Translations under genes and position numbers: made by a program
The notes under the pieces: model-generated
Database searches by the model: none
Told to the model about the DNA's origin: nothing
Seen by the model: the letters and a program-made list of their open reading frames with translations, nothing else
DNA from: Patellaria atrata CBS 101060
Lineage: Eukaryota
Assembly (NCBI GenBank): GCA_010093705.1
Contig: MU006090.1
Span: 620,001-684,000 of the forward strand
Direction of reading: 5' to 3'
DNA: 64,000 nucleotides
Part shown: piece by piece, positions 1-64,000 of the stretch
How positions within the stretch are numbered: the first letter of the stretch is position 1
How the letters are laid out: every line of letters begins with the position of its first letter

Positions 1-2477
1 TTGCTATCGTCATTTACACCGGATTCGTCATTCCTACTCGGTATATGCTTGGCTGGGCCCGCTGGATCAATTATCTAGACGTGGTTGCTTACGGTTTCGA
101 AGCTCTAATGATTAATGAGTTTCATGATCGCCAGTTTCCGTGCTCGGTCTTCATGCCACCCTTTCCTGACGCTTCAGGCCTTCAGAGGGTCTGTTCTACA
201 GTCGGTGCGCAGCCAGGTTCTGATACCGTTGATGGCGATGCATATATGAATTCCACCTTCGCGTATTATCATTCTCATAAATGGAGGGATTTCGGCATCA
301 TCATAGCATTTATAATCTTCCTGATGTTTACCTATCTAGCCGCCACCGAGTGGATATCAGCTAAGAAATCTAAGGGTGAAGTTCTTGTCTTTCGCCGTGG
401 TAAAGGCCCGGCACATCTCACCAAAGCTTCATCCCAGGACGTCGAAGCTATCTCAGAGAAGCCTGTTGGAGCCGAACACAACTTGAAGTCAGATCCTTCA
501 GCCGTTATCCAAAGGCAGACCGCTATTTTTCACTGGCAAGACGTTTGCTACGATATTAACATCAAGAAGGAAACTCGCAGAATTCTGGATCATGTTGATG
601 GTTGGGTCAAACCTGGTACTCTCACTGCTCTCATGGGTGTATCTGGTGCAGGTAAGACTACTTTACTTGATGTCCTTGCTACTCGTACGACAATTGGAGT
701 CGTCACCGGCGAGATGCTTGTGGACGGGCGACTCAGAGACGCATCATTCCAACGCAAGACTGGTTATGTTCAACAGCAGGATCTCCACCTGTCAACATCT
801 ACTGTTCGGGAGGCTCTGAATTTCAGTGCTCTTCTGCGACAACCCGCGCATATTCCCAAGGCAGAGAAACTGGCATATGTGGATGAAGTCATTAAGCTTC
901 TGGATATGAAAGAATACGCGGATGCAGTCGTTGGTGTTCCTGGAGAAGGTCTCAACGTTGAACAGCGTAAACGTCTCACAATCGGTGTGGAGCTCGCAGC
1001 GAAGCCTGAACTTCTTCTGTTCCTTGATGAACCTACATCAGGTTTGGACAGTCAGACATCATGGGCCATCTGTGATCTGATGGAGAAGCTCACAAAGAAC
1101 GGTCAAGCGGTTCTATGTACCATTCATCAACCCTCTGCCATGTTGTTCCAACGTTTCGATCGACTTCTGTTCCTTGCCAAAGGCGGTAAGACGGTGTATT
1201 TCGGTGAAGTCGGAAAGAACTCTCAAATTTTGATTGACTATTTCGAGCGTAACGGCGGCTTCCCTTGCCCTCGTGATGCTAATCCTGCCGAATGGATGCT
1301 TGAAGTCATTGGCGCAGCACCTGGATCCCACACTGATATCGATTGGTTTGACGTTTGGCGTAACAGCCTAGAATACCAAGAAGTCCAGAGGCATCTCCTG
1401 GAGCTAAAGGAGGAGAGACCATTGGTAACTCAGCCTAAGTCGTCCCCCGATGACAAAGCTAGTTACCGCGAATTCGCAGCACCTTTCGGAGTCCAACTAT
1501 GGGAAGTCCTCAAGCGAGTATTTGAACAGTACTGGCGCACTCCGTCATACATTTACTCTAAGGGGTCTATTTGCGTGTTCTCCGGTCTATTCATCGGTTT
1601 TTCCTTCTTCAACGTCAGGAACAGCCAGCAGGGTCTCCAGAATCAGATGTTCTCACTTTTCGCGCTTATGATAATCTTCGGTCAGCTCGTTCAACAGATT
1701 ATGCCTCTATTCGTTACCCAACGCGCCCTGTACGAGGTTCGAGAGCGTCCATCAAAGGCATACTCGTGGAAAGCTTTCATGATTGCGAACATCATTGTTG
1801 AGATCCCTTGGAACAGTCTTATGGCCGTCTTCATCTTCTTCTGTTGGTACTACCCGATCGGATTATATCGCAATGCCGAGGCCACCGATTCGGTTAACTT
1901 ACGCGGTTTCCAAATGTTCCTCTTCCTCCTGACCTTCCTTCTCTTCACTTGTACATTCGCCGATATGGTCATTGCAGCCATCGAGGACGCGGAAACCGGT
2001 GGCAATATTGCTAATCTTGCGTTCTCTCTCTGCTTGATCTTCTGTGGTGTCCTTGTAGGCCCGGAAGCATTGCCTGGTTTCTGGATCTTTATGTATCGTG
2101 TGTCCCCGTTCACGTATCTTATCTCAGGTATGCTCTCAACAGCGGTCGCGGACACCAATGTTGTGTGTGCCGACAATGAGTTCCTCCACTTCGAACCACC
2201 TTCTGGACAAACATGTGCCGAATACATGGATCCCTTGATTCGAGATGCTATAGGTTATCTGCAACCACAGACCGAAAATTCGACAACAGACTGCAGCTAT
2301 TGTACCATTTCTTCCACCAACTCCTATCTTGCCAGCGTTAACGCTTACTACAGCGAATCGTGGCGCAATTTCGGCATCATGTGGGCTTTCATCATCTTCA
2401 ATATTTTCGGTGCACTCTTTTTCTACTGGCTCGGAAGGGTTCCCAAGAAAACCAATGTGAAAGAGAAGAAGGAATAG
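1..2477 (+). CDS. PDR-family (full-size ABCG) multidrug ABC transporter, 5'-truncated by the window edge
   Basis: The frame is open from base 3 ([15 protein letters not shown]...). It shows the PDR_CDR loop, NBD2 Walker A GVSGAGKT, the degenerate signature [15 protein letters not shown], Walker [13 protein letters not shown] and a second TMD. Stop at 2475-2477. Confidence 0.97.
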
Positions 2478-3948
2478 GCGACCTATGCATAGACTTACGA
2501 TGGGGGTCACAGAGGAGTTCGAAGGCGTTATAAGAAAGGCAAATTTCCAGGCAACTGATTTCCTGGCGGTGTACTTGTACAAGATCTTTTCATACATGCT
2601 CTGAGCGATTAATTCCTCAAAGAAGGCGGTCTTTTTCTTTTGTATGCATACAGCGGGTCACCGCAGTCACATAATTCTCTTCTCTCATTACTTCTCTTTC
2701 GAATGTTCTGTGTGTAAAAGTTTGGCTGTTTCGAAGCATTTACAAAAGAGTAGAGTCAGCGGTACATATAATTTAATACAGTGAGGGTATAGCCCACACC
2801 AAAACAGTTCCACTGATCATATGTGATAAGGAATCCGAAAGATTGATTCATAGTAGGTATGGAGTAGTGGGAGTCCTTTACCTTAGGTAGAGAAATGTGG
2901 CCCATTCCTTGGCATTAAACGTTTCCGTCCTATCCCGTCGCTTCAGCTTGAAAAGCTTCTCGCGACATCTTACCGAGAATATAGGCAGAGATAAGTCAAT
3001 TATCCCCATTACTAAACTTATCAAGGGGGCTCACGGCTATCTTATATCTGTGACAGGGAACCACCTTACGTCCTCAATCATCTAACAACCGCACACAGGC
3101 CAGATCAGCATGAACGACATTTCGGAAACACAGAGGCTCTAATCTGGATTCACGCTGGAAGACTCGATCCACAGGTTTCTAACACAGATTACCTTTTGAA
3201 AACATGGGTGACGGAAAGCGCCGGCATCTCATATTGCAAAAAGACATTTTGTGTAAATATGTTCAACGCCTTATATGACCGTCCGTTGGGAGACGCAGAA
3301 CTACGTTACCAGGTCCACGAAATCCTTTGGTTTTCCTAATCTGACGATGGCTAGCAATATCTTCCTCGGACCGAATTATTTATAACTTTTGTAGCTAGAC
3401 GCTACTTCAACTATAACCACTGTTAAGTATTACATCACACCAGGCCATGTTATAGGTGCGAAACACAGGGGCGACTGCCAGGATTGGGACTGCGATGTTC
3501 CCCACACTCATGACTTCGAATAATCCACTATTCAGATGTTAATATCTGCAAGGAACCGTACCGGACCGAGCCACAACATTAGGACTCCAGGAGAAACGGC
3601 CAGTAAGATCACCGAGTATGATTCGATGTGGCGTCTTCCTTCTTGACCTGTTTTGCTCACTAAAGTAAGTAAGTACGCTATAGGACGGAAATAGCAAAAG
3701 GGAAGAGCATAGCGAGAAGTCCGTACTGGCCTAATGTGACGTCCAAAATGACGCAATATGCATGAGAATCAGCGACGCAGTATATATGTTTTCTTCTGTG
3801 AACCGTACCATGGTATTTCTTTGACCGTTCTAGTTTCTTTCATCTATCAAAATCAGATCAACCATCCCTTTAGTGTAGGAGTTCAAATACCCAAGTTCCC
3901 AATTCAACTCATCTCTATCTCAATTCCGTCTCCTTCAATTCCAGTACC

Positions 3949-4880
3949 ATGTTCTCCAAGCAGCCCAGACTCTCAACTCTAGCCCTTTTCACTGCAATGA
4001 TATCTATAGCGTTAGCAGCAGTGACTAATACCAACCTCCAAACCACATTCCCAACCGCCTCTAGCACCACGAACCTCGCCGCTGTCCAAACCATTCTCGC
4101 GAACGAGACTTTCGATGGCGAAATGCTCCAATGGGATCGTAGCCGTACGGACCCCTCTTCCACTATCTCTCCAGATTTCCCTCTCTTCATACACCCCCCT
4201 CTTACTCATTTCCCACCATAATAACCCTCACACACAGCATCCACCTGCAACGAACAAGCCGAAGGCGCCGACGCCGACGCCGTTTTCCTCCTCTTCGACG
4301 GCGCTACCCTCTCCAACGCAATAATCGGCCCCAACAACGGCGAAGGAATCCACTGTCTAAGAGCCTGCACGCTGAACAACATCTGGTGGACCGACGTCTG
4401 CGAAGACGCGGTCACGTTCAAGGGGAACGGTACCGGGACGGTTAACGGAGGCGGCGCGAGGAAGGCAGAGGATAAAGTCATGCAGCATAACGGGCCGGGA
4501 AACGTGGTGGTGAGGAATTTCTACGCCCAGGATGTGGGGAAGGTTTATAGGAGTTGTGGAAACTGCGAGGCGCAGTTTGCGCGGAACTCGAGGTTTGAGA
4601 ATTTGTTTGTTGAGGACGCCGGCGTAGTTGTGGGGGTTAATGGGAATTTGGGGGGTAAGTTGAACTGATATACCCTGTCTACTGTTTTGTGAGGAGTTGT
4701 GTACTGATGCGAGCAGATACTACGTTCATTTCCGATTCGTGTGTTAAGGGCTCGGTGGGAGCGAAGGGGATATGTAATTTGTATGAGGGAAATGATAATG
4801 GTGGCGAACCTACTAAGACGGCTGGTGTGCCGGATGGGGTGACGTGCGCGACGAGTGGGATTAGGACTACAGATTGTTAG
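3949..4880 (+). CDS. Secreted pectate lyase, family PL3 (3 exons: 3949-4144, 4238-4654, 4717-4880)
   Basis: Hydrophobic signal peptide. GT-AG introns 4145-4237 and 4655-4716 join in frame and give PL3 motifs GATLSNAIIG, EGIHC, WWTDVCEDAVT, DKVMQHNG and YRSCGNC. Confidence 0.93.
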
Positions 4881-5323
4881 GTAGGATACGCAGATATATA
4901 TTAAGGTTCATACGATAAGTATATCCCCCTTTTGAGGTAGGTCGATGTCTCCTCTCCACTTCGGGGTTTCCTAGAAACACTCTGGCGCAAGTCTTTGAAA
5001 GTTATGAAGAGTAGTTTGATGTATCACTTTGATTTGATTTACGTTTCGTTATATTATGCTTGTTTTCCTATACGTCCAGGTCAGTAGTAAGCATATATAT
5101 ATTAGACATTCATATGGATCTATACTTTTTGTATAGTCGAGGGGTTATTGCTTCTTTCCTCTTTAATGCGATCCCTACACCTATTACTTACCTTCTCTCA
5201 GGGTCGGTCACAAAATATGCACACAAAAGCCGTCCAGGTCACCTGACGTACAAAAAGTCAACCCGCTCCTTCTCAAAACAGTATTTCGGCCCTCAAGAAT
5301 ATATTCGGCTCCGGCCAAGGTAA

Positions 5324-5498
5324 ATCCTCATAGGGCATATGGTGCGTTAGGTTCTCCCGACCAGAACGAAGCGACAACCCATCATGGCGCCCCGGGTTCA
5401 ATTCCCGCTGGGACTCAGTGTCAATATAATTGTGACAGTGCTGAGGTGATAAGGAGGGGAGGGCCTTATCAAGACCGGACAGAGTCCGGTTTGTTTTT
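5324..5498 (+). ncRNA. Candidate Pol III-transcribed structured RNA with a tRNA-like 5' domain (not a canonical tRNA)
   Basis: A-box-like TAGGGCATATGG at 5331-5342. B-box/T-arm CGGG-TTCAATT-CCCG at 5393-5407. Hairpins at 5333-5392, 5414-5445, 5447-5471 and 5474-5490. TTTTT at 5494-5498. AT-rich element ~20-25 nt upstream. Confidence 0.5.
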
Positions 5499-6180
5499 GA
5501 TATTTTTTTCATTCATTTTTTCTATATATTTCTTTGTGATTGATGCTTTGTAGAATTCGATTTCTTTTTGTCCTATCTATTTATCAGTTGACTTCACAGA
5601 AAGCGGAGAGCTGCTCATACTATAGGCGTTACTTATATGATCATTTGCTGGTAGTTGATTGTTTTTGGCAAGCTTACAGAGCGTGGAGAAGTGCTAAAGG
5701 CGAGTGAGTGGAAGGTAAATTGCAAAATCTCCTGGATGGGTGACAGTGCAAGGCGAATGGGATGGATGAGGTGGGTATTTATAACTCAAACATTCTCTAA
5801 AAGTTTTTCTTTTACAACATTGGATCACATCTTGTTCATCGCTTGCGGTTCTCGCTGTGTGTCCAACCGTCTGTCGTTCACTCTACCGGTCGTAAATAGA
5901 TACTTCTCACTTGACAGTTCTCACAATTCCATTTCACTTTCTCTTTCTCTTTTACGGTCAACCTTCAGTCAATTCCTATTTCTGAATTTCTCTGGAAATC
6001 CCATCTCCTTCCTTTCACCGAGGCCATATCCTCGTCAGTCTCAAACAACTGGATCTCAGCAACTACAAATGAGTTCAAGGTTCATCATATCTCTCTATTC
6101 ACAGTTTATAAATTACGAACGTCGTCTTACGTGTGGAATTTCTAGCTGTTTATCAGAGTTCAGCTGACTCATGCAACTAA

Positions 6181-6415
6181 GTTGATATCTCACGAGCACT
6201 TCTTTCCTTCTTCTACGCTCCACCTTCCATCCGATAACCTTTCTTCAGCAACTGAAGACTATAACAGCTTTTTGATATCGGAAGTTCATTTGATATCTCG
6301 ACTTCCGAGCTATTTGGTCTGGTTCAACTGAATTAGCTATCGAGCCAGGTTGATATCTTACAGGGTACTTCTTTGCTTCTTCTACGTTGCGCCTTCCATC
6401 CAACAATCTTCTTCA
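6181..6415. repeat. Diverged ~67-bp direct repeat (6181-6247 and 6349-6415)
   Basis: Manual alignment of GTTGATATCT...CTTCTTCTACG...CCTTCCATCC...TTCTTCA gives about 10 substitutions and 2 single-base indels. Confidence 0.8.
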
Positions 6416-7074
6416 ATATCGAACAACTTCTCGCACGTCTCCGATGATTCGGATCCCTTACACCCAGTCTATTCGGAGGCTCGTTTAGGGTGAACAAACT
6501 TCAAACGTAGTTGCGCAGTTTTGTCTTCGCATCGATAAATACGGACGTTGACCGTGGAAAGCATCTTTCATCCAACTCCAGAAGAGCGTACCTTACTCCC
6601 TTAACGTGGTTCGAGGATCAGTCCATTTTGCGCTTCCCATCTTTATCATTTCTCTCGCCCCCATCTCTTCATTTGTTCTACTTTTCACCATTTACCCGTT
6701 TAGATCGATTGACATTCCGTTGTTTGGGAGTTCAACATCACGTTTCCTTCTAGCACAGGTCTCCCGAAGGGAGAGCATATCGCTTCCCTGTAACCTTTCT
6801 TCTGGTTTCATACATCATTTCCTTTTCACTCGCACAGTTTTAGCAAAGATCGCACCTGCATATTGCCATGGGTTCCCCTTCACCTGAGTCTCACACCTCA
6901 GACGTAGGTAATACACAGTAAGTCCACTTATCAACAGGACCACTCAATCACCCGTTCACAAGTATATAGGTCTTTATATGCTTCCCCCTTTCAAATCTTC
7001 ACGGGACCAGAGAAAAACCGGAAACTATGCGTAACTCATAAAGAGCTTTTCTCGTCGAAATCCGAATACATAGA

Positions 7075-8688
7075 AGCCCTCTGCGCCTCCGGGCGGCCAC
7101 ACGGCTTGAAATTTAGCAAACTTGAAGATCTAAAACTGGCTTTTGACAAGGCATGCGAAGGGACTAGTGAAAACGGACTCAACGGTGCCGAAAAGGTATG
7201 GATAAACTTCCCTACCCGTTTACTCAGATAGAAAAGAAGCCCACGATCATATACAGCCTATTTCAATACTACTCCACGTCTATGACGCAATGTCTCCCAT
7301 TCTTCATGAGGCAAATGAAGCCCTCATAGATATTGCTCGAAAGCATGGAGCATCCACTCCAAATCCGGCAGCTCCGAAGAAGGCCAGCGCTGGTGACCGT
7401 CAAGGTCGTCGCGGCAGAGGCACTACTTCATCAACTAACCGTACCACCCCTGGCACTACAATACCACAACCCAGAGATGCTTCGTCTAGAGCCGGTTCTC
7501 CTACTAGAGTAACACCACAATACGTTTCATCCTCAGAATCATCTTCAGGCGCTGAATCTTTTCCTCGGAACGCTGCCCACGCTATTCTAAAGGCTATTAT
7601 CAGTAAAAAGACACCCAACGTCATGGCAGAATTTCAAAGCTATATCGATGCTGAGATCAATTTGGTTAGCTCCTCTACAGACCTCCAAGTCGCTGCCGGG
7701 TTAGGAAAGTTGTATCTCCCTGACGCCTCTGAGACAACCGTCTCCATAATGGTCGAATGGGATGTACGGAGGCATCCTGACACAAGACATCAATACGTTA
7801 GAACTGTGCAGGCTATATATCCTCGCGGCCGAATTGGGCGTTGAGAAGCTGGTGACGCTGTCATTTGAAAGACTCGTCAAACATAAGGAGAAGTGGCTGC
7901 CAGATGAGAAGAATCGGAACTTGAAAGTGCTGGTGAGAATTATATATTACATTCAACAAGTGGAGATGAAGTTGATCAAACAGGAGAAGGAAGATGGGAA
8001 GCAAGGAAGAAATGCGGGCGTAAGCACCAACAATAAGATGAGAGCCATTGAACCTGCTCAGAAGAGGAAGTCAAATCCCACCAATGCAAATACAAGTGCA
8101 GGCTCGGGCAGGGAGATCCCACCTCCAGATTCCATTCCCGCACTGCAGAAGTTGCAATATATAGTCGTCGACGCTCTCATCAACTCTCCAAATGGTCCCA
8201 GGGTGATACCGTCACTTGTCAAGTTCATGGAGCGCGGCTTTTTGAGCAGAGTGGTTTCTGGATTGGCTCGCAAGCTGGTGGATTCTGAGCGCGAGAAATT
8301 GCAGACGGAGTCAAATGAGGAAGTTGCCAAGGAAAGAGATGGTCAATCCTGGATTGAGAAATGGGTTCATGGCGATGGACATGTCAAAGAGAACGGGAAG
8401 AGGACAGCGGAGAGTGGTGTAATAGTACTCGAGACAGACGACACTAGAGTTGAAAAAGTCAGTACCCCAAAGCGTGCGAAACACGAGCACGAACATAAGA
8501 CAGTCACCACCGGCACCCAGGATGTTGACGATGCGCTGAGAGCTCACTACGATGGTATTCTGCCGGAGATCAATGCGTACGGGGCCGTTTTCAAGGACTC
8601 TCAGGGTGGTGCGACTAGTGGAGATGGTAGTTTTGGCGATTACGAGAGCAGTGTCATTGAGCGTGCGAATTCGGTTGCTCAGAACTAG
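7075..8688 (+). pseudogene. Hypothetical protein with a BTB/POZ-like segment, interrupted by a +1 frameshift (pseudogene or sequence error); start uncertain
   Basis: Intron 7196-7256 links an upstream exon in frame to ORF 7290-7844. Deleting one G at 7759-7761 joins ...LPDASETTVSIMVEW to MYGG...LCRLYILAAELGVEKL, which resembles the fungal BTB 'V.WLY.G...LY.LA..L' pattern. Confidence 0.55.
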
Positions 8689-11398
8689 CTGAGTAAACAT
8701 TGGAAATTTGTCTGCAGATATTTCTTGCTGGAGCAAATCAAAATCTGGGATTCATTTGGTTGGACATGGAGGATGAGATATCATTCTGCACATTCAAACG
8801 GAGTATGGTGTCCATAGAAGAGTTTTTGATATTACTCATCATGCGGTTTGGAGGAGCTTTCATCAGTTAGCTCAAGTCCTTTGTCTTATTTTGAAAGATG
8901 CAGAAAATTGAGCGTCATGAAGGAGTGATTTGCGTGGTTCCTTGACTAGTTCCTTTGGTCAAATTCTCAATACACGCTTATTGCCCAAAGTGGGAGGTCT
9001 ACTTAAAAATACGATTCTCACTCGTGTCCCTCCGGCTATAAATTGCTACTCTCCCTCCCGTCTTCTTCCCTTCTTCACTAACTCCTTACCTTTAACAATC
9101 CTCTACTTTACGCTCTTGCGCTCATTCATCACCTACGTCCCAACCATACTCCTTAACCTGTTCTGCTCAAGGGAAGTCCTACACTTATAGTTCCTGAGCT
9201 ATCTTCAGTACTTTGTTCAGCTTTTGCTCCATCTCTTCTAATTATTCCTCCTATACTCATTCCTCGCTTAGTTATTCCTCTTCTACTTCCCGTCATCCCT
9301 ATCCGCCTCATTTCCTTTCAGCTCAAACGACGACACTAATACTCACATCACTTACCCCTATCCCCTCCCCTAACTTCTTACTTATCTACCTAACTCTTGT
9401 TCTTCTCCATAACCTCTCTCCTACCCTCTTAGCTTTCTCCCCTACAAGGAATATATACCTTTAACTATTCCTATCCCTCCATTCATATCCCTCTATTCCT
9501 ATCCCATCCTCATATCCCCCACTCTATCCCTCCTCCTAACCCCTTTCCCATCATTCCTCCATCTCCTCCATCCTCCTCGTACCCCCTCCCCCAAACCAAA
9601 CTCAACCAATCCACATGACCGTCCTATTCCCCATTCCACTTATTCCACACACATCTCAGTCTCTTCTTTCAAGCCCACCCCCCTTTCTCCTCCTCCAACT
9701 CACCACGCTCCACCCATACACACCTAACCTAACTCATCTAACCGCCTATTCACTCTTACCACTCAACCAATCCATCCTATACACACACCTAACACTCAAC
9801 ACTCCAAGACCCATATCATCGACTCACATCCCCACACGCGTTTGCACTACCTCGGATCAATCATCCGTGTCACGCATTCACGTCTTCTATATCTCTTGCC
9901 ATCTCGCCATCTCACCAATCCTATCCCCGCAGATTTTATCCCACACCCCTTCCCCTTCCCACCAATTTCAACCCCTTATCCCAAATACCCAAGCACCCAA
10001 GCACCTCCCCCGCTTCTCAAACACGCTCTTCGCCCACCATCCACCATGCACATCCAACCCGACTGGAGTGCGAGTTTGCTGCCTCCTTTCTCCTCCTTCC
10101 CCACGTCCTCTTCTCCCTTCCCGAAAAAAGTCTCCCAAAAGAAAAGTCTCCCAACAACCCCAAAGCCAAAATAAAAGGAAAGTGCAGGACACACCCAATC
10201 CCGCCTTCCTTCCATCCAACCTCCCCCAAACAGATAATAGCGTAGACGGATCGGATATACAACAGACGGGGAAAAAAGTTGGAGAGGGGGATGGGGGGAT
10301 GGAGCTGGTATGGAACGTAAACCCGAAGAGACCATATGCGAACGGAGTCCCAGGGGGACGTGGAGTTCGAGTGTGTGCCCAGTACAAAAGAAAGCGTCGT
10401 ATACGGAAGCACGCAAACCGAGCGAGAGAGAAGAGATCCCATCTTCCGTACGTGTGGTATGCAAATCACAGAAACGAGCTGACTTTGTATGGGAAGTGCA
10501 CTCGCAGTACCTCTTCGCCCAAAGTAAAATCACACACGACATCACAAAATCTCAAACCAGCATATTTTGAAAATACAATTCTTATTTCCTCTCTAGTAGA
10601 ATAAAAACACCATTTCAACCCTCGGTTCTAATCCTAATAGGCTTCCTTGAAGTCCCCACGTCCACCACTACCATCACCACGCAAAACAACGTCATATATA
10701 GTAAACTCGGATGCAACCAGCCCACTGTGGACGTGCAAAGCCGATCCAACGGCCCAACCGACCGTTCCATCATATACATCCTCCTCAGTCGTTTCCCCAT
10801 CCACCACTCGCCCAAAGAATACTCATAGTGCGGTTCGTGACCTATCCCGACGACACCACCAAAACCGGCACAAACCTTGACGCCAGCCGCAACATTATTT
10901 TGCGTCACGGATCCGCCGGCGCCGCTTCTTCCCTATTGGAGCGAAAAGAAAAGAAGGAAAAAGAAAGAATGGAGGAGAATGGACGAAAGTAAAAACACGA
11001 AGCAAAATCTGACTGGAAAGAAACAAACCACCGACCAAACTAACTGGCTGTATATACAATGCAAACATTCAGAGTTAGCGGGCCAGCACTTGACGCCGTT
11101 GAAAAAAAAAAATGAAAAAAAAGGGAAAGTGAATGCAAAGACTCTAAGTCTAAAAGAAAGCTTGACCGAAAGGAAAGAACAATTTTGATCCGACGATTAA
11201 AGAATAGTGTACAAGGTCCAGATGAATCGTTGATGGATCGTTAATTTGTAAGGGCGATCGTGGTGGTCAGGAAGGATAATAATAGGGCCGTCTACTTTGC
11301 TCTAGGCTGCTCGTACGTGGCGCTGCTCATGCCTACCTTCATGCTTGTAAGCTTGATTATATGAGGATGATTGCTGGATGTTCGAGCCGCCGGAGAGA

Positions 11399-13347
11399 TC
11401 ATCGTCTCATGCCCTGACCTTGCTGCTGTGGCATTGAGTGCATGCCGAGAGGTTGACCATTGGGTTGAATGCCCATGCCGTATGGGTTAGCGTGATGATT
11501 CATTTCACCGAGGAAATGGCTCATAGCCATGCCGCCAAGACCTTGCGATTGAGAAACAGGGCAGTCTTTATGAGCAAGGAGGAGAGTCTTCAGGTTGACG
11601 ATTTCCTCACGCAACTGAGTGACAGTAGCAGAAAGTGCGTCATTCTCGGTAGAGAACAACTCGACTTTGGCTTGCAGATTTGCTAACCATTGCTTCTTAC
11701 GTTGACGACATTTGAGAGCGGCAACCCTGGAAAGAGATTAGCATAAGTGACGGCTATAACGTCAGAAAGGAACATACCTGTTGCGTTCGAGAAAGTTCTT
11801 GCGCTTCTCCTCATCGGTCATCTTCTTGTTACCTTGACCTCCTTCAGTCTTGTGGTCTTCGTCTTCTTCTGAGTCATCCATTTCCATATCCATGGGCTCT
11901 CCACTCATAGACTTGGCCTTCTTGCTCGGTGGAGCCTTCACGCTATCGTCAGCTTTGCGACGACCGTTAGTTTGACCCTTTGGAGCTGCGCCCTTCTTTC
12001 CTCTGTTTCTTGTTGTGGGCTTGGTTTGTTCGCTTTGATTGCTATCGGAGAAGTCTCCAGTCTCTGCTGAGTTTGCAATGCTTGTGATTGAGTTCTTAGC
12101 TCGTCTCGATGTTGGGGAGGTATCTTGAGATTGACCACCCATTTGATGATTTAAATTGGTGTTTACAGCATGTGCGGGCTGTCCTGGTACAGCAAATTGA
12201 CTGTTGTTGGCGCGGTTAGCTCCATTAGCTTGAGCTAGCATAAACAATCCATTCGCGGCATCATTGGCATCGTGTTGACCGAAAGGATCTGCTTGATTTT
12301 GCTGCGGTTGTGCAGCAGTCGGTTGTCTGGGTTCTGGAACACTCATGGAGACAGGTGGTTTAGACGTAGGTGGATTATTATTACTAAAACTGTTGGCTTT
12401 GGAAGCTGCTGCAGCACTTAGGGCTGTTCGTTGGAATTCAATTGTGCTGGGAGTTGCGCCACCGCTTTGAAGGGAGTTGAAAAATGCTTGAGAGCCTGGA
12501 CTGGGAACAGGGAACATAGACCCGCCACCACCGGGGGTCAACCCAGTCCGAAGAGATGATTCGTTAGGTGTAAAGAGACCACGAGTGAGATGAGATTCAC
12601 TGAAGTAGTCACCTGCACTGGTAGGCCCAGTAAGCATAGCAGGACTGAGCGGACCAGACCTTAGGGAATTAGGCCAACCAGGAGTACCACCAGGTATTAA
12701 AGAAGCTGGAGAGGTGATGCTTGCAACGGGAGGAAGAAGACTTTTCCCAGGTGTGTCTCCAGTAGAGCTAAATGCTTGATCGAAAGGGTTGGGTTCGACA
12801 GGAAAATTATTACTGTTATGTTGTTGGTTGAAATAATCAGGCTGATCAGATCCGGTGTTGTTCTGTGGTCGAGGAGGAGGTGCTAACGGCTGCGCATTGG
12901 AGTTATTATTCGAGGTGTTAGAGGGTTCGTCGACGTTTGATGGTTCTAAGGCTTGTTAGTTATGACACAGTGAAGAGGCGATAGAGCATTAAGGAGGTTC
13001 CGACTCTGTAGCGACATACCTGATCGAACAGCATCTGGTTCCTTGATGTCCTCAGCCGGTTGCGACGTATACTCCTTTTTCACATTGTCTGGCGCAAACA
13101 CTTAGTACAAGAAGCAAGAAGATGCAGACGATAGATGGGAGATGAGGTGCATGATGCGCAATTGAGGTGGCGCATCATGGTAAGTCAAGGATGACGGTGA
13201 CTATAGTGATTGTAAATGCGAAGAATAAAATGGAATTGACTTACCTTCACGATGACTGTTGATCTGTTTCTTGGAGTCTCGTGGTGAGGACATCCTCGAA
13301 TTCAAGTGGGGAGAGTTGTTGTTACTTCGAGTAGCAACGGCGGCCAT
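11399..13347 (-). CDS. atf1: ATF/CREB-family bZIP stress transcription factor Atf1/AtfA (exons 13347-13245, 13088-13020, 12945-11778, 11726-11399)
   Basis: The spliced product has PLAPPPRP, EPNPFDQAF, RSGPLSPAML and LRTGLTPGGGGSMFP (Aft1 OSA/HRA/HRR-type motifs). The bZIP EEKRKNFLERNRVAALKCRQRKKQWL is reconstituted across intron 11777-11727. Confidence 0.95.
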
Positions 13348-15693
13348 GATGAGTGACGTAGATATTCTATCCCGTCGATCCTTTGCTCTTTCCAGCTACG
13401 TTTTGGCTAACAAGGGAAAGCGCAAATCGTATTCTCCGCCCTTCTTCGCTGGCACCAAACTTGGCCCTTTCGTCGACAACCTTATTAATGTCTTTGATTG
13501 TATAGAAATAAATTGTTTTATCCGCGAACCGAACTAGAGGAAATGGTTTATCTGTAGCCATTGTGCATTAGTAAAACCATGCGCGGCAAGTGTGCTGTTG
13601 CGCTGCGATAAGCTCCTCTTTTTCCGAAGAGGTGGCCGTTTTGTTGGTTTGATGAGACGGAAGGTGGAAGGTGGCAAAATCGGAGAGGAGGCGATTCAGG
13701 CGCAAGACTTACCGCGCGACCAAAATGTCCAACTGACAACCACAACCCCAACTTTCACAACTTCATCGACCGTTCAAGACGCAACTCGATTGTGTATATA
13801 TCCCAGTGATACCGATGAAAGAATAACTTTCAAAGGTCGTGGTGATGATTCTGCCCCAACGAAGAGGTCGAGCGCGCGCCGGGTGGTGACGCAATGATGA
13901 GAAAAGGAGAGGGAAAAAAAGGACAAAGCAGTAATGGGCAACAACAGCCAGTAGTCAACTGTCTTCCGGTCGCTGTTGCTTAATTCGATTTCGGAAAGTG
14001 TAATGTCTGACACTTGAGGCTTGTAGCCGTAAAGCCGTACACAAGGCCGGTACCCAGTAAATGCGCGTTTGGGTTGATCGGTTTCTGGTCGATGATGTAG
14101 CTGGCGAGGGAGTTTAGAAATGACGCAGCAGGCGCGCCGTAGAAATATTTGTGCCAGTGATAGAATTAAGGAGTCCTTGGCATCACGTGCCAGCACACAC
14201 CATTCCTTTTTCTGCTTCTCTAATTATTAATCCTCCAACTTTCGCTCTCAACAACCTAACAACCCCCGAGAATAAATCGGTAATATAATATTGCGGATCT
14301 CTTACCTTTTATCTCCAACCTAATCAGCATTCTACAATTGCTTGTTCTCACACTCAAAATATCCTGAATCATGTTGGCTATGTTTTTGGGTTTTTGTATG
14401 ACTGACTCAGATCGGCCGATCTGCCTAAGATCACGTGCTTCGAGATTACCGAAATCGCCGATACTCCGGCAAATGCGGACCCGCCGCGGAAGGTCTGTCA
14501 TCGTGAAGCAGCTCGACATCATGGCCATCCTGCAAAATCTGATTCTACAACTCTGCATATACGGTCCTTCGAAAAAAAGGTCTCTCGCGGTCTCGCCTCA
14601 AAGTGAAGCTAAACTTGAGCCTCTTCTTCCGCTTAGAATTACCTATTTGCAACAGCTCAAGCAAAGAAAACGCAAACTTCTACTTCCCCCTCTCCCCAGA
14701 ATCTGGGGATGACCTTGACCTGATATCTCATTTTGTAAACCTGTATCGTTCCATCGTTCCGTACTACTACTTGGTACAGTACCTTACTCGCAGCTATGCA
14801 GATCATTTACGGAACTTCAAGTCTGAAGCCTCAACCGGAGAGCTGCAGTCGGGCCTTGGCGCTTCGAGCATGCGTCTGCTGTGATGCCCGATAGACGTCA
14901 GACTCAGGGTTGAAACATAACATTCATCTTTCAGAGGAAGACGATCATTGGTGCTATTATAGTATTATACAGCACCAGCTAATCGTATCGGTCCCTTTAC
15001 GAAGTAATTCCTGCGAAGTACTCGTAACGTGGCTAAGGTAAGAAGAGAAGGGATTAGAATGATACTTCTAATATAAGGTAGGATCGGACAGACCGCCTTG
15101 AGAAGCAAACGCATATATAGGAAGATAGTATATGCTCTAAAAGTTGTAAAGGAAGTAGACCCGATTGGAAAGCTTTGTATATGCTTCATTTTCTTGCAGT
15201 AGATAGACCAAGAAGAGAATAGGCTTCATTCTCTAGCATTGGACAGACTAAAAAGCGAAGGAATACGTGAAAAACAAAATGAAAAATAAACATGGGGAGT
15301 AGATGCGCATATACAGGTACTGGAGAAGGGAGAGTGCTGAACCCTACAGAAAGAAAATGACTACTGTACTGTATGACAAAGGAACCCGGACACGTACGGT
15401 AAGGTGTGATGTCCTGTATGGAGTGGAAATAAAGCAAATAGCAAAGAGCCAAAAGCTAGGACTACCGCCAGATGCTCACACTACTGTAATAACCAAGTTC
15501 TCCTGATAGAAGTACTACGATATGGGATTGTCCCGTCATCGGTACATCCGTTAAGTCTCGATCCTATGCTCCTTAGTGATATCCAACATCCAGATACAAA
15601 ACGAAACCCATACCTTTATCACCCACCCATTCTCCAACTAAGCCTGCATACAGTACACCATAGCACCACGTCCTACTCTCCCCTACCAACCCC

Positions 15694-16332
15694 CTACCCC
15701 ATCCACTTCGCCGCCTGATTCGGCACCAATCCCCTCACAACCTCAACCCCCCTCTCATGCCCCCTCCTCCTCTCCCTCCCCTCCCCCCTCGCAGCCATCC
15801 CATCCCCCCTCCGCCCTCCTACAAACACAACAACAAAATCCCCCACCGTCTCCCCCGGCCCCACAACCCCCAACGGCGCAATCCGACAATACCTCCCAAC
15901 CCTAGCACCAGCCCCCACCCTCGCCGCAGCCTCGACGACGGACCCCTCACCGACAACGGCGCCCGCCTCAACCACAGCGCCAGCTTCGAGCGTGACGTTG
16001 GCGCCGAGTATCGTTTTGATATCCCCATCATTTTTAATCCCCCCTGTATAATCACCAGCGGCTTTAACACCCAAGCCCACCCGTTCCCCTACTACGCTCC
16101 CCTCCCCGATCTCCACGGCCCCGACTACGCTCTCGACCCGACAGTACGGATGCAACACCGCGCCCGCCGCGACACTGACACGATGAGTGCCGGTCAGGAG
16201 TGCGTGGTTGGCGATGACGGCGCTCGGGGCGATGATTGTGGGGGGTTTGGGCGTCGAGGGCGCGGTTGAGGCACGGCGGGCGGTGGCGGCGGTGAGGGCG
16301 GCGGTGCGGGCGGCTGCCGCTGCTGCGGCCAT
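15694..16332 (-). CDS. Dynactin p27 (DCTN6)-like left-handed beta-helix protein
   Basis: Hexapeptide repeats (IAPSAVIANHALLTG, AGAVLHP, IGEGSVVGE, VGAGARVGRYCRIAP) in the order typical of fungal dynactin subunit 6. Confidence 0.7.
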   Translation of the reverse strand: MAAAAAAARTAALTAATARRASTAPSTPKPPTIIAPSAVIANHALLTGTHRVSVAAGAVLHPYCRVESVVGAVEIGEGSVVGERVGLGVKAAGDYTGGIKNDGDIKTILGANVTLEAGAVVEAGAVVGEGSVVEAAARVGAGARVGRYCRIAPLGVVGPGETVGDFVVVFVGGRRGDGMAARGEGRERRRGHERGVEVVRGLVPNQAAKWMG

Positions 16333-16956
16333 TGTGTGCGAAAGGTCGGTGCGCGGTGGTGAGTTGATCGGTGTGGGAACTTTGTGTGGGTTGTGGGTTG
16401 TGTTGGGAAGGTGTCGTGGTTGGTTGGGATGGATGGAGGGCTCTTCGCTTTTTGTGGTTTGGATATGCTGATGCGGAATCTGTGATGTCGTGGGTTTGAA
16501 AGCTGGAGTTGTGGGATGATTTGTGGTTGTTAGCGGGGAGGTGAGGGGAGTTGGGGGACATATGAGGTAAACGCGTCGAGATGGGACGCGGGGTCACGGG
16601 GTAAGGAATGTCGCTATAAAGGGTCTTTAATCCATCCTGCTACGTCAAATTCGTGATAGAGGAGAGAGCGATTTGCAAGTACTAAATTAAGCACCAATAG
16701 AATAAAGGGGACATTACAATTCTATATCATCTCTTCATAGCCCATGCTCATGAGGACATGGTCAGGACATGTCTGATCCCTAGAACTATACGAGATAATA
16801 GTCGTGACCCTCCCCCTATGTCAACATTTTCCACCGAATCTGATTTTTGCGATTCTAATACAGTATGCTTACGCCGTACGCCACATACCATGCAACCTCC
16901 CGTCTTCCCAATACACAATATTCCAATTACCCACAATACAGCAGCATCAGCGACCC

Positions 16957-17804
16957 CTAATAATCACTCCCGGCAAACCCCAACTTCCCCTCCTTCCCCT
17001 CCACATAGTTCACCATGTCGTCAATCGTGCACACCTTCAACCCCCACTTCTTCCCAAAGGCCAACAGTTCATCCCTCTTCATCATATCTCCACCCACCAT
17101 CTCCGTCTTCCCCTCAATCACCTCCCCGTCCGTGATCATTTCGCAGATAACCCCCACTGGTTGCTTCCCCGCGAGCCTACAAAGCTCCACCGCAGCCTCC
17201 GTATGTCCATGGCGCGCTCTGATCCCACCTTCCCTCGCCTGCAGCGGGAGCACATGACCCGGTCTCCTAAAGCTCGTCGGCTTCGACCCCGGGTCCGCAA
17301 GCATACGGCACGTGAGCGCTCTATCGTGCGCCGAAATACCGGTTGTGATACCCGGGACATTGGCGTCAACCGTGACGGCGTACGCGGTCCGGTTGGGATC
17401 TGCATTGTCTGAGACCATCTGCGGGAGGTCGAGTTCGACGGCGCGAGAGACGGGCATGGGCGCGCAGATGTAGCCGGAAGTGTAGCGGATCATGAAGGCC
17501 ATTTTGGCCGCGGTGAGGTCTTCGGCGGCGATGATGAGGTCGCCTTCATTCTCTCGGGCGGGATTGTCGAGAACAACTACGAATTCTCCTCTTGCTAAAC
17601 CATACCGTCAGCGATTGTATTAAGGATTTTGTGGTGGCGAGAGAGAGGAGTAGACATACCAAATGCTTCTATGGTGTCTGGTATCGAGTCGAAAGCGGGG
17701 TGAGCGGGTTGCGACACACCGGCCACATGGCTCTTGGTATGCCCATGAACGTGACCGTTCATATAAACGCTTGTGGTTTCTTTGATAATTGCTGAAGGGG
17801 CCAT
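16957..17804 (-). CDS. RIB3: 3,4-dihydroxy-2-butanone-4-phosphate synthase (exons 17804-17660, 17594-16957)
   Basis: Spliced sequence FARGEFVVVLDNPARENEGDLIIAA, plus TTGISAHDRALT, FRRPGHVLPL and GHTEAAVELCRLAG. Confidence 0.96.
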
Positions 17805-18306
17805 TGTGTGAAGTCGAAGTTGTTGGAAATCTAGATCCAAAATCGATGATATATGCCGCGCGGAAGTTAACCGTCCCTTGTTCGATCGGCTCTGCTTAGG
17901 AAGAATCGGTCGGAATTCTGTCAGCTGCAATTAGGTGATGCGGGTGGGTGAAGATGTTGAAATTGAGATGATAAAGCGAGGATTGAGCTCAGGCGTGATC
18001 ATGGTGAGAATGGTGAAGCGCATTGGCAAGTCCATACTTTTTACATATAATCCAAAGTGTCCGAATCGACCGTCAATTTGTCCTCGTGAACGGACATGGC
18101 TGAGATGGGGACAGAATTCCTCGGGCCGGAGAGGAGCCGGAAACGCAGCAGTCACAAGCTGAGCAAAGAGAAAGTTGGTTATAGGATAATGAGAGGTTGA
18201 AGATTTTCTTATACTTTACAGCTTACTCTGCAGATATAGCAATGACCTCAACCAACATATCCAACATAAACCATATTCATACAAGTACAATATATACTGC
18301 ATATCG

Positions 18307-20652
18307 TTACACTAGCTTGAAAATCCCACTGGTTCCCTCAAACGCCGTGATCGAACCTCTCAATGACTTTGAATCACCATAATACTTGATCCTATACGTT
18401 CCAGCTGTCGTCTCAATATGATCCCATCCTCCAGTCTCCCAAGTGATGGTAACTTCACTAGTCCCAAGAGTGGTGCTAGTTCTCTTCCACTCGAATAGGA
18501 GATCCCAATCAGCATCATTGCGGATCATTTCCCATGACCCATCGCCAGCTTGTTTCTCTACTGCAGCATACGTCTTCTCCAGACGAAGATTGTTACGAGG
18601 ATTTGCACCCACGAAAGTGACGGAAACTTTGGCTCCAACGGCATATGATGCTGGAGCGTTCTTAGTAACCTGACCGAATTTCTTGCCAATCCCTGCCGAG
18701 TCGAACACGACACCTGTGATAAAACTGAGACTTCTTTCTCTATTATCTGGGGGAGCTGGACCGGCTGCGGGATGAGCTGTACTCGGTTGTTCGGGAGACA
18801 GATACGGGAGATTTGATAATGTGAGATTGATGTACGCAGCTAGCGTATGAGGCCCGTAAAGCGTAGAAGCACCCTCATAGCGTTGAATACCATATTCGGC
18901 TGTAGTTGTGATGTAGTGCGTATAGGAATTGGCAGGTCCACCGAGTACTACAATCGGATCCTCATCAAGGAAGGACTCAGCAGATGAAGCAACAGCTTCA
19001 CGCCATTGCCGACCCGCCATTGTACTTGCTTCGCCTGGAGAAACAATAATGACAAGCTGACCCACTCTAAGGGCTTGGATATCGACAATATTCGGTGTCC
19101 AGTCATATGGAACCTTAGCAGCACCGACATCGAGGAGAATAGGTTTTGGGGCCTGACACTCGCGCTGTTCCGGAGAAGGCGGATGGAGGAGGCCACCTAC
19201 AACAGACCAAAGAGGATTATCTCCGTTACCAGAGTCGTTCTGCGTGAAATCAAACGCACCGGGACCATCACTGGTGCCAGCTGCGAAGGAGTATCCCAGC
19301 GCAGCACTGCAGGTCTTAACTACAGTGCCGTTGGGCAACGCGAAACTGTACTTCGAAAGGTCTTTGAAAGTGTGAAAGGAGCGGATTGTACCACCTTTTA
19401 CAGGTGTCCCAGCATAATCGTAGGCTGCGCGAGCTCCCGCGTATTGACGTTTCCCAATCTCATAGCAGGATTTGGTGCCAGCGTCATTAAGGCCGAAGAA
19501 TGGACCTCGGCCATGACAGTCTTGACTTTTACCACCGCAAGTGCTGTCATTGAAGCGACATTCAGAACCACTGCCATCCTCACAGTAGGCTCCCATGACG
19601 TTAGGAGTTGTATCCCCTACATTGGCTTGTGAGAATCCAGCAACGAAATCTGAAGCTGCATTTGCAGTGCCAGATATTTCATCCTCAAATAACTTAGCTG
19701 CTACTCCTTTGTTGTCAGCCGTGATAATGGTATTATTCCCGAGCATAGATGTCCCATGGACAGCGAACCATGTTAGGATACCAATATTCTTTCCATCACT
19801 GCTTCGTTGGAATTTTAGAAGAGTTAGAGTCTTATCAACACTCTCAGAGTACCTATTGCGTTCAGATTCAGGGTTAGCAAGATAAGCATAAAGACTACGG
19901 TTAATGTTGGCATCCGAGACAGCTGTTGTCGCTACACTGAGCGTTCCAGCTTCTGCGCTCTCGTGGGCTCGTCGAATGGATAGGAGTGCTCCATCAACGA
20001 TAGCTTGGTAGCTCTGCTTATCAAATCCCTTTGCAGTAATTTGGGGTAGGAGGTAATTCAACCAAGCAGCTGGCCCCGAATGGGAATGCGTGCCGGTTAC
20101 AGCAACATTGTGCTGGTCATACATGGCATAACCGCCACCTAATGCTTTCAGTCCGTCCAGAATACCGTTTCTGACTGCGGTGTCTCCAGACTGGGTGTCT
20201 AGGACAAGGTAAACAAAACGGTCGCTAGGGTTGGAAACGTCTCCGATTACGAAAGCTCTTGAGTAGAGACGTTGGCGGAGACCGGTGCCGATTTGGCTGC
20301 CGTTGGCATATCCCATAAGGTTAAGCTCAACGACCGGACTGTTATCTCAGTCAGCACTCACACATTCAACCTCTACAATCCTACGAAAGACATACCCAGT
20401 AATATCCGCTTTCCCCACCCCGATCAAATATTGATCGCCATCCTCAGCTTGTATGCTCCCCGTATCTGCTTTGAAACCACCGCTCAGCACCGTCTGCCAC
20501 AAATCCCCAGTGTCCCAAAAGCTCTTACCTCTCGCGCCATTCCAGTGCCACAGTCGCTGTCCCGTCGCTCCCCTATCCGCGAACAGCTGCGCCAGCAAGA
20601 CGAGCAGAAGCGTCGACGCCGCTAGGGCGACTGCGAGATGCGAACGTGCCAT
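18307..20652 (-). CDS. Neutral/alkaline non-lysosomal ceramidase (exons 20652-20396, 20338-18307)
   Basis: N-terminal membrane anchor. YLIGVGKADITG|PVVELNLMGYA across intron 20395-20339. THSHSGP, WFAVHGTSM, SQANVGDTTPN and QRYEGASTLYGP motifs. Confidence 0.96.
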
Positions 20653-21321
20653 ACTCGGAGAAGAGACTCGACGAGCTGAGCGTTCATAAGGGGAGCTTTT
20701 CAGTCCGGACAGAGGCGACGCGAGAGCTTTATGCTATTGTTTTCATCCCCGGGGATTGAAGAGGCGCGTGGAAGGGAGAGACTTGTTTGCGAGTACGAGG
20801 GTGGCTACTGGTCGGCTACACAGAAGCTGGGGTAAATAGGCAGGGTGGACACGGAGGAGGGAACAAAGACGGTTGGTTGGATATGTAGAGCCAGACTATT
20901 AATTTCGATGGGTGAAATGCCCTTTGGGGATTCCCAGTTGCTAGATATGTTATAGTTGGAATATTGAGTATGTTAAGAGCCCCTTAACCATGAAGTTACT
21001 ATCATACTGGTATGTGCCTTGTGCCTGTCATGCAGAGGCGACGTTTGGCTATGCTCATCCCAGAACAACGCCCCCCTATCCTTCCCCCCCCCCCAAACTT
21101 CCGTTGCGACATGACGTCCAACCACGCAACCGAGGCGGGGATTAGTCGGCAACGGGATGACCGATAATTTCTCACGCGACAGGGCAAGTTTAACCGAGTC
21201 AACATATCGTAGCTCTCATGTCGAACAAAAAACACCATCTAAACATACACACAGCACTCTTCTGATATCCACCATCTCCCAACTCCTTCTCCTCCCACAC
21301 ACGTAAAAATTCAACCCAACA

Positions 21322-21945
21322 ATGCCCCTCCAAACCCCCTCGCACACCTCCCTCCCCCAGATCGACCCGCCACCCACCGCCTCCGAAGCCACAACAATCA
21401 CCGCCCTCATAACCGCCGAACTCGCCAATGTCGACACCAGCACCCTCCACCCACTGCTCCCAACCACCTACACGCCCCACTTCACCCCCCTCATGACCCG
21501 CGCACACGACGCCCTCGCCTCCTCCACCCCCATGGACCCAGGCATAGACCTAACACGCTACGAAGCCCTCTCGGCCCCCCCCTCCTCAACCCAAACCCAG
21601 ACATACCACCAACTGCTACAGCGCGCACACACCCTGCACACCTACCTCGCCTCCCGCGCCGCTCACCTCTCCCTCCTAGAGACCTACGGCAAAAACGCCT
21701 GGCTCGTCTCCAACGCGGCGCTGGAAGCCTCACTCGGGGCCTTGGAGCGCGAAATCCGCGCCGTGAGGGCGGAGAGGGAGGGGGTTGAGATGGCGAGACG
21801 GGAGGTCCAGGAGGGCGTCAGGGCTGAGATTGCGGGGTTGGAGGAGGGCTGGAGGAGGGGTGTTGGACGCGTTGTTGAGACCGAGGTTGCGGCGGAGGGG
21901 GTGAGGAGGGAGGCGGTCGAGAGGAGGAGGCGCGCCGCGAGGTGA
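21322..21945 (+). CDS. Pre-mRNA splicing factor SPF27/BCAS2 (Cwf7)
   Basis: GIDLTRYEAL, HLSLLETYGKNAWLVSNAALE and a C-terminal coiled coil (LEEGWRRGVGRVVETEVAAE). Confidence 0.88.
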   Translation: MPLQTPSHTSLPQIDPPPTASEATTITALITAELANVDTSTLHPLLPTTYTPHFTPLMTRAHDALASSTPMDPGIDLTRYEALSAPPSSTQTQTYHQLLQRAHTLHTYLASRAAHLSLLETYGKNAWLVSNAALEASLGALEREIRAVRAEREGVEMARREVQEGVRAEIAGLEEGWRRGVGRVVETEVAAEGVRREAVERRRRAAR

Positions 21946-22709
21946 GATGTAGGGACCGGGAGATGGGGTCAAGGGAGTCAGTGGTGGTAGTGGGTTGAGG
22001 GATCCGGAGGACTTTGGACGTGGTTTCGTGGGACGTGCGGAGCTCCCGTGTGTGGGAAGCTGGAAATCGGAGGGGATGGAAAGAGGTTCGAGTCGAGACT
22101 GGTGGGATCGGAGGAGATCTTTGGCGGCGATGGGATATCATGGCAAATCAGAGCCATTCGAGCGTCGTAGGAGCTGTGGCCGTGGGTTACTGTAGCAGAA
22201 AACTGTCTTTTGGGGTTTTAAGGGTCTGAACTGGTATCATCGTGGTGTAGCATACTCCAACCCGCTCTTAGAAACGAATAAAACATAAATCTATTACTCC
22301 AACCGGGAAGTTTATCCCCACACTTTACTGCTATCTTCCCACGTCCATTTGTTAAATTCGACTAAATGACGCCGGTTGTACCGTACACGTCTCTATATCC
22401 CGCACTCCCTAACAAACGTATCATCAACAATAGTCGGCGTTTCTATTCCCTCAAGTACCAATACCGGTTTTTACATGTTCCTACAATCCAAGGGGTCTCT
22501 TGGTAGTCCGTGTAGGGATCGGGATATCCACCGGATGTTGTGGAAAGTGGACACGGCGAGCTCTGTTGTCCGTCCAAGGGTTCACCAGATAGTTGGGGGA
22601 TGAATAGTGACGGGGTGAGAGGGTCAAATGAGTGGGTGAACGTCTATGCTAATCCCATATTTTCCACGCATCTATCTCTATCTATCTATATATACAATAT
22701 CATTGCTCT

Positions 22710-22875
22710 CCCACGCTCCAACCACTCATCTAACTCTACCCTCGTATACCCAGCTCAAATTCCTCCCACACTATTACCCCCCCCCCCCCCCCCCCCCCAC
22801 GCTCCAACCACTCATCTAACTCTACCCTCGTATACCCAGCTCAAATTCCTCCCACACTATTACCCCCCCCCCCCC
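22710..22875. repeat. Exact ~66-bp tandem duplication, each copy ending in a poly-C tract (22 C at 22777-22798; 13 C at 22863-22875)
   Basis: CCACGCTCCAACCACTCATCTAACTCTACCCTCGTATACCCAGCTCAAATTCCTCCCACACTATTA occurs twice. Confidence 0.92.
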
Positions 22876-22890
22876 TCCTCTCCTTTTCCC

Positions 22891-25644
22891 TTACCAGGTG
22901 AAAAGCATCAAATTCGGATTCAGTCCCACGGGCAACAAAAAATGACAAACAACGCACGTAGCGAGCGGCCAAATGGCCGTGAAAAACTCGATCCGCCACC
23001 AAACCGGCACAACCCACTTCAGCACGACCATGCCCCCCGCACAGAGCGTACAAAACGCAAACGTCCACTTAAACCGCTTCAAAACCCTCGGAATCTCCTC
23101 GAAGAACGTCGTTTTCTCCGCCTCCTTAGCCGTCGCGCCCCAACTCATGTCTACGCCGAGGAAATGGCTCGCGAGCGCCTGGCTGACATGGATGCTGACG
23201 CCGCCGAGAAAGACGATGAGCAGGGGCACCCATTTGAAGTTCTGCACCAGTCCCCCGATGAGGGACCCGCTATCGGTGCGGTAGCGCAGCGCGGCGAGGG
23301 CGATGTTGCCAAGCGCAGTGAAGACGACGATGATGGCAAAGTAGATCTTGAAGGAGTCAATGTAGTAGTGATCTAAATGGCCGTTGAACCAGCCGGTGAG
23401 GAAGTAGTTGAGAAGCGTGAGCAGCCAGGCGGAGCCGAGGGCGTAGTAGGTCCCGATGTATGCGAGGATGGTGAGTTTAGAGGGCAACGGCATGGAGGAG
23501 GTGATGAAGCGCTTGAAGAGGGGTGTCAGGGGGCCCCTTTTGGGCCAGTGCGAGAAGGGGTGGAAGATCAGCTCGTTGCAGCCGTATGCGTATTTTTCCC
23601 AGCGCGCGAGCTCGTCGTACACGGTTAGTGAGACGCCTTCTTTGAAGCCTTGTGGGTTATAGGCGGCGAGGCGGACGAGGTAACCTGTTGTCTGGAGACG
23701 CAAAGCCATGTCGAAGTCTTCGCTGACGGTGGCTTCGCTCCAGAATTTTTCTCTGACGTCGTCGGTGCAGTGGTAGGAGACTTCTTGCAGGGCGGACCAG
23801 CGGAGGATGGCGTTGTGGCCGACGAAGGGGGCGACGTCGCCGTTCGCGACGGCGTATTGGATCTGTGTGTAGACGAGGTTTGTGAAAAATGTGATGCCGT
23901 TTTCGAAGAAGGAGTCGGTTACGTTCATGACGCCGGAGGAGAACTGGATGATCGCTACTTCGGGGGATTGTTCCATCTCTGAAACAGCATCCAAGAAACA
24001 GTCGACCGGCACCCGAGTGTCGGAGTCAATGAGCAGAATGTAATCACCCATGCGGATGTTGCCCTCAGCCCATGTCTGGCCGTCATCTTCAGCCACGACT
24101 TCGGCAAGAGCTGAGGTGTAGGCGGCATCTTGGTCGTAGGATTCAACACCGGTACGATGCAATATTTGTTCAAGTTTTTCTTCGACGCGGTTACTGACCC
24201 ATAGTGCGTAGTTCATGTTACTTGCTTTCTTGAACTTGCCACGTCGGTGAAAGACGGGTTTATCACCTTCGCCCTTGGGGTTATGGGCAGGACGGGCTAC
24301 CCAGCCGATGTTGTGCTCATCATAAAAGTCTTGTCGAGCGCGAGCATCTGCTTCGGAGATGAGTTGCATACCATCGTCGTTGACAAAGATGTTGGCTGTG
24401 CCGCCTTGCATTTCGTAAGTAGAAATGGCGGCTTTAATGGATCTGATTGTAGGTTCAATAACGGAGTGAAGGCCCTCCTTGTAAACAGGACATTGAATCG
24501 TAATATGAGGGAAGACAGTTTTACTGCGATCCAACCTCTTAGGTGGAATTCCGGAATAGAATTTCGTATTCTTTCTCATTTGATCAACTGGACCTATGAG
24601 CTGAGCTACGTTACCAGTCAATGCTTGGAAAAAGAACTATCCCAAAGTCAGTAAATTTCCGAGTAGGAGGGACTATGCACATACTAATGATAACCAAAGC
24701 TGCGGTATCACAGCCGCGAGCAAAGCAAGTCGAATATAGTTACCATCAACATAAACCTCTATAGCTATGCGTCTCCAACCACCACCCATCGCAGATATAG
24801 CGAGTATAATAGTAATAGCTGTCAATACCGGTTGGATAAGCACGACACGACGAGGTTGCTCTTCCGTTAGACTTTCCGAATCAGTAACAGATGAGACTTG
24901 AGTTTGAGGTTCCTTCTTCTCGTCTTCTTCCGGGTATCCGGAGCTGTTCTTCCAGATAGATGCTAACAAAGCACTTTCAAGCTTCTCGCATCGTTCCAGC
25001 ATTTTCCTCGGTTGATCTTCCCACACAACTAAGAGTCCGCTGTCCTCTATAAACGCGGCAAACTGATGTTTCTGACATCGCGGTAATGCTGATATGGTTG
25101 GTAATACTTGTAGTCGTAAACCGGGTTCAATCTCAACGTAGGAATAAGTGTTATTATGGAGTAGAATCTTGATAACTCTAGTGTTGACCGTCATGGCGAC
25201 CTGTGAAGTTTCAATATCAATATCATCCTACTTAGTGAAAGACGGGGCACATACCCGAACATTGAGCGCTTTAATCGCAGCCAGGAATTGCGAGTTATCA
25301 TTCATCAACGAAGGAGGCGAGCACGTATAAGCATCTCTGCTTTTTTTCAAAACAACACCCTCTCCAGGACCTCCTTGCGACCATAACTTTTCCATCTGCT
25401 GCGACTGAAGCCAATTGACCATAACATCGCATTTGATATCGTTAACTTCCTGCATCGCGGCGTTTCTGAAGTCTCCAACTGGGTACTCAAACCCAGAATT
25501 CGACTGATTTTGTGAATCTTGCCATGGGGAATTGATCGGAGCCGTTGGCGACACTTCTCCCTGTTTTAGCTCGACCGATTTCTCTGCGCTCTTCTTCTTG
25601 CCCGAAGCCTTTGTGGGCGCAAAGTATGACTTGAACGCGTTCAT
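22891..25644 (-). CDS. Membrane GT2 glycosyltransferase (Glyco_trans_2_3 type; exons 25644-25255, 25200-24685, 24636-22891)
   Basis: PHITIQCPVYKE, FVNDDG, KKASNMN, LLIDSDT (DxD), VSEDFD and RWEKYAYG motifs, with C-terminal TM helices. Both GT-AG introns restore the frame. Confidence 0.93.
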
Positions 25645-27866
25645 TAGGACTGGTTGGGAATGACAAAACAGATAGAAGTGTAGTCGACTTTTGGATTAGA
25701 GTGCTAATATCAAGCGTCGATCACACAGATACCCGAAAGAGCTTAAGGAGGTAGCAATATCGAGCTCGAACGGGCAGAGGCTTGAAGTGGCCTGTCAAAA
25801 TTTCAACGTGAGAGCCACCATGTAATACAGGGTCAAGCCAAAACGGAGGAATTAAATGAAGTGTTACCTGAGCGTTGTAACGACTGTAGAAAGAAAAGCA
25901 ATAGGGAAAAGACTGGAAGTCAATTAAGACAGCGCGCAGACGGCGGCGGCAGTTGAATAGCTTATCATGATAATATCTCGTAGATATCAATATAGCAAAT
26001 ATACTCTCCCATCTCTATGGCCTACAGTGTTATGAGTTCTAGAGAGATCTAACAGGTACGGCAGCTCCGAAAACAGAGCCTTGGGCCAGTGCCACAGCTC
26101 GAAAAGGGAGTGGAACCTGGTCAATTACTCTGAGTTGTCTCCCAGAAAAGGTAATTCCCCTGTATCAACTCGGGGGTCTAATTCTTAGATCTACAGGCTT
26201 CCACACCTCTATTATCACTTGCCCAAGCGGTGGCGCGCGAGCAGTAAGGAACAATCTCCGTGTCGAGTCTTCCCTCGAGAGTGGGACTGGCCTAGCAGGA
26301 ACCCGATATCGAGATGCAGGAATGCAGGACTGTCCATGCTCGCGTGCATTCTCGCGGGATGAAAGCATTGAGATATTTCGGGCCCCACTAGTTAACAATA
26401 GATCCTCCGGATGAAGTATGTTATCGTGGCAGCGATCTATGATCAGTCCCTTATCTAGTATTCACTGTTAATAATCCTTGATGAAGTGTAGGTTCATCGA
26501 GCTGAAAATGATGTGTCCTGCTCGGGTGCGACTCGAGTCGTACATATGCGAAACTTGGAAGAATCTCGATAAACAGGAGATCAAATACTGTAACTGAACT
26601 TACGGTAGTCGCACAGCAGATGGGCGATATGAGACATGTCGAAGTAAAAGTCCCGAGTATTTGTACAACATGGGTCATCTTGATAGAGATCCAATGGCAT
26701 CTCCAGCATTCACACGTTGAGCAGGGAGTCAGTTATTGACCTGATGTCTGGATATATCAAATATCGACCGCCTCGCTTGGCTGATTGTCGTTTTCCCGAT
26801 ATCTTGAGGCTCCACTGCGACCTCCCATGCAGCTCTATTGAAGGCCAAGACAATCGCTTTAGGGATACTGTAAAGTAAACAGGATAAAGAGAAGATACCT
26901 TAACGGCCAAGGTTGTATACACCTGCATCGAACCGCATGAGGTTGTTTTCCAGACGTCAAAAGAGAAGCAAGATGCACCTCCGAGTAGGTCAGCCAAATC
27001 ACATCCCCAGCCACAACGCTATTGGAGGAAAAGGGCGTCTACCGTTAGACACCGTACAAAATACGTTAGGCTTGCCGTTGATCCTGCCCCCTTCTGTTCA
27101 ATCGACGAATATCATGCAAAAACTCAATAGACGCTGGACATGACAGAATGCAGCGTTCGGAATTGATCGGTACGCGGCGCGGCATACCGAAGGCATGGTA
27201 ATTTCCACATAGGTATTGGAGCTGCGAAGAAAAAAACACTTCTTCGTCCTCAGTAGGTAAATAGACAAGTATAAAACTGAACATCTTTAAAAGCCCTCTT
27301 TCAAAACGGTCGGAGGGAAAATGTCATCTAACGGAAAAGCTCTATCCACCATATTCCAGAGTCAAAATACGATCCCCAACATGGCACAAGCTCCGTATCC
27401 AAGGTGACAAGTGCATTTCTGCGCGACCACACTTCGTTCCAGATGCTCCTCTACGTGCATGCAGCCCGTACCTGAAAGCCAGAAACCACCTGTCGTACCA
27501 CGACCGGGAGAAAAACCTGAATGCGACAGATGGTGGCAGATCATGGTTATGCAACGTATTCAGACAGGTTAAAGCGGTTCTGATTGATAAGTCTTTGATC
27601 TCGAGGGATTCCTAGTGTGTTATACAAGTACAGGGAAGAAACATAAAATAATAGGAGAATGAAACCAAAACAAAACCTGAAAAGGCCCAAGAATAGTAAG
27701 TATCTGCTCCTTTACGCCGTCGCGTGGAGAAATGCTCGCATGAAAAAAATGCATGAGTAATAAAAATATTGTATGAAGAATTGCCATAAACAGTATATGG
27801 GTGGTACGATCCATCTACAGGCGACTGCGTGCACAGTAGTAACCAAGAAAGTAAGAATAATATATA

Positions 27867-30800
27867 TCAAGTACTAGAGAACGATGGTTAGCATTTCGAT
27901 TAGATGAAGATTTGGAAGTTCATGACTTACTAAATTTCCAGCGGTGCGATTTGATCAACAGTATAGAACCACCTACCACCCGACTCCTCCTTCGCAAGCC
28001 AATCGTATGGAAACACTACTAAATGGCCCTGCACCAAATCCATCAACTCACTACAGGCCTCCGGATCCAAAATAGCACTCGGGTCATTCGCATGGAAAGC
28101 CCGCGTGCTACTCTTGGTCGTAGCTCGCCTTCTTCTCCTCTGACTTCCCGTCAAAGTGCCCTGTCTGTTTACACTCCCGGTTGGATCATGAGTACCCTCA
28201 GAGTATGTAACTGTTCTCTCGCGGCCAAGGCTCGACGACGCTGCGCCATCTACTTGTGCGGAGTCCAAGCTATTATTGCTCCTCTCTTTATCCTCGTTAC
28301 GAAGGGCCGCTTTCTCATCGTTTGCTTGTTTCTCATCTTGTATCTGCTCCTGGGTCCATTCTTCCACGGTTCCCATGGGATGGTTTTGTTCGTTGGAGCG
28401 GCTACCAACTTTCTCCATGAGTTTCTCGCCGATGATCTCGATAGGTTGACCTGCGCGCCCGATAACCTTTTCAATTTTGCCGATGCCTGTACCAGGTGGC
28501 CCAGTTTGACCGGGCGCGTCTTGTGCGCGGTGGGTGGTGCTCTTGATGCCGAATTGTGACTCTGAGAACCTCTCTTGGAAAACAACATACTCCTTGTACT
28601 CTTTCCAAGTTTGAACCTCATTATCGGGCTGACAGCGGAATACATTACGGAATAATTTGGTGTTGTTCTCGGCGACCTGGTGCCAAGTATCAATTACAAA
28701 CGATTCACTGAGTGGGTCTTTCATGCAGTTCGGTGTGACGACTGGTTTCTTCATCTCTGCGATCAAAGGATGAATGATCTCATGTGATAGAGCACTAAAC
28801 CTCCGAGTGAGAGGTGGACCACCGATATCCGTATCGTCCACGTGTGGTAGTGGAGGTAATTGCGAAAGTTGGGTAAGGCCAAGTTCCCGTGTATCCATTC
28901 GAGGAAGAGGTAATGGTGGTAGACCATGGTTTCCCTCAGTACTAGCGCTATTGATGCTCTCTTTAGTGATGGTGTGAGCCCGAGTGCGAGACTGACTTGA
29001 ACCCTTCTTAGGAGATTCAATAGTACCTTTGCCTTCAGATGCTGTATGTGATATGAGGACCTCTCTCCCGAACGTGTCAACTGTTGAATCACGTCCTAGT
29101 GCTTCTCCACTTTGTTCGAAATCTAACATGTGGTCTGGCCCTCGACCCTCAACGTCCTTATGATGTGCTTCGTTACCGTTAATTCGGGAATCTACGGTAA
29201 GTTTTTTGGTAGTCATGAGATGAGGGTTATTTTCTTGCTCCCAATCGACATCATGATTAAAGCTGCGTAGTTCGTCCTGCCTGTTGATCAAATCTTCCTG
29301 TAGTCTATGTCTATTCTTGATGAGCTGTTCTTGAGTTGCGGCATCTGATTGAGTAGAACGTGCATCCGAATCATCGTGGAATCGATCCATTTCTGCTTCG
29401 AATTGCTCACGATGCTCCTGCTCCTCGATCTCGTCTACATTCACTCCAAGATGTTCCCTCATCAAGCGCATTCGGAGGGTATGAGGAAACTTACCGACCA
29501 AATATTTCTCGCCACCCATATATGACTCTATCATTTCTCGATCACGGACGATAGCAGCAACTTCAGAATCCCTTGAACCAAGCATTGACCGTTCATTAAT
29601 ATTGGCAGATCCGATGATAGCAACCCTATCATCCACAACCATACACTTGGCATGAATATAAAGTTGTTCCGTGGTAAAGGCTTTATTAGGACCAATACGA
29701 CCCCACGATCGTAACGAGTAAAATTGGATATAGTCCTCTGGTTCAATATTGGCAGCTCGCAACCTCCCAAAAATTGAAGTCTCGCCACGACAGATGCTGC
29801 GATACTGGCATGTCATGATTAACCGAACACTACTGCCATCCTGGCTATCAACTGTATTCTGGAAACCGGGCATGAGCGGAATAACGATGATTGCTCTCCA
29901 ATCCTCTCCGTTTTCATGTGCACGGATAATTCTTTCAACTAAAGCGTCACCGATAGTGTTAATTATCTGTGTATCTTCGACATTACAACTGCTGATAAAG
30001 AACTGATTCTCAATGTACACGAAATGGTCCGATGTTTGGATGCACTTAGTGTAGGCATTCATGATACTGCATTCGACTTTGTCTGGTGTTCCAATTGACC
30101 AGGCGGAAGCCGAACGAAGCATTTGGATCTCGCAGGTTCCATCAAGCTGTAGTGCTTCAAGGTCGGCTTGCAAGAAATCGGGAGCAGGTAGCAAGAAAGG
30201 AGTGGGGCGAGAAGGCGTACGCTGTCGAAGTATGTAGTTCCAGCGCTGGACGAAGTGGCGAGTTAGATCTCGAGCTGGTTGTCCTACAATTTGCATAGCT
30301 ATATCATGCCATGGCATCCGAGGGACCTTTGTCCTATCATACATCTCCTCGTATGGACGATCGAGTGCGTAGAAATCTTGGATCCTGGGATTTGAGTAAT
30401 CTTTTCCTGGCCATGATTGACAGTGTTCGGAATCCTTTGGCATATCATTAAGTTCAAAACCTGTAAGCTTATCATCAATAAGAGAATGCTGAGGTGTATC
30501 CCAACGACCAAAGCAAAGATCTACTCCACCGCAGAAAGCTACCGTATGATCAACGATACATAGTTTCTCGTGATGTGCCCAAAAGAACGTGTTTTGTCTG
30601 AACTGATTTGGAGAACGCTGCACGAAAACATTCGGATGAAGGTCTAATAGCGAGAACTTTGAATATGTGGAGTCAATCGGAATTGCGGTGTTGATATTGC
30701 GATACATTATCACAAAGACCTTTACACCTTCGCGGGCTTTTCTTTGCAGTAAGCGATCCAGTCTCCATTTCTGGCTAATGGCCGCGGGGCGTCGAAGATA

Positions 30801-33359
30801 GAGTTCAGGGCTAAGCCACCAATCGTGAATGTATATCACATCCTTCGCCATTGAGATGGCACGAGAAACGTTCCACATGTAGTCTCTTCCGTCAACAAGC
30901 CATTGTGCGAAGACTCCATGTCTGACAGGTGCAAAACTATCAAAGCGATGCTTCTTAGACCAGATGGTATTGTCGACCATGAAATTTATAGACTCTTCGA
31001 ATTGATGCTGAAGTCTTTCATGTTTCGCCCAAAGTTTAACCTTCCGCTCCGAGTTGTACAGTCTTAGAGTATGTCGTTGAGGTCGAGTTGCAGACTCTTT
31101 GGCCGTTTTTGCCAGATCTTTACCGCGGGTATCTCTCAGTCTCTTCTTAGCTTCCAGTTTCCAATCCGAGTCGACCAGAAAGACGTCGTATATGTTCATA
31201 GCTTCCGGCGAGTCTATGCACACAATGTAACTGTTCCTGACCATAAACCACTTGGATTCATGTCTATGCTTGAAGTTGTATGGGGTAAGTCTTTTCCTGA
31301 AATCCATACCCTTTCCAGATGTGATGTGAAGGTTTCCTTCTTTCCCGTGATAGCCACCCTCTCCCGCTAGACGGACACCCAAAGCTGAGAGCTCAAGAAA
31401 TTTGCACAACCGATTGCTGTCGGCACGAAATCTTGAGAAACTAATTAGAGCTCGTAAGTAAACCTCGAGCTTCTTCCTTTGCCGCTCAGCATAGTTCTCC
31501 TTCTTCGCGGCCGGGTCTAAGACAGATGCACCGGTGGTGCTTCCTTGACGCATATCATGTGTCAGCGCAACAGGGCTTGAAATACTTGATTTCCTCCGTG
31601 CGAATGCATGGGATGACCGTCGTCTTGGATTTCTTCTCGGTCTGTCAGTACCGCTCGCATCTCCATCGGTTGCTTCTGCAAGGATTGGTTCATCATCTTC
31701 GTCTTCAGATTCGATGAGGCCTCTCATCCCGCGTAGATATGGAAAAGCGCCCCTAGGAAACCGTGGTAATTTGACGCGCCGAGTATCCTCAGATTTCAGT
31801 TGAGTATATTTTTCAGTTTGACCCTGGAGCTTGTACTTCATGTGTAGTTTCGCAAAGTCGACCAAAGTCCTATGAACAACCCACTTCATTCTAGTAATAC
31901 CGCTTCCATATTCTAGTTCGATACGGAACAATAAGTGGCGGTCGCCAGACTTTGTTTCGTTAGTCTGACTATCAGTAATACTAACTTTAAGTTGCTCTAA
32001 AAGTATGGGTATCCTTCTATGCCCATTTTCATCTCGCTGGAACATACTAGCAAGGAATAGCGCAGCTGGAGCGCCTGCCAGTAGTTCCGCCATCAGCTCA
32101 GCAGATTTCGCGTTATCCAACCTACTCGCTTGCTTTTGCCTTCCAAGTAATTTTAGGCCATTCTTAATCCTCTCCCACCGAAGAGCACTGATACTGGTTG
32201 AACGCTCAGTACGACCTTTGGCAGCAGAGAGGTCACCTATACCGGTGAACCGCCGCAAGTGACTCGGCCTTCTGCTTTCATTCGTGCTCTCCTGGCTATC
32301 GTGGCGATGACCAAGCCCCATGCTGTAACTTAAACCACGAGCTCCATGAATGCCACGTTTCCAGGCACTTTCTCTGAGTCTTTCGCGTCCTTCATCCTCC
32401 GAAACCCCTTGTCGTTGGTTCTCCGGGATGTCTGTCATAGTAGCTCTGCGAAACAATAGGCCCGGTCGATAGCTAGAAGAAGTAGCAGTTGGGGAGTCAT
32501 GAGAAAATGAGTGAGAGCTCATTTTCGGTGTGGTAGGTGCAGTTTGAGTTCCTCCATCGGCTCGACGATGTCTCTTCCTCTTACGATATTGTGCAGGACC
32601 TGGCGTGGCCTCGGATGCGCTCTCTTCCGCATCTGCATCGTCTTCGCTCTCTGGAATCGCGATCTTCGGGCGGAAGCGGTCAGATATCGGGGTATATGGG
32701 GTACTATCTTCCTGTTTCGCCGACTCTCCGACATTATACGCGCTTGAACTCCTACCATGACTTGACATTGCTGGAACAGCCAAAGCTTTCAGCTTCGTAA
32801 ATATGGATTGCGAGCCTTTGTCCTTTCCAACATTCTGGGCATCCTCCTCTTCCACTGACTGGTTTCTTGAGTGGGATGGGCCTGACTCAAACGTGGTGGA
32901 ACGTGCAAACTGTACGCTGCGACGGCCAGTTGGTGTTATGCATCCTGCCTCGCCACTCTTAGTTCTTGCTGGATGTTCAAGCACCAGATCTAGGTCCCCA
33001 TTCGTGATGTTTTCCAGATTGCTTGTTCCGACAGACTTGTTCACACCAGGGTCGGAGTTCGATATCAATTCTTTCGTAGGATTGCTGGCTGCGTATGTAT
33101 GATCGAGAAATGGAAACTCTGGAGGTTCTGTTGCTACCCTATGAAGTTTAGGAGTACCATTGATCACAGGTTTAATGATCGTCCCATTCCGTGCTTCTGA
33201 AACCGAAGCATCGCTGAGCTTCTGCTCCTGACGGAGAGGTGAAGAGAACCGAGCGCCTTCCGCACTGCCATCAAGATTGTTATTAACTTTGGGAAGAGGG
33301 GAGCGTGACCGTGGGCTTCGTGTCATTGGAGATATGCTCTGATCCCTCATGTCGGCCAT
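27867..33359 (-). CDS. SPO14: Phospholipase D1 (main exon 33359-27931; 7-nt last exon 27873-27867)
   Basis: PX and PH regions and two HKD motifs (WAHHEKLCIVD; IHAKCMVVDD...GSANINERS). A terminal intron 27930-27874 (GTAAGT...GCTAAC...TAG) gives the end ...APLEIYT*. Confidence 0.96.
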
Positions 33360-34041
33360 CGTGCTCTAAGACTGTTGTAGTCTCACGGCCGTGAGATTAT
33401 ACCGGAACCTCCCAAAGGTGCCCTCCCCTTCTCGTTCTCCCGACCAATTGTATAAGCGCGATTCCAAGGACATGCGGCTGAGTATGAGGATGATGGCTAG
33501 ACGTTTCGGAAGCTACGTAGGAGAATGATTGGAGGTACACCATGCAGATGCCTCAAGGGACGACGTATATATATCAAAAATTGTGCGTGCAAAGGTTCAG
33601 ACGGAAAGTAAAATGGGAGAGTTTGTTATATCGTTCTCGTCTGGTTTACTGGGAAATGATGCTTCCCACCCCGTGGGTTGATCATCACATGGGTCGACCA
33701 CGGATTCTAACCAGATTTATGGGAACTGTGGCTAGTGAAGTAAATATGGTTAGTTCAAGCTTCTGTGGCCGTGCAATTCAAAGAACTTAACGGTATTACG
33801 GTAAATGATCGTGATATCAATACTGTCCTATAATTCCTATAATTTCCCTGTCTATTCTACCTATAATAGCATTTACCCGCTACACTTTGGTTTTTCTTAT
33901 ACAATACCTCGGCACCTACTGCAATTATGTCGCGACTGTCACCCCGCGTTCCTAAACACCATGAACTCATAACCCTCTTACTATGGGCTCCTCAACCTAA
34001 CTAATAGACATCCTACGTACTCAATCGAACTCTTTTGCACA

Positions 34042-35300
34042 ATGGCAACCACCAACCCCCTCCACCGCACACACCCTCACCCCATTCCCCCCATCTCAAC
34101 CCTCACCCTCCCCATCGGCGGAATTCCCGTAACCATCCACGGGCTGACCGAGCTCCCACCCTCGACCTCTTTCCTCGCGATCCTCTGGCTCCTCCATCCT
34201 CGGCTTCAAGATGCCTCATCAATGACTCCGCTCGCGGCCCACTGCATCCACGCCTGGAACACACAGGTCTCCAACAGCGGGAAAGGGAGCACCGTAGGTC
34301 TGATCGGCGTATGCTTCGACCATCGAAACCACGGCTCAAGACTCGTAGACGCGAAGGCGAATCAAGCATGGAGGGAAGGCAACGAGAGCCACGCGATCGA
34401 CATGTTCGCCTGTTACAGTGAGTTTCCCCTACTCCAACCATCCCCTCACTTATCCTGTCTCTTACTAAACTAACACATCCAGACGGCACAACCCACGACA
34501 CCCTCTCCCTCCTCCCTCACCTCCCCTCCTACCTCCTCCCCCATATCCCCTCTCAAATCCCCTCCCCAACCAACCTCCTCCACCCCTCCAACCTAACCCA
34601 TCACGCCCTCGGCGTCTCCCTCGGCGCCCACACAGCCTGGCAACTAATTCTGCAACCCCCCTTCACCTCCTCAACCATCCTCCTCGGCTGCCCGGACTAC
34701 ATAAACCTAATGCTCCACCGGGCCTCAAAGTCCCGTCTCAAATCCTGGACCACCGCCCATCCCCCGGGCTCGCATTTCCTCGGCAGCCCTTCCTTCCCCC
34801 CTCCCCTCGTCTCCGCCGTCCGATCCAGTGATCCCGCAGCCCTACTCATGGGCACAGAGTGGGTCGGGCACTCCCCCCCAAACACCCCCCCGACCAGTCC
34901 GGGTTTATGGCAACCCTCACAAACCCAACCCTCCTCCCCACCCCAGCCGTCCCTCGCAAACAAAAAAATCCTCGCCCTCTCCGGCGGCGCCGATAAACTC
35001 GTTCCCCGCGCCTGCTCAGCACCCTTCCACGCCTGGCTGCGCGACGCGGCCGACGCCCGGGGCTTCGAGTTCACGGACGTGGTATTTGAGGGTGTGGGAC
35101 ATGAGACTACGCCTGCGATGGCGGAACGGGCGGTTGAGTGGGTGTGTGGTGTTTTGGCGTGCTTGGGGGGGGAAGTGGGTCGGGGAGATGGAGGTGGAGA
35201 TGATGAGGTGGTAAGGGAGGTGGGGAAGGGCCGGGAAGAGGGGAATGTAGGTGATAAGGTGGGGAGGAGGTTGGAGAAGGGGGTGGGAAGTAAGATATGA
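34042..35300 (+). CDS. Alpha/beta-hydrolase fold protein (exons 34042-34417, 34483-35300)
   Basis: WLLHPRL, FDHRNHGSR, nucleophile elbow GVSLG, SGGADKLVP (Asp) and EGVGHE (His). The intron GTGAGT...CTAAC...CAG restores the frame. Confidence 0.88.
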
Positions 35301-36327
35301 TGAATTTGTATATATGATACGTGTGAAATAGATACCCAGATATACCTTCTACCTTCTACCAAATCCCATTTCGATTAAGCAATTTCAAAAGACGCAGCGG
35401 GAGAGGTATCACACCGCGCGAATACTACGATTTGAATATGCCGTATGCTCTATCTACCGTCTCTCCAATACGCATATCGATCCTATATGAATTCTAGTGG
35501 GTGAGGAAGGGTCGGCATCGCTCAAACTGGAGGTCTAGTCCACGAAAGGTGGGTGTGTGGGTTTTCCAAGACTAGAAGATTAGGCGGATGGTACGGGATT
35601 TGGTATGGCATAGTCTATAGTACGCGATATGGCATAGCACGGGATATGGTATGGAATGAGCTATGGCGTATGGCAGAAGGTGAGATGGATGGAAGCTTGT
35701 ATGAGATATAGTTCACAAGGGTTGGACTGGTAGGGGTATGTGGAATAGGAGGTGGCATGAAACTGGGTGGCATAGGAGGTGGCCCACGAGGGAGATGAGC
35801 TGGGATGTTGTACGATACGACAAGACCTCCATATTCAAAATCACGGCGCGAGTATTCAGGTCTCAAACCCACCCTAAGCCCTCCGAAGCACATTCATGTA
35901 CTTCAGTTCGAGCGAACGTGCATGGTGTAATAATATCTTTGAGTAAGGACTATAGAAACTAGCTCTGCCCTCCGTAATACAATATCTTCGTATTACAGTA
36001 TAAAGCGTATGTGGTGTAGAGATATCTGTAGATAGGAACGGACCATCGACGAGGTATATAAACAAGCGTTGAACCACCAAAAAAAGTGCGAGTGATGACA
36101 ACCAAACAACCAATAAACACAGGACGAACGGAGACTCAGCAACAGATATGTAACTAAGACCAGCAGGGAACAGAGACAGGTAGGAAACCGCTCGAGCCCA
36201 CTTTAACGCAACCAGTCTCTTCAGACCTTTCATAGACAATTACCGAACCTCTAATAGAGAATTACTACTCCTTCCATAACATTGCAGACAAGACACTTCG
36301 ACTCATCGCTCAGGAGCTAGGTCTACC

Positions 36328-38855
36328 CTAGTGTTTATGGCTCTTCACCACGTCCTTGAGCTTGCCGAAGAAGCTGCGTCGCTTCTTCTTCTTATCGCCC
36401 GCTTCAGATTCAGTCTCACCAGTCTTGGTGCTCGCTGGTGTGCCACTGGCCGCATCCGTAGTAACCTTCTTCGGTGTGGACGGTCCCGCTGCAACACTCT
36501 TCTGCTCAGTCGGCGGGTTCTCAATAGAGGCAGTCTTGACACCAGTGGTCACGGTTGGTTCAGTAGTCATCGGAGCAGTAGGAGTCTTAGACATCGGACT
36601 GACATCCCTAGAGTCGCGTGTCTCCATGGCAGCAAGCTGACCGGTCTCTGTGGCAACAGACTGCGCCGGTGCATCGGTAGGCTGGTTGAGTCCTTTACGC
36701 TCGGTAGGTGGAACACTGATGGCAGTGGGTGCAGTGTCAAGCGGTGGGACATCCAGCTGCTCGCTAGACGACTTTAGCGGCTTCGAATCAGTGAGTGAGG
36801 TCGGACTCAATCCATCACCTGGCGCGGTTGCTGACTGCGTGGCAGTGACGGTAGGAGCAGGTTCTCCAGAACTATCGACGGGCTTCACCTCTTTCAGTAG
36901 TTCCGATTCCACCTTCTTCTTCTCAGCAACGACTTCCGGGTTCGCAGCTGCTTCAGGGGATTTGTGCGCATTCTCGATAGATTCTGTAACAGGGGCGGGG
37001 ACTTGAGTCGCAGGTGCAGCTTCATCAGAACCAGAAGACTTCTTAACCTCAGCTACCAATTCAGACTCCATCTGCTGCTTTTCGGATACGGCCTCGGGGT
37101 TTGCTGCCGCCTCAGGCGAGACGTGGGCTTGCTGGATCGATTCCGTGACGGTGGCAGGAACACCGCTAGACCCGGAATTCATGGCATCGATGGACTTCTG
37201 AACCTCTGGGGAGATACCAGAGTTGGTGCCCAAACCAGTTGTCTCGGCGATCCTGTCGCTCGCCGCATATGCAGTGTCCGTAACTGTGCTCGCTGCTGCA
37301 CCGATAGTCTCGACAACTTTGTCTTTCGCGGCGTAGGCAGTATCCGTAACCGTGTTTCCTGTCGCGTAGGTGGTCTCAACCGCTTTGTCTTTCGTAAGTG
37401 TAGCGTCTTCTTTGACGTCAGTAGCTCCAACTAACTTGTCTTTACCTGCATATGCGGTATCCGTAATCGTGTTTGCTGCCCCAGTCGCAGCTTCGACAAC
37501 CTTATTTTTTACCACGTTGGCAGCATCAGTAGTCGTCGCACCCTCTCCTGCAGTAGCCACCACCAGTTTGTCTTTCGCGGTAATCGCAGCATTAGCAGCC
37601 ACGGTACCAGCTACTGCAGCACCCTCAGATGCCTTCTGTGCAACCTTGCCTGCCGTCAAATCATCGACTGCGGGAGCTTTGGGTACCTCTGACAGCAGTT
37701 CCTGTTCGACTTGCGCCTTCTCTTGCACAACATCTGGGGATGATGTAGCCTCTGGGCCAAAATCAGCCTCCTTCTGACTCTCAGTTACGATATCTGGAAC
37801 TTCTGCCCTGGGTTCTTTAGGAACCTGGCTAGCCAGTTCTGCAGTGGTGCTCTGAGGAGCTGCGGACTGGATGGTGACACCTGGATCTTGTTCAGTACCG
37901 CTACTTCCACCAATTGGAAGGCTGGACTCTGGAATCATTGTACCACTGACTGGAGGCAAGCCAAACATACCTCCATTCGCTTCACGATCAGCTTCAGGCG
38001 TTATTGGGACATCCAATTTGGGTGGCAATGCATCCGACTTTTCGTAGGAAGCGGGATCGGTCTTGACATTTGAATCAACCGTGTTCGTCGTAAACGTGCT
38101 AGGATCTGGGACTTTCTCCCCAGGTGCTAGATGGATGGGATTTGCTGCGCCAGCTGCAGCTGGTAGCGGCTTGACGCCGAAGGTCTGCTCCTCCTCTTTG
38201 TTTTGCAAAGGTGGCGATTGTAGTTCGTTTGCGGGAGTCTCGGGGAATGCGCCTGGTAGGGAAGTTGGGGAAGATGCGTCTTCCTCCTTTGAGGTTGCTG
38301 CGTCTTTCAGCTGGTCCAGCTCCTTTGGTACCTGTCCGGCCAACTCGGCGGTTGTTGATTCCGGAGTTACATTTGACAAGATGTGAGTCTGAGCAGCTGG
38401 AGTAGTCTTGAGGTCGGAGGCGGTAATATAATTGTTGACATTGTTCGAATTGTCTGGTTCTTTGGGAGCGGAGTCATTGACTACCCAATTGCCGTCGACA
38501 ACAAACTACGAGTAATCTGTCAGCGTCGCGTAACAGTACGAATTATATCACAAACATGTAATTCTCCTTCAAGTTGAGAGAATGCGAACTCTGGCTGAAA
38601 CGAAGGAGGAAGAGACAGTAGATAAGTAACATACCTTGTAGTAAATCTTTTCTGAAGCAGACAAGGGAACTTCCTTCTCAAAGACACCATCGGCCGTCTT
38701 TTCTAGCTTCACAGTTTTACTCCAATCATCAAATGTGCCAGTCACGAAAACCTCATTAGCGGGGTGCTCCCTAAGTAAGGCGAATTAGATGGGTTATGTA
38801 GAAAGCTGCAGGGTTATAAGAGTCCAACTTACCATTTGAAGGTATAGCTCCCCAT
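36328..38855 (-). CDS. AMPK-beta/CBM48 glycogen-binding domain protein, Crp1/Mdg1-like (exons 38855-38833, 38770-38635, 38505-36328)
   Basis: The spliced N-terminus MGSYTFKWEHPANEVFVTGTFDDWSKTVKL...IYYKFVVDGNW...NVNNYI is followed by PESTTAELAGQVP repeats and a basic C-terminus KKKRRSFFGKLK. Confidence 0.9.
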
Positions 38856-39404
38856 AGCGACTCTATTCTATGAGATGAATAAAGGTAAAGGTAAGGTCAA
38901 TGAAGGTAACTGCAATTGCGCGGCTGCGGTACCGGGTTGGAGCCTGAAGAGAGTGACGGCTCCGGTTGAGGGGTTACGTAGATGTAGGGTGCGTTGAGGG
39001 TCTCTGGATAATTAAGTGATGAAACACTATAATTATACAGAGAGAGGATGATGTAGGTATTGGGTATCACAAGTGTCGAGTAATGGGGATTAAGTCTTCC
39101 TGAGGCGGAAGAATTTAGGTTGTTAGATGAAGATGCAGGATGATGCTGGTTGAGTTTAAGGTGTAACTTGTAACTGATGGGTTCCCTATAATAACCGACC
39201 CGAAGCTTCCATGTGAGTGAAATGGCGTGGCCGGTCTTGGCAAGAAATGGCTGAACCCAACCTCCTTACGCTAAGAATACAAAATATCTTGACCATGTTA
39301 AGCGTTGATTATTTCACTCGTTTGTCAAGATAAGAAAACGTCAAAGGTTCTATCAAATGTTTGAGCAAGCAAAACTTTCTTTCTTGCCATCGTCATTGCC
39401 TCCT

Positions 39405-39413
39405 TTACGTCAT
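39405..39413. promoter_or_regulatory. CRE/M26-type ATF site (TTACGTCAT) upstream of the CBM48 gene
   Basis: Exact ATGACGTAA on the minus strand, ~550 bp upstream of the ATG at 38855. It is a single motif, so it could be chance. Confidence 0.35.
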
Positions 39414-39894
39414 CTTCTCGCTCGTCAGTATGCACGAGAACATAAAAGAATCAAGGTGAGGGATACAGCTCAGTATCAACGCGGTCGAATAGACTCGTTC
39501 TTCATACTTCTATAGCTTCTGCACCCAGAACCGTACTATGCAGTAGCCGCTCGAGTAATAAAAAACAAAGATTTCAATTATATATCATGGAGTCTGGATG
39601 CAAGAGAGATATTACGTAGTTAAACACGAATAGATTGAAGTACCATATCTCATTCTCAATCATATAATCATAAAAGGAGTAATTAATAATACTGACATCG
39701 AACTGAACGAAACATGACTCCCTCAGCACTGAATCCCCATATCGACAAGAACACATGTCTCATCCACAAACTTGTACAGGAACGACAGCCGTTAGGCAAA
39801 CCTATATACCGATCCCAATGCCTATCCTAATCCTACAAAGTCCCAGACCGCCGTCCATTGAACGCCCAAAGGTAAAATTCAAATTCGAACCGTG

Positions 39895-42800
39895 TTAAGC
39901 CGCAAGCACCCTCCTAATACCCGCTAAGAACCCACTGGGTTTCTTCTCCTTCGCTTTTTCCTTCTCCCTCTTATCTCTATGCTCCTTGTTTTCCCTAGAA
40001 CTGCGCTCCCTATGCTCCCTATGCTCCCTCTGTTCTTTCTCCTCACGTTCAGGTCTCTCTTCTTTCACTGATCTAGGGCTCTCAGTTACACTCTCCCGTC
40101 TACTAGTCCTCGGACGCTCAGTCACGCTTTCTCGCCTATTGGTTTTCGATCTCTCACTCTCCCGCTCAGTCCGATTGCTACGTGATTTCTCGGGTTCAGG
40201 TCTATGCGTGCGAGGACGATCGCTATTATGTCGACTAGATGTCGGTCTGTCGCTGTCCACACGGCTAGTTTTCGGTCTATCGCTGTCGACACGGCTAGTT
40301 TTCGGTCTATCGCTGTCGACGCGGCTGGACTTCGGCCTGTCACTCTCGACGCGGATAGATTTTGAACGGTCGCTCTCATGGCGGCTAGAGCGTGGCCGAT
40401 CCGAATGTCGTTCAGAATTGTGCCGACTAGAGCGGGGCCGATCCGAGTGATGATGGTGATGGTGGGAATGGTGACGGTCCGAAGAATGGCGATGATGTCG
40501 GTGAGAACGGTCTGATGAATGCTGTGATGAAGCCTTCGGTGATCTTTGACCTTCGGCAGTTACTTCGACTTCTGGAGCCGCTACGGGCTCTAGCTCAGGT
40601 GCTGATTCTGCCACAGGTTCTGCTGCAGCCTCTTCTGCAGGCCGGGCTGGGGGCTCTGGCATTGCTTTTGGCTCTGGCTCTGCTGCAAGTTCTGGTTCTG
40701 GCTCAGCTGCAGGTTCTGGCTCAGGTTCCACTACTGGTGCGGGCTCTACTGGCGGTAGATCTTCTGAATCCAACTCCCGAGAAGCCTCCGCGGGCTCTGC
40801 CGCGACAATCTCTTCCAGAGTAGCGGGAGCAGGCTGATCAGTTGCTCCCGATGCGGGTGCTTCAGATGCAGTATCATTCACGGCAACATCTGCAACACCT
40901 GCAGCTTCTGCTTCTTTCTGGCGTCGTCTCTCCTCTTTTTTAGCTTGGTGTCTAGCTTCTTCCTCTGGTGTCCGTTCTCGACGTGTGTGATGGCTAGAAT
41001 GCCTACTAGAGGTAGGTCTAGAAGACTTTGGAGAAATATCAGGTTTTGGTGTAAAGATACCAAACAATCCTAATGCTTTCGCTGGAGATTGCGGCTTCAA
41101 GGGAGCAGTAGAAGCACGCTTAAGTGTTCGCTGTGGCGAAGGTGTAGAAGGCATTATGGTAGATCGTCTTGTCGGTTTTGGTGGCGTAGCCTCGGTTGCT
41201 TTCTCCTTGGGTTCGGATGGTTCAGGAGGACCTGGACCTTCGAGCGCCGCTTCTGCTTTCGCACGCTCACGTTCTTTTCTCTCCGCTCTTCGTTTTCTTC
41301 GGCCCTCATCTTCCTCTTGTTGCTTCACAAGAGCGGCCTCTTCTGCTTGTTTTGCAAGTCGCCTAGCTTCACGCTTCTCCGCTCGAGCTGCTTCTTCAGC
41401 TTGTTCGGCGGCAAGACGCTTAGCTTCACGCCTCGCTTCATGACGGCGACGTCGTTCTTCTTCAGCTTGTTTGGCAGCATCTTCCTCTGCTTTTAATTTT
41501 GCAGCTTCGGCTTCCTCTTCTGCTTTTATCCTTTCAGCTTCAGCACGCCGTTTTGCCCTACGTTCTTCACGTCTACGCTCGCGCTCCTCCTCGTCCCGCA
41601 ACCGCTGTTCTTCCTCCTCTCGGAAACGTTTTTGCTCCTCTTCTTGCGCCCTACCCACCTCTTCAGCTTTCTTCGCTGCACGCCTCTTCTTCCTTTCGCG
41701 TTCCTCCTCTGGTGTCAACTTTCGAGAAGAGGAATGGCGTGATTTGTGTTTTGATTCCTTGCCAATATCCTTATCCTTGCTCTCACCACTCCCCAGACTT
41801 CCCTCAAGGAAAGCTGGGGTCCCAGATATGTAACTTGCATCGCTTTCACGCCTCTTTGAGGAGCGTTTCGCAAAGGACGACTTTCGCGGAGCAAGTGAAG
41901 TGGGTAGAGAGTCAGTAGTAGCAGGGTTTGCCTCCGGTTCGGTCTTGACGGTCTTTGCATCCTCATTGGCTACTGCGGCCTGTTCGGCCTCTGGAGCAGG
42001 GTTCTCTTCAGCAGCAGTCTCTGTAGGCTCCTCTACTGACTTCGCAGACTCTTCTACTGCCGGAGTTTCAGCTGATGGTTGCTCTGCAGACTGGACAACA
42101 GGCTCTACCTCATCAGCAGGTGCGGCGTCGACGTTAGCCCCAGCTTCAGCTGCTGGTTCGGTATTTGGTGCTTCCGTCTCAGCAGCTGGTTCTGCTTCGG
42201 CAGCTGGTCCATCTACTGCTAATTTATCTACTACTAGTTCTTTAACCGCTGGCTTTGGGTCTGTTGCTAGTTCTCGGTCTGCTGCTGGTTCTGGATCTGC
42301 TGCTGGTTCTGGATCTGCTGCTGGTTCTGGATCTGCTGCTGGTTCTGGGTCTGCTGCTGGTTCTGGATCTNNNNNNNNNNNNNNNNNNNNNNNNNNNNNN
42401 NNNNNNNNNNNNNNNNNNNNNNNNNNNNNNNNNNNNNNNNNNNNNNNNNNNNNNNNNNNNNNNNNNNNNNNNNNNNNNNNNNNNNNNNNNNNNNNNNNNN
42501 NNNNNNNNNNNNNNNNNNNNNNNNNNNNNNNNNNNNNNNNNNNNNNNNNNNNNNNNNNNNNNNNNNNNNNNNNNNNNNNNNNNNNNNNNNNNNNNNNNNN
42601 NNNNNNNNNNNNNNNNNNNNNNNNNNNNNNNNNNNNNNNNNNNNNTCTGCTGCTGGTTCTGGATCTGCTGCTGGTTCTGGGTCTGCTCCTAGTTCTGCTT
42701 CGAGTGCTGGTTCTGCTTCGGCTTCGACTTCTAATTCTGCTTCGGCTGCGGGCTCTGATTCGGCTACTGGTTCAGCTTCGGCTGCTGATTGGTCTACCGC

Positions 42801-45800
42801 TGCATGCTCTGCTGATAGCTCGTCAGTGTCCGGTTCTGCTTCAGCTGGAGGCTCCACTGCTGGTTCCGTCGCTGGTTCCGTCGCTGGTTCCGTTGCTGGT
42901 TCTACCGAGGGCTCCTCGACTACTTTCTCGGCTTCGGGTTCGGCTGCCGATTCCGCTTCCACTACCGGTTCTACTTTAGCTGCTGTCTCAACCTCTACAA
43001 CCGGTTCGACCTCAGCAATCGGCTCTACTTCCGCAGCTGGTTCCTCTGCAGCTGGTTCGGCTTCAACGGCAGGTTCTGCATCAGCTGTTGTTTCCGTTTC
43101 AGCGGCATGTTCGACTTCGACGGCAGGTTCTGCTTCATCTACTGGTTCCGCAGTTGGTGCTTCTCCCTCAGCTTTCACTTCTGGTTCTGCCCCCACTTCC
43201 CCTTCCGGTGGGGATTCCTCCGATGCTAGTTCTGCCTCTGCTGTTGGCTCTGCTTCAGGTATCGCTTCCGCTTCTGCTTCTACTACTACTTCTGCTTCAA
43301 CTACTGGTTCGGTTTCAACGTGTAACCCTGCTCCAACCGGTGGGCCGGCATCAGTGGTTGCTTCGGTCTCAGTAACAGGATCAGTTGCTAGTTCTAAATC
43401 TGCGGGTGGCTCAGTAGTTATATGCGATTCCGATTCAGCTGGAGTCTCGGTCTCAGGTGGCGATTCAGCCTCTGTTGCTGGTTGTGCTTCGGCTGCTGGT
43501 TCTGGTCCTGCGTCAGCAGGTGCCTCCACCAGGGTATCTACCTCTGCAGGTGCTTTTGCTTCTGCTTCAGCCGGTTCTTCTGCATCAACTGTTGTTTCTT
43601 TCTCAACTTTTAGTTGTAAACCCGCAGGCGATTTTGCTTCTGTGTTTGGCTCAGTATCAGCGGGTGCTTCGGTCTCTGGAGCTGCCGTTGTATTAACGGA
43701 TTCCTCGGTAGCAGTAGGCTCCTCGGGAGTGGCTGCTTCTTCAACAGTAGGCTCTTCGGTAGTGGCAGGCTCTTCGATAGTGGCAGGCTCTTCGGTAGCG
43801 GCAGGGTCTTGAGTGGGAACTTCAGTAGCAGTAGGTTCTTCAGCGATAGGTTCTTCTTCAACAGCGGGTTCGACATCTGCAGGTAGTTCGGCATCAGGGG
43901 ATGGTGAATCCTCAGTAGCTGCAACTTCAGGGGGTGCAGCATCATTGACCACTTGGTCTACACTTGGAGCATCCTCTACAGGTGCAGTCGAATCCTCCTT
44001 CGCTTCATCAGTAGGAGCGGAATCATCTGTAGCATTTTCTTCGGTTGTTTGTTGTCGTGACAAAGGATCAATTCCCTTTTCTAAAGCTTCTTCCAAGGAT
44101 TGCACATCAGCAGATGGAGCACCACAAGTTACCTCATCCACGGTAGCGTCTTCTTCCGTAGTAGAATTTTCTTCAGAAAGTTTGGTATTCTCTTGATGCT
44201 CTTCAGAGGAAGTCTCAAGTACCGGCGAGGATTCTAATGGTTCCGGGGCAGCATTCTCTCCACCAGGAGAATCCCCTTTAATCTCCTCTGTCGTAGATGT
44301 ACTTGCTTCCGCGGTTTCAGTATTTGGCTGATCTTCTTTGGGATCTTTAGTAGAATCCTCTGAGGGCTCCATTTCTGTCACTTTGGGTGCTTCCGCTTTT
44401 ACCTCTTCTGATGGTTGGTTATTTGCCACCTCTGGGGTTATTTGCTCTGCGCTTTCTGTAGCCGTTTTTGTTGATTCAACTTCAGCTGCCTCAGCTTCCG
44501 GTTTTACCGTTTCGGGTTTTTGTTCGGATGTGGTTTGTTCTGGTTGGGACTCATTATTGTCGTCCTCTATTGGCTCAGCTTCGACTACACCGGCTACCGT
44601 CTCTGGTTCTTTAGTCTCGGAATCCTTGGTGGCTGGATCTTCGGTATGTTGCTCTGTGACCTCTGACTCCGCTGTCTTTTGCTCGGTTGTCTCCGGTTGT
44701 GAGACGTCTGATTCTTCAGTGTTTGGAACTTCGGCTTCTGGCTCTGTTGTGTCTAAGACTTTGACTTCTGCTTCTGCTTCTTCAACTTTCATCTCATCAT
44801 TCTTACTATCATCAGAAATCTGAGTTGCTCCAGAGTCCACAGGTGTCTCTCTCGAGTCTGGTACTTTGTCAGATGCCTGGTCCGTGCGCTCGGCCACATC
44901 TGGTCCGTCTACGGGACTCGCATCTACTCGTTGTTCTGACACCTCAGTTTCAGTTTCGGGCTCACGTTTCTCCTTTGGAGAATCGCTTGATTCTGTAGGG
45001 TCGACCGGACTTGAATCTTCTGTTGACGGTCCCTCTTCTGCAGCTGGTCCTTCCTCTGCAGACGATGTCCCTTCTCCAGCTGGTGTCCCCTCTGCTGGTG
45101 CCTCTGTAGCGGGTGTCTCCTTTGCAGGTGTCTCCTTTGCAGTTTCTATTTCCTCTATAGCTGGTGTCTCGTCTACAGCTGTTATCTCGTCTACAGCTGC
45201 TGTCTCCTCGGCAGTTGGCGTCTCTCTTGCAGCTGGAGCTTCCTCTACAGCTGGTATATCCTCTGCAGCTGGTATATCCTCTGCAGCTGGTATATCCTCT
45301 GCAGCTGGTATATCCTCTGCAGCTGGTATGTCCTCTGCAGCTGGTATATCCTCTGCAGCTGGTATGTCCTCTGTTGTTGGAGCTTCCTCTGCAGCTGGTG
45401 AGTCCTCTGTAGCGGAAGAAGCTTCTTCTGTAGCTGGAATTTCCTCTGTAGTTCGGGTGTCTTTCGTAACTGGAGCTTTCTCTGCCGGATGAGAAGTTGC
45501 ATCCGGTTCACCGCTATCTTCTGGCTCGATTTCATCCAGCACAATATCTTTGTCCGCAGATTCCTTTACCGCAGTCTCACTGGGGACCTCTGCTTTTGCC
45601 ACCTCACCTGTCTCGGAGCCAGCCTTAGATTCTGTGGCTTCTGCGGTTTCAGGTGCTTGATCCGGTGCGTCAACGGGAGCATCTGCGCCAGTCTCCTCTA
45701 GAGCTTGCGCTGCAGCATCTACTGTAACGTCAGTTATGGTATCTGATGTAGGCTCCGCTTGCGCCTCTGGCTCCGCTGCGGTATTAACTTGTGGTTGAGC

Positions 45801-48800
45801 TTGCGTGTTCGCGGAATTGTCGTCTTCTGCTTGACTCTCCGCTTTTGCTGGAGCGTCTGCTGGAGCGTCAGGTAGATCATCTTCTGAAGCATCTGTTGGC
45901 GCATCTCCGCCAGTTTCTGTAGGTGTGCTTTCAGTATTTTCTACTGGAGAGGTGTTTTCGTCGATTTCCGCCGAAACGTTATCTTCGGTTGCAGTAGGAG
46001 CGCTTTCACTGTCTGCTGTGGCGAGAGTTCCTTCCTTACTTTCTATTACAGCGTCTTCATTCGTCTCTACTGACGTAGCTCCGTTGGCTTCTGCTGTTGA
46101 GTCGTCTCTACTCTCCGCTACAACCTCTTCCGGAGCTTTTGAAACTTCTCCTTCCGTTACTTCCGGTGCACTTGTAAACTCATCTCCCTTTTCCTCAGGA
46201 GAATCTGTACGCTCTTCTTGTGTGAGGTCTGAGGTGGTTTCAACGTCCCCAGTCCCGTCTGCTTGATTTACCTCGGTATCTCCTTCTGATGCATCAGAAG
46301 TTTTAGAGGGTTCTTCCTCGGTGGTCACTGGAGGGATCTTTGACTCAACGGATGTATCCTCTGGAGTTGATGGGCTTTCATCTTTGCTGGGGGTATCTTC
46401 GCTAAATTTCGTTCCCTCGGCGGGTGTGGCCTCTTCAGCGGGTGGAGACTCTTCACCAGGTGTAGACTCATCGACAGGTACAGGCATAGAGTCTGCAGCT
46501 GGTGCGGCTCCTTCACCAGGTGCAGGAGTAGAGTCCTCAACGGGTGCGGTATCCCCAGTGGGTGCGGAATCCTCAGCGGGTGGAGACGTAGCTTCTTCAG
46601 CAGATGTAGCTTCTTCGGTAGGTGTAGTTTCGTCGGCGGGTATAGCTGCTTGGGCAGGAGGAGCTTCTTCGGCAAGTGCAGCTTCTTCAGTAGATCTAGT
46701 CTGTTCAGTGGGTGCGGGCGCAGACTCCTCGACAAGTATACCTTCTTCAGCAGACGGAGTTGTCAACTCTTCGGTAGGATTTGACTCTTCAGCGGGTCTA
46801 GGATCTTCCGCAGGTGGAGATGGTTCCACAGGCAAAGGTTCTTCGGTAGGTGAAGACTCTTCCTCGGATTTAGATTGCTCAGATACTGTAGACTCTTCAG
46901 GCGCGGGAGTTGATTCTTCGCCGGTCGCGCGTTCTGCAGTAGGTGAAGACTCCTCCACAGCTGGTGCTGGTTCTTCAGCAGATGCAGGTTCCTTAACAGC
47001 CGGTTCAGTTTCGGCAGCGGCCGTTGTCTCCTCAGTCGGGGCAGAATCTTCAGCGGGTGCAGGAGCTTCGCCGGTTGTAGGGTCTTCAGTAGGTATTACC
47101 GCTTCAGCGGGGATGGGATCCGAAGCAGGTTGCGACCCTTCCGTATCGTCGGGTTTAGGCTCCTCCGCATCAACGAGTTTGGACTCCTCCGTCTCTGTAG
47201 GTGTAAATTGCTCCGCTTCGACCGGTTTGGGTCCCTCCTCCACAAACTCTGACTTTTCGGCATCTGCAAGCGCTTCTGTAGACGCGGGAGGGTCTTGCGG
47301 TTCATTTTCTGCAGGTTTCTCGTCATTAGTTTGCGACGACTTTTCCACTTCCGAAGGTACAGCAGTTTCTGGCTCTTTGGTTGTGGCTTCTACTAGAACC
47401 TTTTCTTCATTCTCTCCCTTTTCATTACTTGATTTAGAGTCGTCCGTGTTAGCCCCTTTACCTTTATTCCCTTTCTTGTTCTTCGCCGCCTTTGCAATTT
47501 TTCTGAGTTCTTTAGCTGACAGCTTTTCTTTAGGGAGTTGAGGGGATGGATGCGGTGGAGGTTCAGCCGCTTTTAGCTTTCCAGCTGCCGTTTTACTTAA
47601 AAAATTGGTTAATAGACCGTTCTTTCTGCCTTTACCTTTGCCTTTGGTGCTCGGAGCAGGGTCTTTCAAGTCCTCTGGGAAGTGGACGACTTTAGAGTCG
47701 GGAGATGTCGGACTGATCATAGCTGTTTCCGATGACTCGGGAGCTTCGGATTTAGAGTCCCCTTCAGCGGCAGAGGGTTCTGATGCCGGTGCTTTATCTG
47801 ATGCGGCCTCTGCGGTTGGCTTAGCCGTGACCTCGGAGTCACTTGCAGTAGCAGTTGCCTAGAGTTTGTGTTAGGGGATTCGATAATGAAAGTTGTCTTA
47901 GATGTACCTCTTCAGTTTCAGCAACCTGAGCTGGTGCTCCATCACCACCCTATGATACGTGTTAGCCAAGGATAGCATGAGAGTGGGAAGCGAAATATGA
48001 ATCACCTCTTCCGGTTTAAGCGCCACATCACCTATTTCTTCGCTGGCGGTCGGCACACCCTATGTCATCGCATTTAGCAACTTGTTTAGGTATTCTCAAT
48101 ATGAAGGTATTTACCCCTGGTTCATCATTTGTTGTGGTGGGGTCCTTAGACTCTCCGATAACTTCAGGGCCGTCGGATGGAAGTTCAGCATTCGCGCCGC
48201 TATCATCTGCACTTGGCATCTCCTCTGCAGCTTTGTCGCTTTCGGGATCGGATGCTTTTGGGATGTCGACATCGACTACGGATACACCTCCTTGTTCCCC
48301 GTTATTGACTAGTTCGATAGGGTCCATACCATAATCATCATTCTCCTTACCTTCCTCGGATGTACTTTCTAAAGGATTTGTTTCTGGAACAGAGTCACTA
48401 TGTGTGGCATCATCTGCCGGTAAATCTTGAGTTTCTACAGCCACCTCTGGCGGGGATTCCGATGCCTGAGCCTCAGCTTGTCCCTCAGCATTTGAATCAT
48501 TACCCTCATTGGCTGGTTCAGGTGTACTGGTTTCCTCTGACGGATTGAGTTCATTTGAAGGAGGGTCAGGGGGCGGCGGAGGTGCCGGAGGGGTCCCCTC
48601 TATTGATTCCTGACCCGCGGGTGCTGGTTCTGGTTCTGGTTCTGAGGGCTCTGGAGTTGTCTCTTGAACTGGCTCCGAAGAGCCGTCCACTACTGCTTCT
48701 GTACTAGCAGCTATTCCCGCTGCATGACGTATCAATTATACAGCAACTTCCCCCAACCAAGAAAGGACTTACTTGGGACGCCACCTTCCTCGGTATCTTC

Positions 48801-48986
48801 TTCATCGGAAGAGAATGACTGCTCAATACCCGGATCAGCAAACACCACAGGAACTCGTCGATAAATAGGTTTGGAGTCGACCGGGGCTGCGACGGTCTTG
48901 AATGGCGTCAGTGTAGTCGAGTACGAGATAGTCCACGGTGACACCGCAACTTCATATGATCCGTACTTTCGGGTTGTTTGAGCCAT
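39895..48986 (-). CDS. Giant (~2,950 aa) acidic E/A/P/T-rich low-complexity protein with a basic coiled-coil/RS-rich C-terminus (exons 48986-48773, 48719-48115, 48059-48006, 47949-47908, 47858-39895)
   Basis: Four GT-AG introns join all segments in frame. The frame downstream of the N gap reads open into ORF 41718-39895. The frame offset across the gap is explained by an inexact gap size. Confidence 0.8.
42279..42688 (-). repeat. Coding 18-bp minisatellite (DPEPAA) spanning an assembly gap (N 42371-42645)
   Basis: GATCCAGAACCAGCAGCA units flank the gap on both sides. Confidence 0.92.
45241..45372 (-). repeat. Coding 18-bp minisatellite (EDIPAA, about 7 copies)
   Basis: CCTCTGCAGCTGGTATAT repeated in tandem on the + strand. 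Confidence 0.92.
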
Positions 48987-50502
48987 TCTCTTGCGATTCC
49001 TGTTGATGTTCCCGTGGGTTTGATTTCTCTACGGGTGGGACCGAAGTATTCAATTGCTTCTTGTTATTTTTCCTATTTCGATTTTTACCCATTTCTGGAT
49101 ATTCTAAGGGCCATTGACGAGCCCTCCGCTCATAGTCGAAGTAGAATGAGGGGTCAGATTACGGAGATAGCAAATAAGATTCAATGCCTATCAATGGCGA
49201 ACAGAATTGTCGAAGTTCAAACGGACGACTGAAATATAATTACGGTGTACAAAATCGAAGATGAGATTCTGAAAAAGTAAGATAGAAAGAGCGATATAGC
49301 ATCACGGGACACAAAAGGACGAATCTCGAGGAAGCTCACAGATGACACGATCTGACCTACATCCCCACACTATGAACAAGCCCTCTCGAAAAGGAGTCGG
49401 GGTTGTATAGAGTACCATCTGGCAGGTCGCCGTGCTTTCCCGTCATGTAGCATACAGAAGCATACATGACCTCCGCCTTGGCTGCATTTATCATTGGAGC
49501 CACGTCAAACCAGTCGTTCTCCATCTTGAGATATCTGTTGAGGCATTCTGAGGCGACCGATAGCGGGTAAAAGTCGCTTCAAATGGCATGCGGGTAGTAT
49601 CGAACAGCGTTAACATGAATGCATGCTAAATGGAGTCGAAGACGTGGTTGGGTCGACGTGCAGAGTCCAGTCTCATCTCAATACGCTGGGGATGGGGGAG
49701 TCTGGGGAGGGTGGATGATTTGTCCGAGACTCATTCGCCTGGATGACTTGCGCGTGGCCTGGCAGAATTAGAATTCTGCTGTACAAGTACAAGTACCTGA
49801 CATTTGTCCTCGCGAACGTGCTTCATCCCACTCATCATTGCAGCTCGAAACTAGGGCTTGTTGGCTCTAGGGTTGCGATTGGGATTATGGTTTGTGTTCT
49901 CGAGAAAAAGAATTAGAGCGTTGCAAAGATGATTGACGTGTCTCGCTTGAGCCTTGGTGCGATCCGTTCCGACGAGCGCATCTGCCGCCAATTTGTGTCC
50001 GTTCTAACTGGAATGCGATACTATCGTAGCTATGTTTAGGTTGAGAGTCAAATGAACACACTGGATTGTATGATTTTGTATTTTAGTTACTCTGAGAGGC
50101 TCAAGAAGTCCTCCTGGCTCCTATCACTACTCTATGCCAAAAATAACTAATCCATTGAAATTCATTGATCACGAAGATCTCTCGCAGGCTTGGAAAGGAA
50201 CATATTTTCCATTTTGGATAATCCGTTCATGTTAAGACTGCTGAGTATTACTAAGATACATGATGTTCGAAACCGCACGTGATGTGGTCTTAACTTTCGA
50301 TGAATCTCATTTAGAGCTAACCGCATTTGGCGTAACCGGACCGCTGGAGTGAGCTTCAAGAGTAGCAGATGGTATAAGGCACTCAGCTCCATACCTTAGT
50401 CAACTCTGCCTACTATGCATGTCGTAGTCACAGCAGTTGGACGTTGCTAACACAGAAAAGAAAAACAGTATGACCGTGTAACGAGCAATTCACCGTTGAT
50501 TG

Positions 50503-51920
50503 CTACCGTTTAACACATAAATCACTCCGTATAATCCATTTCTCGCCTTCAAGGACCTCCCGGCCTTCGTGTAACATGCAGTCTGCGCCATGTCGATGGA
50601 GTAGGGCCATACCTACTTCCAGCTCCACAACCACAGGTTTTGGCTGTGTAGTAGTTTTCGGCATAGTTTTCCTCCGAGGTAAGGGATCTGGATAGAAGAC
50701 TGTCTCGCCGCCGATACATCCAGTTGCAGGTGAAGTCAGATATAGCAGGAGTGTCCAGGTGGTTTTAGCATTGATAGGAGGGTTCCCTGGTATGACTACA
50801 TTGTTGGAGTCGTCATCTGTAAGCATACTTAGTTTATAAACCTTGTTACTGTGATTTCAAGATTTAGGTGTATACAGTACATATGAAGGCGTGAAGTTCC
50901 AAGTATTACGGAAGGAAAAGGTTGAGTGTATCGCCCCTAGTATTGGTTGACACAACTTATCTATACCCACTCACCTATGGGAGTTTGATGTTTGACTCCC
51001 TTATACTTACAGGACATGATATCTCTTTCCTTGTCAAAGTCCAAACCCAAGGCTTACTATAGGCCTTGTTTACACTTACAGACGGAGCAAGTGGCTCTAT
51101 TAGTCAATACCTCTTTAAAGCATGGACTGTCCGTGCGTCCATACATCTTGCAACCGTTTTTGAAAAGTATAGCGAAGTAGCTTATCTTTCCGGAGCCACC
51201 ATATACTAAGTCGGAAGGACCAGAATAACGGAAGAGATATAATTTAGAGGGATAAGATACAACAAGGGATCATTAGTTCCTAGCATTTAGTAGTACGACC
51301 AGCGTATAATAAACATAATGTGCTGCCAACAACTATTCTAACAAAACATCAATGAGATTTATGCTTACAGTGCTGATCAAAGAACTGCCCCTTTCTGTAT
51401 CTATAGATACGTATGTTGGGATTCAGACAAGCCTTTTGCCGAGCCATTAGAAGGGGCGAGACTTGTACCAGGAGATATGGCAAGTACTTACAACTTCTCC
51501 GCCCCAGAGACTACGTCTCTCTTCCTGCGACATTGAAAGACTGTCATAGATATCGGTGTTGTTCCCAAGCACGAGGTCTTTCAAGCCCGTCCCTGACCAT
51601 AACCTCTCAGCGAACGCCGGATCGTCTACCTGGAACCGATCATTTACTCTAGTTGCTTCACCTCGTTTTGGCTTTCCCGGCGTGGTCGTAAGAGGAAGAC
51701 TAGAGAGAAAGGAAACGTAGTTCTTGCACAGAGTTGACGTCCAGAAACTAGGGATAGCTAGGATTTGGTTGGGCATAATGATCCTCCACTCAAGGGCTGA
51801 TGTAGGAACCAATGGTTTGAAAGATGGCCAATCAAGAACTTGACTCCCGGAATTCCCGCCGGTACTGCTTTGATCACCAGTGGAGGTAGATGCATCTTTC
51901 TTCTTTGCCTTAGGAGCCAT
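50503..51920 (-). CDS. 2OG-Fe(II) oxygenase, prolyl-4-hydroxylase-like (exons 51920-51492, 51432-51369, 50816-50503)
   Basis: Spliced LNPNIRIYRYRKGQFFDQHYDD (HxD), WTLLLYL, GGETVF, MLHEG (distal His) and KWIIRSD. Confidence 0.92.
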
Positions 51921-52336
51921 CGTAGGTAAGTCAATTGTGAAGAGGAAGTGTGATTGTTCAATTCTTATGCCTGAGCTCGTACGCAGCTTGTAAGGGCTCC
52001 TTTAAGCAGAAACTATCCTCCTAGGTCAAATAAGTAAGTTACCGTAACTCTTTGGTACCATAAGAGGGTCTGTCAAATTACTAGTTTTGGAAAAAGTTTC
52101 TGTGGAGCCCTGGGTGGAGCGTGAGCGGAATCTTCACGTGAATGTTTAAGGTACCGTAGGCGCAAATTGTCTTCAGAAAGCTCCTTCCTCAAAACAGCTG
52201 CATCAATGCGCATCAATTGGTCATTCAGTCCCAGGCGAAAAGAAAGTGAGGGTTGGAGGTTGCGGTGTTGTCGGGACAGATATAAATTGAACAGAAGCTG
52301 ACCGTCGCTAGAACGAATCTGGAATCCCGGTCAAAA

Positions 52337-55300
52337 ATGGGTCGTTGGCGGCAGGAGCCATCAGGGCAATCAGAGCCACCAGAGCAAGAGCCACCAGCAG
52401 GAGAGGGCCAGCAGCAGCCAAGGCTTCAAGGGCTTGTTGACCGCGACAAACTGCACGACTCGCCCATCGCAAATCCCATTCTTCAACCTCCACTTGGGGA
52501 AAATCCAGCCTCAAGTCCCCCAACACGTCGCCCAGCCAGAAGACTCCTCTGCCCCTACCCACGCGCTCAAGAACAGTCTCAGCAACAGCATCATCTCGGT
52601 ATAAGAGCACTTCAATATGGTGTCTCGCCGTGGGATCCATTAGTAGGTCCAGACCACTTACTGTTCACACAAAATGCCCTCTTTGGAGATTTCGGATTTC
52701 CGACCATGGAAGACAGTATACAGGGACCAAGCGACCTCATGGTTCAGTCAGAGGGCCAGTCGCAGCTTCCTAGTCGTAACCCAGAGTCGCCCTCATCGAT
52801 TCAACTCGTCAATAAGAGAAGCAGCCAGCTGCAAGTCGAGGACCTCTTGATATCTCAGCAGCACGTAAACGATACAACATCACATACAGAGATTCCGGCC
52901 TCTAAGATCCCCCCTGCGGACTCACAGTCGCCAAATGCTCCAGAAGAGAGTTTGCCAGCAGATTCTGTTCTTGGCCAGTCACAAGATGTAAAACAAGATA
53001 GCGTCGCAACAAACGAGATTCAGTCTCCGAACAAGCACACTTTAAATGGGAACACCTCTGATGTTGACCTAGCGTTGGATGCGTTAACTGTGCCACATCC
53101 GTCAGTTCACAACGCTGGTATCATATCCTCTGCATCCGCCCAGTTCCCCACGCTCCCCTCAACAACTATCTCGACGCACAATGTCCTTGATAATGGGATT
53201 ACTGTAGTGGAAGGAAACGCTATCATACAAACAATGGATACAATACCAGATGGCAGCTTAATAACCCAAACCCCGTTGGAAGGGGAACCAGATACCTCAC
53301 AGCAGCTTTTCTCTACCCACGCCGGCCTTCAGGATCCTTTTGTATACGCACCCGATTTGTCTTTCCAAGGAGATAGCATGGTTATTCATGGTACGCAAGA
53401 TGTCGAGGGTACATATTCTGTTGCTACATCAGAAGCCCCGAATCGTGTAGCCGCGTTTGCGAAGCTAGAGTTCGATGATGGCCACTTTTACATGCGAACC
53501 TACTCGGTCGCACTTGGTCGTGATGTTCGTGCATCCAGACTTGCGATGATGGCAGAAATGAGAGCAAAAAAGGCCGAGACGGAAGCGGATGCTCCACAGA
53601 CACCCGTACGGACGAGAGATAATGATAGTGTGTGTCTCAGCCATATAAGTGCCAGTGGAGGCATTGTAGGGCGACATGATCAAGTGTTTAGTGAAACACA
53701 TCGGAAGAAACCTAAGAGAAAGCGATCAAAGTCGACGACGTCTTCATCATTTTACGACACCTCGAACGATCATTCCCAGTACTACCGTGACGGCAAGACC
53801 GACTATCAAGCTCTTGCTATGGATCTGATGACTGGTAATGGCGATATCAATCCTGATACCCTATATCCTTCCTTGACCGACTGCCCTTTGATCCCCATAC
53901 ACCCGCCCTCGACTGATGGCAACCCTTCCAGCCACAAAGGAATTTCGCGACGGCATGTCGAGATTGCTTTTAATTTCAAGACTTCAAAATGGGAAATGAG
54001 AGTACTGGGTAGGAATGGTGCCTTCCTCGACGGAAACTGGCATCCTTTCGAGTCAGTTGTAGTATTACGTCACAAGAGTATCATTCAGATTGGGGGCGTG
54101 CAGGTCAAATTTCTACTCCCTGAAGAGGCAGAAGAAAGTGACGCTGACGATGATGATACCGGGAGCATTGCTGGCCGTATTAGCTTTGATTTCGAAGATG
54201 GTGAAGGTGAGAGCATCATCAACCCAGGAGAGATGGTCAGTGAAAGTGAGAGCGAACCATTGAGTAACACCCTGGCGCCGGGCTACGGTGATTGGGCGGA
54301 TGAGGATGATGAAGATGAGAGCGACTCGTCTGAATCTTCTGAGGAGGAGGAAGAGCCAACAAAAGCTCCCATCAAGCGTTCCAAACCGGTCAAAGCACCT
54401 CAACGCGTAAAATTGACTCTTAAATCGAGTGCTTACAAGCACGGCAAGAAAGAGTCCCACTCCAATGTCAAATCCAGGAAGAAGGTGGTGTCCCCACCTC
54501 CAAAATCAAACCTTAAAACATTGTCGAAATCACAGTCCAAGGCTGAAGCTAATCGCCGTCCGAAAGAGTCTGAGAAAGAACCTAAGAAATCTATAGCGAA
54601 ACCTCCGCCAAAAAGAGATAATAAAGCTGAAAAAACTTTACCGTCGAAGAAAAAACCTGCAGTCGAATCTCCGGAAGCCGAGAAAGATCGGCCCAGCGCA
54701 TCGGCTGAAGAACCTAAGAAGGCAACGAAAATGCTGACTCCTCAACAGGACAGTCAGCCATCCGCCGAAAATGGAAATCAAGTCTTCGTTGATGGTATTG
54801 GCTTTGTCCCTTTTGAGAGAAGGAAAGGTCCGGGGAGACCTCCGAAGGATGGGATGATGTCGAAGAGAGAAAAAGCGGCACTTATTCGGAAGATGAAAGA
54901 TGAGGAGAAAGCTCGTAGTTTGGGAATCGATCCCTCTGAACTACCTCAACCTCCAGCTCGAAACAAACCAGATAAAGCACCGAAAGATCCTAAGGAAGAT
55001 CCTGGTCCGGATACAGCGATAAAGACGACAGAAGGGACTCCGAACGATGATGGGACCCCGACACAATCAGCTGACAAAAAGACTGCTAAGCCTCCCAAAG
55101 TGCAGCGCTCCCCTTCACCTGTCTATCAGAGATCAGATTTTACCGACGAGCAACTCTCTAAACCTCAGAACAATTATGTCTATCTTCTTCATGAGGCAAT
55201 ATTGAACTCTGAAAAGGGGCATATGAACCTTCAAGAAATCTATAAAGCATTAGTCAATAAGTATCCCTACTTTCGCTTTCAGGAGACTCATGGATGGCAG

Positions 55301-57139
55301 AGTAGTGTTCGGCACAACTTGAATCCCCCGAAGGACGATAAAGGGAATGAGAAGCCACATTACTTCATGCGGCAGAGCAAGGATGGCAAAGGACACAATT
55401 GGAAGCTGAATCCCGATATGCCTTTCGAACCCGAGAAGAAGAAGAAAGCTGTATCACCTGCCCGGACTTCCATCCCGCCCCGTCAACCGCAAGCATATTA
55501 TCCTCCCTTTCCTCGGCAGATACCCCAGGGTCAACCAATTGGACCATATGGGACAATGCCTCCTTATCAGGGACCTTCCCCCTCACCTTATCCAGCACCC
55601 CCTCCCCGTCTTCCTCCGGGTATCAATGGAGTACCTCCAAACCTAACCGCCCCTCAACCCGCAGGTTCCTACTCATCGCCATATGCGCAAGCCGCTCAGC
55701 AGACCGCCCCTCGTCCATCCCCTTATCCGCCTTCTACCTCCCCTCCTAATAACGGTCCTCCTAATAACGGCCTTCCCAAAAACGGCCCTCCCAATAACGG
55801 TCCTCCCAATAACGGTCTTCCCAATAACGGTCCTCCCAATAACGGCCCTGGAGGTCGTCCACCTGGACCAACAGGAACTCCTGGAAGTTATCCACCACCT
55901 AAGTACAGTCGAACGCACTCCCCTTACGTCAACACATCACAACATGTCCCTAACCAACATCAACCAGTACCTAGACCACAGCAACCACTTCACGAATTCC
56001 TTTCCCCCGATAGCTCCGTCATGAGGCTATTCAAAGAGAAGTTTATCGAGGGCTCATCTCCCCAGGATCATCGGCAAGAGATTCTTGATGAAGCCATAGA
56101 ACGGCTGCTCCATCCAGACAAGTTTGCAGAGCTGGGCGAGCCCAATCCTGGTGTTGAACTTATCATCAAGACTATTATGCACGTTTATAATGGCAAGGTG
56201 AACTCTTTGAATCTGTCATCTCCTCCACCGTCTGCTCCAACCGCTCCACTGAGAGACATTCCAGCTCAGCAAGCTCCACACCCAACACCAGATATGAGTC
56301 TCATCAATACCTTGAAGAATGTCTCAGAGACTGCAAAGACAAAATCCCAGTCGGACGAGCAACAAGGCGCGCGTCCGAACTCCCCCTCAAAAGCTAACCC
56401 CTCCGCCCCTGGAGTCTCTTCTAATAACCATATTCCTCCCAGCACGGCCGCATCATCTTCAATTCCACATACAACAACACCCCTTCTCACAAACCCTCAC
56501 CAATACCTCTTAAATGGAACAACCAGCTCCACCACCCCTCCATACCCCTATTATCAACAAGTCCCCACTGCGTCCATGGTAGCGACACCAGCTCCCACCG
56601 CCACCATGGTAGTCGCACCGCCAGCGCCTACAAGCCCACGATCTTCAACACCGATTGGCTCTCCTTCCGCCTTTTCAGCGCCAACGCAACACGCAGTAGA
56701 TATGCAAACCCCCCAACCACCCCGCCCCAATCTTAACTTACAACATCTCTCCAAACCCCCCGCAGGTCATCACAGTCCCGTGCGGCCGGAGTACGAGCTC
56801 CTAACGCCTTTGGGGGGCAGTCCGCGGACTGAGCCGGACTCGAGACCTGCGTCGAGCGCCGGATTCGGACTGGGTCTGGGTGTTGTCGCGGGTGTGAAAA
56901 GAAGTTTGGAGGATGCTGGACTAGGTGGAGACGGCGATACAGAGGGGGGGAGAGGGGATGAGGGGGGTGTTAGCAACGTAGCCCCGGAGCCAGCTCTCAC
57001 TGCTACTAAGAATATTGTTACGTCTGTCGGATCTGCTAAGGCTGACATGCAAAAGAAAGAGGGTAGCAATATGGCCTCGGTGGCTGAGAACGGGGATACA
57101 GTGAGCGGAAATCCAAATAAGCGGGTGAAGGTAGAGTGA
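52337..57139 (+). CDS. FHL1: FHA + forkhead transcription factor, FHL1-like (true start possibly the ATG at 52706)
   Basis: FHA motifs AFAKLEFDDGHFYM...LGRD, ISRRH and LGRNG. AT-hook-like KGPGRPPKDG. Forkhead KPQNNYVYLLHEAI...GWQSSVRHNL. Confidence 0.85.
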   Translation: MGRWRQEPSGQSEPPEQEPPAGEGQQQPRLQGLVDRDKLHDSPIANPILQPPLGENPASSPPTRRPARRLLCPYPRAQEQSQQQHHLGIRALQYGVSPWDPLVGPDHLLFTQNALFGDFGFPTMEDSIQGPSDLMVQSEGQSQLPSRNPESPSSIQLVNKRSSQLQVEDLLISQQHVNDTTSHTEIPASKIPPADSQSPNAPEESLPADSVLGQSQDVKQDSVATNEIQSPNKHTLNGNTSDVDLALDALTVPHPSVHNAGIISSASAQFPTLPSTTISTHNVLDNGITVVEGNAIIQTMDTIPDGSLITQTPLEGEPDTSQQLFSTHAGLQDPFVYAPDLSFQGDSMVIHGTQDVEGTYSVATSEAPNRVAAFAKLEFDDGHFYMRTYSVALGRDVRASRLAMMAEMRAKKAETEADAPQTPVRTRDNDSVCLSHISASGGIVGRHDQVFSETHRKKPKRKRSKSTTSSSFYDTSNDHSQYYRDGKTDYQALAMDLMTGNGDINPDTLYPSLTDCPLIPIHPPSTDGNPSSHKGISRRHVEIAFNFKTSKWEMRVLGRNGAFLDGNWHPFESVVVLRHKSIIQIGGVQVKFLLPEEAEESDADDDDTGSIAGRISFDFEDGEGESIINPGEMVSESESEPLSNTLAPGYGDWADEDDEDESDSSESSEEEEEPTKAPIKRSKPVKAPQRVKLTLKSSAYKHGKKESHSNVKSRKKVVSPPPKSNLKTLSKSQSKAEANRRPKESEKEPKKSIAKPPPKRDNKAEKTLPSKKKPAVESPEAEKDRPSASAEEPKKATKMLTPQQDSQPSAENGNQVFVDGIGFVPFERRKGPGRPPKDGMMSKREKAALIRKMKDEEKARSLGIDPSELPQPPARNKPDKAPKDPKEDPGPDTAIKTTEGTPNDDGTPTQSADKKTAKPPKVQRSPSPVYQRSDFTDEQLSKPQNNYVYLLHEAILNSEKGHMNLQEIYKALVNKYPYFRFQETHGWQSSVRHNLNPPKDDKGNEKPHYFMRQSKDGKGHNWKLNPDMPFEPEKKKKAVSPARTSIPPRQPQAYYPPFPRQIPQGQPIGPYGTMPPYQGPSPSPYPAPPPRLPPGINGVPPNLTAPQPAGSYSSPYAQAAQQTAPRPSPYPPSTSPPNNGPPNNGLPKNGPPNNGPPNNGLPNNGPPNNGPGGRPPGPTGTPGSYPPPKYSRTHSPYVNTSQHVPNQHQPVPRPQQPLHEFLSPDSSVMRLFKEKFIEGSSPQDHRQEILDEAIERLLHPDKFAELGEPNPGVELIIKTIMHVYNGKVNSLNLSSPPPSAPTAPLRDIPAQQAPHPTPDMSLINTLKNVSETAKTKSQSDEQQGARPNSPSKANPSAPGVSSNNHIPPSTAASSSIPHTTTPLLTNPHQYLLNGTTSSTTPPYPYYQQVPTASMVATPAPTATMVVAPPAPTSPRSSTPIGSPSAFSAPTQHAVDMQTPQPPRPNLNLQHLSKPPAGHHSPVRPEYELLTPLGGSPRTEPDSRPASSAGFGLGLGVVAGVKRSLEDAGLGGDGDTEGGRGDEGGVSNVAPEPALTATKNIVTSVGSAKADMQKKEGSNMASVAENGDTVSGNPNKRVKVE
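55742..55846 (+). repeat. Coding 15-bp repeat, (P/L)P(N/K)NG x7, in the FHL1-like gene
   Basis: CCTCCYAATAACGGY tandem units. Confidence 0.9.
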
Positions 57140-57812
57140 TCTACTGCTCCCCTCTTCGCTTCTCCCTCACCTCCGTTACGAGGATAACCATCGCTGGCAA
57201 ATGTTGTGATATGCTGCTGGGGTTTAGACAGGTCCGTTTTAGATCGTTATACGCGGCATTTGACTTTGAGAGGCTGGATGTTGGTTCCTTTGAGACTTGC
57301 TAATAGCAAGGAATCATCATCGTGCTGCGGCATATCAATACCACGCAGCGTTGCACAATTTCAGTGATTTATGCTCGCACACATGCATGGCGTTACGGTT
57401 AGGTTTGACAATATGGGATGCAATGCGGAAACTGGACCGGCGGGTCCATTCTTCGATATATGCGACGATTTCTGCAATCGGATTCATGTGAATAGTTAAA
57501 CAACACGTTTGTTTTCAGTAGATGTGGATGAAATGGTATATTTATAATGCTTAGATTATACGCGGATAGATGATGTGGTGATGTTTCGTGACCCAACCTC
57601 CCCGAACTGCGATATGGAATTGAGCTATCGTTGAGAGATATGGAACGAAAAATGTGAGGATGGAGATCTACATAGCATGGGACGCCCGACTCGTCGCATA
57701 TCTTGCCATAACGCCATAAGACAGAAACACGATAAAGTTGCCGCTACTAAAGAGGATAGAGGTATGATGGAGAAATGGGTTGCTGGAGAGGGGGGGGGGG
57801 GGGAAGACATGA

Positions 57813-58855
57813 TCACATCGCCATCTCCGCCTGCAATTTCCGCAGTTCCTCTTCTTCGTCTTCTTCTTCTCGTGCGGGTGCTTTGCTTCTGACTGTATCA
57901 AGATTCTCAAATTAGCCGCTATTCACAGACGTAATATATTTGCCCTGACATCCACGATGATATTTATTCGGCTCATGTCCACAAAATTCGAATGTCGTAG
58001 ATGCGCCAGGTGTGAAATGGAGTTATGGAACTCACCTTCTCTGTCCGCCACCGATGGCAGTCTTGCAACATCGTCTGTGACCGGTACCGTACCGGTCTTG
58101 AGCATCTTGTTATCCAGCTCCTCCTGCTGCAATTCCGCGAGTTCCTCGTCCAGCTCGTCTTCGTCGAGGTTGGCATTGCCGATGCCTTGGGTTATGGCTT
58201 CGCCGATCTCTTCGCCGATGGCGTGTTGTTCGCGGAGTTCTTCCCTGTAGTCACGATTGTGTTACTTACAAATCCGAGCAAAAGGAGACGCTAGATGTCA
58301 GGGGTATTGAAGGTAGGGGTAGGAAGGGCCATAAGGATATGGCAATATCTGCACATACATTGTTTGGTCCACCTTGTCGATTGTCAAACCACCGTGTATC
58401 TCCTTCATAGCTTTGCTTGCATTCTTCATTGCGTCTAGTGTCTCCTTATTTATGTTTGCGGATTCGATGGAGTAGATTTCCCGTTCGAGGGTCATGATTT
58501 GCCCGCTTGTTTGTTCTAGAGAGTGTTCGAATTGTTTCTTACGCCGTAAAGCGGCTTTAGCGACTATAGGAAGCGAACGTAAGTATACTTTCCAGATATC
58601 CTCAAAGTTAACATGATACAGCTGGGTAGGCTGGAGCCTTTGCCCAGGTACCTTGTCCCATAGTCACATACCGTTTTTGTTGGTTGTTACATTCTTCCTC
58701 GCGATAGCATCCTGCTCCTCCATCTGATGTTGTAGATGCTTCTCTCGCTTCGATAACATTTCGAGCTGCGATCGTAGCTGTAGGATAGCATTCTTGGGCG
58801 CATCCTTCTTCTTCGTCGCCGCACCTCCAAACCAACCCATCCCCCAGCCCGACAT
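57813..58855 (-). CDS. SNF7: ESCRT-III subunit Snf7/Vps32 (exons 58855-58672, 58563-58359, 58244-58036, 57892-57813)
   Basis: KDAPKNAILQLRSQLEMLSKREKHL, AKAALRRKK, IESANINKETLDAM, DEDELDEELAELQQEELD and the terminal EEEELRKLQAEMAM*. Confidence 0.96.
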
Positions 58856-59430
58856 TTTCAGGTTTTAAACTGAATGAGAAGTTTTTGAAGGCGAGATAAT
58901 ATACCGTACACGCCCACAAGATCGACGGGTCGGAAGGTCTGTTTCCAAGTTCTCTGGTATGGATATTAGGTTTCGGTAGTGGTGGGGCGTCGGGGCGGAT
59001 ATCGGTCTCTGGAGACTGAGATTTGGGATAAAGCCTCTGAAAAGGATGCGAAAGAACCTAAGAGAGTGCTGTTAAACGTGTTCAGCTTTAGATTTACGTA
59101 GACGACTTGGTTCAGAAGAGTTGAAGTTCCTTGGAGCCTGAATATGATTATACCCACGTGTGTCCCTTGTGATACGGCGGGATGATGTGAAGCCCAGAGG
59201 CAGTGACATAGATTCTGCCAAGCCACTAGCACAAAAAGAGACATTTCCAGACAGTACCTTTTGAGCAAACTTTAGGTAGAATTGAAAGCACCATAATCGC
59301 AACTATAAGACATGCTTATAGCAGAGGACTAAGACTGTCAAGAGACAGATATAGAACTCCTATTGCTCTTCGTCCCATTGTGAGAGTAGGATATTCGTCG
59401 CTCCTCTCCATGAAGAGGCATTAGATTACG

Positions 59431-59920
59431 ATGGCCACTCCAGTCCCAAGCCGCACCGTTTTCCTCTCCGATCTCCAGCACCTCAAAGCTGGCGATAAAG
59501 TCCGCTTTCTGGGGTGGCATGTCTCTCTCACATGCAATGTGTATCTCAGCTAGAACTAACAACCGTAGTGTTGAGTGTTATACTGTTCAAACTGGAACCC
59601 TGACGCTCCAACACAACTATCCACCCTCCACAATCCCAGTGACCGCGGTGGTGAACATCGATCATGTCCTCGAATCGGTCAAAAGTATGGATTTGCGAAC
59701 TGGGGCCTGGCTCAATATCATCGGATACGTCAGTCCACCCGAAGAGACTCCTCGAACTCAGAGGAGTCATATAAAAGCGAAGAGTATGTGTAAGCATACA
59801 GTGAAACACGATGAGATAAGAGTGAATGTTCAAGCGATCATTTTATGGCCAACCGGTTCATTGGATATAGTGAATTACGAAACTGCGTTAGAAGCGAGGA
59901 AGCAACTGAGAAGGACATGA
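59431..59920 (+). CDS. TEN1: Telomere-capping CST subunit Ten1 (OB fold; exons 59431-59516, 59569-59920)
   Basis: GDKVRFLGC|VECY, VNIDHVLESV, GAWLNIIGYV and VQAIILW motifs typical of filamentous-fungal Ten1. Confidence 0.85.
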
Positions 59921-61278
59921 CGATGGCTCCACAGGAATGCAGTATGCTCATCGCAGCGACAGAGGCGCAACAGAGGACGACCAAAGCTCTACTTGACTTT
60001 ATGAAAGTTTCTAGCATTACGCCGCAAAATAAAGACTCCTAATACTCATCTCAAAGTAAGATATACAGCAACAGTTCTGGGTCGGGTCTCCGGGTTGAGC
60101 ATTCGTCCGTTCCCTCTGACACAGAAGATTATTTTACCCTTTCTATAAAAAGAGGCTTCCCATGATCCACGATGACGAAACCTTCTCATTGGCTTTATGT
60201 CAAACTTCCATCGTACATGAAGTATCTTCCTCAAACGCGATAATCCGAAAGATATGTCCGTAGCAAAAGACGTTTTAGCGGCACTGTGAGGTGCAATTTT
60301 TTTTTTTTCAATTCCTCGTCTTCGAAACGCGAGGTCTTCTATCAATGTCCCAGATATCGCGCCGGCAAACCGGGTTTACTCAATAGCGTCTCCGGGAAAA
60401 TAGAATACCCCCGATCTTAGGTTTCGTAGTCGTTACCGTGATTACTACGGTCTATATCGGCCCACTCGAGAGACAAAAAAAAGTTCTTTGATAGTATCCA
60501 TGATCTGTAACACAACAAGTTCACACCAGCGAAGAACGATTCCCGGGAATGGAAAGCACTCTCAATCAGTTCGCATGATGTTTTATGTGTATCTTGTTTT
60601 GCCCTGGATGTTCAGCTATATCTCTAAATGTTCCTTTTACCGCAACATAATTCGGCCCTTGACTTCAGGCATTCCTTTTTATTGCAGCTCTTCTTAGGTA
60701 TGCCCACGAGTCTTCAAGTGCTCTTATTCCTTGATGGTCTGAGGCACTGTCAAGTTCGTATAGTCTGACTCTTTACGGAGTAGACATATGAATGTCTTGC
60801 CCTATACTTTGTCTGAAGTTGTTCGAGTTTTCTCTTGATGGGTTCTCCCGGTTAGAGGCCATGAATATACCGACAAATCCCTGTGAAGAGTCAACTGTAT
60901 CATTATGTTAGGCATCATGTCCTTACCGGTAGTGAAGGCTGACCGGCGGTTCGCAGTTACCTTTTTGACTGCTTTTACACTCCGAGAGCTTCTATGGGTA
61001 TTTAAGTCTACACTTCCCCAACTTTCACCTTTTCTCAGCATTCCACATTACACTTTCCAAATATAACTTTTAATTTCTCTTATATCATTATATTCAAGCC
61101 GTATACCTGCACCTTAGCTTCTAATATTCAGCAAATCCTCCTTTACTATTCGAGCAAAGCTCTTTTGTAGGTGATCTAGCGTTCGAACATAATAAAAAGG
61201 TATCATATCGTATATACATCCCGCAGTTATTGCTTCTTCCTGAATTGTTTTCAACGATGCGATACCGCCGACATATTT

Positions 61279-62600
61279 ATGCTTATTGCCTCAGGGGACA
61301 TGTGGGAACCAGATCTTAACCCACTCGAGGATAAGACCGCTTCTGACAGAGAATGGAAGAAGCAATGGAAGAAGCAATGGAAGAAGAGAGAAAGAGCAGA
61401 GGTAAAGAAAAATGCTAAACGCGAAGCACAACGACGTGAAAATCTGCGATCAAGCGTTAACCCCCCCGGATATTTTTAAACAAGTACCGGCCATTCCCTT
61501 GACTTTACGGCGGAGTGATTTACAGCAAGAACTTCGTGAGTTTGATTTTTACCCTGTGGTTCACGCACAAAGCCCGCGAAAGTAACACTTTTCGCTAATC
61601 AGAGCAGCCTAAGGAGACATTTCGGTCTATGGACCTACCTACAGAGCTACGAGTCCGCATATATCGATGTGCTCTTGTCTCTCAAGAACCAATTGACATC
61701 TGGCCCCCAGGGACTGCATTAAGCACCTCGTCCGCTTTAAATCTTCGGAGAATAGAAACGTACAAACATCTTACTGTTCAAGTTGTTGCGTGTAAGTAAG
61801 ACAATGCACAAGGAAGTAACATGGGAGTTCTATGCTCAGATTTCTTTCCGATTCACGGGTGAAGACGGCGATGCTGCTCTCGCGGCATTTTTATATACGA
61901 TTAAACCGAAGAATTACATGTTCTTGCACGATTTATCCCTTCACATACCTTTAACGCAACGTATAGACCTTGTTATGTCGAAGTACGAAGGGAATCAAAA
62001 GATGGCAATGAAACGGATGGAACTTCAATATCCTCCTACTATTCGAGATCACGGCTATATAAACCGGATTTTGTCGATAGTATCTTCGCTCTCAGCAAGG
62101 TGACAAAGCTCAACTCTTTGAAGCTCATTCTTCCAGTCGACTTCGAGCCCGCTTTTGCCCACTACTCCTATCCGAGACTTGGGGGCAGGTCGTTCGTCAC
62201 TACGATTAAAATCAAACGTTTCTTTGATCTGGTGGACGATGTCTTAAGATCAGCTGTACCAGACTGAAAGTTTGGGATAGTTATTCTTGATGAGGAAAAG
62301 GAGATCAATCGGACCTGTCAAGTTCCAGATGTCCCGTGACTCGACATTGCCGGCTTTGTTGAAGAAAGCAGGAAGAAGGCCTGGGCTGTCAAAGTTGGGC
62401 AGTTAGAGGATGGTGGCGGCTGGAGTATTATTAGAGACGTCACCAAAGCCCTCGACGACTGGGAGGAGTCGGAGGACCATCTTGTTCGCGAAGACGGGAA
62501 GAATTTGAGTATCATTGATTATCCAAATTCCAGGAACTCCTTGTTCACAATTCGTTTCGAGGATACCGTAGATTCAAGGATTTGTTATTGGTTGAAATAG
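61279..62600 (+). pseudogene. F-box-like (LPxELRxxIY) gene remnant with frameshifts and nonsense codons
   Basis: FRSMDLPTELRVRIYRCAL from ~61620. A frameshift before LLRVSKTMHKE...FRF (61783), a second shift near 62060, and in-frame TGA codons at 62265 and 62337. Confidence 0.7.
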
Positions 62601-62938
62601 GTTATATTGTTACCTTGTTTCAATCGCCTTCTTTGTTATGGTTAGTATTCTTGGCCCCTTATATTCCTTTTATATATTTAGAGGAAGGACCTTCAGTTAT
62701 AACTATCATTCAGTCTCGGTTTTCTGTATGTTTCGTCATCTGTACAGTTATTAGACAATTGTGTGTTTCCGGCGGAGGGAGGCAGCACCTACGGTATAGA
62801 AATCAATCACTTATCAATCATTACTTCAGTTTCTCATGTGGATGTGTTAACTTCATTTTTCCAGGATTTTATTCTACAGAATCGATACCATATCACAAAG
62901 ATATAAATATCGTTAGTCTAACGGCAGTCGAAAAGGTT

Positions 62939-63775
62939 CTAAACAACAGCATTCCCCCTCTTCCGCTTCTCCTCCATCCACTTCATCCTCAACCTCTCAA
63001 GATTCTTATCATTCATCAACTCCTCCCGCTCATCCCTAGAAAGCGGGCGAGTCGACGAGCTATCCGTCCTCCGAAAACGAGGCGTCCCCTCCATACCGGT
63101 TCCACTCCACTTGAACTCCCCCCGATCACTCTCCCACAACTTCGCCACCTCCTTCTTCAACCGATCCATCTTCTTCGGACTCGGACTCGGCCCCCGGATC
63201 ACCTTTGCCTTCGCGCGCTTCATGAACCTAGCGTGTTCCTGTGCGGCGGGGGGCGTGTACTTGTTGCGGTCGTGCACATAGGAGTCTTGGATCGGGGAGG
63301 AGGGGCGCGGGTTCGCGTCGTTACCTGACCAGATCTGGTGGCTCGGGGAGGAATAAGGGGAGGAAGGGGTGCGGGGGCGTTTGGGTGTGGCGCCGCGCTT
63401 ACGGGTAGATGGTGGTGAGGGGGGACTGCTTGAACGGGGGAAGGATGAGGAAGTGGAGGTGCGGCGTGTCCAGAAGACCGGGGGGCTCGGACAGCTGAGA
63501 CTCGTGGAAGCTTTGTCTTCGTCGAGTTTGAGCGATGTGAAGGCTTGGAGGACTTTCTGTTGCGCATCTCTGTCTCTGAGGACGGACTCGGCTTCCTTGA
63601 TTCGGGCGAATTGAGCCGCGGCGTCAGGGGATTTGTTCTTGTCTGGATGGTAGAGAAGAGCGAGCTTCTTGTACGCGGTCTTGACGTCCACTATGGGAGA
63701 CCCAAAGGGGAGACCCAGTGTTTGGTAGTATGGAGTGAGAGCACTCGCGATATCTGCTCGGGTGTACTTTGCCAT
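62939..63775 (-). CDS. J-domain (DnaJ) protein with a disordered S/P/R-rich C-terminus
   Basis: YYQTLGL...VKTAYKKLALLYHPDKN...FARIKEAESVLRD. Confidence 0.85.
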   Translation of the reverse strand: MAKYTRADIASALTPYYQTLGLPFGSPIVDVKTAYKKLALLYHPDKNKSPDAAAQFARIKEAESVLRDRDAQQKVLQAFTSLKLDEDKASTSLSCPSPPVFWTRRTSTSSSFPRSSSPPSPPSTRKRGATPKRPRTPSSPYSSPSHQIWSGNDANPRPSSPIQDSYVHDRNKYTPPAAQEHARFMKRAKAKVIRGPSPSPKKMDRLKKEVAKLWESDRGEFKWSGTGMEGTPRFRRTDSSSTRPLSRDEREELMNDKNLERLRMKWMEEKRKRGNAVV

Positions 63776-64000
63776 TTTTATGGTTGGAATTTGATCGTCC
63801 TGCGAGCAAATTATAGCTACAAATTTTCTTTAGGCGTGCTTTCGCGGTGAATAATGGATGTGATAAATATACGATAGGCTGACTTCAGAAAAGATGTAAA
63901 CGAGCTTTCTTCTTATAGACTCGAAGTACTCGTCTCACTGATATACAATGTCCATCTCGGACAAAGGGGCTCGAGGAACGAGTATGCAGTAGACACAACG

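Follow-up and report, generated by a model that had tools for sequence, protein, structure and literature searches.

The window analysed here, 64,000 nucleotides (64 kb) of fungal nuclear DNA from Patellaria atrata, a Dothideomycete of the order Patellariales, begins with the coding sequence of a PDR-type ABC transporter and a gene for a PL3 pectate lyase, which are followed by a gene for a hypothetical protein and by one for an Aft1/Atf1-type bZIP factor (Table 1). The ORF within the hypothetical gene has a product with 100% identity to a hypothetical protein of Patellaria atrata CBS 101060. For the product of the whole gene no Pfam family was found, its sole match in a search of 5.8 billion proteins, over its length range, was itself, and the gene is apparently an orphan. 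Between the pectate lyase gene and this one extends an intergenic gap of about 2 kb, and within it lies the 175-nt unit at 5324-5498 that is considered here, some 450 nt downstream of the pectate lyase gene and 1370 nt upstream of the next coding sequence. The same intergenic region holds direct repeats at 6181-6241, 6349-6410 and 6565-6576, spaced about 169-172 nt apart and made up of a 44-nt pair that is 84% alike together with shorter words; TRF gave them no score, and they point to an old tandem duplication ahead of the hypothetical gene, which starts at 6868. Much farther along the window, the minus strand of 39895-47858 contains very long open frames of 958 and 1863 codons; the AT skew on the plus strand of this region is strong, at -0.30 to -0.43, an 18-nt tandem repeat (for example at 45240-45370) points to a large repeat-rich protein gene, and a 275-N assembly gap falls within it at 42371-42645.

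A coding reading of the unit was rejected. The stop-to-stop frame that crosses it (5167-5553) has neither a methionine nor a Pfam match, so the unit is not a stand-alone coding gene, and none of the minus-strand frames of at least 80 codons overlaps it. Its 5' edge is unmarked in base composition because a G+C-richer block begins near 5200, not at 5324, and after the T-run the G+C content drops sharply, from 0.53 to 0.22-0.30. Read from the sequence, the TATA-like word a short distance upstream is a possible candidate for an upstream Pol III promoter element.

Table 1. Genes, sequence motifs and structural elements in and around the intergenic unit at 5324-5498 (positions in the 64-kb window)
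Feature	Position	Strand	Basis or remark
PDR-type ABC transporter	3-2477		coding
PL3 pectate lyase	exon 4225-4668 and neighbouring exons	+	frame end near 4880, read by eye
TATA-like AT-rich word AATATATT	5298-5305	+	19-26 nt 5' of unit; sequence reading; possible promoter element
Degenerate tRNA-like head	5324-5416	+	class-II Ser(cga)-like cloverleaf, relaxed-threshold ARAGORN only
A-box-like word TAGGGCATATGG	5331-5342	+	sequence reading
39-nt core	5385-5423	+	separate contig, raised depth, two DNA runs
T-arm CGGG-TTCAATT-CCCG	5393-5407	+	holds B box GGTTCAATTCC at 5395-5405
Hairpin 1, CTCAG-TGTCA / TGACA-(GTG bulge)-CTGAG	5414-5445	+	fold
Hairpin 2, TGATAAGG-N9-CCTTATCA	5447-5471	either	perfect 8-bp palindrome
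Hairpin 3, ACCGGAC-AGA-GTCCGGT	5474-5490; 5472-5492 with G-U	+	perfect 7 bp
T-runs T5, T7, T6	5494-5498, 5503-5509, 5516-5521	+	candidate Pol III terminators
Hypothetical protein gene	6868-8688		coding sequence; ORF 7750-8688
Aft1/Atf1-type bZIP factor	11762-12955	-

The initial annotation had proposed at this position an undescribed Pol III-type RNA, composed of a tRNA-like head with an A-box-like 12-mer and a B box in a T-arm, three hairpins and an oligo-T end, and every motif that it listed is present, at coordinates that are exact or within one base. The A-box-like word sits 52 nt 5' of the B box and has T8, A14 and G18G19 in tRNA register, with G rather than a pyrimidine at position 11; it differs at several positions from the A-box consensus, TRGCNNAGTGG. 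The B-box pattern GGTTCGANTCC has a single match in the 64 kb, counting both strands, and this is the one held by the T-arm. Immediately after the hairpins comes the expected oligo-T, here T5, and the three T-runs supply the oligo-T terminator that belongs to a type-2 Pol III gene, in a flank that is T-rich regardless.

The rarity of this combination was gauged against a chance model of 300 third-order Markov (Markov-3) simulations of the 64-kb window. On average the B-box pattern alone occurs 1.02 times per simulated window, and 0.16 times once the 4-bp T stem, which adds two further pairs, is included. With an A-box-like word 25-80 nt upstream the combination arose in 1 of the 300 simulations, and with a T5 within 120 nt as well in none of them (0/300), two figures that flatter the finding since the A-box pattern was chosen post hoc, with the sequence already known, so that the true odds are less extreme. 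Within a single window the combination of A box, B box and T-run is nevertheless unlikely to arise by chance, and the overall architecture that the annotation had described (an A-box-like word, a good B box in a T-arm, a structured tail and a T-run) is both real and jointly rare in the simulations.

The head that carries these boxes is not a tRNA. ARAGORN at its default setting finds no tRNA genes in the window, and none when introns are allowed; Rfam gives no tRNA match at the gathering score, nor at E<=10 over 5200-5600, and returns noise only for the 105-nt head alone, with no tRNA match at E<=10. When its threshold is relaxed (-ps90, -ps80), ARAGORN draws a 93-nt class-II Ser(cga)-like cloverleaf exactly at 5324-5416, a call at the level of noise because it is 1 of 3 in the window at the 90% threshold and 1 of 46 at 80% (16 calls are made at 85%). 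In that drawing the acceptor forms 5 of its 7 pairs, the D stem is weak, the T stem consists of 4 bp and a C-C mismatch, and the anticodon loop, CCCGACC, is without U33 and without a purine at 37; the head has neither the canonical anticodon loop nor the 5-bp T stem of a tRNA gene. Relaxed calls nearby, a Thr with an intron at 5442-5577, a Phe on the minus strand and a 'Pyl' at 5759-5843, were rejected as noise without a B box. Many of the false calls across the window are located in 39895-47858.

In place of D and anticodon arms the annotation had seen one long stem (GGGC/GCCC, ATGG/CCAT, CGTT/AGCG, GTTCT/AGAAC), and the minimum-energy fold of 5324-5416 recovers this stem; the fold is not better than those of shuffled sequences (z -0.18, with 81 of 200 shuffles equally good); for the whole 175 nt the value is z -1.19. 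The idea of a split tRNA gene was rejected: a search of 2401-5390 for a 5' acceptor strand that would pair with 5409-5415 or 5410-5416 returned four full 7-nt pairings, none of them with D-arm-like sequence after it. The absence of a known RNA family, which the annotation had also inferred, holds for Rfam 15, where no match reaches the gathering score over the whole window and the covariance models run on pieces of the unit give noise only (E of 2.8 or more), with no match of the unit to snRNA, snoRNA, SRP, RNase P/MRP, Y or vault RNA. By eye, no C/D or H/ACA box arrangement is seen in the unit.

The three hairpins that follow the head lie about one base from the positions that the annotation implied, and their stems measure 10 bp (with a 3-nt bulge), 8 bp and 7-9 bp. 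Precursors of the Dicer type, including those of milRNAs, have hairpin stems of about 20 bp or more that give a duplex of roughly 19-25 nt; the stems here are too short for this, and the suggestion of a milRNA or pre-miRNA-like precursor was rejected on stem length. Folded together, the block 5412-5493 reaches -31.3 kcal/mol on the plus strand (z -4.81) and -26.7 kcal/mol on the minus strand (z -5.53), and on neither strand did any of 200 shuffles do as well. When it is ranked against the real window with adjustment for G+C, the block stands 17th of 10,594 sliding windows on the plus strand and 124th on the minus strand; on the same adjusted scale, better folds occur at several other loci of the 64 kb. 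The most stable 82-nt fold of the window, again G+C-adjusted, is at 16249-16340, a tract of 77-84% G+C with GGC/GCG-type repeats that is probably a coding or simple-sequence repeat.

The window contains 38 perfect inverted repeats (stem at least 7, loop 3-12), against 44 +/- 9 in 40 simulations, and an adjacent pair of them like hairpins 2 and 3 arises on average 0.43 times per simulated window. Hairpin 3 is the top terminator-like site of 12 in window positions 1-20000, and forms 9 bp on the plus strand, including G-U, against 7 on the minus strand. The block is unusual, not exceptional, and carries no mark of an RNA over a DNA feature; because it folds well on both strands, its hairpins may be DNA palindromes. 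Hairpin 2 reads TGATAAG on either strand and hairpin 3 reads CGG-N7-CCG, and the two may equally well be an inverted pair of GATA-factor sites and a Zn2Cys6-type site, which they resemble. Two words recur in the neighbourhood, the 10-mer GTGACAGTGC of hairpin 1 (5432-5441) at 5740-5749, and the 11-nt word CGTCCAGGTCA of 5073-5083 at 5231-5241, and from their sequence these may be cis-regulatory motifs or chance.

The number of genomic copies was approached through the contigs of two runs (X1 and X2) of one sample, probably DNA, placed on 3300-7300. In both runs one contig stops at 5414, another begins at 5394, and a third, of 39 nt, spans 5385-5423 and overlaps each of them by 30 nt, the overlaps around this core being equal to k-1. 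Depth over the core is 494 in X1, against 315 and 330 in the flanks (about 1.5x), and 994 in X2, against 446 and 475 (about 2.2x), a ratio that differs from that of X1. Because the contigs break around 5385-5423 and the depth there is raised about 1.5-2.2x, these data from one sample suggest at least one further genomic copy of the 39-nt core, differing at 5384 and 5424. The B box lies in the middle of the core, whose right end coincides with the last paired base of the 5' arm of hairpin 1. A search for contigs of a copy at least 90% alike returned three records per run, all of this locus, so the other copy would be diverged or unrelated outside the core.

Many dispersed copies would, according to the initial annotation, mark the unit as a SINE. 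The locus is not unique, the core being apparently present at least twice in the genome, yet this is no high-copy SINE: the unit occurs once within the 64 kb, and depth suggests about one extra copy of the core. Exact matches to the 39-mer 5385-5423 number zero among metagenome contigs, and those to its central 23-mer zero among metagenome, prokaryote-genome and viral contigs, all of them non-fungal collections; since the 23-mer is missing from these, a contaminant tRNA is unlikely. No exact occurrence of the same 23-mer was found in literature text. The annotation had noted no visible target-site duplication (TSD), and none stands above chance: among about 52,800 start-end pairs scanned around the unit, 7-nt direct repeats turned up twice, against about 3 expected. 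A search for TG..CA termini that enclose the unit and carry a 4-6-bp TSD found none. An A-rich or simple-repeat tail is missing, and the unit ends instead in T-runs on the sense strand.

Of the readings considered, we tentatively favour one in which 5324-5498 is what remains, in low copy number, of a tRNA gene or a tRNA-derived element of the Patellaria atrata nuclear genome, an interpretation that seems to us quite possible and that we hold with reserve. The parts that bind TFIIIC would have been kept, namely a good B box in its T-arm and, 52 nt before it, a weak A box, while the cloverleaf would have been lost, and about 80 nt of hairpin-forming sequence unrelated to tRNA would lead to the cluster of T-runs. 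If the unit is still used, its boxes would be bound by TFIIIC, and Pol III transcription would be expected to begin some 10-20 nt upstream of 5324 and to end at the T5 or, as backups, at the T7 or T6; the product would be an RNA of roughly 175-190 nt whose 3' end is a stem followed by a U-tract. Descent from a tRNA, binding of TFIIIC, any transcription and any function of the unit are what we infer from the features described above. Those that argue for a relic are the co-occurrence of the B box and its 4-bp T stem with a T-run and with an A-box-like word spaced as in a tRNA, seen in 0/300 simulated windows; the B-box match that is the only one of the 64 kb; the bases T8, A14 and G18G19 in tRNA register; the relaxed ARAGORN cloverleaf that coincides exactly with 5324-5416; and the core contig breaks seen in two runs. 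Against it stand a head that neither default ARAGORN nor Rfam recognises, a relaxed call that is noise, a fold equal to that of shuffles and an A-box pattern defined post hoc. The depth ratios, moreover, differ (1.5 and 2.2) within one sample, the other copy was never itself seen, a TSD does not rise above chance, and an A-rich tail is missing.

Relics of this kind have precedents. In the account of yeast drawn on here, the tRNA-gene relics ZOD1 and iYGR033C still hold the Pol III machinery (PMC5356446). Together with the extra-TFIIIC (ETC) sites of Saccharomyces cerevisiae they resemble the present unit in being intergenic and either degenerate descendants of tRNA genes or bare B boxes, which have kept boxes that bind TFIIIC, encode no tRNA, and are weakly transcribed or only bound by the factors (PMC5356446). 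They differ in that TFIIIC and Pol III occupancy is known there from ChIP, whereas the unit here is known from its sequence alone; in that a particular tRNA ancestor can be traced there and not here; and in that a three-hairpin tail is not described in the portion of that account on which we rely (PMC5356446). In Aspergillus fumigatus, single- or low-copy SINE-like units related to tRNA, 140-493 bp in length and ending before an oligo-T tract, are described in the part of the source used here (PMC5063351). A survey of the literature on fungal SINEs and Pol III units found nothing beyond ZOD1/ETC, AfuSINE2, Helenus and RPR1/SNR52 as comparators.

It is somewhat unlikely, in our judgement, that the locus holds no RNA gene and no tRNA ancestry at all, its boxes being chance matches in a 2-kb intergenic region and its hairpins DNA palindromes such as sites for dimeric factors, for example an inverted GATA pair in hairpin 2 and a Zn2Cys6-type CGG-N7-CCG in hairpin 3. 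Chance alone should give about one B-box pattern per window (mean 1.02), the cloverleaf and the fold of the head are at noise level, and the hairpins are strand-symmetric perfect palindromes of a kind whose adjacent pairing has a mean of 0.43 per simulated window. TGATAAG on both strands of hairpin 2 and CGG-N7-CCG in hairpin 3 fit the motifs of such factors, and the return of GTGACAGTGC at 5740 and of CGTCCAGGTCA at 5073 and 5231 is what repeated cis-elements might give. The G+C-richer block that runs from near 5200 leaves the 5' edge of the unit unmarked, and a 1-in-300 coincidence will often be met among the some 250,000 windows that were scanned. The joint pattern of A box, B box, T stem and T-run, however, appears in 0/300 simulated windows, and a random word is not expected at the centre of a 39-nt sequence that is apparently present twice in the genome. 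The next coding sequence, 1370 nt downstream, is also far for a fungal upstream element to act upon, although not impossibly so.

The same promoter architecture that favours a relic would equally serve a genuine, undescribed Pol III ncRNA gene, in which a tRNA-like leader with A and B boxes drives an RNA of about 80 nt with three hairpins, made either as one molecule of roughly 175 nt or released by RNase P/Z-type cleavage at the head, and in which there would be two paralogous genes; this we regard as unlikely. The hairpin block is much more stable than its shuffles (z -4.81, 0/200), the plus strand gains G-U pairs (-31.3 against -26.7 kcal/mol, with 9 bp against 7 in hairpin 3), and the block ends in a stem and U-tract, as many Pol III RNAs do. 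The 39-nt identity has the B box at its centre and runs precisely to the last paired base of the 5' arm of hairpin 1, where a variable loop would begin. On the other side, the cores of the hairpins are perfect palindromes and the minus strand folds as well or better (z -5.53), the block is only 17th of 10,594 windows with several other loci better for their G+C, the stems are too short for milRNA precursors, and no C/D or H/ACA box arrangement is seen by eye. The fuller proposal, that Patellaria atrata has a small family (at least two) of new Pol III RNA genes, each with a tRNA-derived leader that lacks a cloverleaf and an RNA of about 80 nt with three hairpins and a final stem and U-tract, is a shade more doubtful again; such a leader would supply the A and B boxes and perhaps also an RNase P/Z cleavage site.

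The same layout is shown by the tRNA-miRNA encoded RNAs (TMERs) of murine gammaherpesvirus 68, single Pol III transcripts in which hairpins and a T-run come directly after a tRNA-like head that bears A and B boxes and is not aminoacylated. The TMERs are viral and their hairpins have the size of pre-miRNAs (about 20 bp or more), whereas the stems here are of 7-10 bp and the locus belongs to a fungal nuclear genome. Yeast RPR1 and SNR52 likewise carry A and B boxes in a 5' leader ahead of a functional RNA and end at a T-run terminator, in the passages of the source used here (PMC5356446). What lies downstream of their leaders is RNase P RNA and a C/D snoRNA, respectively, whereas the tail of the present unit matches no Rfam family and, by eye, shows no C/D or H/ACA order.

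The weakest alternative, and in our view a distinctly improbable one, is that the unit is a copy of a mobile element with few diverged copies (a tRNA-derived SINE, a solo LTR of a tRNA-bearing, Helenus-type TRIM, or the tail of a LINE), for which the apparent second core copy and the sharp G+C drop past the T-run could be cited, along with the low-copy tRNA-related SINEs of a Pezizomycotina genome (PMC5063351) and the fungal TRIMs whose LTRs hold tRNA-like sequence conserved mainly around the promoter boxes (PMC10886601), but which is opposed by the lack of a TSD above chance or of TG..CA ends with a 4-6-bp TSD, by a tail that is neither A-rich nor simple-repeat and closes in T-runs, by one copy in 64 kb with a depth that implies only about one extra copy of the core, and by the failure to find any contig at least 90% alike beyond the three records per run of this locus. 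As far as the source used here describes it, AfuSINE2 is a comparable element of 140-493 bp, in low or single copy in a filamentous ascomycete, whose tRNA-related head contains degenerate A and B boxes and is separated from the oligo-T by a long stretch unrelated to tRNA; it differs in having TSDs of 4-14 bp, and 5 of 8 were reported to be transcribed, whereas the unit here is without a TSD and is represented by its DNA sequence only (PMC5063351). Helenus TRIMs (TRIMp3) share tRNA-like sequence conserved mainly around the promoter boxes, with no tRNA fold. In contrast to the unit, they possess LTRs with a primer-binding site and a polypurine tract, and have TSDs of 5 bp; those from fungi in the part of the source drawn on come from rust fungi (PMC10886601); TG..CA termini with a TSD were not found at the unit.

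We return to the decayed tRNA-derived unit as the reading we prefer for its economy, and the lesson of the locus depends on what the unit proves to be. If it is a relic, or a coincidence, it illustrates how a gene can be mimicked by short palindromes combined with a B box and a T-run, and why a check of copy number and strand symmetry should come before such loci are named ncRNA genes. If instead TFIIIC binds it, or if it is transcribed, it would be among the very few Pol III loci described in filamentous ascomycetes beyond those for tRNA, 5S and U6, and it would present a tRNA gene in the course of decaying into a promoter-only leader ahead of a new structured RNA.
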